In this document: positions 1 through 64,000 of the stretch, piece by piece | Numbering within the stretch: the first letter of the stretch is position 1 | How the letters are laid out: every line of letters begins with the position of its first letter | Origin: Mugilogobius chulae | Taxonomy: Eukaryota | Assembly (NCBI GenBank): GCA_046056395.1 | Contig: CM100125.1 | Location: 45,077,576 to 45,141,575 of the forward strand | DNA: 64,000 nucleotides | Reading direction: 5' to 3' | The notes under the pieces: generated by a model | Database searches by the model: none | What the model was told of the DNA's origin: nothing | Seen by the model: the letters and a program-made list of their open reading frames with translations, nothing else | Position numbers and translations under genes: made by a program

Positions 1-1405
1 TCTGTCTCTATGTGTTAAAACTGCAACAAGTTGGTCTCTGTCCAGTGTGTTGCCCCGCCTAAGGCCCAAAGTTATAGGATATGGCTCCAGTCAGCCGAGG
101 TAGAAAATGAATGAAAAAAAGGCATGTTTTCTTGTGAAATAACTAAAATACATGCTTTTGCTCAGCTAAAAGTTATGGGGCTTTGATGGTTAAAACAGAT
201 AATTTTGATGATAATGAATCATCAAACCATCCTTTTCTTTCTCTTTCCAAGAATAGAAACCATGAAATTATATAAATAATTACTATACATTGAAACAGAC
301 TCTACTTAATACTACAGTGGACAGAAGACAAAAAAAAAACATTTTACAAAGTTAACCATTAATTACTGTTCTTGCAAAATCGAGGAGAATCCCAATTGGG
401 TAATGACATGCACCACTAAATATCTCCCATTTCTTAGCTATATTTAGCCTTAGAAGATTGGGGTATATACGTTTGCACGGCAACTTTGGAAATGAGTTTG
501 AATCCATCTCTTTTGTGTATAAACGTGGTCTCTCTTCTTGGCTCTAGCTGAGTCCTCTCTCCTCTTTGCTTCACCGCCTCCTCCCTGCTGCACCTAACCA
601 TCTGTTTTCTCTCATTCATCACTGTCTCACTGTGTTTTTCCTCGTCCTTTCTTGATCACTCCATTTGCTGCTGATGTGCCGATCCTTCTGCCGTCCACCA
701 TTAACAAAAAAGCGCTCAGAGCTATGCCAGATCAAGCCCACTTTCGCTTGTCCTCTGTCATATCTGTTTTACTATCGGTTGAGCCGCTGTTTGGCTGTGG
801 TTTGGTGTCAGTCATAACTCTTTTCATTTGGGCCTCTTGAAGCTTTTTAAATCAGGCACATCAAATGGAGCTGAATTGGCAGTGCGAATTTGTAGTTTCA
901 AAAGAGCTTATCAGAAACACACCAGCCATGGCAGGTTTAATTTCACATGGAAATACGCCACAGGGTTCATCTGCATAAAGCACACATAAGACTGATTCTG
1001 ATCGCCACAACTTTCCATTTACGTTCATTTTCGCATAATTTAGAAAGAACATTTTGGCTTGACCACAAATTAATTAAGGCTTCCACCATCTGGCTTCTTG
1101 TTTGAATTGCTAATTGAACATTTCATTTGTCGGCTTTGGCTTATCACCACTGTGGATCACAGGTTGTTTGGACCAATCCTAGCAACCACAATTAATCATA
1201 AAACTAAATAGGGTAAAACATGGATAATGGCCAGTCTGTTGCACTGGGACTGCCTTGCAATCGAAAACATTGTGTTTTATCTAATGTCTTAGTTTCAGTG
1301 ATCAACGTTTTAGCAAATTAACCACAGTTTTTAAAGAAAATGAGTTCAATTACAGTACTTACTAATACTGATACTGATACCACAACAGCATATGTTCTTT
1401 CATTG

Positions 1406-1805
1406 TACGGCTGGGCGATATTTATATCTCGATATATTTTTTCATCGCGATAAAGGATATATATCTCAATATAAAATCTAATTTTTTTAAGGCTATAGCC
1501 GAGGATTATAAGGCAGAAATGTAAATTTACCTTTAATAAGTTCATTTTAATGATGCCTTTCGCTGAGTGAAACTAAAATAACACAAAACTCAATGCACAA
1601 CACAAGTTTAGAATTTGACTAATATAACAAATACAAAGTTTATTGATCTTCTCATTGCATTTCGTCTATTTCTGTTTTTATCAGTTTTATAAGCTTTTTT
1701 TACTCAGAATTACTTACTTCGATGTTTATGATATGGCCAAATTCATATCTTGTCCACTAAATATCTCAATATACGATATATATATCGATATATCGCCCAG
1801 CCCTA
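1406..1805. mobile_element. hAT-type MITE (nonautonomous DNA transposon) with intact 8-bp target site duplication
   Basis: The terminal inverted repeats are tacGGCTGGGCGATAT... (left) and ...ATATCGCCCAGCCCta (right). They are flanked by perfect direct 8-mers TTTCATTG at 1398-1405 and 1806-1813. The interior is AT-rich with ATATCGATAT subterminal repeats. Confidence 0.75.
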
Positions 1806-3250
1806 TTTCATTGTGCAACACTTCAAGAAAAGTACAATTTTGTTCAGTTTGTGTGACTTTCTATAATATCAATATTTGCTCTAATGAGTATGTACAGAAG
1901 TTCAGGATTGCGCTCAGTAAGGACCATATAGGCCAAACTGGAGTGCTGAGATTTGTTAGGCGTATTTGATAAAATTATGTGCTGAAAAGACTGTCAGTGG
2001 TTACAAATAAAACCAAATTAAGCCTACCCCCAAAATTACATGTTAACCCTCATGGCAACCTTAGCTTGAATAATACAAACTCATATCTCTGTATTATTTT
2101 ATACAACCCCAATTAGTCTGAACTTTTCCAAGCTACAAAAAGTTGTAAAATGTAAAGTGAAAGTATGAGCTCAAAGCAGCTTTTAATTACAGACTTGAGC
2201 AAAAAGCTCCTCACTGACAATTAGAAATGTGGGACTCCTGTCAATTATTTTGGTAAACCATTATTGGACAATTTTTCTTTCAATTAATCAATTATTTGTT
2301 TAGAAAACAAAAGTTACTTAAATAGATTTTTGCAAATTTAAGCTGAGGTACCATCGATTGAGAACATTCTGGAAGCTTTAAAGGTTAACTAGTGTTTACA
2401 TTAAAAACTACTACAAACTAAACTAACTCTCCACAATCATTGTTCTATATCATCGCTGCGGTTTAACCAGAGTTTCTTCTCAGCCGATGGCATTTTGAAA
2501 CTATCAGTTAACGTTTAGTCTATTACAAAATAGGTTGACAATTATTTCGATAATCCATTAGCTACAAATAATCTTTTGTTGCAGGCCTACCTCCACAACC
2601 CTAAAACTACTCAGTTTAATGTTTTGCTGCGCTGTCCCTTCATGGGCAAAGTCAACAGCCGTATCTCACATTTGTAAACACTGGCTTATCATCCAAATTT
2701 GTCCATTGCTTTTTTGATCTGCATCAGCAAGGACAAAAAAACTACTTATGTTTAGGGTTCCATCAAACACTGCCTTCTACTCACCTTCTCCCTTAGTACC
2801 TCAACTGAACTCTTGACTTCCTGTTAATTTATCACAATCTCACAGCTCCTGAGCACCTCCATTATCATGAAGCCCTCTCTCCATCTGCACAAGTTTCATT
2901 AGACACTGGGTTTCCACTATTGCATTCACATAAGGAAGGTAAATGTGAAGTCATTGTTCAGTGCGATTCCCTGTAGCATTAGGTGTAAGCAGTGATGGGA
3001 AACATGCTTATCCGAATCAGATAAATAAAAAAGAAGGACGGTGTTCGCATATACAGTAATGTTGTAATTTGTTTTTGCATGCGGATATTATTTTATGTAC
3101 TACTCGGCTCTGTGCTGGAGATTTGTGGCTGTGTTTTGTTTTATGCTGGTACATTGTTTTCCCCATAGACTGCGCTGAGAAGCCTGACTAATAAGATACT
3201 CCACAAAAACAGATTCAGGCTGGGCTCTGCTGTTCCATTTTCTAGGACTC

Positions 3251-3293
3251 CCCTTCTCTCTCTTTCCCTACCCCACTCTCTCTATCCTCTCCC

Positions 3294-3325
<32 letters not shown>
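3251..3325. repeat. CT-rich tract ending in (CT)n microsatellite (3297-3325)
   Basis: ctctctctctctctctctctctctc read directly. Confidence 0.95.
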
Positions 3326-3328
<3 letters not shown>

Positions 3329-6300
3329 GCAGCTCTCACTTACAGTGTACTGTGCTGTTTATGTCTACTGTTCTTGGTTCATCTGATTTCACCAGCTCTA
3401 TGCCCGAACCGCGCTGCAGTCTCAATATAATTCCTATGAGAACTCAGACCAATTATTTTTTTGGGATGGTGTTGCAACTGAGTGTTACCTATGGTTTGAA
3501 AGTTTGGAGAAGTAACTGAGAAAGAAGGAGTGCAAATCTGTTCAAATACTTCTAGCTTTCACATGTCACAAATGTTTTGGCGCACAGTTAATGTCATCGC
3601 AATGCATTACTTTTTGGTTGCTATTACAGCTCAAGTGCTTTTTTCTTTTTACATTCGGAGCACTGCTTTTGATTATCACTGAAGAATAAATATGAATCAA
3701 TTCAGACAGTATACAGTGGTTTGATTTTGTCACAAAGTCAGTCAAAGCAACTATTAGTATATTAAAAGAGCAATTAATATGACTATTGGAGAAATATTAG
3801 ATTTTTTTTCTCTCATCAATGGCATTACAAAACTAAATGCAGTATTATTGTGCAGTTAGTTAGTCACTTAGTTAAAGCACTTCTGACTGCACTAAGCACA
3901 GAGAAGGGCATAGGTAACCAGAACTTTTTGAAGACCAATTGTGATTTACTGTAGTCTCTTCGATATGGATGCTGCAACACTTAGAACATTAAGTAAACGT
4001 ATCTCAAATAGCAGCACCTGTTACTTGTCAACAACTGAAAGTGGTTAAACTTCACATGTAGAAAACACAAAAAATAAAGGGAAAGAACATTTGGCAAAGA
4101 TAATCTATCTATGCCAAAAACCTATTTCTAAAAAAGTGGAAAAAGACTAAAAAAGACAACACTTTAACTATCATGTGTTGATGTTCTGAAAAACCCTAAA
4201 CTGTTCATCTTTTGAGCAATGCAAATTAAACCAAATTATGATTGTGCCTGGAAGCAGTCAGAGGTAAATGAGGAAAATGGTGCTTTGCAAATCAATTAGT
4301 TGAATTACAGAGAGACAATGACATCGTTTTGATCTGAATGTAACAGAGAGAAACATGAACAAACTTTTGATTTATGCTGTTCTATCACCACAGATCCTTT
4401 TCTCACTGTGATGTCTATTCTGAGACAGGCAGGGTACTTGTTTTAGCAAATCTCTATAGCTGCCACATGTTAACACCTCTGCTTTCAGCCATGACTTTTT
4501 CACAGCTCTTCTTCAAGAAGTTTTCACTTTTCACCGTTTCTGTTAGCAAAATTTTGCAAATCCTCATCTCCCCTAAGCCATGGTTTAGGAATAACCGTCT
4601 TACAAACACTAACAACGTATTGTTATTTCACCAAATATAAATTAACATGGCAAAATTGTATGGAGGGATTTTTTTGTTTATCAATATGGGCAATGCGCCA
4701 CCCTGGCAACTGCTGATTGCCAGGAGACAGAACTGTTTCCGACTCAAGAGTTTGTCACTGGTGGGAAACGTTCTTCGCAACAACAGTGATGAAATCGGAC
4801 AACTCAGAAACAAGGTGACGTGAAACTACGAAAAAACCTTCTATTAAAGAATTGTGACCAAACTGGAAATGCCAGTGTAAATGTCCGCTAGGGCTTTTCT
4901 CATAAAAGGAGGACAAAGATTTGGAAAGTTATGCTGACTGTGGCTAAGCTTTTTGCACACTGTTATGGAAGTAAAGTATGTGGACTATTTCGAAATGCCA
5001 AGGGCACAAGGTTTTTCAGGCATTTTGTAATTCAAACTTCTGTTGCCTCAAACATTATAGGCAAAATTAAATCTTAATACAACACTTAAAACACCCTGCA
5101 CACCGGAGGATTTCAAAATTTTAAAAATGTATTTTGCAAGGACATGTGATTATTTAACAGTCACAAAGTTGTCACAGAGTGACTACTTTGGCCCCCAGTT
5201 GTCAACTCTGTTTCTTTGCTTTGCAGACCTAAAATCATGAAATGTGCAGAAGGCTTGAGCACTGAAATTGCTACAGCATCAAACCTCTTCAGATTCACAG
5301 TCACCTTCACTCTTTGCTTAAAAGTACAGTGTGTAGCGCTCTGTTGTGCTGCTGATTGTGGTCCAGGGAGTATTTTCAGTCTGTTCGGAATGAGCCCAGC
5401 AGCTAGAAACAAAGGCCAGCTCCAACCAGGGCTGTGTGCAGCCTGATGCCATTGGGGCCACTGGTTACCAACTTCTCTGGCACCAGACCTAGACATCTGC
5501 TGTGTTATGTTCACTGCCTCAGAGAGTTAGAGAAGAGGCCTCATGTCCCAGTGCCCCACGCCAGCACCAAACCACTGTCCGCCTCAACGGCTCCAGGATA
5601 CATGCCAGCTGACTCCAGGCGGCAGTTTGTGCAAAGTTATTTGATACAACAAAAAGAATGAAAAAACACAAACAAGAATTTGATTGTATTGATTGGATCA
5701 AATTCACTATTATGTTGGAGCAAAAACTACAGTATCCATTCACAAATATAAGTTCACCACATCTTTTGGCTGAATTTGACAAACTTAAAGTTAAAATTTA
5801 CACTTTAGCAGAACCACTATCAATGGCAGGCATCAAGGCCATCACCAAAAGCAAATAATTGTTCAGCTGACATTAAAGTAATTTCAGACTCAACAGAAGG
5901 CAATTACACAAATGCCACACAGATGATTCAGGTGCTGCGTGTGCAGAACAAAAAGGGCAACATCTCATGAAATACCAGAGGCTTAATTTCATGTGGTACT
6001 GTTAATCTAAAGAGCAACTGTAATTTGTTTCAATATTTACATGTAAAATTACAAATCTCTGACAAGTATGCAGGCTAGCTTACATTGTCAGGTGTGATCC
6101 AACATAGATGACAAAGATGCTGCTGTATTCAAGCAAATTCAGAAACAAGAGTTGAATCAGCATCTGTGTTAAAGAGACAATTCACTCAGACCAACCAAAA
6201 ATATCATAGCATCATATTTTTCTCTATTTGAAGGGCTTAAGCACAATGTTTCAGCGTACAAGTGCAGGTCTGTGTGCTTCTGTTTAAAATGAGAAATAAC

Positions 6301-9000
6301 ACTTGGTTTTTGGGTCAATGGATTTTACCTGATGAAAATCAAGTACATTGTTGTCATAGCAATGAACACATTATAGTTTTTAAATGCTTAAAATGTCACC
6401 TACAAAAGAAAAACCTGCACAGCCATCCTGCAATCTTCCCAAATTGAATATGCTTGCCTTATTAAAATCTAGTTTGTTTTGTGTCTTTTAATTAAGCATC
6501 AATCATAACCTTCCCTTTCTTTCTCTCCCATTAAAAACTTGAGTTTTCAAATCCTCATAAAAGGACGATCAGTCTCCTCCTGTTCAAACCTACATCACTG
6601 CATCAGTGTATTTGAGTCCGCTCTAAAACAGCAGGCAGCTGAGGCTCATTAAGTGGGAGTAATAATGCATTTATTATCTTATATCTGGTACAAACACTTT
6701 TGCCATTAGTTATGAAAACATTTACTGGTGTGTTATTGTCTGAGAGAAGAGATTTGAAATTGATGAAGGAAACATTACGGTGATGCCAGACAAGAGAGTT
6801 TAGAGAGGAGTGAAATGATAAAAGATACTATTTCACAATGGGATTTGTTCCCACTTTAGAACAGCAAAAATAGAAATCTTTTATAACAGTATGATGCTAA
6901 TTACAAACTATAGGAGCTGATATAAAGGAATAGGCATTTGATATTGAAAGTTCTTGACAATATTCTTATTGATGATATTGAACAAAAAAAAAAAAACATT
7001 GGGCGTCAGTGTGATGAGAGTCTAGTCTCTGTGTGCACGTGCCGATCTAACTTTGTCCTCAAAGAATCACATTTGCAACTCTAAATAAGACTACAGATTA
7101 AAATTTGAAATAATCAATAGCACAACAACACTACAGCCCAATGTTATTGAATTTCAGGTGGACAGCAACTGGCCTGTAACTGCCATAATTAGAATGTAAT
7201 TCACTAAAAAATGTTTGCATATTTGCATCATAATGCCAAAGCAGAACTGAGAAAGCAGTACCCCCCCCCCCCCTCTCAAAAACTGCTTTATTGAAATAAA
7301 GCAAAAATACACAATAAAACATTTTAAACTTCCAAAAATAAAACTAAAACAAACATGGTCCGGTTGGTGTAAAGAACTTGCAAGGACTGGTTTTCCACCA
7401 AGAAGGAGCAGAGAGAGCTGACGCATGCTACAAATCAGATCACAGAAACTTAAAAGACATTTAACAAGGTGAAAATATTATTTAGTTCTCCTTTAAAATG
7501 CAAATATCACTATCTGTAAATATTGAATAAGGATCCAGGTCGGTATAAAAAATTCACTTTGATAAACCCTAATATAATACACAATTGTGCATTATATTGT
7601 AATGTGTTTTTTAGATTTTATTAGTTTGTTTTTACGAAGGCCATTGAACTGAACTTTTGGAGAAAAAAATTCAGAGCACAATTTTACAAAACGTAAATAA
7701 TAATATTTGATTGCAGAGAACATTGCACAATTATAGTCTTTGTAATTTGGTTAAAAACACAATTTTGCCTCAGCCAGGATCTTATGATCTTTGGCCTCTC
7801 AGAGTATATTCTATTAGTGCATCGTCAAGTTTGGGTAATGTAAGCACTGCTGCTGGCACAAGTTTTAAGCAAGTTGCCCAGTTTTGTGTTTGGCATCCCA
7901 TGTAACAGAGAGCACACAGATCACACAGTAATAAGTGAAATAGCCTGTAGTGAAACTTTAGCTGCTGATGCTAAAACTCAGCCAGGAAGTCATTATGTTC
8001 CAAAGACAATAAACAGCAGACGCCTGATGAGGCAGAAGTTGTGTATATCACAATAAGACTCTGACAGCTTAAAGCAGATCCGAGCAGGCTTAGATCCATT
8101 GTTGATTAAACCAACAACACTGTAGTCCATATCAAACTGTGACAGATTACATTTACTCTTGTTTACGTGACATAGAGAAGGCAAACAACGCAGAATGTTT
8201 TACTAGCAGCATTCAAGGTTGAACTTATGACAGGCTACACATTACTGAGCAGTACATCACTACAACAGTGCCTCAGTCTGACTCAGTCCTTACACATGAC
8301 TGCATTGAAAATTGTTTCAATACAATGCTATCCCAGAATGCACCACTCTGTTCTTGGCCCTGGAAGCAAATCACATGAAGACATGACCTAGATGCTGGAT
8401 AAGAAACAAGCGTATAGCTGTGAGCAAAAGGAGACCCCAGAGTTCATATATCTGATAAGATGTGAAAAGATATGTGTGTCTGTGTGTGAGGTGTGACTTC
8501 AAAAGTGATATAGATTCAACACAGCTACTATTATGTAACCACAGCCCAGCCTGTCAAACTAAATCAACCAATAATAGATCAAATGATGGAAATAATGCGG
8601 ATATGATAATATAAGTACACTGTAAATCCAAATTACTTGTCAGTTTTGCAAACAAGATTGGGTTTGGAATATTCAGAACTATACAGTATGACATATCTTT
8701 GCTCAGTGGTTCACCATATTCACCTAACACCTTCAGACTGCATGTTATAATTCTTATATTAATTTCCTGATACTACTTCAATAATAAGTTTATATAAAGT
8801 GTATGTTTTTAAGAATTAAATGTTCAATTTGTAGTTAGAGGGTATTTTGCAGTGTGGTATATTGTATACAGATTTTAACAGACTAATTTCAGAATCTTTT
8901 AAGACAATTAGAGTGAATCTTTGCGGCTGCTTTCACATCTGGTCAAGCTGCTCCTGATTCCAGTTACAATGCTGTTGTGAATACTAAATGAGTGTTTTCT

Positions 9001-9047
9001 TTTTATCTCTCTCTTTCACCTCTCTTTATCTCTGTCTTTTGCACTCG

Positions 9048-9076
<29 letters not shown>
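9001..9076. repeat. CT-rich low-complexity tract with (CT)n
   Basis: tctctctttcacctctctttatctctg...ctctctctctctctctc. It produces track ORF 8992-9174. Confidence 0.9.
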
Positions 9077-9078
<2 letters not shown>

Positions 9079-12000
9079 TTGCATCAGCCCTGTAAAACAA
9101 GAAAGCCTCTTTTGATTGATTTAAGATTAAAAAAATCCTTGAACCATGCATTAATAAAACTTGAGCCTAGATGAAAAAACGTTGGCAAAACAAGCCAGCC
9201 TTTACCTTAGATCAGGAGGTGTGTATTACTGAGATTAGATAAATGGTGGCCTCTATGGAGAACTGCATGTAAGTAATCTCATAATGGACAAAGCGGGTGT
9301 CATTAATAATGTGTTAGTGATGGGGCAGCCAGGTGTCCACACTTTTACATGGTCTCTTCTGCTCAGTCCAGCGCTGGCCTTCAGCTGCCCGCCTCCGGCA
9401 CAGGCTGTATCGTTTACTGCCAATATGTGGAGCTGCCGGTGGGAAAAGGCCACGCAGTGACACAAGTGACAGATTCTACGGCTTAGATTAAAGTGATCAG
9501 AGCATGAGCCTCAAGAGAAGTGATGAAGAGGAGGTGTCACTGGCAGAGGGCAGTCCCGGGACAGCACTGGGATCCACTGTGGATCAGATTAAATACAATG
9601 AAATCTCTGCAATAAGGTCACTCATGAAAGTCACTGAGATTATAGAATCAATCAGGTCAGCACATGATCACTGCATTATTCTGGTGGTTAACCACAACAA
9701 ATGACTTAAGCCACAGACTACAGAGGTTTTAATCTATAAATTGAATAAATAGTGCTGAGCAGGTAATGTTGTTTTTCCACAACATTTTATGGAAATTTAA
9801 TTAATGTGAGGAGAACAATGTAATTATTCATTTATACACAAAAAAAAATTTAAAAGATGTAATGTCTCTATCCAGTTTTCTGGTCTGAACACTCTTTTTG
9901 TCACATCTCAAGCTAAACTCAAACAGAAACGTAAAATCCGTTTTTAGAAATCTCTATTTAGAACTAAACTAAATTTCACTGCATTTACAGTTTCAGGTTT
10001 GTGATTTGATCAGTAATTATACATTTTAAAAACAATTGTGCCTTATGAAATATTGCCTCTACATCTTGGGTGAGCAGCCACTTTTGTTTTAATAAGGACA
10101 AACAATGCATGATCCAGATAATCCACCATCAATCCCACCGATCTAAAACCAGCACAAACTGATACTGACATCTGTATAATGATGTAAAAATGAAATAATA
10201 ATGATGTAATAATGAAATAGTATCAGGCAAACAGATTCTCCATCCAAAGCATGTTAGATCTAATGCAGAGACTGAAATTTAATTCATGCAGAAAAGTGAA
10301 TCACAAACTTAAAAATAGAAAAATAATAATCTGATTTGGTTTAGAGTTCTTCCATAAAACATGAGGATTTGCAGAGAGCGATACCACAACATGAAGGACA
10401 GGCAGCGGTGTGGCTTTACAAACACAAGTCCAGATCAATGTAAAATGAGCCCTTTCTCCTGGGAGCTGTTTTGAACAAACACAGAGCCAAGTGTTTAAAG
10501 ATGAGACTGTGTTGTCCATCTTCAACAAAGGAGACCCACAGAGGCAGCTACAGCCCTGCTTTAACTGACCCCTGTCCAGTCAGGTCAAATCCTTTCATGT
10601 CCACTCAATAGTGCGACGCCTTGCAATTACCCGTAGGTTATTGTGATGAATAGTATTGAACATGTTAAGTGTATTCATAGCCCAGCGACGCAAAGCCAAA
10701 ACAACAGCGATTTGAGACCTTGCTTATAAGATCCCCACTGAAACTCATTACAGCAGACGCACAAGACCAAGCCTTTGTCACGACACCACCATCCACTTAA
10801 ACTTTGACCGAGGAAAGTGGGAACAAATGCCCAGAGGCAAATAGAGGAGAAACATCATTGTGTGTGGAAAATCAACAATGCAAGTTGACCTACATGTGTC
10901 ACTATGTAGCTTCTGGATGTTATGTTGCGTTAAGGCCACTAATATTCATTACAGAACAACAGCTAAGATAAATATTGTTTGTTGGAGTTTATTCTTGTAG
11001 ATATTTTACAGAAAAAGACAACATCAATACTAAGAAAAATTGGCTGTTGCGCATCATATGGCCATCATCACTTTCTAGAACATGAATGCAATCTACTAAA
11101 ACTGGTATTTTCAAAAAGCCGCAAGTCTCAAAACAAACATGGAATTAGCGTGGGTTCAGCTAGAAACCTTTTGAATAGCATCGATGAGAAAACTTTAAAA
11201 CCAGGCTGAGATCAATGTGCTATTGTGTGACGCTTGTATATGGCGTACATAAAGATCCAGAACAGATTTGATGCTCTGCTGAACGCCTTCCCGCACTCTC
11301 TGCTCCCAGCGTGAAGTCTCCACCATAACTGCCACGCACAATGAGGCTGTATCTAAGTGAGCGTGAATGTATCGAGGCTGTGGTGTCAGACATCTTCAAC
11401 CACGCTTCCTTTACAAGACAAGACCTCGGCTGAACCACTTCAACACAAGACAAAGGATGCGTTTATGTCTATGCTTAGAATCAGCTCTGCTCATTTCTAC
11501 AGGCGACGAACCAGGGCCAATGGTGAACTCAAGGTTATCGGAGTGAGGTGTCGCATAGAGAAGCAGAGAGCTCCTGTTACCACGGCAGCGTCTGTGTCAG
11601 CTGCAGGGCCGACTTTTGCTTTGTGTCTATAATGAGTTTTACTTTTCCAACATGTACAGCTTTGACCTCAACATTTAAATGTATGAAATTAAACATTTAA
11701 GTTTAGTTAAGCGTGTGTCCTGTTAGAAAAATGTTTCAATGAAATACCTGAGGTGTGTAGTCATGATAGTAAATGTATGTAATATTGTACAAGCAACACA
11801 AAACGACTGACTTCCAATTCAGTTTAAATGCACTTTAATCAGTTTTGAAACTTTTCTAATTAATCTCAAGCATTCAAATTATTTACCACAGTAAGTTTTG
11901 TTGTCACGGTTATGATAACAACACTTCGCTTACAAATAGTGATGTATCGATCCAGTTTTTTTCTGTTCTGATACCAATTCCAATACTTTGGCTTTAAGTA

Positions 12001-13650
12001 TTTGCTGATACCGGATTTCGACCGATACTAGTGCAAGGACTGAAATACCTTATTTTTCAAACCAAACCAAAGATAAAATGTGAGAAAATTATGAAATGTT
12101 CTGGATCAACATCAGCGAGTAACTTAGTCTCAATATGTCCAGTGGTATCGGCTGAACGAATATCATGGAGCCGATACCCGATCCAGCACCGATATCCAGA
12201 TCAATGCATCCCTACAAACATGGTTGTACCAGCTTATCAAAGCCTGATCACTGATCTGAGAAGCTCAGTGAGTTGGATCTGCTGGAAGAGGAGATTTCTG
12301 GAACCCCAGTTGTGTCGTTAGGCAAGACACCTCACCTCACAAAAATTAGCCAATAATGATCTGGCTTGTGAGTGAATGCTTGGCACTCAAGAGTGAAATT
12401 AATGAAAATGTGAGACGTTGAATGTCATGAAAAGAGCTGAATAAAAAATTCAATTATTTTCTTTCACTTGTTTTCGTTAAGGGTCACTGGTGCCTTAGGC
12501 AGAGGAACACCCTGGACAGTGGTCAACTCGTAGCAGGGCTAACACATAGAACAAACACATTCTCATTATTTAGTAGGGGAATTTACATAGATGCCAGAAA
12601 CATTTCAACTCCACTCAGAGAGACTGTGAAATGTTGATTTGATTCAACCAGAGATTCGAACCTGTGAGCTTTTTATTGGGAAGCCAGCTAACCACTTTGC
12701 TCCCATGTTATAATAGAAAGTGTTAAAATTATAATAGCAGTGTCAAGGTACTTCTGGTTCATCATGACAAAAATGACTTGATAATTACATGAGACAGCAC
12801 ACAGCAATCTTATTTTGCCCTTGATAGCTGTTTTTACAATACACAGTATCTGCATTGGGGGGAAATAATGTCATTATCTTTTAAAGAGTCAAGTAATCTG
12901 TATTATTTATTCCATGTTTTGCATTTTCACACCTGCTATATGTGCTAGCCATGGATCTTGGTACATTTTGTTCACGCCAACCTATACACTTGCATTCTTG
13001 TGCCAATGAAAACCTCTCTGCTGTCACCCACACATAGCTCGAGCTCAGAGGTTGTGTAAGGAGACAGGAAGTGCCTCATCAATAATGGACGTGTGGTTGT
13101 GTGTGTGGTTCATGCACTCGGGCCACCTTGTAACTAATAACCTGCAGATACAAACTCAGCTATTACAGCCAGACAGGAGAATACAACAGGCAGCAGCAGA
13201 AATAAACATCATCTATCTACTGTTTAGCGTCAACACACAAAATAACGCTGGTGGGTCGAGACAATTTGCCGATGGAAATTTTCAATTTGCAACAAAACCA
13301 TTGTATGAATGCGCCCTCACACCATGCACGCTGCACTGCATAGGGACACAGCAAAACAGAGGTACAAGATTTATAATCTAATAGCAAATTTATTGTTTGC
13401 CATTGTACCATGCCAATACCATCTATGTAAACCTATAAAAGCCTCTCAAATATGTTGTTTTTCATTTTATGTAAAATAAGCCACCTTGTGTTCACTTATG
13501 GAGAAGAGGAGAGAGATGTAATGGGCAATGACTTTTTACACAATTAGACCCTAAATGCTGTCATCATCTAATATTAAACATTTTTGGTTGGATTTATGGA
13601 CAAAAAGTCTATTTTAAATTTTGAAATATACCGGTAGGCAAGTTATTTGG

Positions 13651-13747
13651 TCAAGCTTACCAAAGATATTTGTGGAATGTCCTTTCTTTGCGATAGGTTT
13701 GAGTTCGTTGTGACCCCAGCCGTACTGTCTGTAGCTGTCCCAGGCAT
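13651..13747 (-). CDS. man1a2: man1a2 exon 3 (start of the GH47 catalytic domain)
   Basis: Strong acceptor ttgtttttgttttgcag|ATGATGAAA and donor ATCTTTG|GTAAGC. It encodes [33 protein letters not shown], the conserved glycosyl hydrolase family 47 entry motif (human MAN1A2 [33 protein letters not shown]). Confidence 0.85.
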
Positions 13748-16700
13748 GTTTCATCATCTGCAAAACAAAAACAATTCATAGGCTCATTGAAATGTCAATG
13801 CTGGATCTATTCGTTACATAGGAGTGATAGTTTTCCCCTTAGGGATTTTACTAATACACATGTCTTGTAAATCACAGAGTAGAGACCCCCCATCCCCACT
13901 TGACCTTTAGAAGAAAGATGTGAGAAAGACCTGGCCACGAGGCATGAGAGAGCAGATGATTTCTGACACAGAGACTGAGTAAGCAAAGCAGCTCCAGGGC
14001 AAACTCTACAGATGACACCACACTACTGACACTTCCATTTCAAATAGCATTCTCTTTTTTTTTTTTTTAGATTACACACTGGTACCTATTATTGTGAATG
14101 GAGCTGGACAATACTTACAAAAATGTGAATGTCAATATTTTTGGGAGTGTCTTACAATATTAAGGTCAGCTCAAAAAAATGTGTTAAAAGTTATTAGCTT
14201 AGTTTATGTCAGATGTAAAAATCTCACAAAATTGCAGAAATAGACCCTTATTTTAAAATGTAAACATAATATACAGTATATCTTTAGCAGCTCTTCTGGT
14301 GACGCTTTTACTGTAAATAATATACACAACACATTTATGATATCGTTTAGTAACATTCACAATATTATCTATTTATATACTGTCCATCTTCCTGTAAATT
14401 GAAAAAAAGAGAGAGGTGTAATAGTGATTCACCAAAATTTATAATTATTTTCTTGCAACAATTTGATTTTATATTAGTTTGTAAATTTAGAAAAATTAAA
14501 TCAGAAAAATATTAAATGTGGCTGTACAAAACACTACACGAGTGAAATTATTAGCAGTACAATAACAAGCAGAAGCATGAGATCAGAGGAGCAGCCGCTT
14601 GGTGACAGTATTTCTTAGCTTTTCCTCAGAGGTTTCTCAGCTCCTGCAGGGATCCTTGAAGTCTGGAGAGAGCCACGTTAATAAAAACAAGGTGTGTTCT
14701 TGGCCTTGCTTGTTCCATGACGTTGCACAGACACTGGGGGATTATAAATCAGATTATATACAGACATGGACACTTAAAAGCTGGCACGCTCTCTCTGATC
14801 GCTGTTGATTGGATGCTTCATCAAGCCTTGATTGGTCCATATGGCAAGGACAAGCGCGGGGAACGCAAGCTTGTTGACAATGTTGACACATGACTTGTTC
14901 CAGAAGGACCTTGGGAAAGTAATTGGTTATTAAGCGGCCAAATTCTAGATTGATTTTGACAGCAGCTCTAGTCCTCGCCACCAGGACACCTTGAAAACAG
15001 GACTGGGAAATTACATTATACAAGCCAAAATACCAGATAATGTCCTAGTTTATCCATTCATTACTCCAAGATCAAAGTCTTCTAAAGACAGATCAATGCA
15101 CAGGCATGAGACACAAACCGTACTGTATACTCTGTAAAAGGAGACCTATGTAAATAAACCTTTATGAAATCATTACCATGTTATGTGTTTCTACATTATT
15201 TATTTTATTCATGCATTATAGTCTTAAGTTTTAAGAACCCTTCAGAAATTTCTCAATTGAAAAGCCACCCAAGTTCACAACTTAATACCTTCTATTTAAA
15301 GTTGCAGTAACTAACTTCTTTAGTTATAAATTTGTGACCTTTGTGGTTTCCACTAAAAAGTCTATGTTACATGCAGCACTTTGTGAAAAAATGAACCACT
15401 GAGTATTGTCTGAACTAAATCATTAGTTTTCAACAATGTAGCTCTGATTGGTGAGCTTGGTGCCTTTGCTGTTTGTCAAAAGTGTCTTTTAAGATATAAT
15501 TGGAACCAAAATGAATCCATGTCAATATTAATCATGTGTTGAAGGACTTAGAAGAGAAAGTTGTCAGATTTACGTTTGTTTAGGTGTAAAAAAACAGCTA
15601 CCACCTTTAACAGCTCTTATATTCACAAATAAGATCTCAAAATGCTACTTTGTGACAGACAATAAACTATGATTTTCCTTTGTGCTGGGCGTGAGGAGAC
15701 CTTTAGGACTGTGGCTGTGTACACGTATACTATTATCGTTTTGAGAAGTGATCTGCTTATTTCTATGTGGGCCAGTCACCAAAGTGCCACAGTGAATATA
15801 TTAATCACAGCACATTATGCTCCGGAGCACAGTTTGGAACGGCCCAGCGCTCCAGGACTGGCCCTGTGTTATTAAGGTCAGAGTCGGAGGAGATTAAAAC
15901 CACTCCCCCTCCACCCCCTCCTCCACCCTCCTCTGATGAGTCTGAGAGGAAAAGTGAAGCGTCAACTCCACTGGTGGCTTTGATAAAGATGGGATTTGAA
16001 TATTTACTTTGAGGGTCATTTTAAGGTTGATTTGTCTGAGCAGTAAGAATAAAAGTTATTTTATGACAAATGGCTTGACTCAAGTTTTTTTTTACTAAAG
16101 TAAGGCTGATATTCGTACTCTGGTTTAGCATAAATATCTTTTAATGTGCTCTGATTCATTTTACACTAGATGAAAAGGGGAAACTGTATTGTTGTTACCA
16201 GGTTCAAGTATTCATTGGGTTTTTATACAGTATATTACCTGAACAAATAAAACCCACTTTTCATTAACAAAATAAAATCTATTCTAAATGTGCCTGAATC
16301 TTTAGTTTTTTATTTTGATGTTGGTCAGACTAGACACTTCATGCTGCTGCAGCCAGGTAGGGTTTTGATGTTAATGGCCAGAAGACTGTAAAAGGTGCTT
16401 TGACCTTCACAGTGGAAGCCAAACGCCGGCCCACTAGTCGCCTGGGTCTGGTCTGGGCTAAAAAGCAGCATAATCAGCCTCCAGCAATCTCTTTCCCAAA
16501 GGACAGGCAAGCGTGACTCATGTAACCATAGCCCTAATATACTAAAGTCCCACACACGCTCAAACGGACCGACCCTGGAGCTGTAAAATATTCATAAATC
16601 CCTTACAGCCGCTGCTACAGAGAACAGCCATTACTTGTGTATTGTTCAGTTTTAATCTGCACAGCCTGGGAGTGCAGTGACAGATTTCAGAGGTTTGGGA

Positions 16701-19700
16701 GCTGAGGGGGTGACCTCCTGAGTCATTTTGACTGATTTAAGGCACATATCCCACATGCCCTTGTCTTTCACATCTCCTTCCAACTCGCCCCGCAGAGAAT
16801 TTCACTGCCCTAATAGAAACCCACTCAAAAGATGTAAGAGGACAAGGGAGTAAGATATCGCAAAGACTTCTTACAGAGAAAGGTAAATTCAGCTGAGCGC
16901 AGACAATAAATCTGTCCTGAATTCTATCTAGGGTTTTAGACTAGACTGGAGATGTGTTGGAATTATTATCATGTGTGCTGAAACTTCAAAGCCCCATGTG
17001 TTAGGAAGAAATAAACAGCTGAATAAAAGTGAGCAGGCTTGAATTAACTCACTGTCTGGAAGAGGGGCCATGCTGTATATAGCTTACACTCTGGAAATGT
17101 ACATGGTGTCACGTTGAATCTTAATCCGTTCTAGATAAATTCAGATCTGCATCAGGCCTGGACTCAATCTTTAAGTAAAAGAGATAAAATACTGTAAATG
17201 TTTTAATGAAAAAAAATTTTATGAAATCAACATTAATTAATGGAGACCAATTCTGTTTTCACGAGTCAAAAGTAAATACAAACAGGTGGCCAGGGATAGG
17301 TAGCAAGTGCAAACAATACGTTTCTGAGCACTCAGAAGAAAGACATGACCTGTACAACAATACAACATTAATTAAACAGGCATGAAGTAACTCAAATACA
17401 ACTTTGAGTAAACTATGATAAGAAACATTGTAATAACATGGTGTTTAACTAAGAAAAGTAAATTTTATACAATAGGTCTCCATTAATCTAAATAGATGTA
17501 AATGGGGGTGACAGGAGGAAAAATTCAATGGAGGTACAGACCAATGTTATTACTATGTTCAGTAGTTTTTTTTAAGTTTTGTATGTGTATCAATGGAACC
17601 ATGTATCAAAAAAATTTGATGCAGTATTATGCTTTGGTTCAGATCTTCAGCAGACTGTATATGGCAAATTTATCTACTGTTTCCAGGCCTTTTTTGGACA
17701 TTTTTGTGCAAACTCGTTATTTTGGCATTATGTGTGCAAAAACCGCGGCTGTACTGCCACGATGGGCAAACGCTGTCAGTGCATTTTCAGTACCCTCCGA
17801 CGTCACAGTGTATTGACGAGGCAGACGAGCCGCCCAGATGATTTATCTAAACTCCTCCCTCTGACATCGCTGCTGTGGAGAGTTGAAAAAGATCACCGCT
17901 GCGTAATGACATCAGCCTTCATTTGGCTCAGCTTGTTGAGTGAGTGGCGCGTTGTGCCATCACTAGTTCATCGATGCGCTGGTTCGGAACTTGTGCCTGT
18001 GTTTTTATTTTCGATTTTCATTTTTAGAAAATACTCACATAACAGGCTCATGCGCTTATGTAGCGGCCTAAAGCAAGGTGTCATACGTATGATTTGCAAA
18101 GCAAATCTAAAAAATCTTTACGTGCAAGTAAGCAAAGACTTGGGCTATTGCTGTACAGCTCCCTCCGCTGCAAATCTCACGTCAGGACCGGGACCGCTCC
18201 GACACAAAACTCACATTTACCAACCTCCTGTTCATATTTGGTGCTGTCAATCAAAGTCTGTTCACACCCACCTGGGCGTCTCTTCAAAGTCCTCCTGCAT
18301 CTCCCACTTTTGCGAGCCTGTTTGAGGTTCAGTTGTGGGCGGAGTAAGTCTCTGAAAGCGTGTTTAGCCTCACTATGTGCATTTTCTGTTCTGAAGTAGA
18401 TAATCTCCACGATTTCTATAAGATATGAGCATTCAATCTGAAGATAAGAGCAACAATTGCTCAAGGCTCCGGCTGATACTCAGGTGAACTAAATAAAAAA
18501 GAAAATGTTGTTATTGTGCATTAAGCACTCAGGGGACAGAGACACGGGGGGCTGTGGATCTTCTTCACTGCCATTATCTCTGACATCCCTTTTACATCAT
18601 CAGCACTAATTGGAGAGGCTAATTAAAACCATCACATACCAAAATTATGTCTCAAGATCCCATACTCCCATACAAGAACTGCTTTAAAGATAATTATAGT
18701 GACAAAAAGAGTCAAATCAAAGAAGATTTTAGCGTTTCCCAAAAGATGAACAATAATAGGTAAAACAAATGATACTTTATGATTGTGGTACAGTGACATA
18801 TGTATCATTTTTGTTCTGTTACATGTGCCACATGTGTGTTTAATATATTGATAATTTCATTAGATTAATTGATTAGTTGTTCATGTCACAAAACAAATGA
18901 TCGACATATGAGACTTTAAGAAAATTTGACCAAAAATATCTTAGACAAGTAAAAAATGCTATCTATCTTTCATAATTTAGGTGACACACATTTTCTTTTC
19001 TTACATCAAGTTAAAGGTTGTGTGGAGGATTTTCCAAAGAAAGACAAATCCAGCAACTCCTCCACTGCTAACTGGACCAGTGAGTTACTTAGGAACATGG
19101 GTTTGATTGACAGGCTAACAGGCATAGATAAAGAGGTACCTCCTTTTTTATTGGCCAACGTTTTACTGGTACACCATGTCCACTTTTCATTTACTCTTAC
19201 GATTCTTTTTCGGTTTATTATAAACACAAGACTCCTAGAACAAGATGTGTTCAAGATGTGTAACTAGTGAATTTTGGAAAACTCAGATATGTTCTTAATT
19301 AATGACATTTTAACTTGACTAAATGTTTTTATTTTGCAGTAAAACAATTTTTATCTCATTCATTTTTACTTATGTCTAGTGTCATTTTGAAGTAACTGCT
19401 TTTTATCTGATTTCTAAATCCATTTCTCTCAGCCCATAAAAGTTTTTGGAGTCTGTGTGCAGTAAAGTAAATGAATAATTACTAGATAAATCAATTAACT
19501 TGTTATGGCCTTAGTTTAATACACAAAAAACAATTCATCTTTCAGTTGTTGGCAAAAAATCCAATAACTGGCTAAACTAAATTCACTGACTATTTTTTTC
19601 CTTTACAACAAACACTTCTGAATTCTGTGAAAAACACACAAGGTGGTGAAAGTTTGAGCACTTAGCAGCACCTGAGGAAGCGGTCGTGCGAACTGAAAAG

Positions 19701-20177
19701 AGAGTGGAGGAGGTATGCACAGTGTAAAGGGCAAAGTGGTGCACTGTATTGAAAAGGTTAATGCCATTACTCAGGAAAAGCCAAACAGCTGCAGTCATGC
19801 CGACATATACAATCATACATAATAAATATAACATAATGTGCTCTGCTGGGGTTGTGGCTGTCAAAAGTCCTCGCATGCTACCACTTTATGTTGAACAGTG
19901 GCAAGACAATTCAATGCATATGAGCAGTCACAACCTTTGCACTGTCGAGCCTAATGATGTTACCATTTTTTTGAAATAAATAACTTAAATAAAAAGATTT
20001 CTATGCTTTAATAAAGCAGCGCCTGATTTGCACAATCCCTTATTTCCAGCTTGAAATAATATTCCAGACTGTTTTAAAGAGCATGTTTTTTGTTTGTTTT
20101 TTTGTACTTTTAACTTAAATATTGAAATATTTATATTTATAGTGGAAATGACAGGTTAGGCATATTTTTATAAAACA

Positions 20178-20345
20178 CGAAGAACAGGATTATATTTAAG
20201 ATTTCACCAAACATTTTGCTTGTTTTCACCTACATTGGCTATTTTTATGAGATTTGTAGTTGTTTTTTGTCCAGCAATACTACATACGTATGTAGAGGGG
20301 AACCCACAACTGTTACCTAGCAACCGCACTGTAAATGTGGGCTAA
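20178..20345 (+). repeat. dispersed repeat, copy A (copy B at 25752-25897 abuts the hAT element)
   Basis: The two copies share gatta(t)...tt(c)accaaacattttgcttgtt...ggctatttt...ttttgtcca(g/a)caa...acaactgttacctagcaacc. Confidence 0.6.
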
Positions 20346-21516
20346 AACTCATTAAACACATTAAATTAGTAGACACACAATCAGCAGCTCTGCTCTGTTG
20401 CTTCAACTCAAACAGCGTAGAGGTGATGACGCAAATCAATTGACCCCAATGGCAGAAGTTTCACTTTTATGGATAAAATGAGCTAAACAAGCAATTTAAA
20501 AAAAAAAAAAACATGAGAAAACAACTGATTTGTGTCTTATAAAGCTTTTTTAAACAACTTTGGCCATGTGAGATTATATTTCTCAAATTACTATATTCGT
20601 AGACTGAATTTGCTATACAAACTCCATCACTTGCCGATGTGACAGATGCACCTCCGCAGTTAAGTGAAGCTATACCTTTTATTTGGTGTTATTCATGTAA
20701 TTTGTCCGCTTTTCTCACATGTAAAAGTGGACGTTTGGTGGTCACTAGAGCCTTAAAAGATGCATAAGATCAGAAATCTCTTGTTGAAGTTCACTAGCTG
20801 TTAGTTAGTAACAAGGCTCTGACCTTTGCTAAATGTTGGTCTCTATGCTAACAGCTATAGGAAAACAAACAGCTCGGGATTAGCTTAAATCTTACCGGAC
20901 TAGCTCAAATGCCAAGTGTTCGAGAGCATCAGAGTCGGACTGCGTGTCTACTAATTACATGTCTAAGGCCAAAACCCACATAAATGACACTATATGCCAA
21001 CACTATAAGTAAATCATGGGTGTAGAACAAGTATAGTGGAACAAGTATTTTACAATGGGGACCTCAAGGACACACAACAATAAAACATTTTGAGTAAAAC
21101 CATCTCCAAAGCAGCTGAAAGGGAGGTACAGTTACAAAGACTGAATTGAGAGCTGGACATAAAGCTGTCTTTGTAAAATGAGATTACTTTACTGGCCAAG
21201 TCAAAGGTGCAGGAGATTTGTTGAGTTTGACACAAGAAAAAGGAGGAGAAAGACTTTGCAAGACAGATAAAAGCCGATAAAATGTTTCAGGTTTTTACCA
21301 CTCAACATATAAAACCCTGTCGCTGTTGTGTATCAATGAAGATAAATGCCAGTGCACTGAGGTCATAAGTTTGAATGAATGTGGCTGGGGAAAATGCATC
21401 TACTTAAGCAAAATAAATGATGGCTAAAAGCATCACGAAACAAAGGCTAACAAACTGGCGGTAAAAGCAAACTGAAATGCATTAAGAAATTCCTACAAAA
21501 ACACAATAATGGAAGA

Positions 21517-21536
21517 TGTGTGTGTGTGTGTGTGTC
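21517..21536. repeat. (TG)10 microsatellite
   Basis: tgtgtgtgtgtgtgtgtgtg. Confidence 0.95.
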
Positions 21537-22111
21537 CTTCCCCAGAGTCACTGAGCCAAACACAGATGTCCACACACCACCATCTGTCCGTTTAACCAAG
21601 GTAAAACACAGATAAGAAAACACGCTTTTGTTTTGCATGGTGCCAATTAGGGAGGTCACAATATTCCATTTTAGTTTTTCGTTTAATACCAGACAAAAGT
21701 CACAATTTAGCTATTATTTAGGATTACAACTGTCACGACCAAACAACATTCAAATCTTTATTTTTGTTAATTCTCATTGTTTAGCAAATGGCTTTTACTC
21801 AAATCTGTGACCAGTTTTGACACATTAAACTTATGAATAGAAGATTCTTCATGTGACAAAACATTTAGCATGCACTTAGTTTTAATATAGATTGATAGAA
21901 AAGACCTAATTTTAATCTAAATTGCAATATTCTATAGATTGAAAGACAAAATTTGCTTCTGAACACATTTAGTCATGGGCTTTTTTTGGCCAATACCGAT
22001 ATCTATTGTTTGACCTCCAGTTGTAGAAAGCCAATATTTGCCGATATAATATCTGGAATTTCATAACAAGGCTCAAACTAAACATGCAAACTGGAGAGTT
22101 CTATCTTTATT

Positions 22112-22260
22112 AGGGTTCAATGGGCAACACTGTGGCATAGTAGTTAGCTCTGGCACAGCGGTTAGAGTTCACATGTTCTCCCATATCTGCATAGGTTTCC
22201 TCCAGGTACTCTGATGTCCTCCTACCACTAAAAACATGTCCAATGCCTCCTCTCCAGGAC
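22112..22260 (+). mobile_element. DANA-like tRNA-derived SINE fragment (internally deleted)
   Basis: ACTGTGGCATAGTAGTTAGCTCTG...GTTCACATGTTCTCCCATATCTGCATAGGTTTCCTCCAGGTACTCTGATGTCCTCCTACCACTAAAAACATG parallels the DANA head and core (GCAGTGGCGCAGTAGGTAGTGCTG...GTTTGCATGTTCTCCCTGCGTTCGCGTGGGTTTCCTCCGGGTGCTCCGGTTTCCCCCACAGTCCAAAGACATG). Confidence 0.6.
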
Positions 22261-24018
22261 TGCAGAAGGAAATTAGCTGTAAAACTAGACACAAAGCACA
22301 ACATTGTGCTTAATGTAATTGTACGTTGTCCTTAATAAATATTACCTATATTTCAACATTTAGAACATTGTGAAGATTATGTTATTATGTTATTTGAATA
22401 TTGTACATAATCTAACCAGAACTTTTTTAAACATATGTTTTAATGGGTATATACAGAATCTATGTATCAGGAGGACATGCATTATATTAAGCTCAGAATA
22501 TCAGGATTTATGTTATTGTGATAAACTTGCCTGAACACCAATGCTTTAATAGTTAGAAGCAGTAAAAAACTGATTACCACCAAGTCGGCTTAGTTGATTT
22601 TAGTGCTTATTACTTTAGTGATACAGTGAATATTGGCAGATCCAAGGCTGAAGGTGTGGGTGGAGTGTGGCAGAGCACTATTGTAACTCTGGATAGTGAG
22701 AAGGGGAGCGCACTGCCATAGCCCAGACAGCTGCTTCTTGTTCATTTGGAAGAGTGTAGCCTTGTCTATGAATGGTGATTATGAGGCAAACAAAAGGGGC
22801 ATTTAGAGACAAAAGCAGGTTTGGAGTGAATGGGTCTGCTCCGTTTACAGCTAGACTCTGCCTCGATCCAAAAGCACTTTGAGAGAGCCAATATGAAGTA
22901 ATTATTCAGGAAAACTAGAACGCAGGAAGAGAGGAGCACAGAGGGGCAGATAGGATTGGTTTGGCTGCGTGTGTATAGAGAGCACCAGCCGATAGCACCA
23001 TCTGAATTCTGAACAGGCGCTGCACGTCTGGCTTACTGTTGCCTTCAATAAGAGCTGGCGCAGAGAGAAAAGCTAAGACAAGACAGAAATTCAGCTGTAC
23101 AGAGGCAAGAAACAGTGGACGGAGCATTTACACACACGGCGATGTTCAACCCATCGCTACAGGCCAAAGTAACAATGGAAACCAATCACATCGCACAATG
23201 GCAAAAACATACCATGAACACGGCTTCACAAGCTGGATATCTGTAAAGGTATCTGGCACAGTAAGCAGCTTTACTTTCTACAATCTAAAAAGGTAAAGAC
23301 ATGAGATGTGATTCTTTTTAAATGATCTTTCAAGAAGTCATAAAGTGTCACTAAATCAACTTTTGGCTACTAAACTGTGTATTGTTTTAGTAGCAAACTT
23401 GAAAGGTCAAAATAAGACAACTGTGAGCTAAATAATGGTTTTATTTTGTTTTGTTTTTGTGTGTTATTTTTACCACCAGTAGCTGTATGCTAGTTGTTGT
23501 TAGCATTATCAAGACAGCAAAATTCCATTTTGATTTCAGAAAATTGTGAACTGTGCTTTTAAACTTGTTGTGGTGGAAAAATTAAGAGGAGTGAATTGAA
23601 AATAATCTTTCTAATTGATAAACAACTTTTTTGCAAAAATTAAGTACAGTGCTTCAAACTATTTTGTATACCAACATAAAATCTAGTTTACATTTTATAC
23701 TTTAAAGGCTGAAAAATTAATCAAAAGATCGGGAGAACGAAATTAGTCATGTCAAATAGTCATTAATTTATTGATTGTGTTTTTTGAACTGATAGCTTCA
23801 TAAACAATCCTCTGTCAGCTTGGCTTGGACCCCACCTTTAATGAGCACAAAAATGACCAAAAACAAAACAAATCTTGAATATAAACTGTTTTAATTGATT
23901 GCAAAAGAGCATCTAATTATTATGTGTGACCCTACCCCAAATCATCTTCATCATCTTACCTCTCGAATCTTGTCTCGTTTCTCCTTGACGTCTGGTTCTG
24001 GTGGTTCCCCATCACTTA

Positions 24019-24221
24019 CTCCCACCACTTGGGGCATCGGGACGGGAGGTAAAGGTTTTGGCCCCGGGTCTTTCTTCTTCAAGTCTTCCACCACCTTGCT
24101 CTTCTCCGTCTGGATCTCGGCCTGGAGCTCCTCGCGGGACTTTCGCAGCTTTTCCTTGGCCTCCTGCAGCGCTCGCTCGTGGTCTGCTCGGATCTTGTCC
24201 CGCAGGCTCTCCTCGTCCTCT
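24019..24221 (-). CDS. man1a2: man1a2 exon 2 (stem-region coiled coil)
   Basis: The acceptor is tgtttgccccctgcag|AGAGGACGAGG and the donor is GTGGTGGGA|GTAAGT. It encodes (R)EDEESLRDKIRADHERALQEAKEKLRKSREELQAEIQTEKSKVVEDLKKKDPGPKPLPPVPMPQVVG, matching the MAN1A2 stem (human ...REEEERLRNKIRADHEKALEEAKEKLRKSREEIRAEIQTEKNKVV...PLPPVPIPNLVG). The phase is compatible with exon 1 (AG + A = Arg). The region is GC-rich, so several spurious overlapping track ORFs appear. Coordinates are +/-1. Confidence 0.8.
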
Positions 24222-25898
24222 CTGCAGGGGGCAAACATAACAGACACGTCTCTTAGTATTCAGCATGCCGCATATACAACTCTGCTTATAGGAGTCACAG
24301 AAGAGTAGTCAAGGCAAAGAGAAAAGATCAAACTGGATCAAGGTTGTCTTCATTTCAAATGTGATTCCTAGACAATATAACTAGGGCTGAGCAGTACCAT
24401 ATCGTATATCATACGTATATCGTGATGTAAAGTTCAACATTGGAATATTGAGATGTACAGTAAATGCGCGCACAACACCTGATTGTCCTATCAGTTGTGA
24501 CAGGTAGATTGTAGATAATTCTGACCATTTCTCTGGAAAAAAAAGATGTGTTAAGTGGAAGCTGAACTTGTAGCTAAAACTTAGTCAGAAATAAGTAATT
24601 ATTATAAAAGCCATAATTAAGATACCTTGGGTATCTTTTGTGTTTATAAATTTGCTTTGACATGCTTGATCAATCACTGCTTCTGAATGTTTATTGTTTT
24701 ATTGAATGTGTATTGTTTTATTTTTATTTCCTACTAATCATGTTTGCTAAATTAATCATCTTGGGAAGTCCTCAGAGATGACTCTTCTAGTGATTTTGGG
24801 CTATATATAAAATAAATTGATTTGATTTGATTTGATGAATTGTAGGCCATATTGTCCTGCCCTAGCAACTAACTTAAGCATTCAAAGCAATAACAAACAG
24901 CACTACACTAGAAACTAATTCACAAACCAAATCGGCAATTTAAACCAGCTACCAACAAACAAAAAAAAAACAAAAATCTCTAAATAGATTCACAACTAAG
25001 CAAGCACAGAACCCAGTAATTAATCACAAATACATCTGACAAAAATACGCTAGTTTAGCAGCAAAACAAGCGGTCTGATCCATATGTAGAGCAGCTCATT
25101 ATAAACCAGACAAAAGCCCGAGTCTGTAATAGGAAACAAGTTCACTTTTCTCTGCATCGCGCTGTTACATCACCACCAGGAACTAGGACAGGTGTGCGGA
25201 AAAACAATGAAAAGACGCTGAGAGAAACATCATCATCTGCCCCGTCCTGTCGAGTCTGCGGCCTCAGGAGGTGACGGCACATGTCTGTCTCGTCACGCTG
25301 TGGGGCAAGAACAATAAAAACAAACACAGAGGGGAGCGGAGGTGAAGAAAAGGAGCACCAATGACACAGGACACCGGGACTGACAAAGTTGCAGAACAAA
25401 AGAAAAATATGTGCAACTAAATCAAAAGCTAAATATTACAATTCAGTGTGCGCCGCTTGCTCAAGGGTAGAGGGTTGCCACATTTGAATAAAATAGTCCT
25501 TGACTGAAAGACAATAGCAATTTCATTTGTAATCATTTGGTTTCAGGGAAGCAGTGCAACGCAATGAATGACAAGCGTTGAACAGAATGGATATTTTAAT
25601 TCAGGTGCTGCAGAAAGAGTGTGGGATGGATCATTGTAATAACTGTAAAAAGTGTCTTTGATTGCAGTTGCATATGAATAGATGGTGTTCACATGACAAC
25701 ACAACATCCATAATCTCTATACCTAAAAGTGCTTATGATAGGTTAGACAGAGTGAACATATGATTATGATTTTACCAAACATTTTGCTTGTTAGTAACCA
25801 ATGTGGCTATTTTGACGAAGTTTAGAATTGTCTTTTGTCCAACAAATATGAGGTGATTCTACAACTGTTACCTAGCAACCTAGTAAATAGATAAATAG

Positions 25899-26563
25899 TA
25901 GGGATGGGACGAGATCTCGTGCCGCAAGATCTCGCGAGATCAAACTGTCTCGATACGGTGCGCACACGTACTCACTGTCTCGTGAGATTGTTCCATGGTC
26001 ATGAAATTAAGTTTTGTATCTTTGAGCAGCTGTAGTAAATATTCTCCTCCACACACAGACTTGTAGTGGACTTATTCTGACAGAAAACTGTCTAACCTCT
26101 GTCTCAGTTTTTATTTCGTAAAGATAGGACCAATATTGACAGAGATAATTAGTAATTAGGAAAGTTAGCACAAAAAATATATAATCATCAAATATACGAC
26201 ATCGCGGGAACAGCGCGGTGTTTTTCATACTAAAACACAGTTTAAAATAGATCCACAAAGAGAAATTTTGGCCTATATCATCAATAACTGTAAGGGGGCG
26301 GAGTCTGAGCTACAGGGGAGCGGATCAATTTCAGTCAAAACTCATATCGTTCAAATAATAAAAATTCAAGATGATACACATAATAAAAGGTAAAGCTAAA
26401 CTAACAATAATAAATAATACAAATCCAATTTTGTAATTTGCCTTGTTTAAATTCTAAATTGAAACAATTAATGCAAATTATTTAAAAATCCTGTCTCGTC
26501 TCAATCTCGTGGAGCCAATCTCGTGTCTCGTCTCGCTCGTGAATCTGTCTCGTCCCATCCCTA
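25899..26563. mobile_element. hAT-type nonautonomous element (about 665 bp) with 8-bp TSD
   Basis: Perfect 15-bp TIRs TAGGGATGGGACGAG / CTCGTCCCATCCCTA. Flanking 8-mers are ataaatag (25891-25898) and ctaaatag (26564-26571), 7/8 identical and fitting the hAT nTnnnnAn TSD pattern. Subterminal tctcg/cgaga repeats are present. Confidence 0.75.
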
Positions 26564-28287
26564 CTAAATAGATGTCAAAATCCACATGACACAACAAATG
26601 GTAATAACACACTGGAGAGATTCTGTTTTTTGAGATTTTGCTTGTCAATGACTTCAAACTCTTTTTATTTAAAACAAGAACACTATTACACTAAACTAAT
26701 ACAAGATTAGAAAAAGCTCCATATTTCTGTAATTATTTGATCTATTCACATGCAGCAAAAATTCAATTATGTGTGTAGCAATAAGTAAATGTGACATTTC
26801 AGTTCAGTTACCTCTCAGAAAACTAAATCCAAAAGAATAACTGATGAAAGAGCCATATAAGAAAAATAATGACATGTTTGTGAAGTTTATCCCAAACTAA
26901 TGATAAGATTCTACCTATTATCCTATGTAATTCCTACTGCTAGAGCATTGCCTAAGCTGTTAGATTCAACAATAGTTCACTTTTGATATTGTGAGAGAGA
27001 TGACACTTTGCATTGACATAGATTTGTTTGAAGTGATTTTAGTTGCTTTTTTCTGTTTGTGAATGCAGTTAACGTGGGCTGAACCTGACACGTTGGAGAC
27101 CCACTGTTCCCATGTGGACGCAGCTGTACGCCTCTGCAAACTCTAACACTCAGAATATTACACATTTATCATGCACTAAACACGAGGATGAATATGACAT
27201 AAACGTTTTAGAACGAGTTTAGTGCATGTCAACATTATGCAAAGGTTAATGTAAATTTGTCTTGGAAACAATGGTATGTTGTAGCAAGCAGCACTTTAGC
27301 ATCAAGAGTTCATGAACAAAAGTAAACAGCAAACAAAACACACAGTTATGTTCAATAAATATAATGAACGACAAATGCAACTGCTCCTCATGCCCCAAGT
27401 TGAGCATTCATTTTTCAGTTAGTTAAAGGTACTCTATTCGATTTTTAAAATAAAAATACATTAAAATAATTTTCTGCCCAGCACAGATCTATTTTCAATG
27501 TAAAATTAGTCTGCATGGTCTGATTGCTCATATTGCTAGCATACTGACACATTTATATATACGAATATATATGCCCGTTAAAGACTCAAACCGTTAACAC
27601 CTCATTAAATATGCGCGCGGAGAATTAGCGCTTAATCAGCGGCGATGCGTGAACTTTTACACACGTGTTTGTGATGTTTACTTTGAAAACGTTTCACTTC
27701 CTGCAGTGTATTTAGTGAGCACTGAGCTGGTTTTAACCAGGACTATCCCAGAACTGGACCAGGTCTTATCAGGACTGAAAATGTTAGTTACCTGTGTAAC
27801 TATAGTTCTATGAGTAGCTAAAGCTTAAAACATGCTGGTTTTATAAATTTCTGTTCAGCTCTGATCCTGAAAATATCAAAACTGATGAACACTGCTAATA
27901 TTATTATGTAAAACTGAGTTTATTCATTGAACTACAAATCAGACATTTTAAATATAATTTTGTGCTAAAATTATGCATTTAAGACAAAATACACCAAAAT
28001 GTGCAGAATTGTACACTCTACAAAATGAAGAACCTTAAATATACTTAAAGAAATGATGAAAACTGGTTAAAATAGCTTATTGAACTTTAGGTGTATGATT
28101 TAGAAATTAAAAAACAACATAAAACATAATTCAATTGCAGCAACTTATAGTAATGTTTGTGGGTCTTTTCAATCAGAGAAAATAACTTGAAAATCTGGCA
28201 CAGTTAAAATAAAGACTCTTTATTTGAATTACATTTTTTTTGCTTTTATTTAATTTTGTTTTTTGCATGCAAATTGGTTTGTAACCC

Positions 28288-28722
28288 AGCTGTTGTCAGG
28301 GAAACACACAGAGATGCCAGACAGTATTTATGAGTCTTGTTCTAAAGCTAAAGAAAGCACTACTGCAGTTTCAGTATGTTTCTTTTACTCTCAAACAGAC
28401 CATACCATCTTTCATCTCCAAAAAACGCCCAGGATTAGGGAGTTAGGCGTCTACAAATTTGGTACAAAATGCCGAATTAGTTAAGGGGGATTGGGGTGTT
28501 TTAGGTGGGATTGTCAGGGAAACACACAGAGATGCCAGACAGTATTTATGAGTCGTGTTCTAAAGCTAAAGAAAGCACTACTGCTGTTTCAGTATGTTCT
28601 TTTTTACTCTCAAACAGACCATACCATCTTTCATCTCCAAAAAACGCCCAGATTAGGGAGTTGGGCGTCTACAAATTTTGGTACAAAATGTCGAATTAGT
28701 TAAGGGGGATTGGGGTGTTTAG
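28288..28722. repeat. tandem duplication of an approximately 213-bp unit (2 copies, about 95% identical), each ending in one minisatellite unit
   Basis: ttgtcagggaaacacacagagatgccagacagtatttatgagtc...caaacagaccataccatctttcatctccaaaaaacgcccag(g)attagggagtt(a/g)ggcgtctacaaattt(t)ggtacaaaatg(c/t)cgaattagttaagggggattggggtgtttt is seen twice, giving the duplicate track ORFs 28263-28484 and 28491-28703. Confidence 0.85.
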
Positions 28723-28955
28723 GTGGGGATTGGGGTGTTTTAGGTAGGGATTGGGGTGTTTTAGAAGGGATTGGGGTGTTTTAGGTTGGGATTGGGGGTG
28801 TTTTAGAAGGGGATTGGGGTGTTTTAGGTTGGGATTGGGGTGTTTTAGGTTGGGATTGGGGTGCTTTAGAAGAGGATTGGGGTGCTTTAGAAGGGGATTG
28901 GGGTGTTTTAGTTAGGGATTGGGGTGTTTTAGGTGTGGATTGGGTTGAGTTGGGA
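28700..28955 (+). repeat. G-rich 20-21-bp minisatellite (GGGATTGGGGTGTTTTAGNT)n, about 12 units, G-quadruplex-prone
   Basis: Direct reading: ggggattggggtgtttaggtggggattggggtgttttaggtagggattggggtgttttagaaggg.... It has runs of G3-G5 with 3-8 nt spacers. It sits immediately 3' of the nested ORF's stop on the minus strand, and a single upstream copy is at 28484-28503. Confidence 0.9.
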
Positions 28956-29777
28956 CATGAGGATATCTTCGTCGGAGTCATCTTCCGTCGACTCGCATCC
29001 ATCGTTCAACTGAGGCTGAATCAGGAGACGTTGTAGCCTCAAAGTCTGTTTGCTCCTCCTATTACGGTTCTTACCTTTTGGAGTTATGGGCTCCTCTTCC
29101 TGTTCCTCTATTGGAGCGACAGTCTGGAATGATGACTGTTCCCGGTAACGATATTGGTGAACTAAAGGAACTTGACTGTCTCTGCTGTATCCTCTTGAAA
29201 AATTGTTTCGTCTGAATTCATTGTTGTAATTGTAACGATAGCTGTTCCTCCTGTTCCTACTTATGGGCTCCTCTTCCTGTTCCTCTATTGGTGCTACAGT
29301 CTGGAATGATGACGGTTCCTGGTAACGATATTGGTGAAGTGCAGGAACTTGACTGTCTCTGCGGTATTCGCTTGAAAAGTTGTTTTGTCTGAATTCATTG
29401 TTGTAATGGTTGCGATTATTTCTATAATATTTGGGTCGAACTGAAGGTTCTCTTGGGAGTTCAGTGTTGTTGTTCTCGACTTTGTTTGGCTTTTCTTCTT
29501 GTCCAGTGCAAATTTTAATCTCCTGTTGTTCTATAGGAATCTCTATAGGTAAGCACTCGTCATGTTTTTCGGCGATGTTCTCAGAGTTTGTTGGCATTGA
29601 AAGTGCACTTACCTCGATTAGATTATGATGGAGTACCCTAGGCTCTCTTGAGGTACTCTGGGCCATCCTCTCGTCTTCTGTTGGGGTCTGACTGCCTGAA
29701 ATTCTAGTGTTCCAGTGTCTACCCTTTTTGGGCTGGCAGGAAACATTTCTTTTTGACTCTCGAGTCAGTTGGGGAAG
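28929..29777 (-). CDS. second open segment of the same nested locus (first ATG at 29666; 245-aa track ORF) with 60-aa tandem repeats and an acidic C-terminus
   Basis: It is in the same frame as the 315-aa ORF but separated by stops. The intervening 29773-29980 is open only in the +1 frame (IYRNYSTITESSDIPPRISQLPEPEEEPQASTTAERNDDKVSQKSTQETSEPSEPMQSDALTLNDSNFPN), which implies two compensating frameshifts or splicing. It contains 2 x 180-bp repeats (RDSQVPxxHQYRYxEQSSFQTVAPIEEQEEEPI) and ends ...ESTEDDSDEDILMSQLNPIHT*. Confidence 0.3.
   Translation of the reverse strand, partial: LPQLTRESKRNVSCQPKKGRHWNTRISGSQTPTEDERMAQSTSREPRVLHHNLIEVSALSMPTNSENIAEKHDECLPIEIPIEQQEIKICTGQEEKPNKVENNNTELPREPSVRPKYYRNNRNHYNNEFRQNNFSSEYRRDSQVPALHQYRYQEPSSFQTVAPIEEQEEEPISRNRRNSYRYNYNNEFRRNNFSRGYSRDSQVPLVHQYRYREQSSFQTVAPIEEQEEEPITPKGKNRNRRSKQTLRLQRLLIQPQLNDGCESTEDDSDEDILMSQLNPIHT
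29065..29425. repeat. tandem 180-bp (60-codon) repeat, 2 copies
   Basis: ttatgggctcctcttcctgttcctctattgg(a/t)gc(g/t)acagtctggaatgatgac(t/g)gttcc(c/t)ggtaacgatattggtgaa... occurs twice in tandem at about 90% identity. Confidence 0.8.
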
Positions 29778-29984
29778 TTAGAATCGTTCAGTGTTAGTGC
29801 ATCACTCTGCATTGGTTCAGATGGTTCAGAAGTCTCTTGTGTGGATTTTTGAGAGACCTTATCATCATTTCTTTCTGCTGTTGTGCTAGCTTGGGGCTCC
29901 TCCTCTGGTTCAGGTAATTGGCTTATTCTCGGTGGAATGTCTGAGCTTTCGGTGATAGTGGAATAGTTTCTATATATTCACAAG

Positions 29985-30932
29985 TCAATGCTTTTGAAAG
30001 GAACTCTTCATCATTTGTTTCTGGCGTTGCTTGGTTTTGATTTTCCTCCTGCTCAGGCTCCGGTGTTTGCGTTGCCTAGTTGTATAAGCTTCAACTGTTT
30101 CCTGATTTTCTGGCTTTTGATTTTCCTCATCCTGCTCCGGTGTTTGCATTGCTATAGTTTTATCACCTTCATCCTTCTCTGTCTTCTGTGGCGAAATTTT
30201 AAAGAGGGACTTCTCTACTTCTCCAAAGCTAAATGTAAAATCTGGTTTATCACCTGGGAAGCTAAAATCCCAGTGGCCTGTTTTTTTGGCTTTTGTTTTT
30301 TTTGAAACGACAGGTTGATTTACTTGTATTGGTTCACTCAGGTCTATCTGGGCAAGTCCAGGTTCAAGGAGATGGTCCTCTGGATGTACCTGAACTTGTA
30401 TCGGATGACAAAGGTCCATTTGTACAAGTTCAGATACTGGAGGCTGGACTGCTAGAAGCTCCTGAACTTGTGTTGGTTCGCACAGGTCAACTAGTGCAAG
30501 TTCAGGTGCTGAGGGATTGTCTTCCACAAGTACCTGAACTTGTTTTGGTTCACCCAGGTCTACTTGAACAAGTTCAGATACTGGGGGGTGGACTGCTGGA
30601 AGCTCCTGGACTTGTTTTGTTTCGCACAGATCAACTGGTGCAAGTTCAGGTGCTGGGGGATTGTCTTCCACAAGTATCTGAACTTGTTTTGGTTCACCCA
30701 GGTCTACTTGGACAAGTTCAGGTGCTGGGAAATATTTTGCCCGAAAAACCTGAAGAACAGTTTTTAGCCTTTCAAGAGCTGGCCACTCGTTGGTGTCGTC
30801 CAAACAGGTGGTACAGGCTCTTGTTGAAGGTGTAGACACTTCTTCAGGAGTCTCAGAGTGTTGTATTGTGGTGTTGTTAGATAACATCACTGTAGTTCCT
30901 GTAAACTTCTTTTTTCTCCTGCCCTTTGCCAT
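29985..30932 (-). CDS. hypothetical repeat-rich acidic protein (315-aa ORF) nested in man1a2 intron 1; could be a gene, pseudogene or TE-borne ORF
   Basis: ATG at 30932-30930 in context gaaATGg. The N-terminus MAKGRRKKK is basic. There are 3+ tandem 41-aa (123-bp) repeats of the form PELVQVDLGEPKQVQILVEDNPPAPELAPVDLCETKQVQELPAVHP, each built from two 20-aa half-repeats. The tail KTKAKKTGHWDFSFPGDKPDFTFSFGEVEK...QDEENQKPENQETVE is unique and acidic, followed by a stop. It is on the same strand as the host gene. No homolog recognised. Confidence 0.35.
   Translation of the reverse strand: MAKGRRKKKFTGTTVMLSNNTTIQHSETPEEVSTPSTRACTTCLDDTNEWPALERLKTVLQVFRAKYFPAPELVQVDLGEPKQVQILVEDNPPAPELAPVDLCETKQVQELPAVHPPVSELVQVDLGEPKQVQVLVEDNPSAPELALVDLCEPTQVQELLAVQPPVSELVQMDLCHPIQVQVHPEDHLLEPGLAQIDLSEPIQVNQPVVSKKTKAKKTGHWDFSFPGDKPDFTFSFGEVEKSLFKISPQKTEKDEGDKTIAMQTPEQDEENQKPENQETVEAYTTRQRKHRSLSRRKIKTKQRQKQMMKSSFQKH
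30340..30730. repeat. tandem 123-bp (41-codon) coding-phase repeat, about 3 copies, with a 60-bp sub-period
   Basis: The near-identical unit ...cacccaggtctacttgaacaagttcagatactggggggtggactgctggaagctcctggacttgttttgtttcgcacagatcaactggtgcaagttcaggtgctggggg... recurs directly. Both strands are open (track ORFs 29985-30932 minus and 30293-30835 plus). Confidence 0.8.
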
Positions 30933-31210
30933 TTCTTCTGGTCTCTAGCTATAAAGATTGTTCTCACTGGTCACGTGGGATTTGTTTCTTCGATATCTCT
31001 GCTCGTCTGTTTGCGTGTTGTCGCTTCTGTGGTCTGAGTTCAAATGACTGAGTCTTGTACGTCACACAGACTTATAGACTCTGCTCTTTGTGACATCACT
31101 TGTGCTTGACATCAAAGACATCGGAATGCTCTGTGAAATCAGAGAATTTGTATCCAAGTTCTAAATTCTAATCGTCATGACAATATAGTTTCTATGGTAA
31201 CCTACTGTAT

Positions 31211-31229
31211 AATAATAATAATAATAAAT
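31211..31229. repeat. (AAT)6 microsatellite
   Basis: aataataataataataa. Confidence 0.9.
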
Positions 31230-34200
31230 ACATTGGCTACAAATACATACTGGTCAGGTCCTTCTGATGCGTGCATATTAATGGACGACTAATCATAATA
31301 CAGTCTGGTTTAACTTGGACAATATACCACAAACGGTCGGATAATTCATTTTACAGCCAAACAAACACAACATTATCAGACGGGAAAAGACACTGCAGAC
31401 TTATTCTTACCTGAATAAAAAAAGATATTTGTGCTGAGGGAAACAGATTTTATGTTATTTTAATGCTTAAAAAATAAATAAATAGGGAAACTGATATAAA
31501 AAAGACAATTTTTTTTTTATTTTCATGTAGTAATGCCACTGTGACTAAATTGCGTACTATGACTATGATTACTTCTGTATTGCCAACTCACCTCGATAAT
31601 CGTAGCTGATGTTTGTTGTAGTCCTATAAAGAATAGAAGTCAAGGACATTGCATCATGTAAACATGATACAATGCATTAATGTCAATAAGTGAAGAATAT
31701 TGATGAAATAAAAAGGGTCATTACAACAGATCAATGCCATCGTTCACCGCAAGTCAATCTTGTTAAAAGTATTGCTGCTACAACCACAGAGAGCACCGAC
31801 TCTTAGGGAAATGATCTTTGCTTCAGTTTTTAATGAAGCCCAAACAAAAAAATGTATTCTAATCAGTTATACGAGACAAATGTATAATCCAGACTTTCCC
31901 TTTACATATTTATGTTGTGATTTTGAATGTGGGGCCAACACAGCTTCTGAGTTACACAACATTGCCCTGAAAACACCTCATAAATATTCATATACTGCAA
32001 CTCCAGCGCGTCTGACTTTAATTGATCGAAAACATATTTTTGCAACACCAAAGCTGCAATTACAGCTGTACGCAAGTGTGATAGCAGGAGTTTGAAAATG
32101 TGCATAAAATGTTTTGTTTTTGCCAAAAATTGTAACAGGATCACATCACAAAAAATGGCCAGCCCTAGTGACATCTTGAAAAAGGCGATAGTCACAGGTG
32201 TAGCTAAATACAAAGTCATTCTGGACACAAATGGGCCACTAAAAGATACTATTTCTTTGTCACTAAAAGCAATGGACTTTTTTCACTCGCGCTCACTGCT
32301 TCTTCTCATTCTGGTTTTACTCTGAGTCATTATCCAAGTAAACCCATCGCGGTGTTACCAGCAGCATCACGTCCCATATGAAGTCAGATTAGGAGCAGAT
32401 CCCAGCAGCCTGCCTCCATTACCTCCACAAAGACGTGCGTGGGCTGAGGCTAAAATGGACCCGGGCGCTTTCTGTGTCTCAACTTTTTAATATCTCAACA
32501 AATCTGGCTGAGAGTAGGGTTTTTTCCTACTACTGTACTAGACTTTTTTTTTTACTAACCACAGCCTGGAACACAATGAAAACAGACCTATGTCGAAGCA
32601 AAAGCTCAGAGATGTTCGTCCTTTTATCCAGATTCAACAATACTCAAGAAGGGGATCAAACAAAACAATCAGACTTATGTCAAAGGCTTTGATATTCACT
32701 TCATAATTGATGCTACATGAGGGTTTGCTTTTAAATCCATGCTCCAAGTCCAAAGGCAGTGCATAATAATTCAGTTAACAACAACTTGAAATAACTATTA
32801 AAGTGGCTTCTTAGCATTGATTAGATTGCACAATATTAAAGTGATTACTGCAATACTTCCAGATAAATAAAAGTAAGTATGAGTGTTGTTTGAACCAGAC
32901 TGGATTCAGTTGTTTTTAGCCAGCTGGTTTGCATTGGATTCTCGCTGTGTTTTTTGCAAATTTGACTTTGGACAACAATACTGTTGCTGTGCAGAAAATC
33001 ACAAGATGTTTCATAAATGTGGGTGAAAATGTAACTGCAAAACAGCAGCCCATACTATATGTTGGTCTACAATCAAACTATCAGAATGCAGCTAATGAAT
33101 AGACTTATAGCTTGTCATTGTGAAAAGAGTGAAATCGGAGTAAGATGAGTGTGAACAGCCACAAGGAGCAGCCCTGTGGGTTTTTCCAGACAGGTGCATC
33201 CCATGGGCAGGTGCATGTCTGTCTGTGTGTGCTGACGGTAGATTGTCATTCAAGAAGGTACATGTTTCTTTTGGACAGAGGTCATTTGAGATTATAAGCG
33301 ATACACCCCAGAATTTGCAAGAGGACCAAGATCCATTCTTTAAGCAAGTTTGATTAGATCAGTTTTCTAGTTTTTATTAATACACAAAAAATTTCAGACT
33401 TTGAAAGATATTCTGGTTTGTAAACCATATATTACTGCACTAATCAACATTGCACAGATTTATTTTGCAATATATTGTGCAGCTCTATTTATCTAGCCTT
33501 GCCGCCCCACTGTTGCCATTACATCATATCCTACATCCTCCTCCAGTGTCGTCATGGCAATGGTTGAAACTGTAACAAAGCGGGCTGGTGCTGAACATAC
33601 TTTTTAGTATTGGTTTTAGAAACATTGGGCTTCTGAGTAAAGCAGTGTAGGAAAGATGACAGGTAACCATGGCAACCAAAAAAGGGACACACTCACACAG
33701 ACAGAGGTCACCGCGAGCAAGTCGCGGCTTAATTACTTAATTTACCCATTAATGCAAAAGAGCGGGACTGCTGGGCTACTTGGCACTGCAGATAAGCGTT
33801 GAGTTAGCAGACAATAACGCTGAACTGAACATTTTATTTCACATCTCACTACACTGCTTAGCACATTACCAAACAAGCTATACATGATGCTACAGAGTAT
33901 TCTTCTCACACAGACCTGTCAGGACTGCTCTGAACAGTGCCAAACCCTGTGATGACCTGCCATTATGTGGAAATTGTTAAATTATTCAGAACTTTTTGTT
34001 GACTGTAGCTTCAAGCTGATGTGAAAAACAAACGTACATCAAAGAAGATTTTTTTTAATTATTATTACAACTGCTTAGTATTTATTGTTTGCTATCAATT
34101 ATAATTACTGATACCAGCAGATAGTGCTGGGTGATATGACGATATCATATCATGGGGACGATAGAAAAATGTCTATTGTGCCATTTCTCTTCGTTTCGAT

Positions 34201-37200
34201 TGTTTCCAACCTAATTTTATCAATTATGACAATATATACGTGCTTTGTGACATAAGTTAAAGCATAACTTCACAAAGTGTGAAGGAAGGAAGTGTGTGAC
34301 CTTAACGACAAGTGGTGGTGGGCTCAAAACAGAGCAGGTTTCTGAATCTACTGAATGAATGTAGTTTGAATTTACTGTCTCTATACATTTTCAAAACTCT
34401 TGAAATACCTGAAGTACCGCTTTAAGAAGCCCTTCTTTTGGACTGAACTGGAGAGCTCTCAGGGGAGCAGGGCTCTTGAGTTTTGAGTGTGCGAGACGAG
34501 CTGCCTCCGGCCTGACACCAGACGTCCAGAGATAAGTGTTGTGAAGAAAGGCTGAGGTGGTCGAGCAGTGCAAACTTTGCTTCTCGTCAATGAGGATTCA
34601 ATAGATTCTTAAAGTTTCAAGTATGAGAGAACATTCGCTCTGAACCTTGAGCTGATGACATATGACAGTCAGAAGAAAGCCAACAGCATTCCCCTTGGCG
34701 AAATATAGCACTTCTAACTCTCACTGACTTGACAGGTTTAGAGTAAAGCAAATTAATTTTAATACAATCCTTAGTTCTTCTGGCATGTCTAAAAGACATT
34801 ACAAACTAGTGTTGTCATGAGTCTTTATGAGGAAAAGCTCATTAGTAGACTGCATTAACACAAGAAAAATAAGCATCAAGCCATTTAAATACCAAGACAA
34901 AAGAACATCCAAGTGACAGTGGTTTAAATAGATTTTTGTTGAATTGACACAGCTGTTTTAGACATCATTATTGGTATACTCTAAAACAATATTTTTTTGC
35001 CAATGTCACACACCCTGCTACTACACAAGCCTAATCTCAGTGAAAGTGAAAACCTTGTGTTGTACACTCAGGACAAATGAATGCAGCAGAGCCACTGCAC
35101 AGGTTGAGATAGAACAAGATTGTTCCAAGACTATTCAAGTGTCGACAGCCCTGCTGCAAACATTGCAGTAAACAAAGTACACATTATCCACACAGTAAGA
35201 GCACCTGAGTCCCAGTGCTCGAGGGAAACATGCATGTTCATGCCAGTCTGTCCTACATTTGTTTCGATCCAGCTAATGGTATATCAACATATAAAACAGT
35301 GCTAGACAATGTTCAAAGCAACAATAATGGCAAACAAAACCTGGGATATGAGCTTGAACAAAAACAGCTAAAAGCTTTTTGCTGAAAGCTGCTGGCAGCT
35401 ATTTATTGAAGAAATGCATCAGGTCAATAATGGACAACACATGCTGATTTGTGGATTTCAGTGTTGTCAGTATATTGCATAATTCATATGCAGACAGATT
35501 TATTTTAACTTAAAATATTGCTGCAGAAACAAAAAAAAGTATATTTCTTCAAGCTTGTAAACTGCAGCGTCCTAAACAAGGTCTACAATAGAGAACCTGG
35601 TGACTCTGTCTTTGCATAATGGATCCATTTTACCAACAGAACCACGGGTACAACCAATAATAGCATGGAAACATTCACTAAAAGTCACCCTGACATGTTT
35701 CCTGCTGGTTCCCACTGATCCCAGTTTGATCCCAGCCTGTCCAAAACTCGCCTCTGTCACATCCACACAGGGACTGACGTTTTGAGAGAGCACCTGTGAA
35801 GCCTTTTCCGATCCTTGAGCCAATTCTCACTGCTTTCATTAGGGACACCTATGGTGTGGACACAGCTGGGGTTTTTAACACAAACATGGGATTATTTGAA
35901 ATTCAAAACTCAAACTGCAAGACTAATTGCTCATTTGGCTCAGTAAGAATGGACTTTGATCATGTTTCTTTACCTGACAGGAGGACACACACTTCAAAAC
36001 ACAAGCACAGGTGAAAATTTGTTAGGTGGTGGTTCAAACTGTCACTAGTCAACTGATGATGTATTTCTATTTCCAAGCCTTTGAGTCTTATCACAAAACC
36101 CTGTGCCACACTCATGCAAACCAATTCAAATAAGTGTCTCCATTTTCTTTGCCTCGTTTCGTGAAGCTGTCTTGTTAAAGCCGAGGCTGAGACACAGGGG
36201 AGCATACAAATGAAACTTTGAATGGCCACTTACCTGAGCAGGCCCTCAAAAACTACTTCCTTCCCTTCATCATTCATCCAAAACTGTCCTAAGAATAGCC
36301 ACAAACAGCACACTGCCTTCTCAGCATGAACAATGTCATTACACTAATATATAACTAGGCTTTTAAAAGGTTTTGTACCAGAAAGAATAGGATATGAAAG
36401 TTATTTAAGACGTCATAGCCTTTTGCATTATTGTGAAATTCTATAAAAAGTCAAACAAACGACTCTCTGCAGTGTGATGAAAGTACAATAAACAAGAGTT
36501 GTACAAATCCTGAAAAAACATTAGCTCTCATGTCAAAATCAATCACACTTGTTTCTATAGGTTTATAAGATTTATCGAGATTCATATCAAACTCACAAGT
36601 GAATGAAAATGTTCTGTTTGTTAAAAAAAAACACATTTAGATATTTTCTCAAATCGCGCAGCACAAGACTTTGGTGGAAAGAACAAACAGACCAAAAATG
36701 CTTTGTTGTTATTTTCACAAGGCTTTTATCACTGTGTTCCAATATCCTTGTTCTTGAAATTACAAAGAAATTCTTGTAAAAAAAAAAATAATAACTCAAC
36801 ATTGTTCTCAATTCTGAGTATTTGTTTTCCTTTCTTCAAAAACATTATTTATTAAGCTAACATTACGGTCAAAGTTTTGGCAAGACACAGCTTACACAAA
36901 AACGATGAAGTGGGATTACGAACACCAAGCTCACGAACCAATCTAGTTTTAGCTGCATGTTTCCACGTTATGACTCATGACTATTACAAGACAAATCAAA
37001 AATTAAATGTCATAAAGAAAAGTCGGAAATGAGACGTGTTGGATGCAGAACTGATAATGGCCGTCGTGTTAATGAGCAGATTGAATTTGATGAGAAGTCC
37101 ACTGCTGCCCGTGTCTCTGAACACCTGCGCCTGATCAAATCTCACAACACACTAATTAAATAGGACCAGCGTGAGACACATTGTACCAGGACAAGTCTGG

Positions 37201-37449
37201 ATGTGGCTATGTCTTTTATGAATTCTGATGTTGTTACATTGTGTATAACAAGGACAAACTAATTAGACAAAGCTTTTTGGATGAATTGTTTTCTATTCTG
37301 GATAATGACAAAAGTTAATCTCCTGTAATGAGGAAAGAAGTAAACAAGTGATGGCGTCACTTTTGATGTGTAAAGTCAAACATTGAATCTGTTTATCAAT
37401 GGGTGAGGTAACAATTTATCCAAATCAACAGAAAATACAAAGCTATACC

Positions 37450-37657
37450 TAGGGCTGGGCGATCTGGGCAAAAATATAATCAAGATATTTTTCTCATATT
37501 GATCAATCTCGATTTTTATTTCGATTTGACTTTGTTCCAAACTACACATTTTTACTGACAAAAAATTGGTTTTCGATCTTTTGATTCAAAACCCACCACC
37601 AAATAATTGACGATTTGTTTCGATTTGATCTCTAAATTTTTTATAATGGCCTACCCC
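37450..37657. mobile_element. short hAT-like MITE copy
   Basis: The left terminus is tAGGGCTGGGCGATCTGG and the right terminus ggcctacccc is degenerate. Flanks ctatacct and tatacctg share 7 nt, suggesting a TSD. The same TAGGGCTG(G/A)G terminus recurs at about 24385, 34126, 37992 and as ...cagcccta at 39793. These are further, mostly fragmentary family members. Confidence 0.5.
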
Positions 37658-40600
37658 TATACCTGACTATCTTGTTTTTGCAATGATGATGTATTGCAAA
37701 GAACTTGTTTGGACCTCAGCAACACAAAATATGTCAATACAATTCAGTATTTGCTGCTTTTACAGCAAGTGTTCTTAGTATCCGCTTACAAACCTAATCC
37801 ATCAAATAGGAATCCATGACAACTAACGGACTACGGATGGAAATTAGCACGTTGCTAAATCTGGTGCAGCCATCTTTTTTAATGTAACTGCACATTGTCC
37901 TTTAAACAAATAAATAAATAAATATTACAGGGCACTATACACGTTTCTTTCATGCAGTAAATTGAAATTTGTTTTGTCCCACTGGGTTATAGGGCTGGGT
38001 ATTGCAAAGAGTCCCACAATGCAAAACGATACATACTGATACAATTTCTTATTTCACTTTTTTATAATTCATCCTTCTTCAACTAGAATCTAGTTTCAAT
38101 GCCAGTTCAAGTGTGCATTAGTAGAATTTTGTGACAACTCTAAACTTTTAGCTTCAGAGCTTTTACAAAACTAAGATTTTTTTTTATTTATTTATTTGAC
38201 TGAAGCCCTATATTCAACTTCAACTGTAAACTTCTGAGTGAATAAAAAGTAAATATAAAAAAAGTCAAGTTTCTGTAAAAATAAAAACATACAACATATA
38301 TATTTACCTTTATTTAAATGATTATGGCAATATGAACATATGTCAACAAAAATCGTCAAAAAACTAATGTTGTGAAATGGCTCTAAGGTAATTGTGATAC
38401 AAGTTTTTTTTGGCCGAGTGCCCACCCCTGCTCACAACTAACTAGATTTACTTTACAGCTGACAGCCGGACAGAGACAGAAATGGTATCCAGGATCCCAC
38501 TAAGCATGATAAATAACTTAACTTTGAAGCTGGCCATGGCCTTTAATATGATCCGCAGGGCAGAGATTTATGGCCACATCCGAGCTCCAAAGCACAGTTA
38601 TCAGCCTGCGCCACTAACAATAACTGGCAGAGCAATAAGAGGCAAAAGCAGGTTACAGCCGGTCAAGGCACTTACTCCTTTATGTGAAAGATGTGGTGTG
38701 AAAACAGGCTTGTTCTCTCCTGAGCCCGCAGCAGTGTCTGAGCATAAATGACTCATATGGGAACGAGGTTTATCAATGCAAGAGTCGAGTGTGAAATGTC
38801 CACCAAATGGCACTGATCAGGGAAGACTTAAAAGGATGTTCAGTTTTTTAAGCTAAAAAGTGGCCTGGTGCACAGCTTGAAGACAAAAACAACATTTGCA
38901 TTAGGAATAGACCGATATATTGCCGGCTGATATTTTGGGCAGATATTTCGATTTGTTTGTACATCAGCCATATCAGCTATCGGTCTCAGTTTGGCCGATA
39001 TCTGATCAGGAAGTAGTTTGGGCTTTTCCTCTGTGGGAAGCCACACTCACAGTGATCAGCTGAGTCTTGGTTGGTTTGAAACGAAGACTTCTTTTATCCA
39101 TCTCTCCATTCCTAGTCTGCAGGCTTGATTTTATCATTAACATGACTTTTAAGTTTTATTCTTGTTCTATGACTTTGGCTGCAGCACAAGCTTTAAAAAG
39201 TGCTTGTTTCCTTGTCAATATGAACAATATGAATGTCTTTCATGATGCTACGAAATGATTGTTTCTTCGGCCAAAAAGTATCATTACATTGTGAGACACA
39301 CATGATGTATGGTGGTGAATAATAGTTTAGGTTGAAGGTTTTTCTGGTTATACTATCTCACCCCTGCTATTGATATTGGAATCGCTGACAACATTTTGAA
39401 AGAAACCCCATTTCGGTCCATTTCTAATTTACATTGATTCATAAAGTCAAGACACTCTGCCAAAAAATGCATGATGTAATGATACTTGTAATGTGTCATT
39501 ATTTCAAAACAATTATATTTAATCAGATTTCTTTATTAAAGCATTTCTACTACTGATGGCTCTACGAAATTGCAGCCCACAAAACTGAGACCATCAAATT
39601 TAGTATTTTAGAACAACAACAAACCAAAACAGAATACACACATATCAAATATTGAATTTATCGTGAAATTGTAACATTATTGTATTGTGGGTAGGACAGG
39701 CCAATGGGGGCGGGGCAATAAGGCCTAAATAATAAATAAATGTAATGCCTCATATGCTTTGCAATGAGGCAATAGTGCTCACTCAGCCCTATTTGTGAGC
39801 CATGTACGAGACAACACAAATTTGACCTTGTAATGTCTTGTTTTATTCAACAGCAGACAAGCCTTGTGTTGTGATGCAACAAAATAGAGCTCAACAAGTT
39901 ATTGATTAATTGCAACTAACTGATCATTGGAATACTTGTTGATTAATTTAGAAAATGAATAATCATTTACATCTATACACATCCCCAAAGGCAAATCATG
40001 TGCAGAGAAAGGTTTAAGGTTGAAAAGTTATCTTATTAAAAAGGTGTGTTTTTTGTTGTAAATTATCTTCTCAGGCGACAGTTTCCTTTTAGTCAAAAAA
40101 TAAAATTAACACTATCATTCACAGGCTGAAAAAAAACATTCAATATTTAATATTCAACAAAAGCTTACACACAAAAAATATAAATCTAATAAAAGAATGA
40201 AGAATAATGTGGGGGTATTCAAGCTAAAGAAACTCATCGGTGGCACAAAATAGGTTTGGTCATAATGTGATGCTGCTGCAGCCATCATTTTACAGTAACT
40301 GGTGTTTTTTGGGGTTTTTTCCAATACTGAATCACTTAACTCACACTTAAACTTCACTAGTGTTTACAATATGATGGTGAACTTTGATATCTTACAATGC
40401 ATCCAAACAGAAACAGTAAGTTCTTGGCGAAGGTCTGGTTGTGTTTAAAAATCACATGGAGACGGGTACAGTTTGTTTACAGCGCTGATTCACCGGCTTC
40501 ACTGCGGATGACAACAACACACTGCTCAACTTACATCAGCCGGGTTTGCATTCGGTTCTCCAGTAAGAATCTGATCCTCTCCAACACAGGCAACATGAGG

Positions 40601-43600
40601 AGGCAAATATGTAGAAATAAAAAACAATGCATTAAATTTACGGAACATAGAAATAATAAATAATACATATTTGAGTGTCTTCACTGCACCTCAAAATTAT
40701 AGGAAACTGTGTTCAAACAAAGTCTTGGTCAATTAAGACCGAAGACGTACCCTAACAATCATCTAGTCTAAAATGTGTGTGTTGAACTAAAATGTGACCA
40801 TCAATCTGCTCCAGAAGACTTTTTGTTATTCAGTTTAATCTGCTTTACAGCCTGAGACTGGAACAAGGTTTTTACAGAAGTATAAAACATGTCAAAATTT
40901 GAATTTCTAGGCAAATTTTCATTCAGATCAAGATATCCAAAAAACTAAAAAAGTAAAATATTCCGGCAGTGTTTTGCTTAAAGATTTGTTGAAGCAATTT
41001 GAGCAAAACAAAAAAAAAAAACTAATAAAGGCAGCTTAGCCCAATGATTCAATCCAAATCTTCAGCTAACTACAGTAGTTCGTTTTTTGTTGTGGTTCTA
41101 TAATAATGCTTAAAATCTTAAGAAAAACATATTTTCGATAATCACATTTTGGAATTGTAGAATAAAGATGGTGATGCAAAGTGGGGAAACCAGAATAAGG
41201 CAGTTACGGGTAACTATTTGCATGTAAAGTGCTAAAATCGCAAATGCACTGCTCAGTTTGGGTTATGTCATATCACCATATCTTACATCATGATAAATGA
41301 GCGACTGATAAGACATTTGGATGTAATCCCATGCGCAGTTCAGCAGATTTTCCACTCAGCTGCAAGGAGAAGCAGGCAGAGATCATGGCTATTTGCTACC
41401 GCTAAAGCTAAAGCCTAGAGCAAAGTAAACACTGTGGAGGCCCAACAGAGGCTAAAACAACTAATAATGAAGAATAAGTACAGTGTATTTAGTTACTCAT
41501 CACATAAAAAACACAGATGAACAACTGTCTAGTATATGATGTGATTGCAATTTTTTTTCCTTTTTTCAAGATAAAAATGCCCAATTTTAGCTGAAACAAT
41601 CAAGCAAATAATGTAACAAAATTGTCCTTGTGAATGTATCAGCATCAAATGATCTCAATTTAACCAATTTTGGAAGTACTAGTTTAAAGTTATCATCTCG
41701 CTGGATGTAAATCCTGTGCTCAATTAAAACAGCCAGGATAATACGTGCATCCAATTTACCAAATCCAGATCACTGTTGGAGATTAGCGCTACATTCATCT
41801 GCTCCACAACATGGCCTAAAGCTCCAGCACACAAACGTCATCCCTTTGTGAAAAGTTGGATAGTACTTTTCAAATGTTGTGGAGTTACAATTCTCCAAAA
41901 AAGGCTAAAATAGCAGAATGACCTTTGTTCTGTCTAAAGCTTTTATAAGACTATTAATGGTGTGAACTTGTGAGCGCAGAACTGGCTCACCGTGGGGCTG
42001 GTGGTAAAGGTGAAATTATTACCAGTCGCGGTACTTTTCCTCAGGACATTTTCAGAGCTTCATTTTCCGGAGGCTGCTTGAACCCTGGTCCTCACAGCAC
42101 AAAGTGATCATTTTCTCAACAGCTGAGGTAGAAACACAAGTAGAAAGAGAGGATGTACATTTGCTGCCTGCAATACAAATACCTCGGCACACAAAGAGCT
42201 TACATTAGCATAAAACTAATTTCAACGCCTAAAAAAGTATTATTCAGCTGTCACCACTCATATCTCCAAATGATTTTGGTAAAGCTGGCAAAAAGTGAAG
42301 TGTTCTATCAGAAGCTAGGCTGCCAGCAAAATGGAGTGCTAAAGAAAGCAGCAAAGATCTAGAGTAGACTCGTCATTAAAACTAAAATCGATATATTGCA
42401 TTAATAATAGCATTAGTCAACCAAATTTAGTTTAAGTTCACTTATTATTATTAAGATCAAAGTGCTCTTGATAGAATGAGTAAGTAGAAGTGCAGAAAGT
42501 GACTGGACATTATAAGTTGTTTCCCAGTTCTCTGTAGGAGCCGTTGTGTTTCATGTTGTAATATTTTGTAATCTTTTATCAGCATACATGCACAAAATCA
42601 AACTTACAAACTATGAAAGCTAAATATTTTTGTCAAGAGAATAGAAACATGCCAAAAAAAATGAGATAACTTAAAACTGTATACAGTACATAGGCTTAAA
42701 TCCAACTCAGTGTTCATTTGGATACTACTATTAAACCATTTTTTATTACATATTGTTAATGTTCTTCAAACAACAAAAAATATAAATAATAAGAGTTAAT
42801 AATGAGTCATGAAAGTAATGCATTTGAATCTACAGACTAATCTATCCTTTCATCTTTCATTATGTAGCCACTGTTCCAGAATTAAAAGCAAAGTAAAAAA
42901 AAAAGTTATGGAAAAATGTGTTCTATAATTGTAAATATAAAAACAATTGACGCCTCTGTAAACTAATTGACAAACCAGTTTACACAGTAGTTACAAAAGG
43001 TGCAGCAGTATATTAGTAATTGGATGTTAAACAGTATAAACAGACCTGAACAAATATGACCGAGTGGAATTTTTTATGGTCAGACTGAACATATGTTTCT
43101 TTTGCAACATGAGTAACTTTCCAAAAACAAGCCTGTCATTCTCAAAAGACTCCTCAGAAAACAGGCAGCAAACATCCTCCTTAAATCCACCCTGTATTTA
43201 GGAAAACAAACCTCCTTCAACTACTTAAGTCGCACTTCATCCTCACGTCTTCTGGACAACAATAATTACATTATTCCAAGCAGGACGCAGCTCGGCGCAG
43301 CTTTCAAGGCAGACAAATGATAAGGCCCCGCAGGGAACAGGGAGGCAACACTGAGGAGAGTGCCTGAGAAATTGCTTTTACCACCTTTTCTCAGGCAGAA
43401 CTCAAAACTCACGCCCTCCCACACCAGCACGCAGAGACCTTTCGTATTAAATTATAACTTACCACCAACTGTTCGGCTTTGAGAGCATTTTATTTTCCTA
43501 TACGTCTTTGTCGTGCTAAACTTACTGTAGAAAAATGTCCTTGGAACTGTATGTGCAAAGTAATTCTAACAAAAGAACACCACTTGAACCACTTGGAAGA

Positions 43601-45009
43601 ATCCTGATAACCACAGCTTTGCATGGAATATCTGTGTGACCCATTTGGCTTCAAAGCAACTGCTGGAAAAAGAGGCTGGAATAAAGAGGCTGGACACTTT
43701 TTCGACTAGCAATATTTCTCAAACCTGTATATTTACCAAATTATTAATTAATCTGATGTTAAGGTAAAGATAGAACAGCTGAATAAGGTACTTTTTGAAC
43801 AAATCTCAAATGACAAATAAGGAGGAAAAAAGAATGTAATCTCCTGCACCATGGAATACATGAGATAATTCTTAGGGCATGCTAAAAATCATACTTTGCC
43901 GATTATACTGTTAAAAATAAAATTATAAGTCATGGTGGGCCTAGATACAATATTAATATTTTTATTAACCTTATTAAATCGTGCAAATTTAATTTCAATC
44001 ACAATTTTGGCCTCAAAGTTTTTACTTAACTTTTAATGATTTTGTTTTATTTATATCACTGCTTTTTGGAACTACAGCTTCTCAAAATGTGTAACTCACC
44101 ACCATTGAACCCCTTTTCTCCAAGCCAAATAAAATCTCACAATTTTGGATGTGTGCACAATCTTGTAGCAAATGTCCGGTATCTCTTGAGATTTTGAGAC
44201 AAGAGATCTTGTCCCATTGGTTAGGATTTATTAAAGCTTGGTATTCATTCAGTATTTCCAGTGGAAGACACTTGAGACAGCACAACTTAAAACTAACCCA
44301 GAGAGAGACAAAGGCTAAAATTGTTGTTGTTTTTTCTCCTCGTTTTGTAGCAGATTTGAGAGCTATAACTTTTCAAATATCCTGGGTTTTCTGAGGTCAA
44401 CAATGACAATGTTCCAAGAAAAAAAAGATCTCAGCTTATGTGACAGCATAAACCAGCAGAAAGGTGCCTTAACATCCAACAGAAATGGGAGCTAGACTGT
44501 AGAGATTGACAAGAAAACACATAAAACACATCACCCGCTTCACACCTGCACATGCAGCAGCAGCAGACCAAGAATGTGACGCGGCATAGCCAGACTTTTC
44601 AGACCAGGGAAAAAACTAAGGATTTCATCATTTGTTCAAGATTGATTCTTGCATACAAATTTTCTTACTTGTAAAAAGCTGAGTCAGTAGCATTTTTACT
44701 GTTGTCATTGGATTGTTATATCTCATGACTTGAAGCAAAATATTCCATTTCTGCAGGTGGTGGTTCAATAAATAGTGAAAGTGCTTAGGTGTAGCACAAT
44801 ATTTATCCAATGGAAAGCTACAACACTCTTCAGTTGACTGTTGCAGTTGTTGTAATTGTAATTGCAATATCAAAAAATTAAAATGTATGTATATTTTGTT
44901 TTCCTATGCAATCACACTACAAACCAAGTCTTATTTGTAACTCTCAGGGGTCTTTTAGTCTTTTGACCTTTAAAACTTGAAACACAGCTAACAAAGAATG
45001 TTTGCTTAC

Positions 45010-45322
45010 CTATGTCTGGTCTCATCGTGTCCTCCTTGTCCATGTATGACAACTTGTCCCGAGGCATGTTTGCCCTCTTTTGGGGAGTCGATGTGTGGGA
45101 TAAGCACGTCCTCCAGGCCCAGATCAAAGCGCTTATGCTTAGAGTTGTCCGGGAGGAAGAAAAGGCCCCGAAACATAACGTAATGAAGGCACTGAGAATG
45201 AGCAGCAGGATGAATTTCTCCGAGAGCCTGAGTGTAGCCCTGTGGTGGGGAAACGAGGAGGTGCCCGTCGAGAGGGTGGGTATCCTGCGGCCAGATAGTG
45301 GCAGGAGGGCTGGAGTGGTCAT
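45010..45322 (-). CDS. man1a2: man1a2 exon 1, coding part (Golgi alpha-1,2-mannosidase IB, GH47), with an internal 1-nt frame disruption
   Basis: The ATG at 45322-45320 has a reasonable context. The translation MTTPALLPLSGRRIPTLSTGTSSFPHHRATLRLSEKFILLLILSAFITLCFGA matches the cytoplasmic tail and signal-anchor TM of vertebrate MAN1A2. After a 1-nt shift the neighbouring frame reads FFLPDNSKHKRFDLGLEDVLIPHIDSPKEGKHASGQVVIHGQGGHDETRH, matching the next MAN1A2 segment. The exon ends at a consensus donor CATAG|GTAAGC (plus-strand gcttac at 45004-45009). Confidence 0.8.
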
Positions 45323-46439
45323 GTTTTACACTCTAGACGTGAACTTGGCTCGGGGAGGGGTTAGGGGTCACAGGGAGTGGGTCTAACACTGCCACAGGTG
45401 TTTTAGTAGCAGCATTCACAGTCTGAGCCACGTTATTATCTCATGCCAGCAGTAATAAATCCAGAAACAGGGTATAAGCAGGGCTGTAGTCCCTCAGTGA
45501 TGGAGATCAACAGCACAACTGTCATGGTGAATCTGAAAACAGCACAAAAACTATATTAGCTATGAAGCGAAAAACAAATTCTCTAAAATTATTGAAAGAT
45601 AAAATGGTACTTTTGTAAGGTAAGATTTCCTGCTTAGTCATAATGAGTGCAGTAAATTTCTATGCAAATAGTATGAAAGAACTACAAAACCATGAAAGTA
45701 ACATTAAAAATCAAGTTCGTCACAAAAGGCTGCTTACATTCTACTTAAACAAGCACAGTTGATAGAGTACACTTGCAAATCTACGATGATTACTATTCAA
45801 TTGCATAATCGAGTCATTACTTCTATCGCAGGCTCAATATGATGCAGAAAAACAACCTGTTTGGTAGTTGCAGCCAAAGTGATGGATTTCCAGCTTTAGC
45901 ATATGGTCAGATCTACTGTATCGTGTTTAATTTTCACTACAGGGCAAAAAGCTTACTGGAAAATCCGCGCTGATTCGCCCTGTTACCTTAGGATAGGAAA
46001 TGAAATATGCTTCTGCTCTGCATCTGCTCAGACGAAGATGTCTTTTAAGAGCTCCCTTTAAAAAGAGGAGGTCGTGTAAATTACCTTTGGGTCAATTCCC
46101 CAGTGGCAATTCTACAGAAAGCCGTATTTCAGCCCGGGATTGTTTTTGCAGTAGTTTCCCACCGAGACTGCGCTGCTATGATGTGTCCACACTGAATACC
46201 AAGTTCATTCTCTGACAGTAGCAGTCTGTGAGATGATGATTAGCCCATACATAATGCTAGCTAACAACAACAAGAGGCTAACCAAACAAGCTTTTTTGTA
46301 AGCTACGGTAAACCCTGATCTGTCAACTCATAAGAACGCAAAAGGATAAGCAACCAAACCAGGCTAATAAGTCAGCTCAGAGACATTTTAGCATCCAGCA
46401 TCGGAGCTCCGGTGTTAGCTATTAGCATATGTGGCTAAT

Positions 46440-46800
46440 GCTAGCTAGCTGGTTATCAATTGACAGAGGCGGTCTCTCGCTGCATCACCTCCTTTCTCAT
46501 TTGCTCGGTGAAATGGGAGAAATGCGTTGCTCGTCAGGGATCCCGATCCACCGTCTGGAAGAACTGGCTGTAGCAACTGTCCTCATATCCGTAAATGTTA
46601 TAATGTCCGCGGAGAGCGCTGTCAGATCAGAGCCACAAAATCGTGGAACTCCGCGGACGTCGAGCGCAGCGAGTGGCCGCACTATCGGACTGCTGCGGCG
46701 GACTGTGACTGACGAGAGCTGCCGCTGCTCGGAGCTCTGGATCAACTACTCCGCCTGCGTCCAGGGAGCGTCTCACAATTACCATGCGCACCACCATTTA
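46440..46800 (-). promoter_or_regulatory. CpG island, probable man1a2 promoter / 5' UTR region
   Basis: CpG density is markedly elevated (many CGs, e.g. ccgcggacgtcgagcgcagcgagtggccgc) against a CpG-depleted background. It lies about 1.1-1.5 kb upstream of the man1a2 ATG on the transcribed side. All six frames are open, which is composition rather than coding. Confidence 0.4.
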
Positions 46801-47016
46801 CATTTCCTCACTGGATTTAGTCCAGTTATTATTGCCATGTTCTCATCCCAGTAAGATAGTATAGCCAATTTTACACATCTACATAGAAACACATTCAAAA
46901 TAAAAACATAAGATTTTCCTATGCCACAAACTCAAAGCAAGCTTACATATGCCTTGAGTTTGTGTCCACATAAATAATGAAAATTCATTGTAAAATTACC
47001 AATTGAATATGTTATT

Positions 47017-47050
47017 ATAGTAGTAATAGTTATTATTATTTATTATTATA

Positions 47051-47088
<38 letters not shown>

Positions 47089-47112
47089 TAGTAGTAGTAG
47101 TAGTAGTAGCTA
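47017..47112. repeat. compound microsatellite (TTA)n-(TAG)n
   Basis: ttattattatttattattata tagtagtagtag... about 20 TAG units. Confidence 0.95.
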
Positions 47113-48175
47113 GTGTTCCCAATATTTCACATTTGTTTAAAAAAAAAAAAGTGTCTAGGGTCAAAGGGCTATATCTAAAAATGGGCCTATAGTTATTTCT
47201 CACCCTCAATACAATATGTGACTTTAGTTTGGATACCCTATTTATTTCCCAAATTGTGTTTTTGGCTAGCTTAGTGCATCAACAGTGAAATCGCAGGTGT
47301 ACTCAACTTTATTAAAGCCAGGTTTAAAGAAAGCTCCTTTTAGGACTTGACAGTGTTCCATCTTTCTCGCAGCACAAAACACTGTCCTCAATAGACAGGT
47401 GTCACTTCTGCTTTTCCTTTTGGCCATACTCCCAGTTTTAGTCCTGCCTGGCCCTTTCTCTACCTGAAAGCAGTAATTTGTTAGAAACCTCAATGATGAC
47501 ACTTCCTCAGCTGTTATGCAATGGTTGTGGCCAATGTAGCGGGTTACCAAAAATTGTCTGTAATGCCTTTTAAAGCCTATGCCCCTTTACATGGTTGAGA
47601 AACAAATGATCTGATCCAGAAAGGCCGGACTGATGTGGCATGAAAATACAAATAAAGATGTGTACTTTTCACCTTTATTGCATATGGGTTAACACATACA
47701 AATATCTGCTCAAAATATTAGCACCACTAATGGATTAATTAATCAAACTATTGGCATTTTATTATTTCTTTGTTTTAACCTCTCAACCTTTATGATAACA
47801 GCTGTCGTGAAAAGAACTGGAAAAAGGTGAAAGCACTGTGCTCATATACCATTTTTCTATATCTGTCTGTACATTTATTTGATTTGACTTCATTACATTT
47901 TAAATTGGGTAACTGTACTTTTTACCTCACTACATTATTTAATTGAACTTCAAAGCAAACAGACTTGATGGCTTAAAAAACAGGAGAATACCAAAATAAA
48001 ATTTGACAAATTCCCTGTCTCAGATATATTGTATGTAGACTTCTTTTACTTAAATAGATTTTTGTATGTGCATACAAATACCCTTCTGTATTTGAAATTT
48101 TACTTAAGGAACAGAATTGAGCATTTTTTCACCACTTGATTGTGACAGAATCAAATATAAAATCATGCACTGTAC

Positions 48176-48197
48176 TTTTTTTTTTTTTTTTTTTTTT
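48176..48197. repeat. poly(T) tract (about 22 T). Other homopolymer and T-rich tracts are at 7261-7273 (C13), 14056-14069 and 57845-57895
   Basis: Homopolymer read directly. Confidence 0.9.
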
Positions 48198-51100
48198 AGA
48201 AACCTCCTAAAATCTGATTTTAACTGCTTATCTCTTCTTCTGAGACAACATTTTTTCCCTATTATTTCAGATTATGAGGACAAACAACTAAAGTTAACCA
48301 AAAAGTTTACAGTTTCTTTTTATGTTTTGTTCCTGCCGTAAAAACACTTCATAAACCAAAGCTCTGGAGGCTGTTTGTCTACACTCCCACACACCTCACT
48401 GCGCTTGTCCTCGACAGGTAATCTATCAAGGGATAACGTCCAGACATAAACACATCCATGGCTTTTTGCTGAGCGCAGACAAAGACTTGCCATGTCCATC
48501 ATGATCCAGTCCTTGAGTCGCCTCGAGCTTGGCCTTCACCACAGTGGCAACAACAGGGCAAGAGGGGCACTGTGATTTACAGTTTGCCCCTCAGTGAGTG
48601 AATTAGTGCTCAAGTCCAGTGAGGCTCCACCGTGCAGCTCTGCAAGAGGCACCACACAAGAACCAAAGAGCTGAGCAGACACAAAAACAGTGACAGACTC
48701 AGGAAATAGGAGGGTGGCTGTCAGCTGCTTCAATGCATTTTTGATAATCATTGTCACTGGGTTGGTTATTGGACTGAGAAAGAATTCATCATACATTACA
48801 CACAAAAGCAAAACGCTCAAGTTTATGGGTTGGAAAATCAAAATGTCAGAAAAAAACAAGGAGGTAGATACTGAAATTGCTTTGCTGACCTTGTATGCCT
48901 TATATTTATGTATCTCTACAGTTTAGATCCATGACAGTGCAAGTGCGGAGATCATTTTACTTAACTGATGGCAGTTATGACAATGAAGGAAATGTTTGTT
49001 GATTAGTAAATACTATCAAATCATTTACTATTGATTAGGTCATGATATCCTAATCATTTGCTCACATTTGTAAATGATTTGTATTGGTCATATATTGTAA
49101 ATGTGATTCAAGGTCTCTGTTGCAGGTGAGTCCTGGGAGAGTTTGACAACAAAGTGTGAAAATCCATACGTTTAAAGTTGGAGTAACCAAAATTTTTATT
49201 GTAAATTAGTACATTTTGGTTTTCCACAATAAAAGTGTATAATAAATGCAGCTCTTTGTGAAATAAACAAGACCCCTGGGTACTGTTTGAATTGAATAAT
49301 AAAGAATTTTAGTTCTAATCAGGAGTCAAATTTGTCTGATTGTCTGAGCTTGGGTGGTCCTCTCCAGTTTCACTTTGTTGTTAGTAAAAACACATTAATT
49401 GACCATAATTGCAAACAAAATGAATATATGCTGATATTAACCATGTGTTAAAGAATTTATGAGAGGAAGTTGTCAGATTAAACACCCAAATTGTGTTTGC
49501 TGTGTAAAAATTAACTACCCCACCTTTAAGACCCGACTCCGGCAATGAAATGACTGTAGGCTAGCTTTCTTTTTTTCTTTTTGCAATATGATAAAGCTTT
49601 TTATCAGATTAAAACAAAACAAACTGATATAATCAAAAGCCAGACAAATGTTTTATTGTTTGTTTTTTGTTTTGTTGTTGTGTTGTCCAAAGCTCAGTAT
49701 TAAAAGTTTAGATATAAGTATAGTACAATGTACTATTTTGTACTGCCAGTATTGACCACACCTACAGTATTTTATAAAGCTTGAGATTGGGCTGCCTCTT
49801 TAATGTTAAACCAATAGAAATTTAAAATGATCTGTAGAGCCTGGAAAGGCGCATCAAAAAAACAAACAAACAAGAGAACTAAACTTCCCCGGAGAAGCCT
49901 ATATAAGCAACTTCACTGCTTCTCTCTCTCTTTCTCTGACACATAGACCTACTGTTGGCCCGGAGCCCAGTCTGAATGGTCCCTTATAGTCAAGTCTAGT
50001 CTGGCATGGTACAGTACAATACAGTATAGTACTGTACAGTAGCATAGTAAACCATGTTAGTTCTTATCCCTCCTTCAAATCACAAATCCTGAGAAGATGA
50101 CTGGAGCTGTAACAACCTGAACGAGCCAAGTCACATGTTCTGAGTCACAGTTTGTCAGTGCAAGTGTAAAATACAAAGCTGTTGTCTATCGGGCCAGTAC
50201 AAGGACAGTCCTCACCTCTGGCTCTCGGTAGAGAAGAGTGCTTCAAGAAATGTGTGTCTCAAGTGTCAATCCCACGGTCTGGTGCCCCTAACTGCATATA
50301 GCCCCCACAAGTGTGCTAGTATTGGCTCAGTTATGTGACATTGTACCTAATGGTGCAGCAGAGCGTTTCTTTTTTACTCCACCACCATCATCATCAGGGT
50401 TTTTGAAGAGAAGGAGGCGTGATGAGAAGATAAACAGGGAATTGTCCACATGGATGCGTCTTTTTCCAATTTAAGGCTTGCATGCTGACTTGTTGCTGCA
50501 GTTTCAAGTTCTTTTGCCAGCACAAACTCATAGCAACTTCTACTTTAAAGTCTACACTGCAGGGTTTTTACATGTTTTGTTTGTTTGTTTGTTTTGTCTC
50601 CATTGGTCTAGAGACATCTTTTAAATAACGGCAAGATAATTCATTTGCAAATACTGAATGTATCATTACCAGTTAGATAAACATGTTACTGATGCATTAA
50701 AGAATGTTGAATATTCTGTATATTGTTTTGAGATCAGTTTTAGACACATTTCACATTTTTATCAAACTGAAACCTCAACTATCTCAACCATAACATCTTA
50801 TTGAACAAAATTGCCTTCTGTAACTTTTTAGTTATGTTTATACACTTAACAAACATACTTGCATATTTTATCTCATTCACATCTAAAGCTGTAAATGCTC
50901 AGTTTCGTGTGACATCAGAAAATTTAAGTAAATAATAAGATTTAGTCTCCATTGTTCTAGGCTATTTAGAATACGCATACGCAGCGGCCTTTATTCTATC
51001 TTTTGTTCATTTGAAATAGCCATAGAATGTATTGAATGTATCTTAACACCTAATGACATCACAAGGTGGAAATAGAACACAGCCTAAACATGCTAAATTA

Positions 51101-61018: not shown

Positions 61019-64000
61019 CTGCATTCAATATATTTGCATGATGAGAAATTATGCAATGGGGAGACTTTTATGCAGGTCTACAATCAATAGAACCAATTTG
61101 AACCCGGCACAACAATTACATTTCGTAGAATGATTCATTGGCTAAAATATCTTTTGCAAGCATTGATTAACTTAAAAAAAAGCATTATGTGACCAACACT
61201 AAGCAGCTAAAAGTGCACATTGTCTGGAAAGTTCAAAAGTCAGATCCGTTTGGAGCAAAGAAATCACTCACAATAAGAAAGACTTACTGTTATTACTAAG
61301 TTAGTTCCGAATAAGTGTAAGATGAATAAGTGCAACGTTATATAGAAGAATAAAAAACATTTCAGCTAAAGCAACATGATCTCCATGGAGACAGAAATAG
61401 TACTTACTTTTTAATGAGTTAGTTTACATTAGAAACTTGACTGCATAAGTAACTCATGGCTAAATTGTGTTATCACGATTATCATGAGTTATTTAACAGC
61501 TTTACTTTACTTTTCACGACATTTTTTCACACTATTGAACAATAAATGAACAACTACAAAAAGGTTCAATTATCAATGTATTTATAGGAAAATGTAATTT
61601 AAAAGTTCATCTTAAAGCTGGGGTAGCTGTTATTTACACTGCAAACGCGATTTACCTTCTATAAATCTGCAAAACACATTGTTAATATTGTGTATGTATT
61701 ATTTTGGTTGCAATATGGCTTATAAACGTCTTCTTATAAGCAACAAAGTGAAACTAGAAAGGACCACCCAAGCATAGCCAATCAGAGCACTGCATTTGGA
61801 TCTGATGAAAACTAAAATTCTTTATTATTCGATTCAGACAGTACTCAGAGATCTCATTTTTCACAAAGTCCTGCATTTATCATATACTTTTTAGTGTAAA
61901 AAGTTTACTAATTTACAAGTAAAAAAAATAGTTACCCCAACTTAAATTAGTTTGTATGAGATCTTTAGTAAAATCTCCCTACACAAGATGGCTGCTGTGG
62001 AATTGGACATTTGTTGATAGCATACAAAGGCTACGCACGGTCTAGTCTAATACCATAAAATCTCCTAAAGCTAATATCTATAATAGTAAGAGACATTTAT
62101 ATTTACTTTACCAAACGTGCTGTCACTTTGGCCCCGCTCTTAGCTTGCATTTTTCTACTCTACAACTGAAGTTATTTATCAGCTTCAAGTCTGTGCTTGA
62201 GTTAACATCATTTGTGTTCTCATCCATGATTAATGTTGTTTTGTATTTGGTCTTCAGAGTCTAATAGGTCTGTTATGGATCAGCCTGTACTCCCAGCAGT
62301 TGTGGGGTGGCATGTTTAGACACTGCAAGACTAATTACTTCCACTTGTTCAGATGATTGTTTTACTATTTGCTTTGTGACTATAAACTTTATAACGTGTT
62401 TACTCCAGAGATCAGTTTTCAGTCACTATTAAGCAGTGATTATGTGTGAATATATACAGTGCATTTTCTCAGTTTAGAAAGCAGCAGTTATCATTAGTGC
62501 ACAGCTGTTCATGTCATATAATGTCATCTGAGCAATGAGGTCTGCTTAAGTCTTTCTTAGCACACATAAGAAATGTATAGCATGCACCAGACTGTGTCAA
62601 GAGCAAAGCTTTGTAGTAATGAGATAAGAGAACAATTTGTATGTTCATGGAGAATGTAAACATCTGATCTCTCATATGATGGTTTATGCAGGTTTCAGCA
62701 ATAAAAGTAACACTTTTTAATCAAAAATGAATGCAAAATTTCAATATTTTTAACAACATAACCGATATAACAAGGCATGTACGCATCTATGCTAAAACTA
62801 TTGGGCTGGAACTTTATTTTGTGTGTGTGATTTTTTTTATTATTTAAACAACAGAAGCCATTGGTTATGTTACAAACAAATAAATAAATAAAAGAAAGTA
62901 ATGATAAATTAAAAGTAAATTGATAATATTCATGAAAAAGTAATAAATAAAAATAAAATAATATTTTGTACATAACATCATCAAATCCCAGGTATAAATC
63001 AATTTTTAAGATATGTATTTACATGTAGAAATGCTATACTGCTATAATATTTAGCCCCATATACTGTATATGGAATGCTTGGAGCACACTTGAAACATAG
63101 GAGATCATTTCAAGATATCAGCAGAAAGCAGCATATGATGTTTAAAAAATGTAACCTATTGCATCAAAGTAGAACAAAAAACGTATTTACGCTAAAACTA
63201 TTGGTCTGGAACTTAAGCACTGGGCAGCAGAAAGACAAGTATAAAAAAATATAATCATTTTATAGGAACTTCAATTCAGTAGTAACATGCTGAATGCTTT
63301 CACACATTGTTCTGCCACAAACAGATAAAGAATCAACATCACAGACATTTTCATATCTCATATTTTTCTGCTACTGCACTTATTAAACACTGATAAAGGG
63401 TATAGTGTAGGTCACAGATTCAGTTTGATTATGTTCTTGACCCTCTGTTGGAATTCCAGATTTTACAGTGTCCTGCTGAAACTCTCATGGCTGAAATGTG
63501 TATGTTGGATGGATGAGTAGTTTTCATACTGTGTGGACTAAAATCTATTCAAACGCTTTTTACAAAGACCTGCCTCCTATGAGGACAAAAACCCATGTCC
63601 CCAAGAATTCATGCTATGTTAGATTAACAACATGGTTTAAAGTTCAAGATTATCAAAATCCAGTTAAATCAAACAAAAGTATGTAATTGTGCAACATAAT
63701 TATAAAAACTAACTCCTAAGTTACTCAAAGTAGTATTTTTTCCATACTACTAGAGCACGTTTCCATCAAATCCTTTTTATCACTTACTTTCAACTTCATC
63801 ATTTAAGGCGTACTAATGCTCTACCTTCTCTCTAAGCAATGAATCTTCTGATTAATTTCAATTTTATTTATTTAAAGTTAAGAGTTAAGTTAAGTTAAGA
63901 CTGGGCTCAAAATCCAGAAAATCAATGTATTCTTAAGTCAATGAAATTCCTCAAGAAGCATAAAAACCCAGCTTGTGTGTATCTGCATGTGTGTGTTTAG

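Follow-up and report, generated by a model that had tools for sequence, protein, structure and literature searches.

The mammalian cancer-testis families GAGE, PAGE and SPANX lie mostly in sex-chromosome tandem arrays, contain introns and encode small proteins. The goby family described here resembles them in being lineage-restricted and multi-copy, and in encoding acidic, predicted disordered products with short conserved motifs and variable repeat number, but it shares no sequence similarity with them, and its members are dispersed, intronless and ~670 aa long. Processed retrocopies are a second point of comparison: like them, the locus is intronless, dispersed, frameshifted and placed in the intron of an unrelated gene, with an A-rich 3′ stretch and AATAAA. 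Unlike a processed retrocopy, it lacks a clean poly(A) tail and any significant target-site duplication, no parent gene with introns was identified, and it is preceded by a TATA-type promoter-like sequence, which a retrocopy would not bring. The family also differs from dead-on-arrival retrocopies in that its frame has stayed open across 20-50% protein divergence. Third, LINE-1-type bicistronic elements share with the locus, superficially, two same-strand ORFs separated by a short stop-containing spacer, but ORF2 of the locus has no endonuclease or reverse transcriptase domain. Moreover, its bicistronic layout is a frameshift artefact, because the “spacer” is coding in an intact paralogue.

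A split reading frame in intron 1 of man1a2

The window, that is, the whole 64-kb stretch of DNA analysed, comes from the yellowstripe goby Mugilogobius chulae and not from a cyprinid, as the first-pass annotation had assumed; its man1a2 exons are identical to M. chulae WMY93_013904 at 172/172 residues (P0013 4-175). A DANA SINE, looked for in view of a possible zebrafish origin, had no match in the 64 kb, and the exact match to M. chulae settled the species. The Logan contigs L001-L003, reached via Man1a2 matches, belong to other species, and their DNA is only ~79% identical to the window. The placement of the locus within man1a2 intron 1, on the strand of the host gene, was correct, as was the description of two same-frame ORFs about 320 nt apart (exactly 318 nt):

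45322-45009, minus strand: man1a2 exon 1
24223-23957, minus strand: man1a2 exon 2
29985-30932, minus strand: ORF1, 315 aa, ATG start
28929-29666, minus strand: ORF2, 245 aa, ATG start
30293-30835, opposite ORF1: antisense mirror ORF, 180 aa, TTG start

ORF1 and ORF2 are the sole ATG-initiated ORFs of at least 150 aa within the 64 kb, and a stop-free run of 315 codons exceeds the chance expectation for AT-rich sequence. The other two ORFs of that size both start with TTG; they are the antisense mirror ORF and a 248-aa ORF at 17579-18325, for which there is no explanation. The Kozak-like ATG (G at -3 and G at +4) followed by MAKGRRKKK is present as reported, the FSFG motif reads FTFSFGE, and the acidic gap is indeed open in another frame, reading ..LPEPEEEPQASTTAERNDDK.. 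at 29977-29767.

The relation between the two ORFs is settled by a paralogue. P0099 (WMY93_020016), a protein of 717 aa encoded on a 49.9-Mb chromosome and found by profile search, covers ORF1, the gap and ORF2 in a single frame. Aligned with it, the window copy follows the frame path 0→2→1→0, and each of the three changes is the effect of a 1-nt deletion. At the first site (~30077/30076, context actA-GGcaa) one base is missing outside any homopolymer, the second (~29950/29949) has the context ccG-Gaaagc, and the third is a C-run (29774-29771) in which four Cs are present and five are needed. P0099 residues 321-362 match window frame 2 at 30075-29944 (E = 4e-10) and residues 361-420 match frame 1 at 29950-29770 (E = 4e-24); beyond this stretch the match returns to frame 0, and across the third junction P0099 continues as NDSNFPQLTRG..QTPTEDERLAQSTPREPKV. 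The A->B->A frame pattern proposed earlier therefore gives way to three frames in use, and the suggestion of two indels was right as to indels in the gene but not as to their number. Adding one base at each of the three sites yields a 668-codon ORF without a stop, whose product is 62.5% identical to P0099 over 654 columns (E = 0.0). A shuffling test of the stop-free three-switch path found it mildly unusual (p about 0.07-0.11); this is too weak to carry the argument alone, so the P0099 alignment was used in its place.

As assembled, then, the ORF of the window copy is interrupted by three frame changes, and the lack of three single bases gives it the look of “ORF1 + gap + ORF2”. Two separate ORFs are not what the paralogue has: the “start” Met of ORF2 corresponds to a Leu within its continuous ORF. 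The basic tail of ORF1 is acidic repeat read out of frame, and in P0001 the shift sits elsewhere. The alignments thus indicate that ORF1, gap and ORF2 are one intronless gene of roughly 670 codons, and that the intact form of the family is, by the same comparison, a single ORF of about 670-720 codons. The coding segments are as follows:

30077-30932, minus strand: segment A (frame 0), codons 1-285 of ORF1, with the basic N-terminus, conserved helix motif, 24-aa repeats, FTFSFGE and first acidic repeat; homologous to P0001, P0002 and P0099
29950-30076, minus strand: segment B (frame 2), ATQTPEPEQEENQNQATPETNDEEFLSKALTCEYIETIPLSP, matching P0099 321-362
29771-29949, minus strand: segment C (frame 1), ESSDIPPRISQLPEPEEEPQASTTAERNDDKVSQKSTQETSEPSEPMQSDALTLNDSNFP, matching P0099 361-420
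28929-29770, minus strand: segment D (frame 0), containing ORF2 (29666-28929); homologues P0004-P0008
28931-28929, minus strand: stop codon

The product is acidic (pI 4.8) and rich in Glu, Pro, Gln, Ser and Thr. Its modules run in the order basic N-terminus, conserved amphipathic helix, 24-aa repeats, acidic repeats, 59-aa repeats and C-terminal module:

30717-30821, minus strand: conserved N-terminal module, aa 38-72, RACTTCLDDTNEWPALERLKTVLQVFRAKYFPAPE
30322-30733, minus strand: 72-nt (24-aa) tandem repeats, ~5.7 copies with a 144-nt superunit (Tandem Repeats Finder)
29865-30158, minus strand: degenerate acidic repeats of ~26 aa, QTPEPEQEENQKPEN.., direct-repeat families D7 and D9
29067-29416, minus strand: 177-nt (59-aa) tandem repeats, 1.8 copies, NNEFRQNNFS..QYRYQEPSSFQTVAPIEEQEEEPI
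28932-29087, minus strand: conserved C-terminal module, ITPKGKNRNRRSKQTLRLQRLLIQPQLNDGCESTEDDSDEDILMSQLNPIHT

The repeat of ORF1 is thus 24 aa long rather than 41 aa, and of the two 60-aa repeats described in ORF2 the repetition holds, with a corrected length and number. The 72-nt unit is quasi-palindromic, with inverted repeats within units (RNA fold z-score -6.6), and dN/dS between 24-aa units is 0.4-0.96, weakly below 1 on small counts. The acidic repeats extend from the ORF1 tail into the gap across frameshifts 1 and 2 and align with those of P0001 and P0099. The 59-aa repeats, rich in Asn, Arg and Tyr, occur in 1 to 4 copies in paralogues. The N-terminal module is 86% identical among paralogues, whereas the adjoining parts reach 57-69%. 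The C-terminal module, in which a basic patch precedes an acidic Ser/Asp/Glu cluster, is 88% identical as against 76% just upstream (Fisher p = 4e-4), with 17 consecutive residues invariant in 6 copies.

AlphaFold2 modelling (mean pLDDT 39.6 for ORF1 and 45.8 for ORF2) predicts an almost wholly disordered protein, and neither model contained a fold meriting a structure search. The only genuine predicted helix covers residues 49-67 (pLDDT ~67), inside the N-terminal module; a long helix at ORF1 residues 277-312 was disregarded, as it falls in the out-of-frame tail. Because basic NLS-like patches lie at both ends, the protein is probably nuclear, and its action would rest on the two short conserved modules, while the variable repeats would form a spacer or multivalent scaffold.

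A dispersed family and its mode of spread

Searches with ORF1 and ORF2 matched P0001-P0008, with E values between 1e-42 and 1e-106. The earlier view of a real protein-coding architecture rather than a random satellite is supported. In M. chulae at least 9 loci of the family are spread over at least 7 chromosomes; at least 8 of the loci are on other chromosomes than the window copy and unlinked to man1a2. Its uncharacterised GenBank members are WMY93_020016, WMY93_014795, WMY93_003803 + WMY93_003802 (neighbouring pieces of one family copy), WMY93_011305, WMY93_014772, WMY93_001225, WMY93_023033 and WMY93_003077. The window copy shares with the WMY93_020016 family the module order, the repeat types and the conserved N- and C-terminal modules, with repeat numbers that vary between members; it differs in being unannotated, in lying inside man1a2 intron 1 and in its three 1-nt assembly deletions. 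On sequence grounds the locus represents one member of a dispersed, multi-copy M. chulae gene family, which is taken as intronless because P0099 is continuous.

No known protein family was recognised in the first-pass annotation, and this agrees with the searches: ORF1, ORF2, the repaired protein and P0099 all stayed below the curated cut-offs of Pfam, and phmmer and profile searches of PDB gave no match at E ≤ 1. No relative was found in any other species, virus or metagenome searched. Viral contigs (IMG/VR) gave 65 pattern matches and 0 relatives, and metagenome contigs gave 0 matches to degenerate patterns of KQTLRLQRLLIQPQ and LDDTNEWPALE. A lineage-specific family, as had been suggested, fits the data so far, although its absence from other species may partly stem from repeat masking in other annotations. 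A literature search on multi-copy intronless families in gobies returned nothing relevant.

The coding region is flanked by features that seem to belong to the same unit:

31058-31098, minus strand: promoter-like stretch upstream of the ATG, putative from its sequence, with TGATGTCA (31098-31091), TATAAG (31076-31071) and TGACGTA (31064-31058)
28705-28944, minus strand: 21-bp minisatellite, 11.5 copies, starting in the last ORF codons
28293-28732, minus strand: 218-bp tandem repeat, 2 copies, presumed 3′ untranslated region
28219-28264, minus strand: presumed 3′ end of the unit, with an A-rich 31 nt (28264-28234)

A CACGTG lies further down from the promoter-like stretch, at 30977-30972. The stop codon sits in the first minisatellite unit, and every 218-bp unit closes with one minisatellite unit. 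The family unit includes the start of the minisatellite, since paralogues conserve the C-terminal NPI[HPS]T. Two AATAAA signals are present, one at 28250-28245 and the other at 28224-28219. No match came from Rfam (24000-36000, E ≤ 0.1) or from tRNA scans.

The family spread probably by RNA-mediated retroposition or as the passenger of an unclassified mobile element. In a rival explanation, the ORF would belong to, or be cargo of, an unclassified transposable element, encoding for example a gag- or ORF1p-like nucleic-acid-binding factor, and the window would hold one insertion. This is a serious possibility, to which we give somewhat less than an even chance. It would account for the scatter of at least 9 diverged copies over at least 7 chromosomes, for the exonisation of one family fragment into an Ig-like gene model (P0003), for an intronic copy with a 3′ minisatellite and tandem repeats in its unit, and for the fact that no other annotated proteome contains the family; repeats make up about 43-53% of the M. 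chulae genome (PMC7782490; PMC12415946), and an open frame kept across diverged lineages is also seen in transposon subfamilies. However, the ORF has no reverse transcriptase, endonuclease, integrase or transposase domain, and Pfam searches of flanking stop-free segments of at least 45 aa (24300-28700 and 30950-37000, both strands) gave no match to these or any other domain. No LTR-type direct-repeat pair brackets the locus within 20000-40000, and the inverted pairs that do are weak and AT-rich only (e.g. 34 nt at 71%), none a convincing terminal inverted repeat. The sole candidate target-site duplication, a 10-mer (31146-31137 with 28180-28171), is at chance level, with ~0.7 such repeats expected, and the A-rich 31-nt stretch at the 3′ end is not a clean poly(A) tail. 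Furthermore, a non-autonomous element would have no obvious reason to hold a 2-kb ORF open. Many near-identical copies genome-wide had been named as what would mark a transposon or satellite; the copies are indeed multiple and dispersed, but they are not near-identical, their proteins diverging by 20-50%, and no transposon hallmark was found. Nothing in these results points to a new mechanism.

Probable assembly errors and the state of the window copy

Consensus errors of an error-prone long-read assembly are the likeliest source of the three deletions. This is favoured because the same type of deletion breaks man1a2 exon 1 and because the assembly is known for fragmented models. In man1a2 exon 1 the run at 45163-45160 has four Ts, whereas five are needed to fit four other fish proteins, and the gene model of WMY93_013904 begins at an ATG that this very frameshift creates. 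The indel rate is 1 per ~690 nt of conserved coding sequence in man1a2 versus 3 per 2004 nt in the locus, and all three shifts of the locus, 1 nt each, run in the deletion direction. Paralogue models (P0002, P0003, P0008 with at least 4, and P0099) also have frameshifts but few substitutions. The assembly was built with DBG2OLC from 29x PacBio RSII reads (PMC7782490); an independent annotation of it lists 53,446 genes, whose proteins average 315 aa, and the BUSCO score is 67% for proteins versus 92% for the genome (PMC12415946). If the deletions are errors, man1a2 intron 1 would really house an intact nested gene with its own TATA-type promoter and polyadenylation signals.

It is rather unlikely that the three 1-nt deletions are real and that the window holds a genuine, recently disabled pseudogene, a dead family member lying inert in man1a2 intron 1. 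The sole sequence at hand does show three frameshifts, the first of them outside any homopolymer, and several paralogue models are frameshifted too. Three real indels would correspond to only ~25-30 substitutions, at which level zero new stops is unremarkable; already at 3% divergence the simulation gives P(no stop) = 0.075. Against this stand the same type of defect, at a similar rate, in the essential and otherwise perfectly conserved man1a2 exon 1, the fragmented gene models documented for the assembly (PMC12415946; PMC7782490) and the common direction of all three shifts. At ~1.5 assembly errors per kb, errors alone suffice for three shifts. Taken as a whole, the best explanation, which we consider reasonably probable, is a copy of a dispersed family whose ORF is split by three likely assembly deletions.

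The remaining readings of the split frame fare much worse. It is highly improbable that the locus comprises two cistrons, a gene spliced through GTAAGT-type donors, or alternative exons of man1a2. ORF1 and ORF2 each start with an ATG in good Kozak context, and the common strand with man1a2 would suit alternative exons. Of the two donors reported earlier, the strings exist, but only the first is a GTAAGT (GAG|GTAAGT, 29616-29608); the second reads AAG|GTAAGA (29078-29070). Paralogues translate straight through both, in the conserved codons for LIEVSG and PK[GR]KNRN (PKGKNRN/PKRKNRN), which argues against unrecognised splicing. The cistrons are contradicted by the single frame of P0099 through the entire gap, by its Leu in place of the ORF2 Met, and by the out-of-frame tail of ORF1 with its different shift position in P0001; against alternative man1a2 exons stand, indirectly, the unlinked paralogous loci and the conserved codons that contain the donor-like strings.

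Selection on the open frame and its meaning

For most of the time that the copies have been diverging, selection has preserved their open frame. In a neutral simulation at 9% divergence per lineage, 7.4 stops are expected and P(no stop) is 7e-4; none was observed. Likewise, both conserved modules are 86-88% identical among copies versus 57-76% elsewhere. That the ORFs simply arise from a stop-free satellite, or are an endogenous virus relic, is scarcely credible: tandem repeat does make up about half of the ORF, and the quasi-palindromic 72-nt unit is open on both strands, with a 180-aa antisense ORF at 30293-30835, but ~330 unique, non-repeated codons likewise stay open and conserved, the two modules with the highest conservation are not repeats, neutral decay would have brought stops, and IMG/VR viral contigs contain no relative.

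A more speculative and quite unlikely scenario would make this a young orphan family, born from hairpin-forming (quasi-palindromic) minisatellite DNA and kept by selection in many dispersed copies of one goby lineage. Its nuclear, disordered, two-module product would be either a selfish non-enzymatic ORF helped in trans or a newly domesticated host factor, with the window copy intact and nested.

In the goby assembly, ORFs split by frameshifts should be taken for bicistrons, splicing puzzles or decaying genes only after a check of the reads, and the host gene man1a2 is likewise mis-modelled from the same cause. The annotation scatters the family over many “hypothetical proteins” of 150-320 aa, which are really pieces of a ~670-aa protein. 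The family is a clean case of a taxonomically restricted, multi-copy, disordered protein with a preserved open frame, and it could serve work on orphan-gene birth from repeats or on unclassified goby mobile DNA.

The locus within man1a2 intron 1

Exon mapping by tblastn with a human MAN1A2 query agrees with the first-pass annotation: the locus lies inside man1a2 intron 1 and on the strand of the host gene. The cyprinid source assumed there was mistaken; the window is part of the public yellowstripe-goby assembly, its man1a2 exons being identical at 172/172 residues to the M. chulae gene model WMY93_013904 (P0013 residues 4-175), and the zebrafish DANA element was not found in the 64 kb. Two same-frame ORFs, separated by 318 nt, had been described largely correctly, but the repeat unit of ORF1 is 24 aa and not the 41 aa claimed. 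ORF1 and ORF2 are the only ATG-initiated ORFs of at least 150 aa in the 64-kb window, which holds two further ORFs of that length, both with TTG starts.

Features of the host gene and the locus (repeats by Tandem Repeats Finder)
45322-45009, minus: man1a2 exon 1
24223-23957, minus: man1a2 exon 2
13766-13659, minus: man1a2 exon 3
31098-31058, upstream of the ORF: promoter-looking stretch by sequence, TATA-type, CRE-like
30932-29985, minus: ORF1, ATG start, 315 aa
within ORF1: 72-nt (24-aa) tandem unit, ~5.7 copies, 144-nt superunit
29666-28929, minus: ORF2, ATG start, 245 aa
within ORF2: 177-nt (59-aa) tandem unit, 1.8 copies
29616-29608, minus: donor-like string GAG/GTAAGT
29078-29070, minus: donor-like string AAG/GTAAGA
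28705-28944: 21-bp minisatellite, 11.5 copies, beginning within the last codons of ORF2
28293-28732: 218-bp repeat, 2 copies
28264-28219, downstream: AATAAA signals and 31-nt A-rich stretch by sequence

The first minisatellite unit encodes the stop codon of the ORF and its last residues, NPI[HPS]T (28929-28944), and since these are conserved in the paralogues, the minisatellite belongs to the family unit and is not a later insertion. The 72-nt unit is quasi-palindromic (CTGAACTTGT ... ACAAGTTCAG; 30320-30735, minus), and therefore the antisense strand also carries a TTG-started ORF (30293-30835, plus, 180 aa), whose mirror-like PELVLV..VQVQ peptide is 34-39% identical to the paralogue P0001. 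Sense RNA of these repeats folds far better than shuffles (z = -6.6). In each 218-bp 3′ repeat a short hairpin (ACGCC..GGCGT) precedes a six-T run on the minus strand (28420-28445, 28638-28663); the arrangement resembles a terminator in sequence, and the hairpins match no Rfam family.

Elsewhere in intron 1, perfect 19-nt inverted repeats (TAGTAGGGATGGGACGAGA and its complement) enclose 633 nt (25896-26566), and the stretch resembles a MITE, a non-autonomous DNA transposon of small size. Two direct copies of a ~130-nt repeat, 76-87% identical and 5.6 kb apart (20191-20325, 25759-25880), span the exon 2 region and are probably another interspersed repeat. In intron 2, the second TTG-started frame (~17576-18325, plus, 248-249 codons, antisense to man1a2) is Cys/Ser/Leu-rich, is longer than chance readily gives in AT-rich sequence and has no Pfam match. 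A stop-free segment at 60273-60653 (minus; ..DGTYTVSYTPEEIGSYSVWV..) has a Pfam match to the Filamin/ABP280 repeat (E = 5e-9). It probably represents an exon of a neighbouring TRIM45-like gene that lies upstream of man1a2, in keeping with the mammalian TRIM45-VTCN1-MAN1A2 neighbourhood.

One reading frame and three missing bases

The M. chulae paralogue P0099 (WMY93_020016, 717 aa) runs uninterrupted from 24-aa repeats through acidic repeats and the region of the gap into ORF2. It was compared with all three frames of window positions 30260-29600.

Matches of P0099 to the window
residues 321-362: frame 2, 30075-29944, E = 4e-10
residues 361-420: frame 1, 29950-29770, E = 4e-24
residues 420-480: frame 0, ..NDSNFPQLTR..QTPTEDER[L/M]AQST..

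Because successive P0099 segments match frames 2, 1 and 0, the window copy follows the path 0→2→1→0, every step of which is the shift expected from one missing base. Three added bases, one each at 30077/30076 (site 1), 29950/29949 and the C-run 29774-29771, give a 668-codon ORF without internal stop, and the product shares 62.5% identity with P0099 over 654 columns. The basic tail of ORF1 (RQRKHRSLSRRKIK..) is acidic repeat read out of frame; P0001 also enters this wrong frame, but only some codons further on, and its shift is therefore independent. Judged from the sequence, the two-ORF appearance of the locus is explained by three single-base deletions.

These deletions are most likely, though by no means certainly, assembly errors. 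The same type of 1-nt deletion breaks exon 1 of man1a2, which is essential and otherwise perfectly conserved: its T-run has four Ts (45163-45160) where the Man1a2 of four other fishes (CFGAFFFLPD) requires five, and the frame is shifted at codon 54. The N-terminus of WMY93_013904, MFRGLFFLPD.., is the exact out-of-frame reading, and as a result of the frameshift this model begins at an internal ATG (45176-45174) without the true N-terminus; the missing T is itself probably an assembly error. In conserved coding sequence this defect amounts to one per ~690 nt; the locus has three per 2004 nt, and there the shift is in the direction of deletion at 3/3 sites. Paralogue models likewise carry many frameshifts and few substitutions (P0008 at least four; also P0002, P0003 and P0099). 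Also counted for assembly error were the making of the M. chulae assembly from 29x PacBio RSII reads with DBG2OLC (PMC7782490) and the outcome of an independent annotation of that assembly (GCA_016735935.1), with 53,446 genes and proteins averaging 315 aa (PMC12415946); the BUSCO score was 67% for protein vs 92% for the genome, on which account the species was left out of the study concerned (PMC12415946). Against assembly error were counted the position of site 1 outside any homopolymer and the occurrence of a three-switch open path in 7-11% of gap shuffles, and the locus may, with clearly lower probability, be a recently disabled copy.

The interpretation in the first-pass annotation was partly right: its donor-like strings are present, but they fall within translated sequence of the paralogues, in the codons for LIEVSG and PK[GR]KNRN, so that unrecognised splicing, an alternative exon block of man1a2 and a bicistronic layout are all unsupported, the last also conflicting with the continuity of P0099 across the gap and with its Leu at the "start" Met of ORF2.

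Dispersal and maintenance of the family

Among 5.8 billion proteins ORF1 matches only three, all from M. chulae: P0001 covers it over its full length, P0002 is 83% identical and then enters the -1 frame of the repeats, and P0003 joins an ORF1-like fragment to an Ig-like gene model. ORF2 matches five, all from M. chulae and on five chromosomes, and an exhaustive profile search of its family against 1.84 billion representatives added only P0099, on yet another chromosome. These ORF1, ORF2 and profile searches returned no relative from other species, nor was any found in IMG/VR viral contigs or JGI metagenome contigs. The ORF2-like WMY93_003802 adjoins the ORF1-like WMY93_003803, and the two parts therefore travel together.

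Since the family occupies at least nine diverged loci on at least seven chromosomes, dispersal by transposition or retroposition is indicated. Transposon protein domains were not found, either in the ORF itself or in the 4-6 kb to each side; around the locus LTRs, convincing terminal inverted repeats and Rfam or tRNA-related features were likewise not found, and the only candidate target-site duplication is a 10-mer at chance level. With the promoter-like stretch and the AATAAA/A-rich stretch, the unit resembles a self-contained intronless gene of ~2.9 kb.

Under neutral drift at ~9% per-lineage divergence from P0099, 7.4 stops are expected on the corrected path (P of no stop = 7e-4) and none is observed. 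Identity among paralogues reaches 86% in the N-terminal module (aa 38-72) and 88% over the last 52 aa, against 57-76% for the remaining parts (Fisher tests, p = 4e-4 to 8e-8, with cells not phylogenetically independent), and internal repeats of the window give pairwise dN/dS of 0.4-0.96 (small counts). It follows from these three observations that the frame has stayed open for most of the time over which the family diverged, whether in copies that the host maintained or in the master lineages of a mobile unit. The reading that palindromic repeats gave rise to an orphan gene family, now maintained in many copies, seems rather improbable.

The predicted protein and its family

With a pI of 4.8 the reconstructed product is acidic, and 45% of its residues are Glu, Pro, Gln, Ser or Thr. 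It has no Pfam domain and no relative in the PDB. Mean AlphaFold2 pLDDT is 39.6 for ORF1 and 45.8 for ORF2, and the sole genuine element is a helix (residues 49-67) within the conserved N-terminal module. Basic patches lie at both ends (MAKGRRKKK, KGKNRNRRSK), and the C-terminus closes in an acidic Ser/Asp/Glu cluster. The product would be nuclear-localised and would act by way of its two short modules, the repeats serving as spacer. The locus is real and unannotated, and it belongs to an uncharacterised disordered-protein family, found so far in the yellowstripe goby only; this family is of an already known kind, the taxonomically restricted multi-copy ORF, here possibly mobile.

Follow-up and report, generated by a model that had tools for sequence, protein, structure and literature searches.

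The 64,000-nt stretch of Mugilogobius chulae DNA that we analysed (hereafter the window) is one base short of an open reading frame within the first coding exon of man1a2. Does this goby carry a broken gene, or does its assembly carry a faulty copy of a sound one? A sequence-only reading of the window had noticed the break and offered three explanations for it, namely a homopolymer assembly or sequencing error, a segregating frameshift allele, and a paralogous copy decaying after the teleost duplication. Here, we argue for the first of these: the missing T probably reflects the loss of one homopolymer base from the assembly consensus of M. chulae rather than a feature of the living gene.

From its ATG, exon 1 reads MTTPALLPLSGRRIPTLSTGTSSFPHHRATLRLSEKFILLLILSAFITLCFGAF and then runs into the unrelated SSSRTTLSIS..., and the frame offset by one base carries the rest of the expected sequence (...FFLPDNSKHKRFDLGLEDVLIPHIDSPKEGKHASGQVVIHGQGGHDETRH) and reads ...MFRGLFFLPDNSKHKRFDLGLEDVLIPHIDSPKEGKHASGQVVIHGQGGHDETRH up to the donor. 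The frameshift described by the sequence-only reading is thus present, and the coordinates of the features concerned are collected in the table below. The switch between the frames occurs inside GGGGCC-TTTT-CTTCCTCCCGG, and the motif GGGGCCTTTTCTTCCTCCCGG (45149-45169, minus strand) has a single occurrence in the window. Exon 1 codes for the cytoplasmic tail, the signal anchor and the first part of the stem, and measures 313 nt as assembled against the 314 nt expected; the missing base belongs to the Phe-Phe-Phe codons on the luminal side of the anchor, in the conserved motif GAFFFLPD. With T5 in place of T4, this site would read GCC TTT TTC TTC CTC, that is A-F-F-F-L. The three man1a2 exons of the window have GT/AG borders throughout, and the junction of exons 1 and 2 (AG/A, Arg) is in phase for the shifted frame only. 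Addition of one T gives an uninterrupted 224-aa N-terminus across exons 1-3, which bears out the earlier claim that the rescued frame joins exon 2 in phase; as assembled, the frame of the ATG is closed at codon 152 by a TGA in exon 2. This is the one lesion in the three exons. Chance does not account for such a pattern, in which a single base is absent from an otherwise highly conserved coding exon.

Features of the man1a2 locus in the window (positions counted from the first base of the window)
Feature	Position	Strand	Remarks
man1a2 coding exon 1	45010..45322	-	ATG 45322, donor AG/GTAAGC after 45010
T4 run (A4 on the plus strand), one base missing	45160..45163	-	T5 expected
Downstream ATG, shifted frame	45174..45176	-	Start of GenBank model WMY93_013904 (P0061)
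man1a2 exon 2, intact	23960..24221	-	Continues the shifted frame of exon 1
man1a2 exon 3, intact	13661..13757	-	Start of the glycosyl hydrolase 47 domain, MMKHAWDSYRQYGWGHNEL...
trim45, last four coding exons, all intact	58247..61055	-	61055-60891, 60539-60366, 59661-59515, 58405-58247

The identity of the gene leaves little room for discussion. Once repaired, exon 1 is 95-97% identical at the protein level to the MAN1A2 N-termini of percomorphs (E down to 5e-61), in agreement with the gene name first given to it. GAFFFLPD is found in 15 of 16 aligned orthologs, from mammals to teleosts (pig and hamster to bonytongues), the sixteenth being an N-truncated Periophthalmus model, P0042, which does not cover the motif; the A-F-F-F anticipated at the break is thus what orthologs carry. 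In the repaired protein, the hydrophobic anchor corresponds to residues 38-56, the best 19-aa hydropathy window (KD 2.67). Exon 3 is the first exon of the GH47 domain and the only one in the window, the remaining man1a2 exons lying outside it; the corresponding Pfam domain, PF01532, is present in the deposited M. chulae model P0061 and in its relatives. The full-length percomorph MAN1A2 proteins fall into one 471-member cluster, with no goby among the members listed.

The genomic neighbourhood is equally telling. Directly upstream of man1a2 and on the same strand, we mapped four coding exons of trim45 by tblastn with orthologs of RING, B-box, coiled-coil and filamin architecture; these exons match the Pfam Filamin domain (PF00630, E=9e-9), and the C-terminal tail GHGHxGHPGKPHWSCCG is conserved in the window. 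TRIM45 adjoins MAN1A2 in tetrapods, and man1a2 downstream of trim45 is what we take to be the canonical vertebrate arrangement. Its position next to trim45 therefore identifies the man1a2 studied here as the canonical locus. Over the other coding exons of the window (man1a2 exons 2-3 and the four trim45 exons, ~0.9 kb), no further indel was found. Locally, there is thus no sign of a high error rate, an observation that we regard as neutral evidence.

Several other features of this region deserve mention. Between the terminal exon of trim45 and the start of man1a2, the 5S rRNA model RF00001 matches over its full length (positions 1-120, 60.2 bits) at 56359-56475 on the minus strand; this sequence may represent a solitary 5S gene, a pseudogene or a SINE derived from 5S rRNA. 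Intron 1 of man1a2, which spans ~21 kb in the window, harbours at 28293-30932 (minus strand) two long ORFs on the strand of the gene, at 29985-30932 (315 aa) and 28929-29666 (245 aa), made of coding tandem repeats of 72/144 nt and 177 nt. Next to them lies a minisatellite with a 21-nt unit (28705-28944), and the GC skew is locally strong (+0.22). These ORFs have no Pfam match and are absent from a collection of 15 billion proteins; they could represent a nested lineage-specific gene or be repeat-derived. Percomorphs share a highly conserved 5′ leader of man1a2, which covers the ~100 nt that precede the ATG. A minimal uORF, ATG AGA TAA TAA, is found in it at ~45423-45434 (minus strand) in the window and in the relatives L001 and L002, with ATA in place of its ATG in L003/L004. 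In databases, many teleost annotations include a 105-aa MAN1A2 made of exon 1 only (e.g. Amphiprion ocellaris XP_023152939.2, RefSeq), ending at a TAA made by the donor AG/GTAA; these may be models split by the long intron 1 or reflect a real short, intron-retaining transcript. Finally, the 90%-identity MAN1A2 cluster (that of P0145) also contains two TENT5C/FAM46C proteins (P0267 and P0275). TENT5C is a chromosomal neighbour of MAN1A2, and its presence in the cluster is probably a clustering artefact from a chimeric read-through model; no tent5c was found in the 64,000-nt window.

Comparison with relatives at the DNA level shows that the lesion is private to the window. The closest relative is Periophthalmus magnuspinnatus, whose locus behind P0042 (GCA_026225835.1) is 92% identical at the nucleotide level over exon 1 and its 5′ flank. 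At the site of the break, this locus has GGGGCC-TTTTT-CTTCC, that is T5, in frame, as the sequence-only reading had expected of an intact gene. Five species keep 9 nt in the Phe-Phe-Phe codons: TTT TTC TTC in P. magnuspinnatus (L002) and in the Logan contigs L003/L004 and L006, TTC TTC TTC in the Logan contig L001, and TTC TTT TTC in the Logan contig L005, the last two with synonymous C/T variants. The window alone has 8 nt (TT- TTC TTC). We also considered that a C might be missing from (TTC)3 rather than a T from T5, as hinted by a distant relative; this was set aside, since the close relative has T5, although one species with TTC TTT TTC is also known.

The same exon is damaged in a different way in the P. 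magnuspinnatus assembly. Indeed, GCA_026225835.1 (CM047771.1, L002:3010-3020) carries a private 1-nt insertion in man1a2 exon 1, which turns CACAT-CGAC into CACTTCCGAC, ~60 nt downstream of the site of the T run. Because of this insertion, the deposited model NQD34_015736 (P0042) begins at a spurious ATG (MCSSHTS/DSPKEGKH...) and is devoid of a signal anchor. Three ORFs predicted for an intact exon 1 in the VGP assembly of Periophthalmus had no match in the protein collection. Such lesions thus do occur at exon 1 in goby assemblies. Two single-base lesions in two assemblies of one constrained exon are explained far more easily by base-calling noise than by two separate inactivations of the gene.

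A search with exons 1-3 retrieved a GenBank model from M. chulae itself, WMY93_013904 (P0061), which begins MFRGLFFLPD... Its first 175 residues are 100% identical to the product of the window from the downstream ATG at 45176, as expected of DNA from this species, the yellowstripe goby, or from one that cannot be told apart from it. The in-frame ATG that had been pointed out just upstream of the break in the rescued frame, giving MFRGLFFLP, is thus the start chosen in the deposited annotation. As had been anticipated, the product of this ATG has neither the cytoplasmic tail nor the signal anchor, its best 19-aa hydropathy window reaching 0.0 versus 2.67 in the repaired protein. P0061 counts 262 aa and is truncated at both ends, as is typical of fragmented annotation; it runs into the intron after ...YYLSGQE. 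Judging from this sequence, P0061 cannot be a functional enzyme: without a hydrophobic anchor window, it is predicted to have no way into the secretory pathway. The depositors' model appears to have sidestepped the same frameshift by means of a start placed downstream of the break, and this start implies that the annotated assembly would have T4 too.

How old could the lesion be? We compared the repaired window with Periophthalmus codon by codon. Exon 1 shows 7 synonymous and no nonsynonymous differences upstream of the break and 14 synonymous and 3 nonsynonymous downstream of it, and exon 2 shows 26 and 8. When amino-acid changes over 192 aa were polarised with ten percomorph outgroups, 2 were private to M. 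chulae versus 4 to Periophthalmus. These values point to strong purifying selection on both sides of the break, with no acceleration apparent on the M. chulae branch. Since constraint is intact on both sides, any real deletion must be extremely recent, with no trace of relaxed selection.

These observations bear directly on the competing explanations. That the window holds a paralogous man1a2 copy decaying since the teleost genome duplication, the third of the explanations first offered, is very improbable. The frameshift itself and the doubly truncated deposited model speak for it, but the hallmarks of a pseudogene (relaxed constraint, acceleration of the branch, several lesions) are lacking: dN/dS is low on either side of the break, no acceleration is seen on the M. 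chulae branch, the splice sites are intact and exons 2 and 3 are free of stops. The copy is moreover the one that follows trim45, in the canonical vertebrate arrangement, and it is orthologous at 92% nucleotide identity to the man1a2 locus of Periophthalmus. Among the best-scoring full-length matches, most percomorphs show a single MAN1A2 sequence or its isoforms, which is indicative only; in the same matches, salmonids and carps, with their extra genome duplications, show several. We give an even slimmer chance to the idea that the gene functions as written, by programmed -1 frameshifting, transcriptional slippage or use of the downstream ATG. Sequence logic does in theory allow a shift by -1 behind GCC UUU to restore A-F-F-F. 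Yet the zero frame (G GCC UUU / C UUU UCU) contains no slippery heptamer of the X XXY YYZ type, the folding of the next 97 nt is not more stable than that of shuffled controls (z = -0.73), and the arrangement is found in no relative compared, all of which are in frame; with neither heptamer, stimulatory fold nor conservation, a programmed -1 ribosomal frameshift was rejected. For slippage of the polymerase, a run of four nucleotides is much too short. An in-frame start is available at position 45176, but the context of this ATG is weak (T at -3, T at +4), it lies behind a strong upstream ATG and its product is the anchorless one described above.

The remaining alternative is a very recent 1-nt deletion, that is a loss-of-function allele of man1a2, segregating or fixed in an inbred laboratory line. 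We consider it unlikely, though it deserves more attention than the previous two. Its product would be a protein of 151 aa made of the tail, a near-complete anchor and 97 out-of-frame residues, terminated prematurely in exon 2; nonsense-mediated decay would probably remove the mRNA, and mannose trimming in the Golgi would be left to man1a1 and man1c1. Vertebrate class I Golgi mannosidases are partly redundant, which is favourable to such an allele, as are the absence of the base in the sequence as given and the lack of other indels in the neighbouring coding exons. The genome was sequenced from a fish of a 7th-generation inbred line (PMC7782490), and deleterious alleles can become fixed by drift in such lines. 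In addition, the start of P0061 implies the same T4 in the annotated assembly, and a second M. chulae assembly exists, so that T4 may have been seen twice. If P0061 and the window derive from independent data, their shared T4 argues for a real allele; yet both may stem from one data set. Several observations weigh on the other side. The M. chulae lineage shows no relaxation of constraint, which leaves room only for a very young allele, and a different private indel affects the same exon in another goby assembly. An artefact is also favoured by the homopolymer setting and by the documented low base-level quality of the published assembly. MAN1A2 is highly conserved and its loss is severe: knockout in mouse causes neonatal death by respiratory failure (PMC8343402), and knockdown in zebrafish causes biliary, ciliary and laterality (left-right) defects (PMC7662016). 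A priori, one would therefore hardly expect a healthy laboratory line to be homozygous for a null allele. Should T4 be real after all, for which we see a small but appreciable chance, this viable laboratory goby or its species would be homozygous for an N-terminal frameshift in man1a2 and would constitute a natural vertebrate knockout, presumably buffered by man1a1 and man1c1; rescue of a real T4 by non-canonical -1 recoding at GCC-UUU-UCU is far less likely.

Altogether, a homopolymer error is the best supported of the explanations offered: the lesion is private to one assembly, lies in a homopolymer and is surrounded by fully constrained flanks, and the cause is most likely a consensus error rather than a true allele. 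Exons 2-3 and their splice sites, perfect and in phase with the frame that follows the shift, also count for an artefact. Homopolymers are the typical place of residual consensus indels in long reads. The real gene would thus have T5, read A-F-F-F-L and encode a normal type-II Golgi alpha-1,2-mannosidase IB complete with tail, anchor, stem and catalytic GH47 domain. The frameshift in the assembled sequence would have driven the depositors' model to the next in-frame ATG, giving a biologically implausible anchorless protein. One property of the site counts against the error reading, as T4/T5 is a short homopolymer. Exact matches to the frameshifted ORF (136 aa), the rescued ORF (56 aa), the repaired ORF (105 aa), the exon-2 ORF, the antisense ORF over the break with T4 or T5, and eight more ORFs of the window were found neither among the 15 billion proteins nor on any contig of collections in which M. 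chulae reads are evidently not represented, so that this absence favours neither reading.

What is known of the available assemblies helps to place this interpretation. The only published M. chulae genome, which may not be the source assembly of the window, was built with DBG2OLC from 29x PacBio RSII data and Illumina contigs and has a BUSCO score of 87% (PMC7782490). With the same caveat as to source, the published assembly has, in an independent comparison, the lowest genome BUSCO among the gobies considered (92.1%), and its homology-based annotation there comprises 53,446 genes (mean 315 aa, BUSCO 67%), better goby assemblies having roughly 22-25 thousand genes averaging 556-647 aa; the authors left M. 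chulae out of their analyses (PMC12415946). A fragmented annotation of this kind is the pattern that frequent frameshifting indels produce. For M. chulae there is also a second assembly with protein annotation, GCA_046056395, whose accession is given in PMC12869079; a literature search for its description returned this citation only. If GCA_046056395 is accurate, or if T4 is shared by two independent assemblies, the error reading would be considerably weaker.

While we are most likely dealing with an ordinary quality problem and not with new biology, the lesion matters in practice. It has been carried into public databases as a truncated, anchorless MAN1A2 (WMY93_013904, 262 aa), and truncated models of this type can mislead comparative work on gene loss or N-terminal isoforms. 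If the frameshift were true, a viable fish without MAN1A2 would inform on the redundancy of Golgi class I mannosidases; M. chulae is under development as a laboratory model, so a real frameshift would also be worth knowing, although none of our observations calls for one.

Compared with known systems, the locus shares features with a vertebrate MAN1A2 (Golgi alpha-1,2-mannosidase IB, GH47) and with residual consensus errors. Like the former, it shows 79-83% identity in alignments with the N-termini of pig, hamster and turtle, the same layout of tail, signal anchor and stem, the same phases at the exon 1/2 and 2/3 junctions, and trim45 as upstream neighbour; it differs in its frame, which is intact in vertebrate MAN1A2 and broken here as assembled, for want of one base. 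Residual homopolymer indels in long-read assemblies reportedly break gene models. The M. chulae case resembles such errors in being a single-base deletion in a homopolymer of an otherwise conserved coding exon and in having pushed the annotator's model onto a false downstream start, and it departs from them in that the run is only 4-5 nt long and ~0.9 kb of neighbouring coding sequence is without indels. A further parallel is man1a2 exon 1 of P. magnuspinnatus in GCA_026225835.1: there too, the same exon bears a private 1-nt indel and the model sits on a spurious start, while the lesion is an insertion, lies outside the T run and leaves T5 intact.
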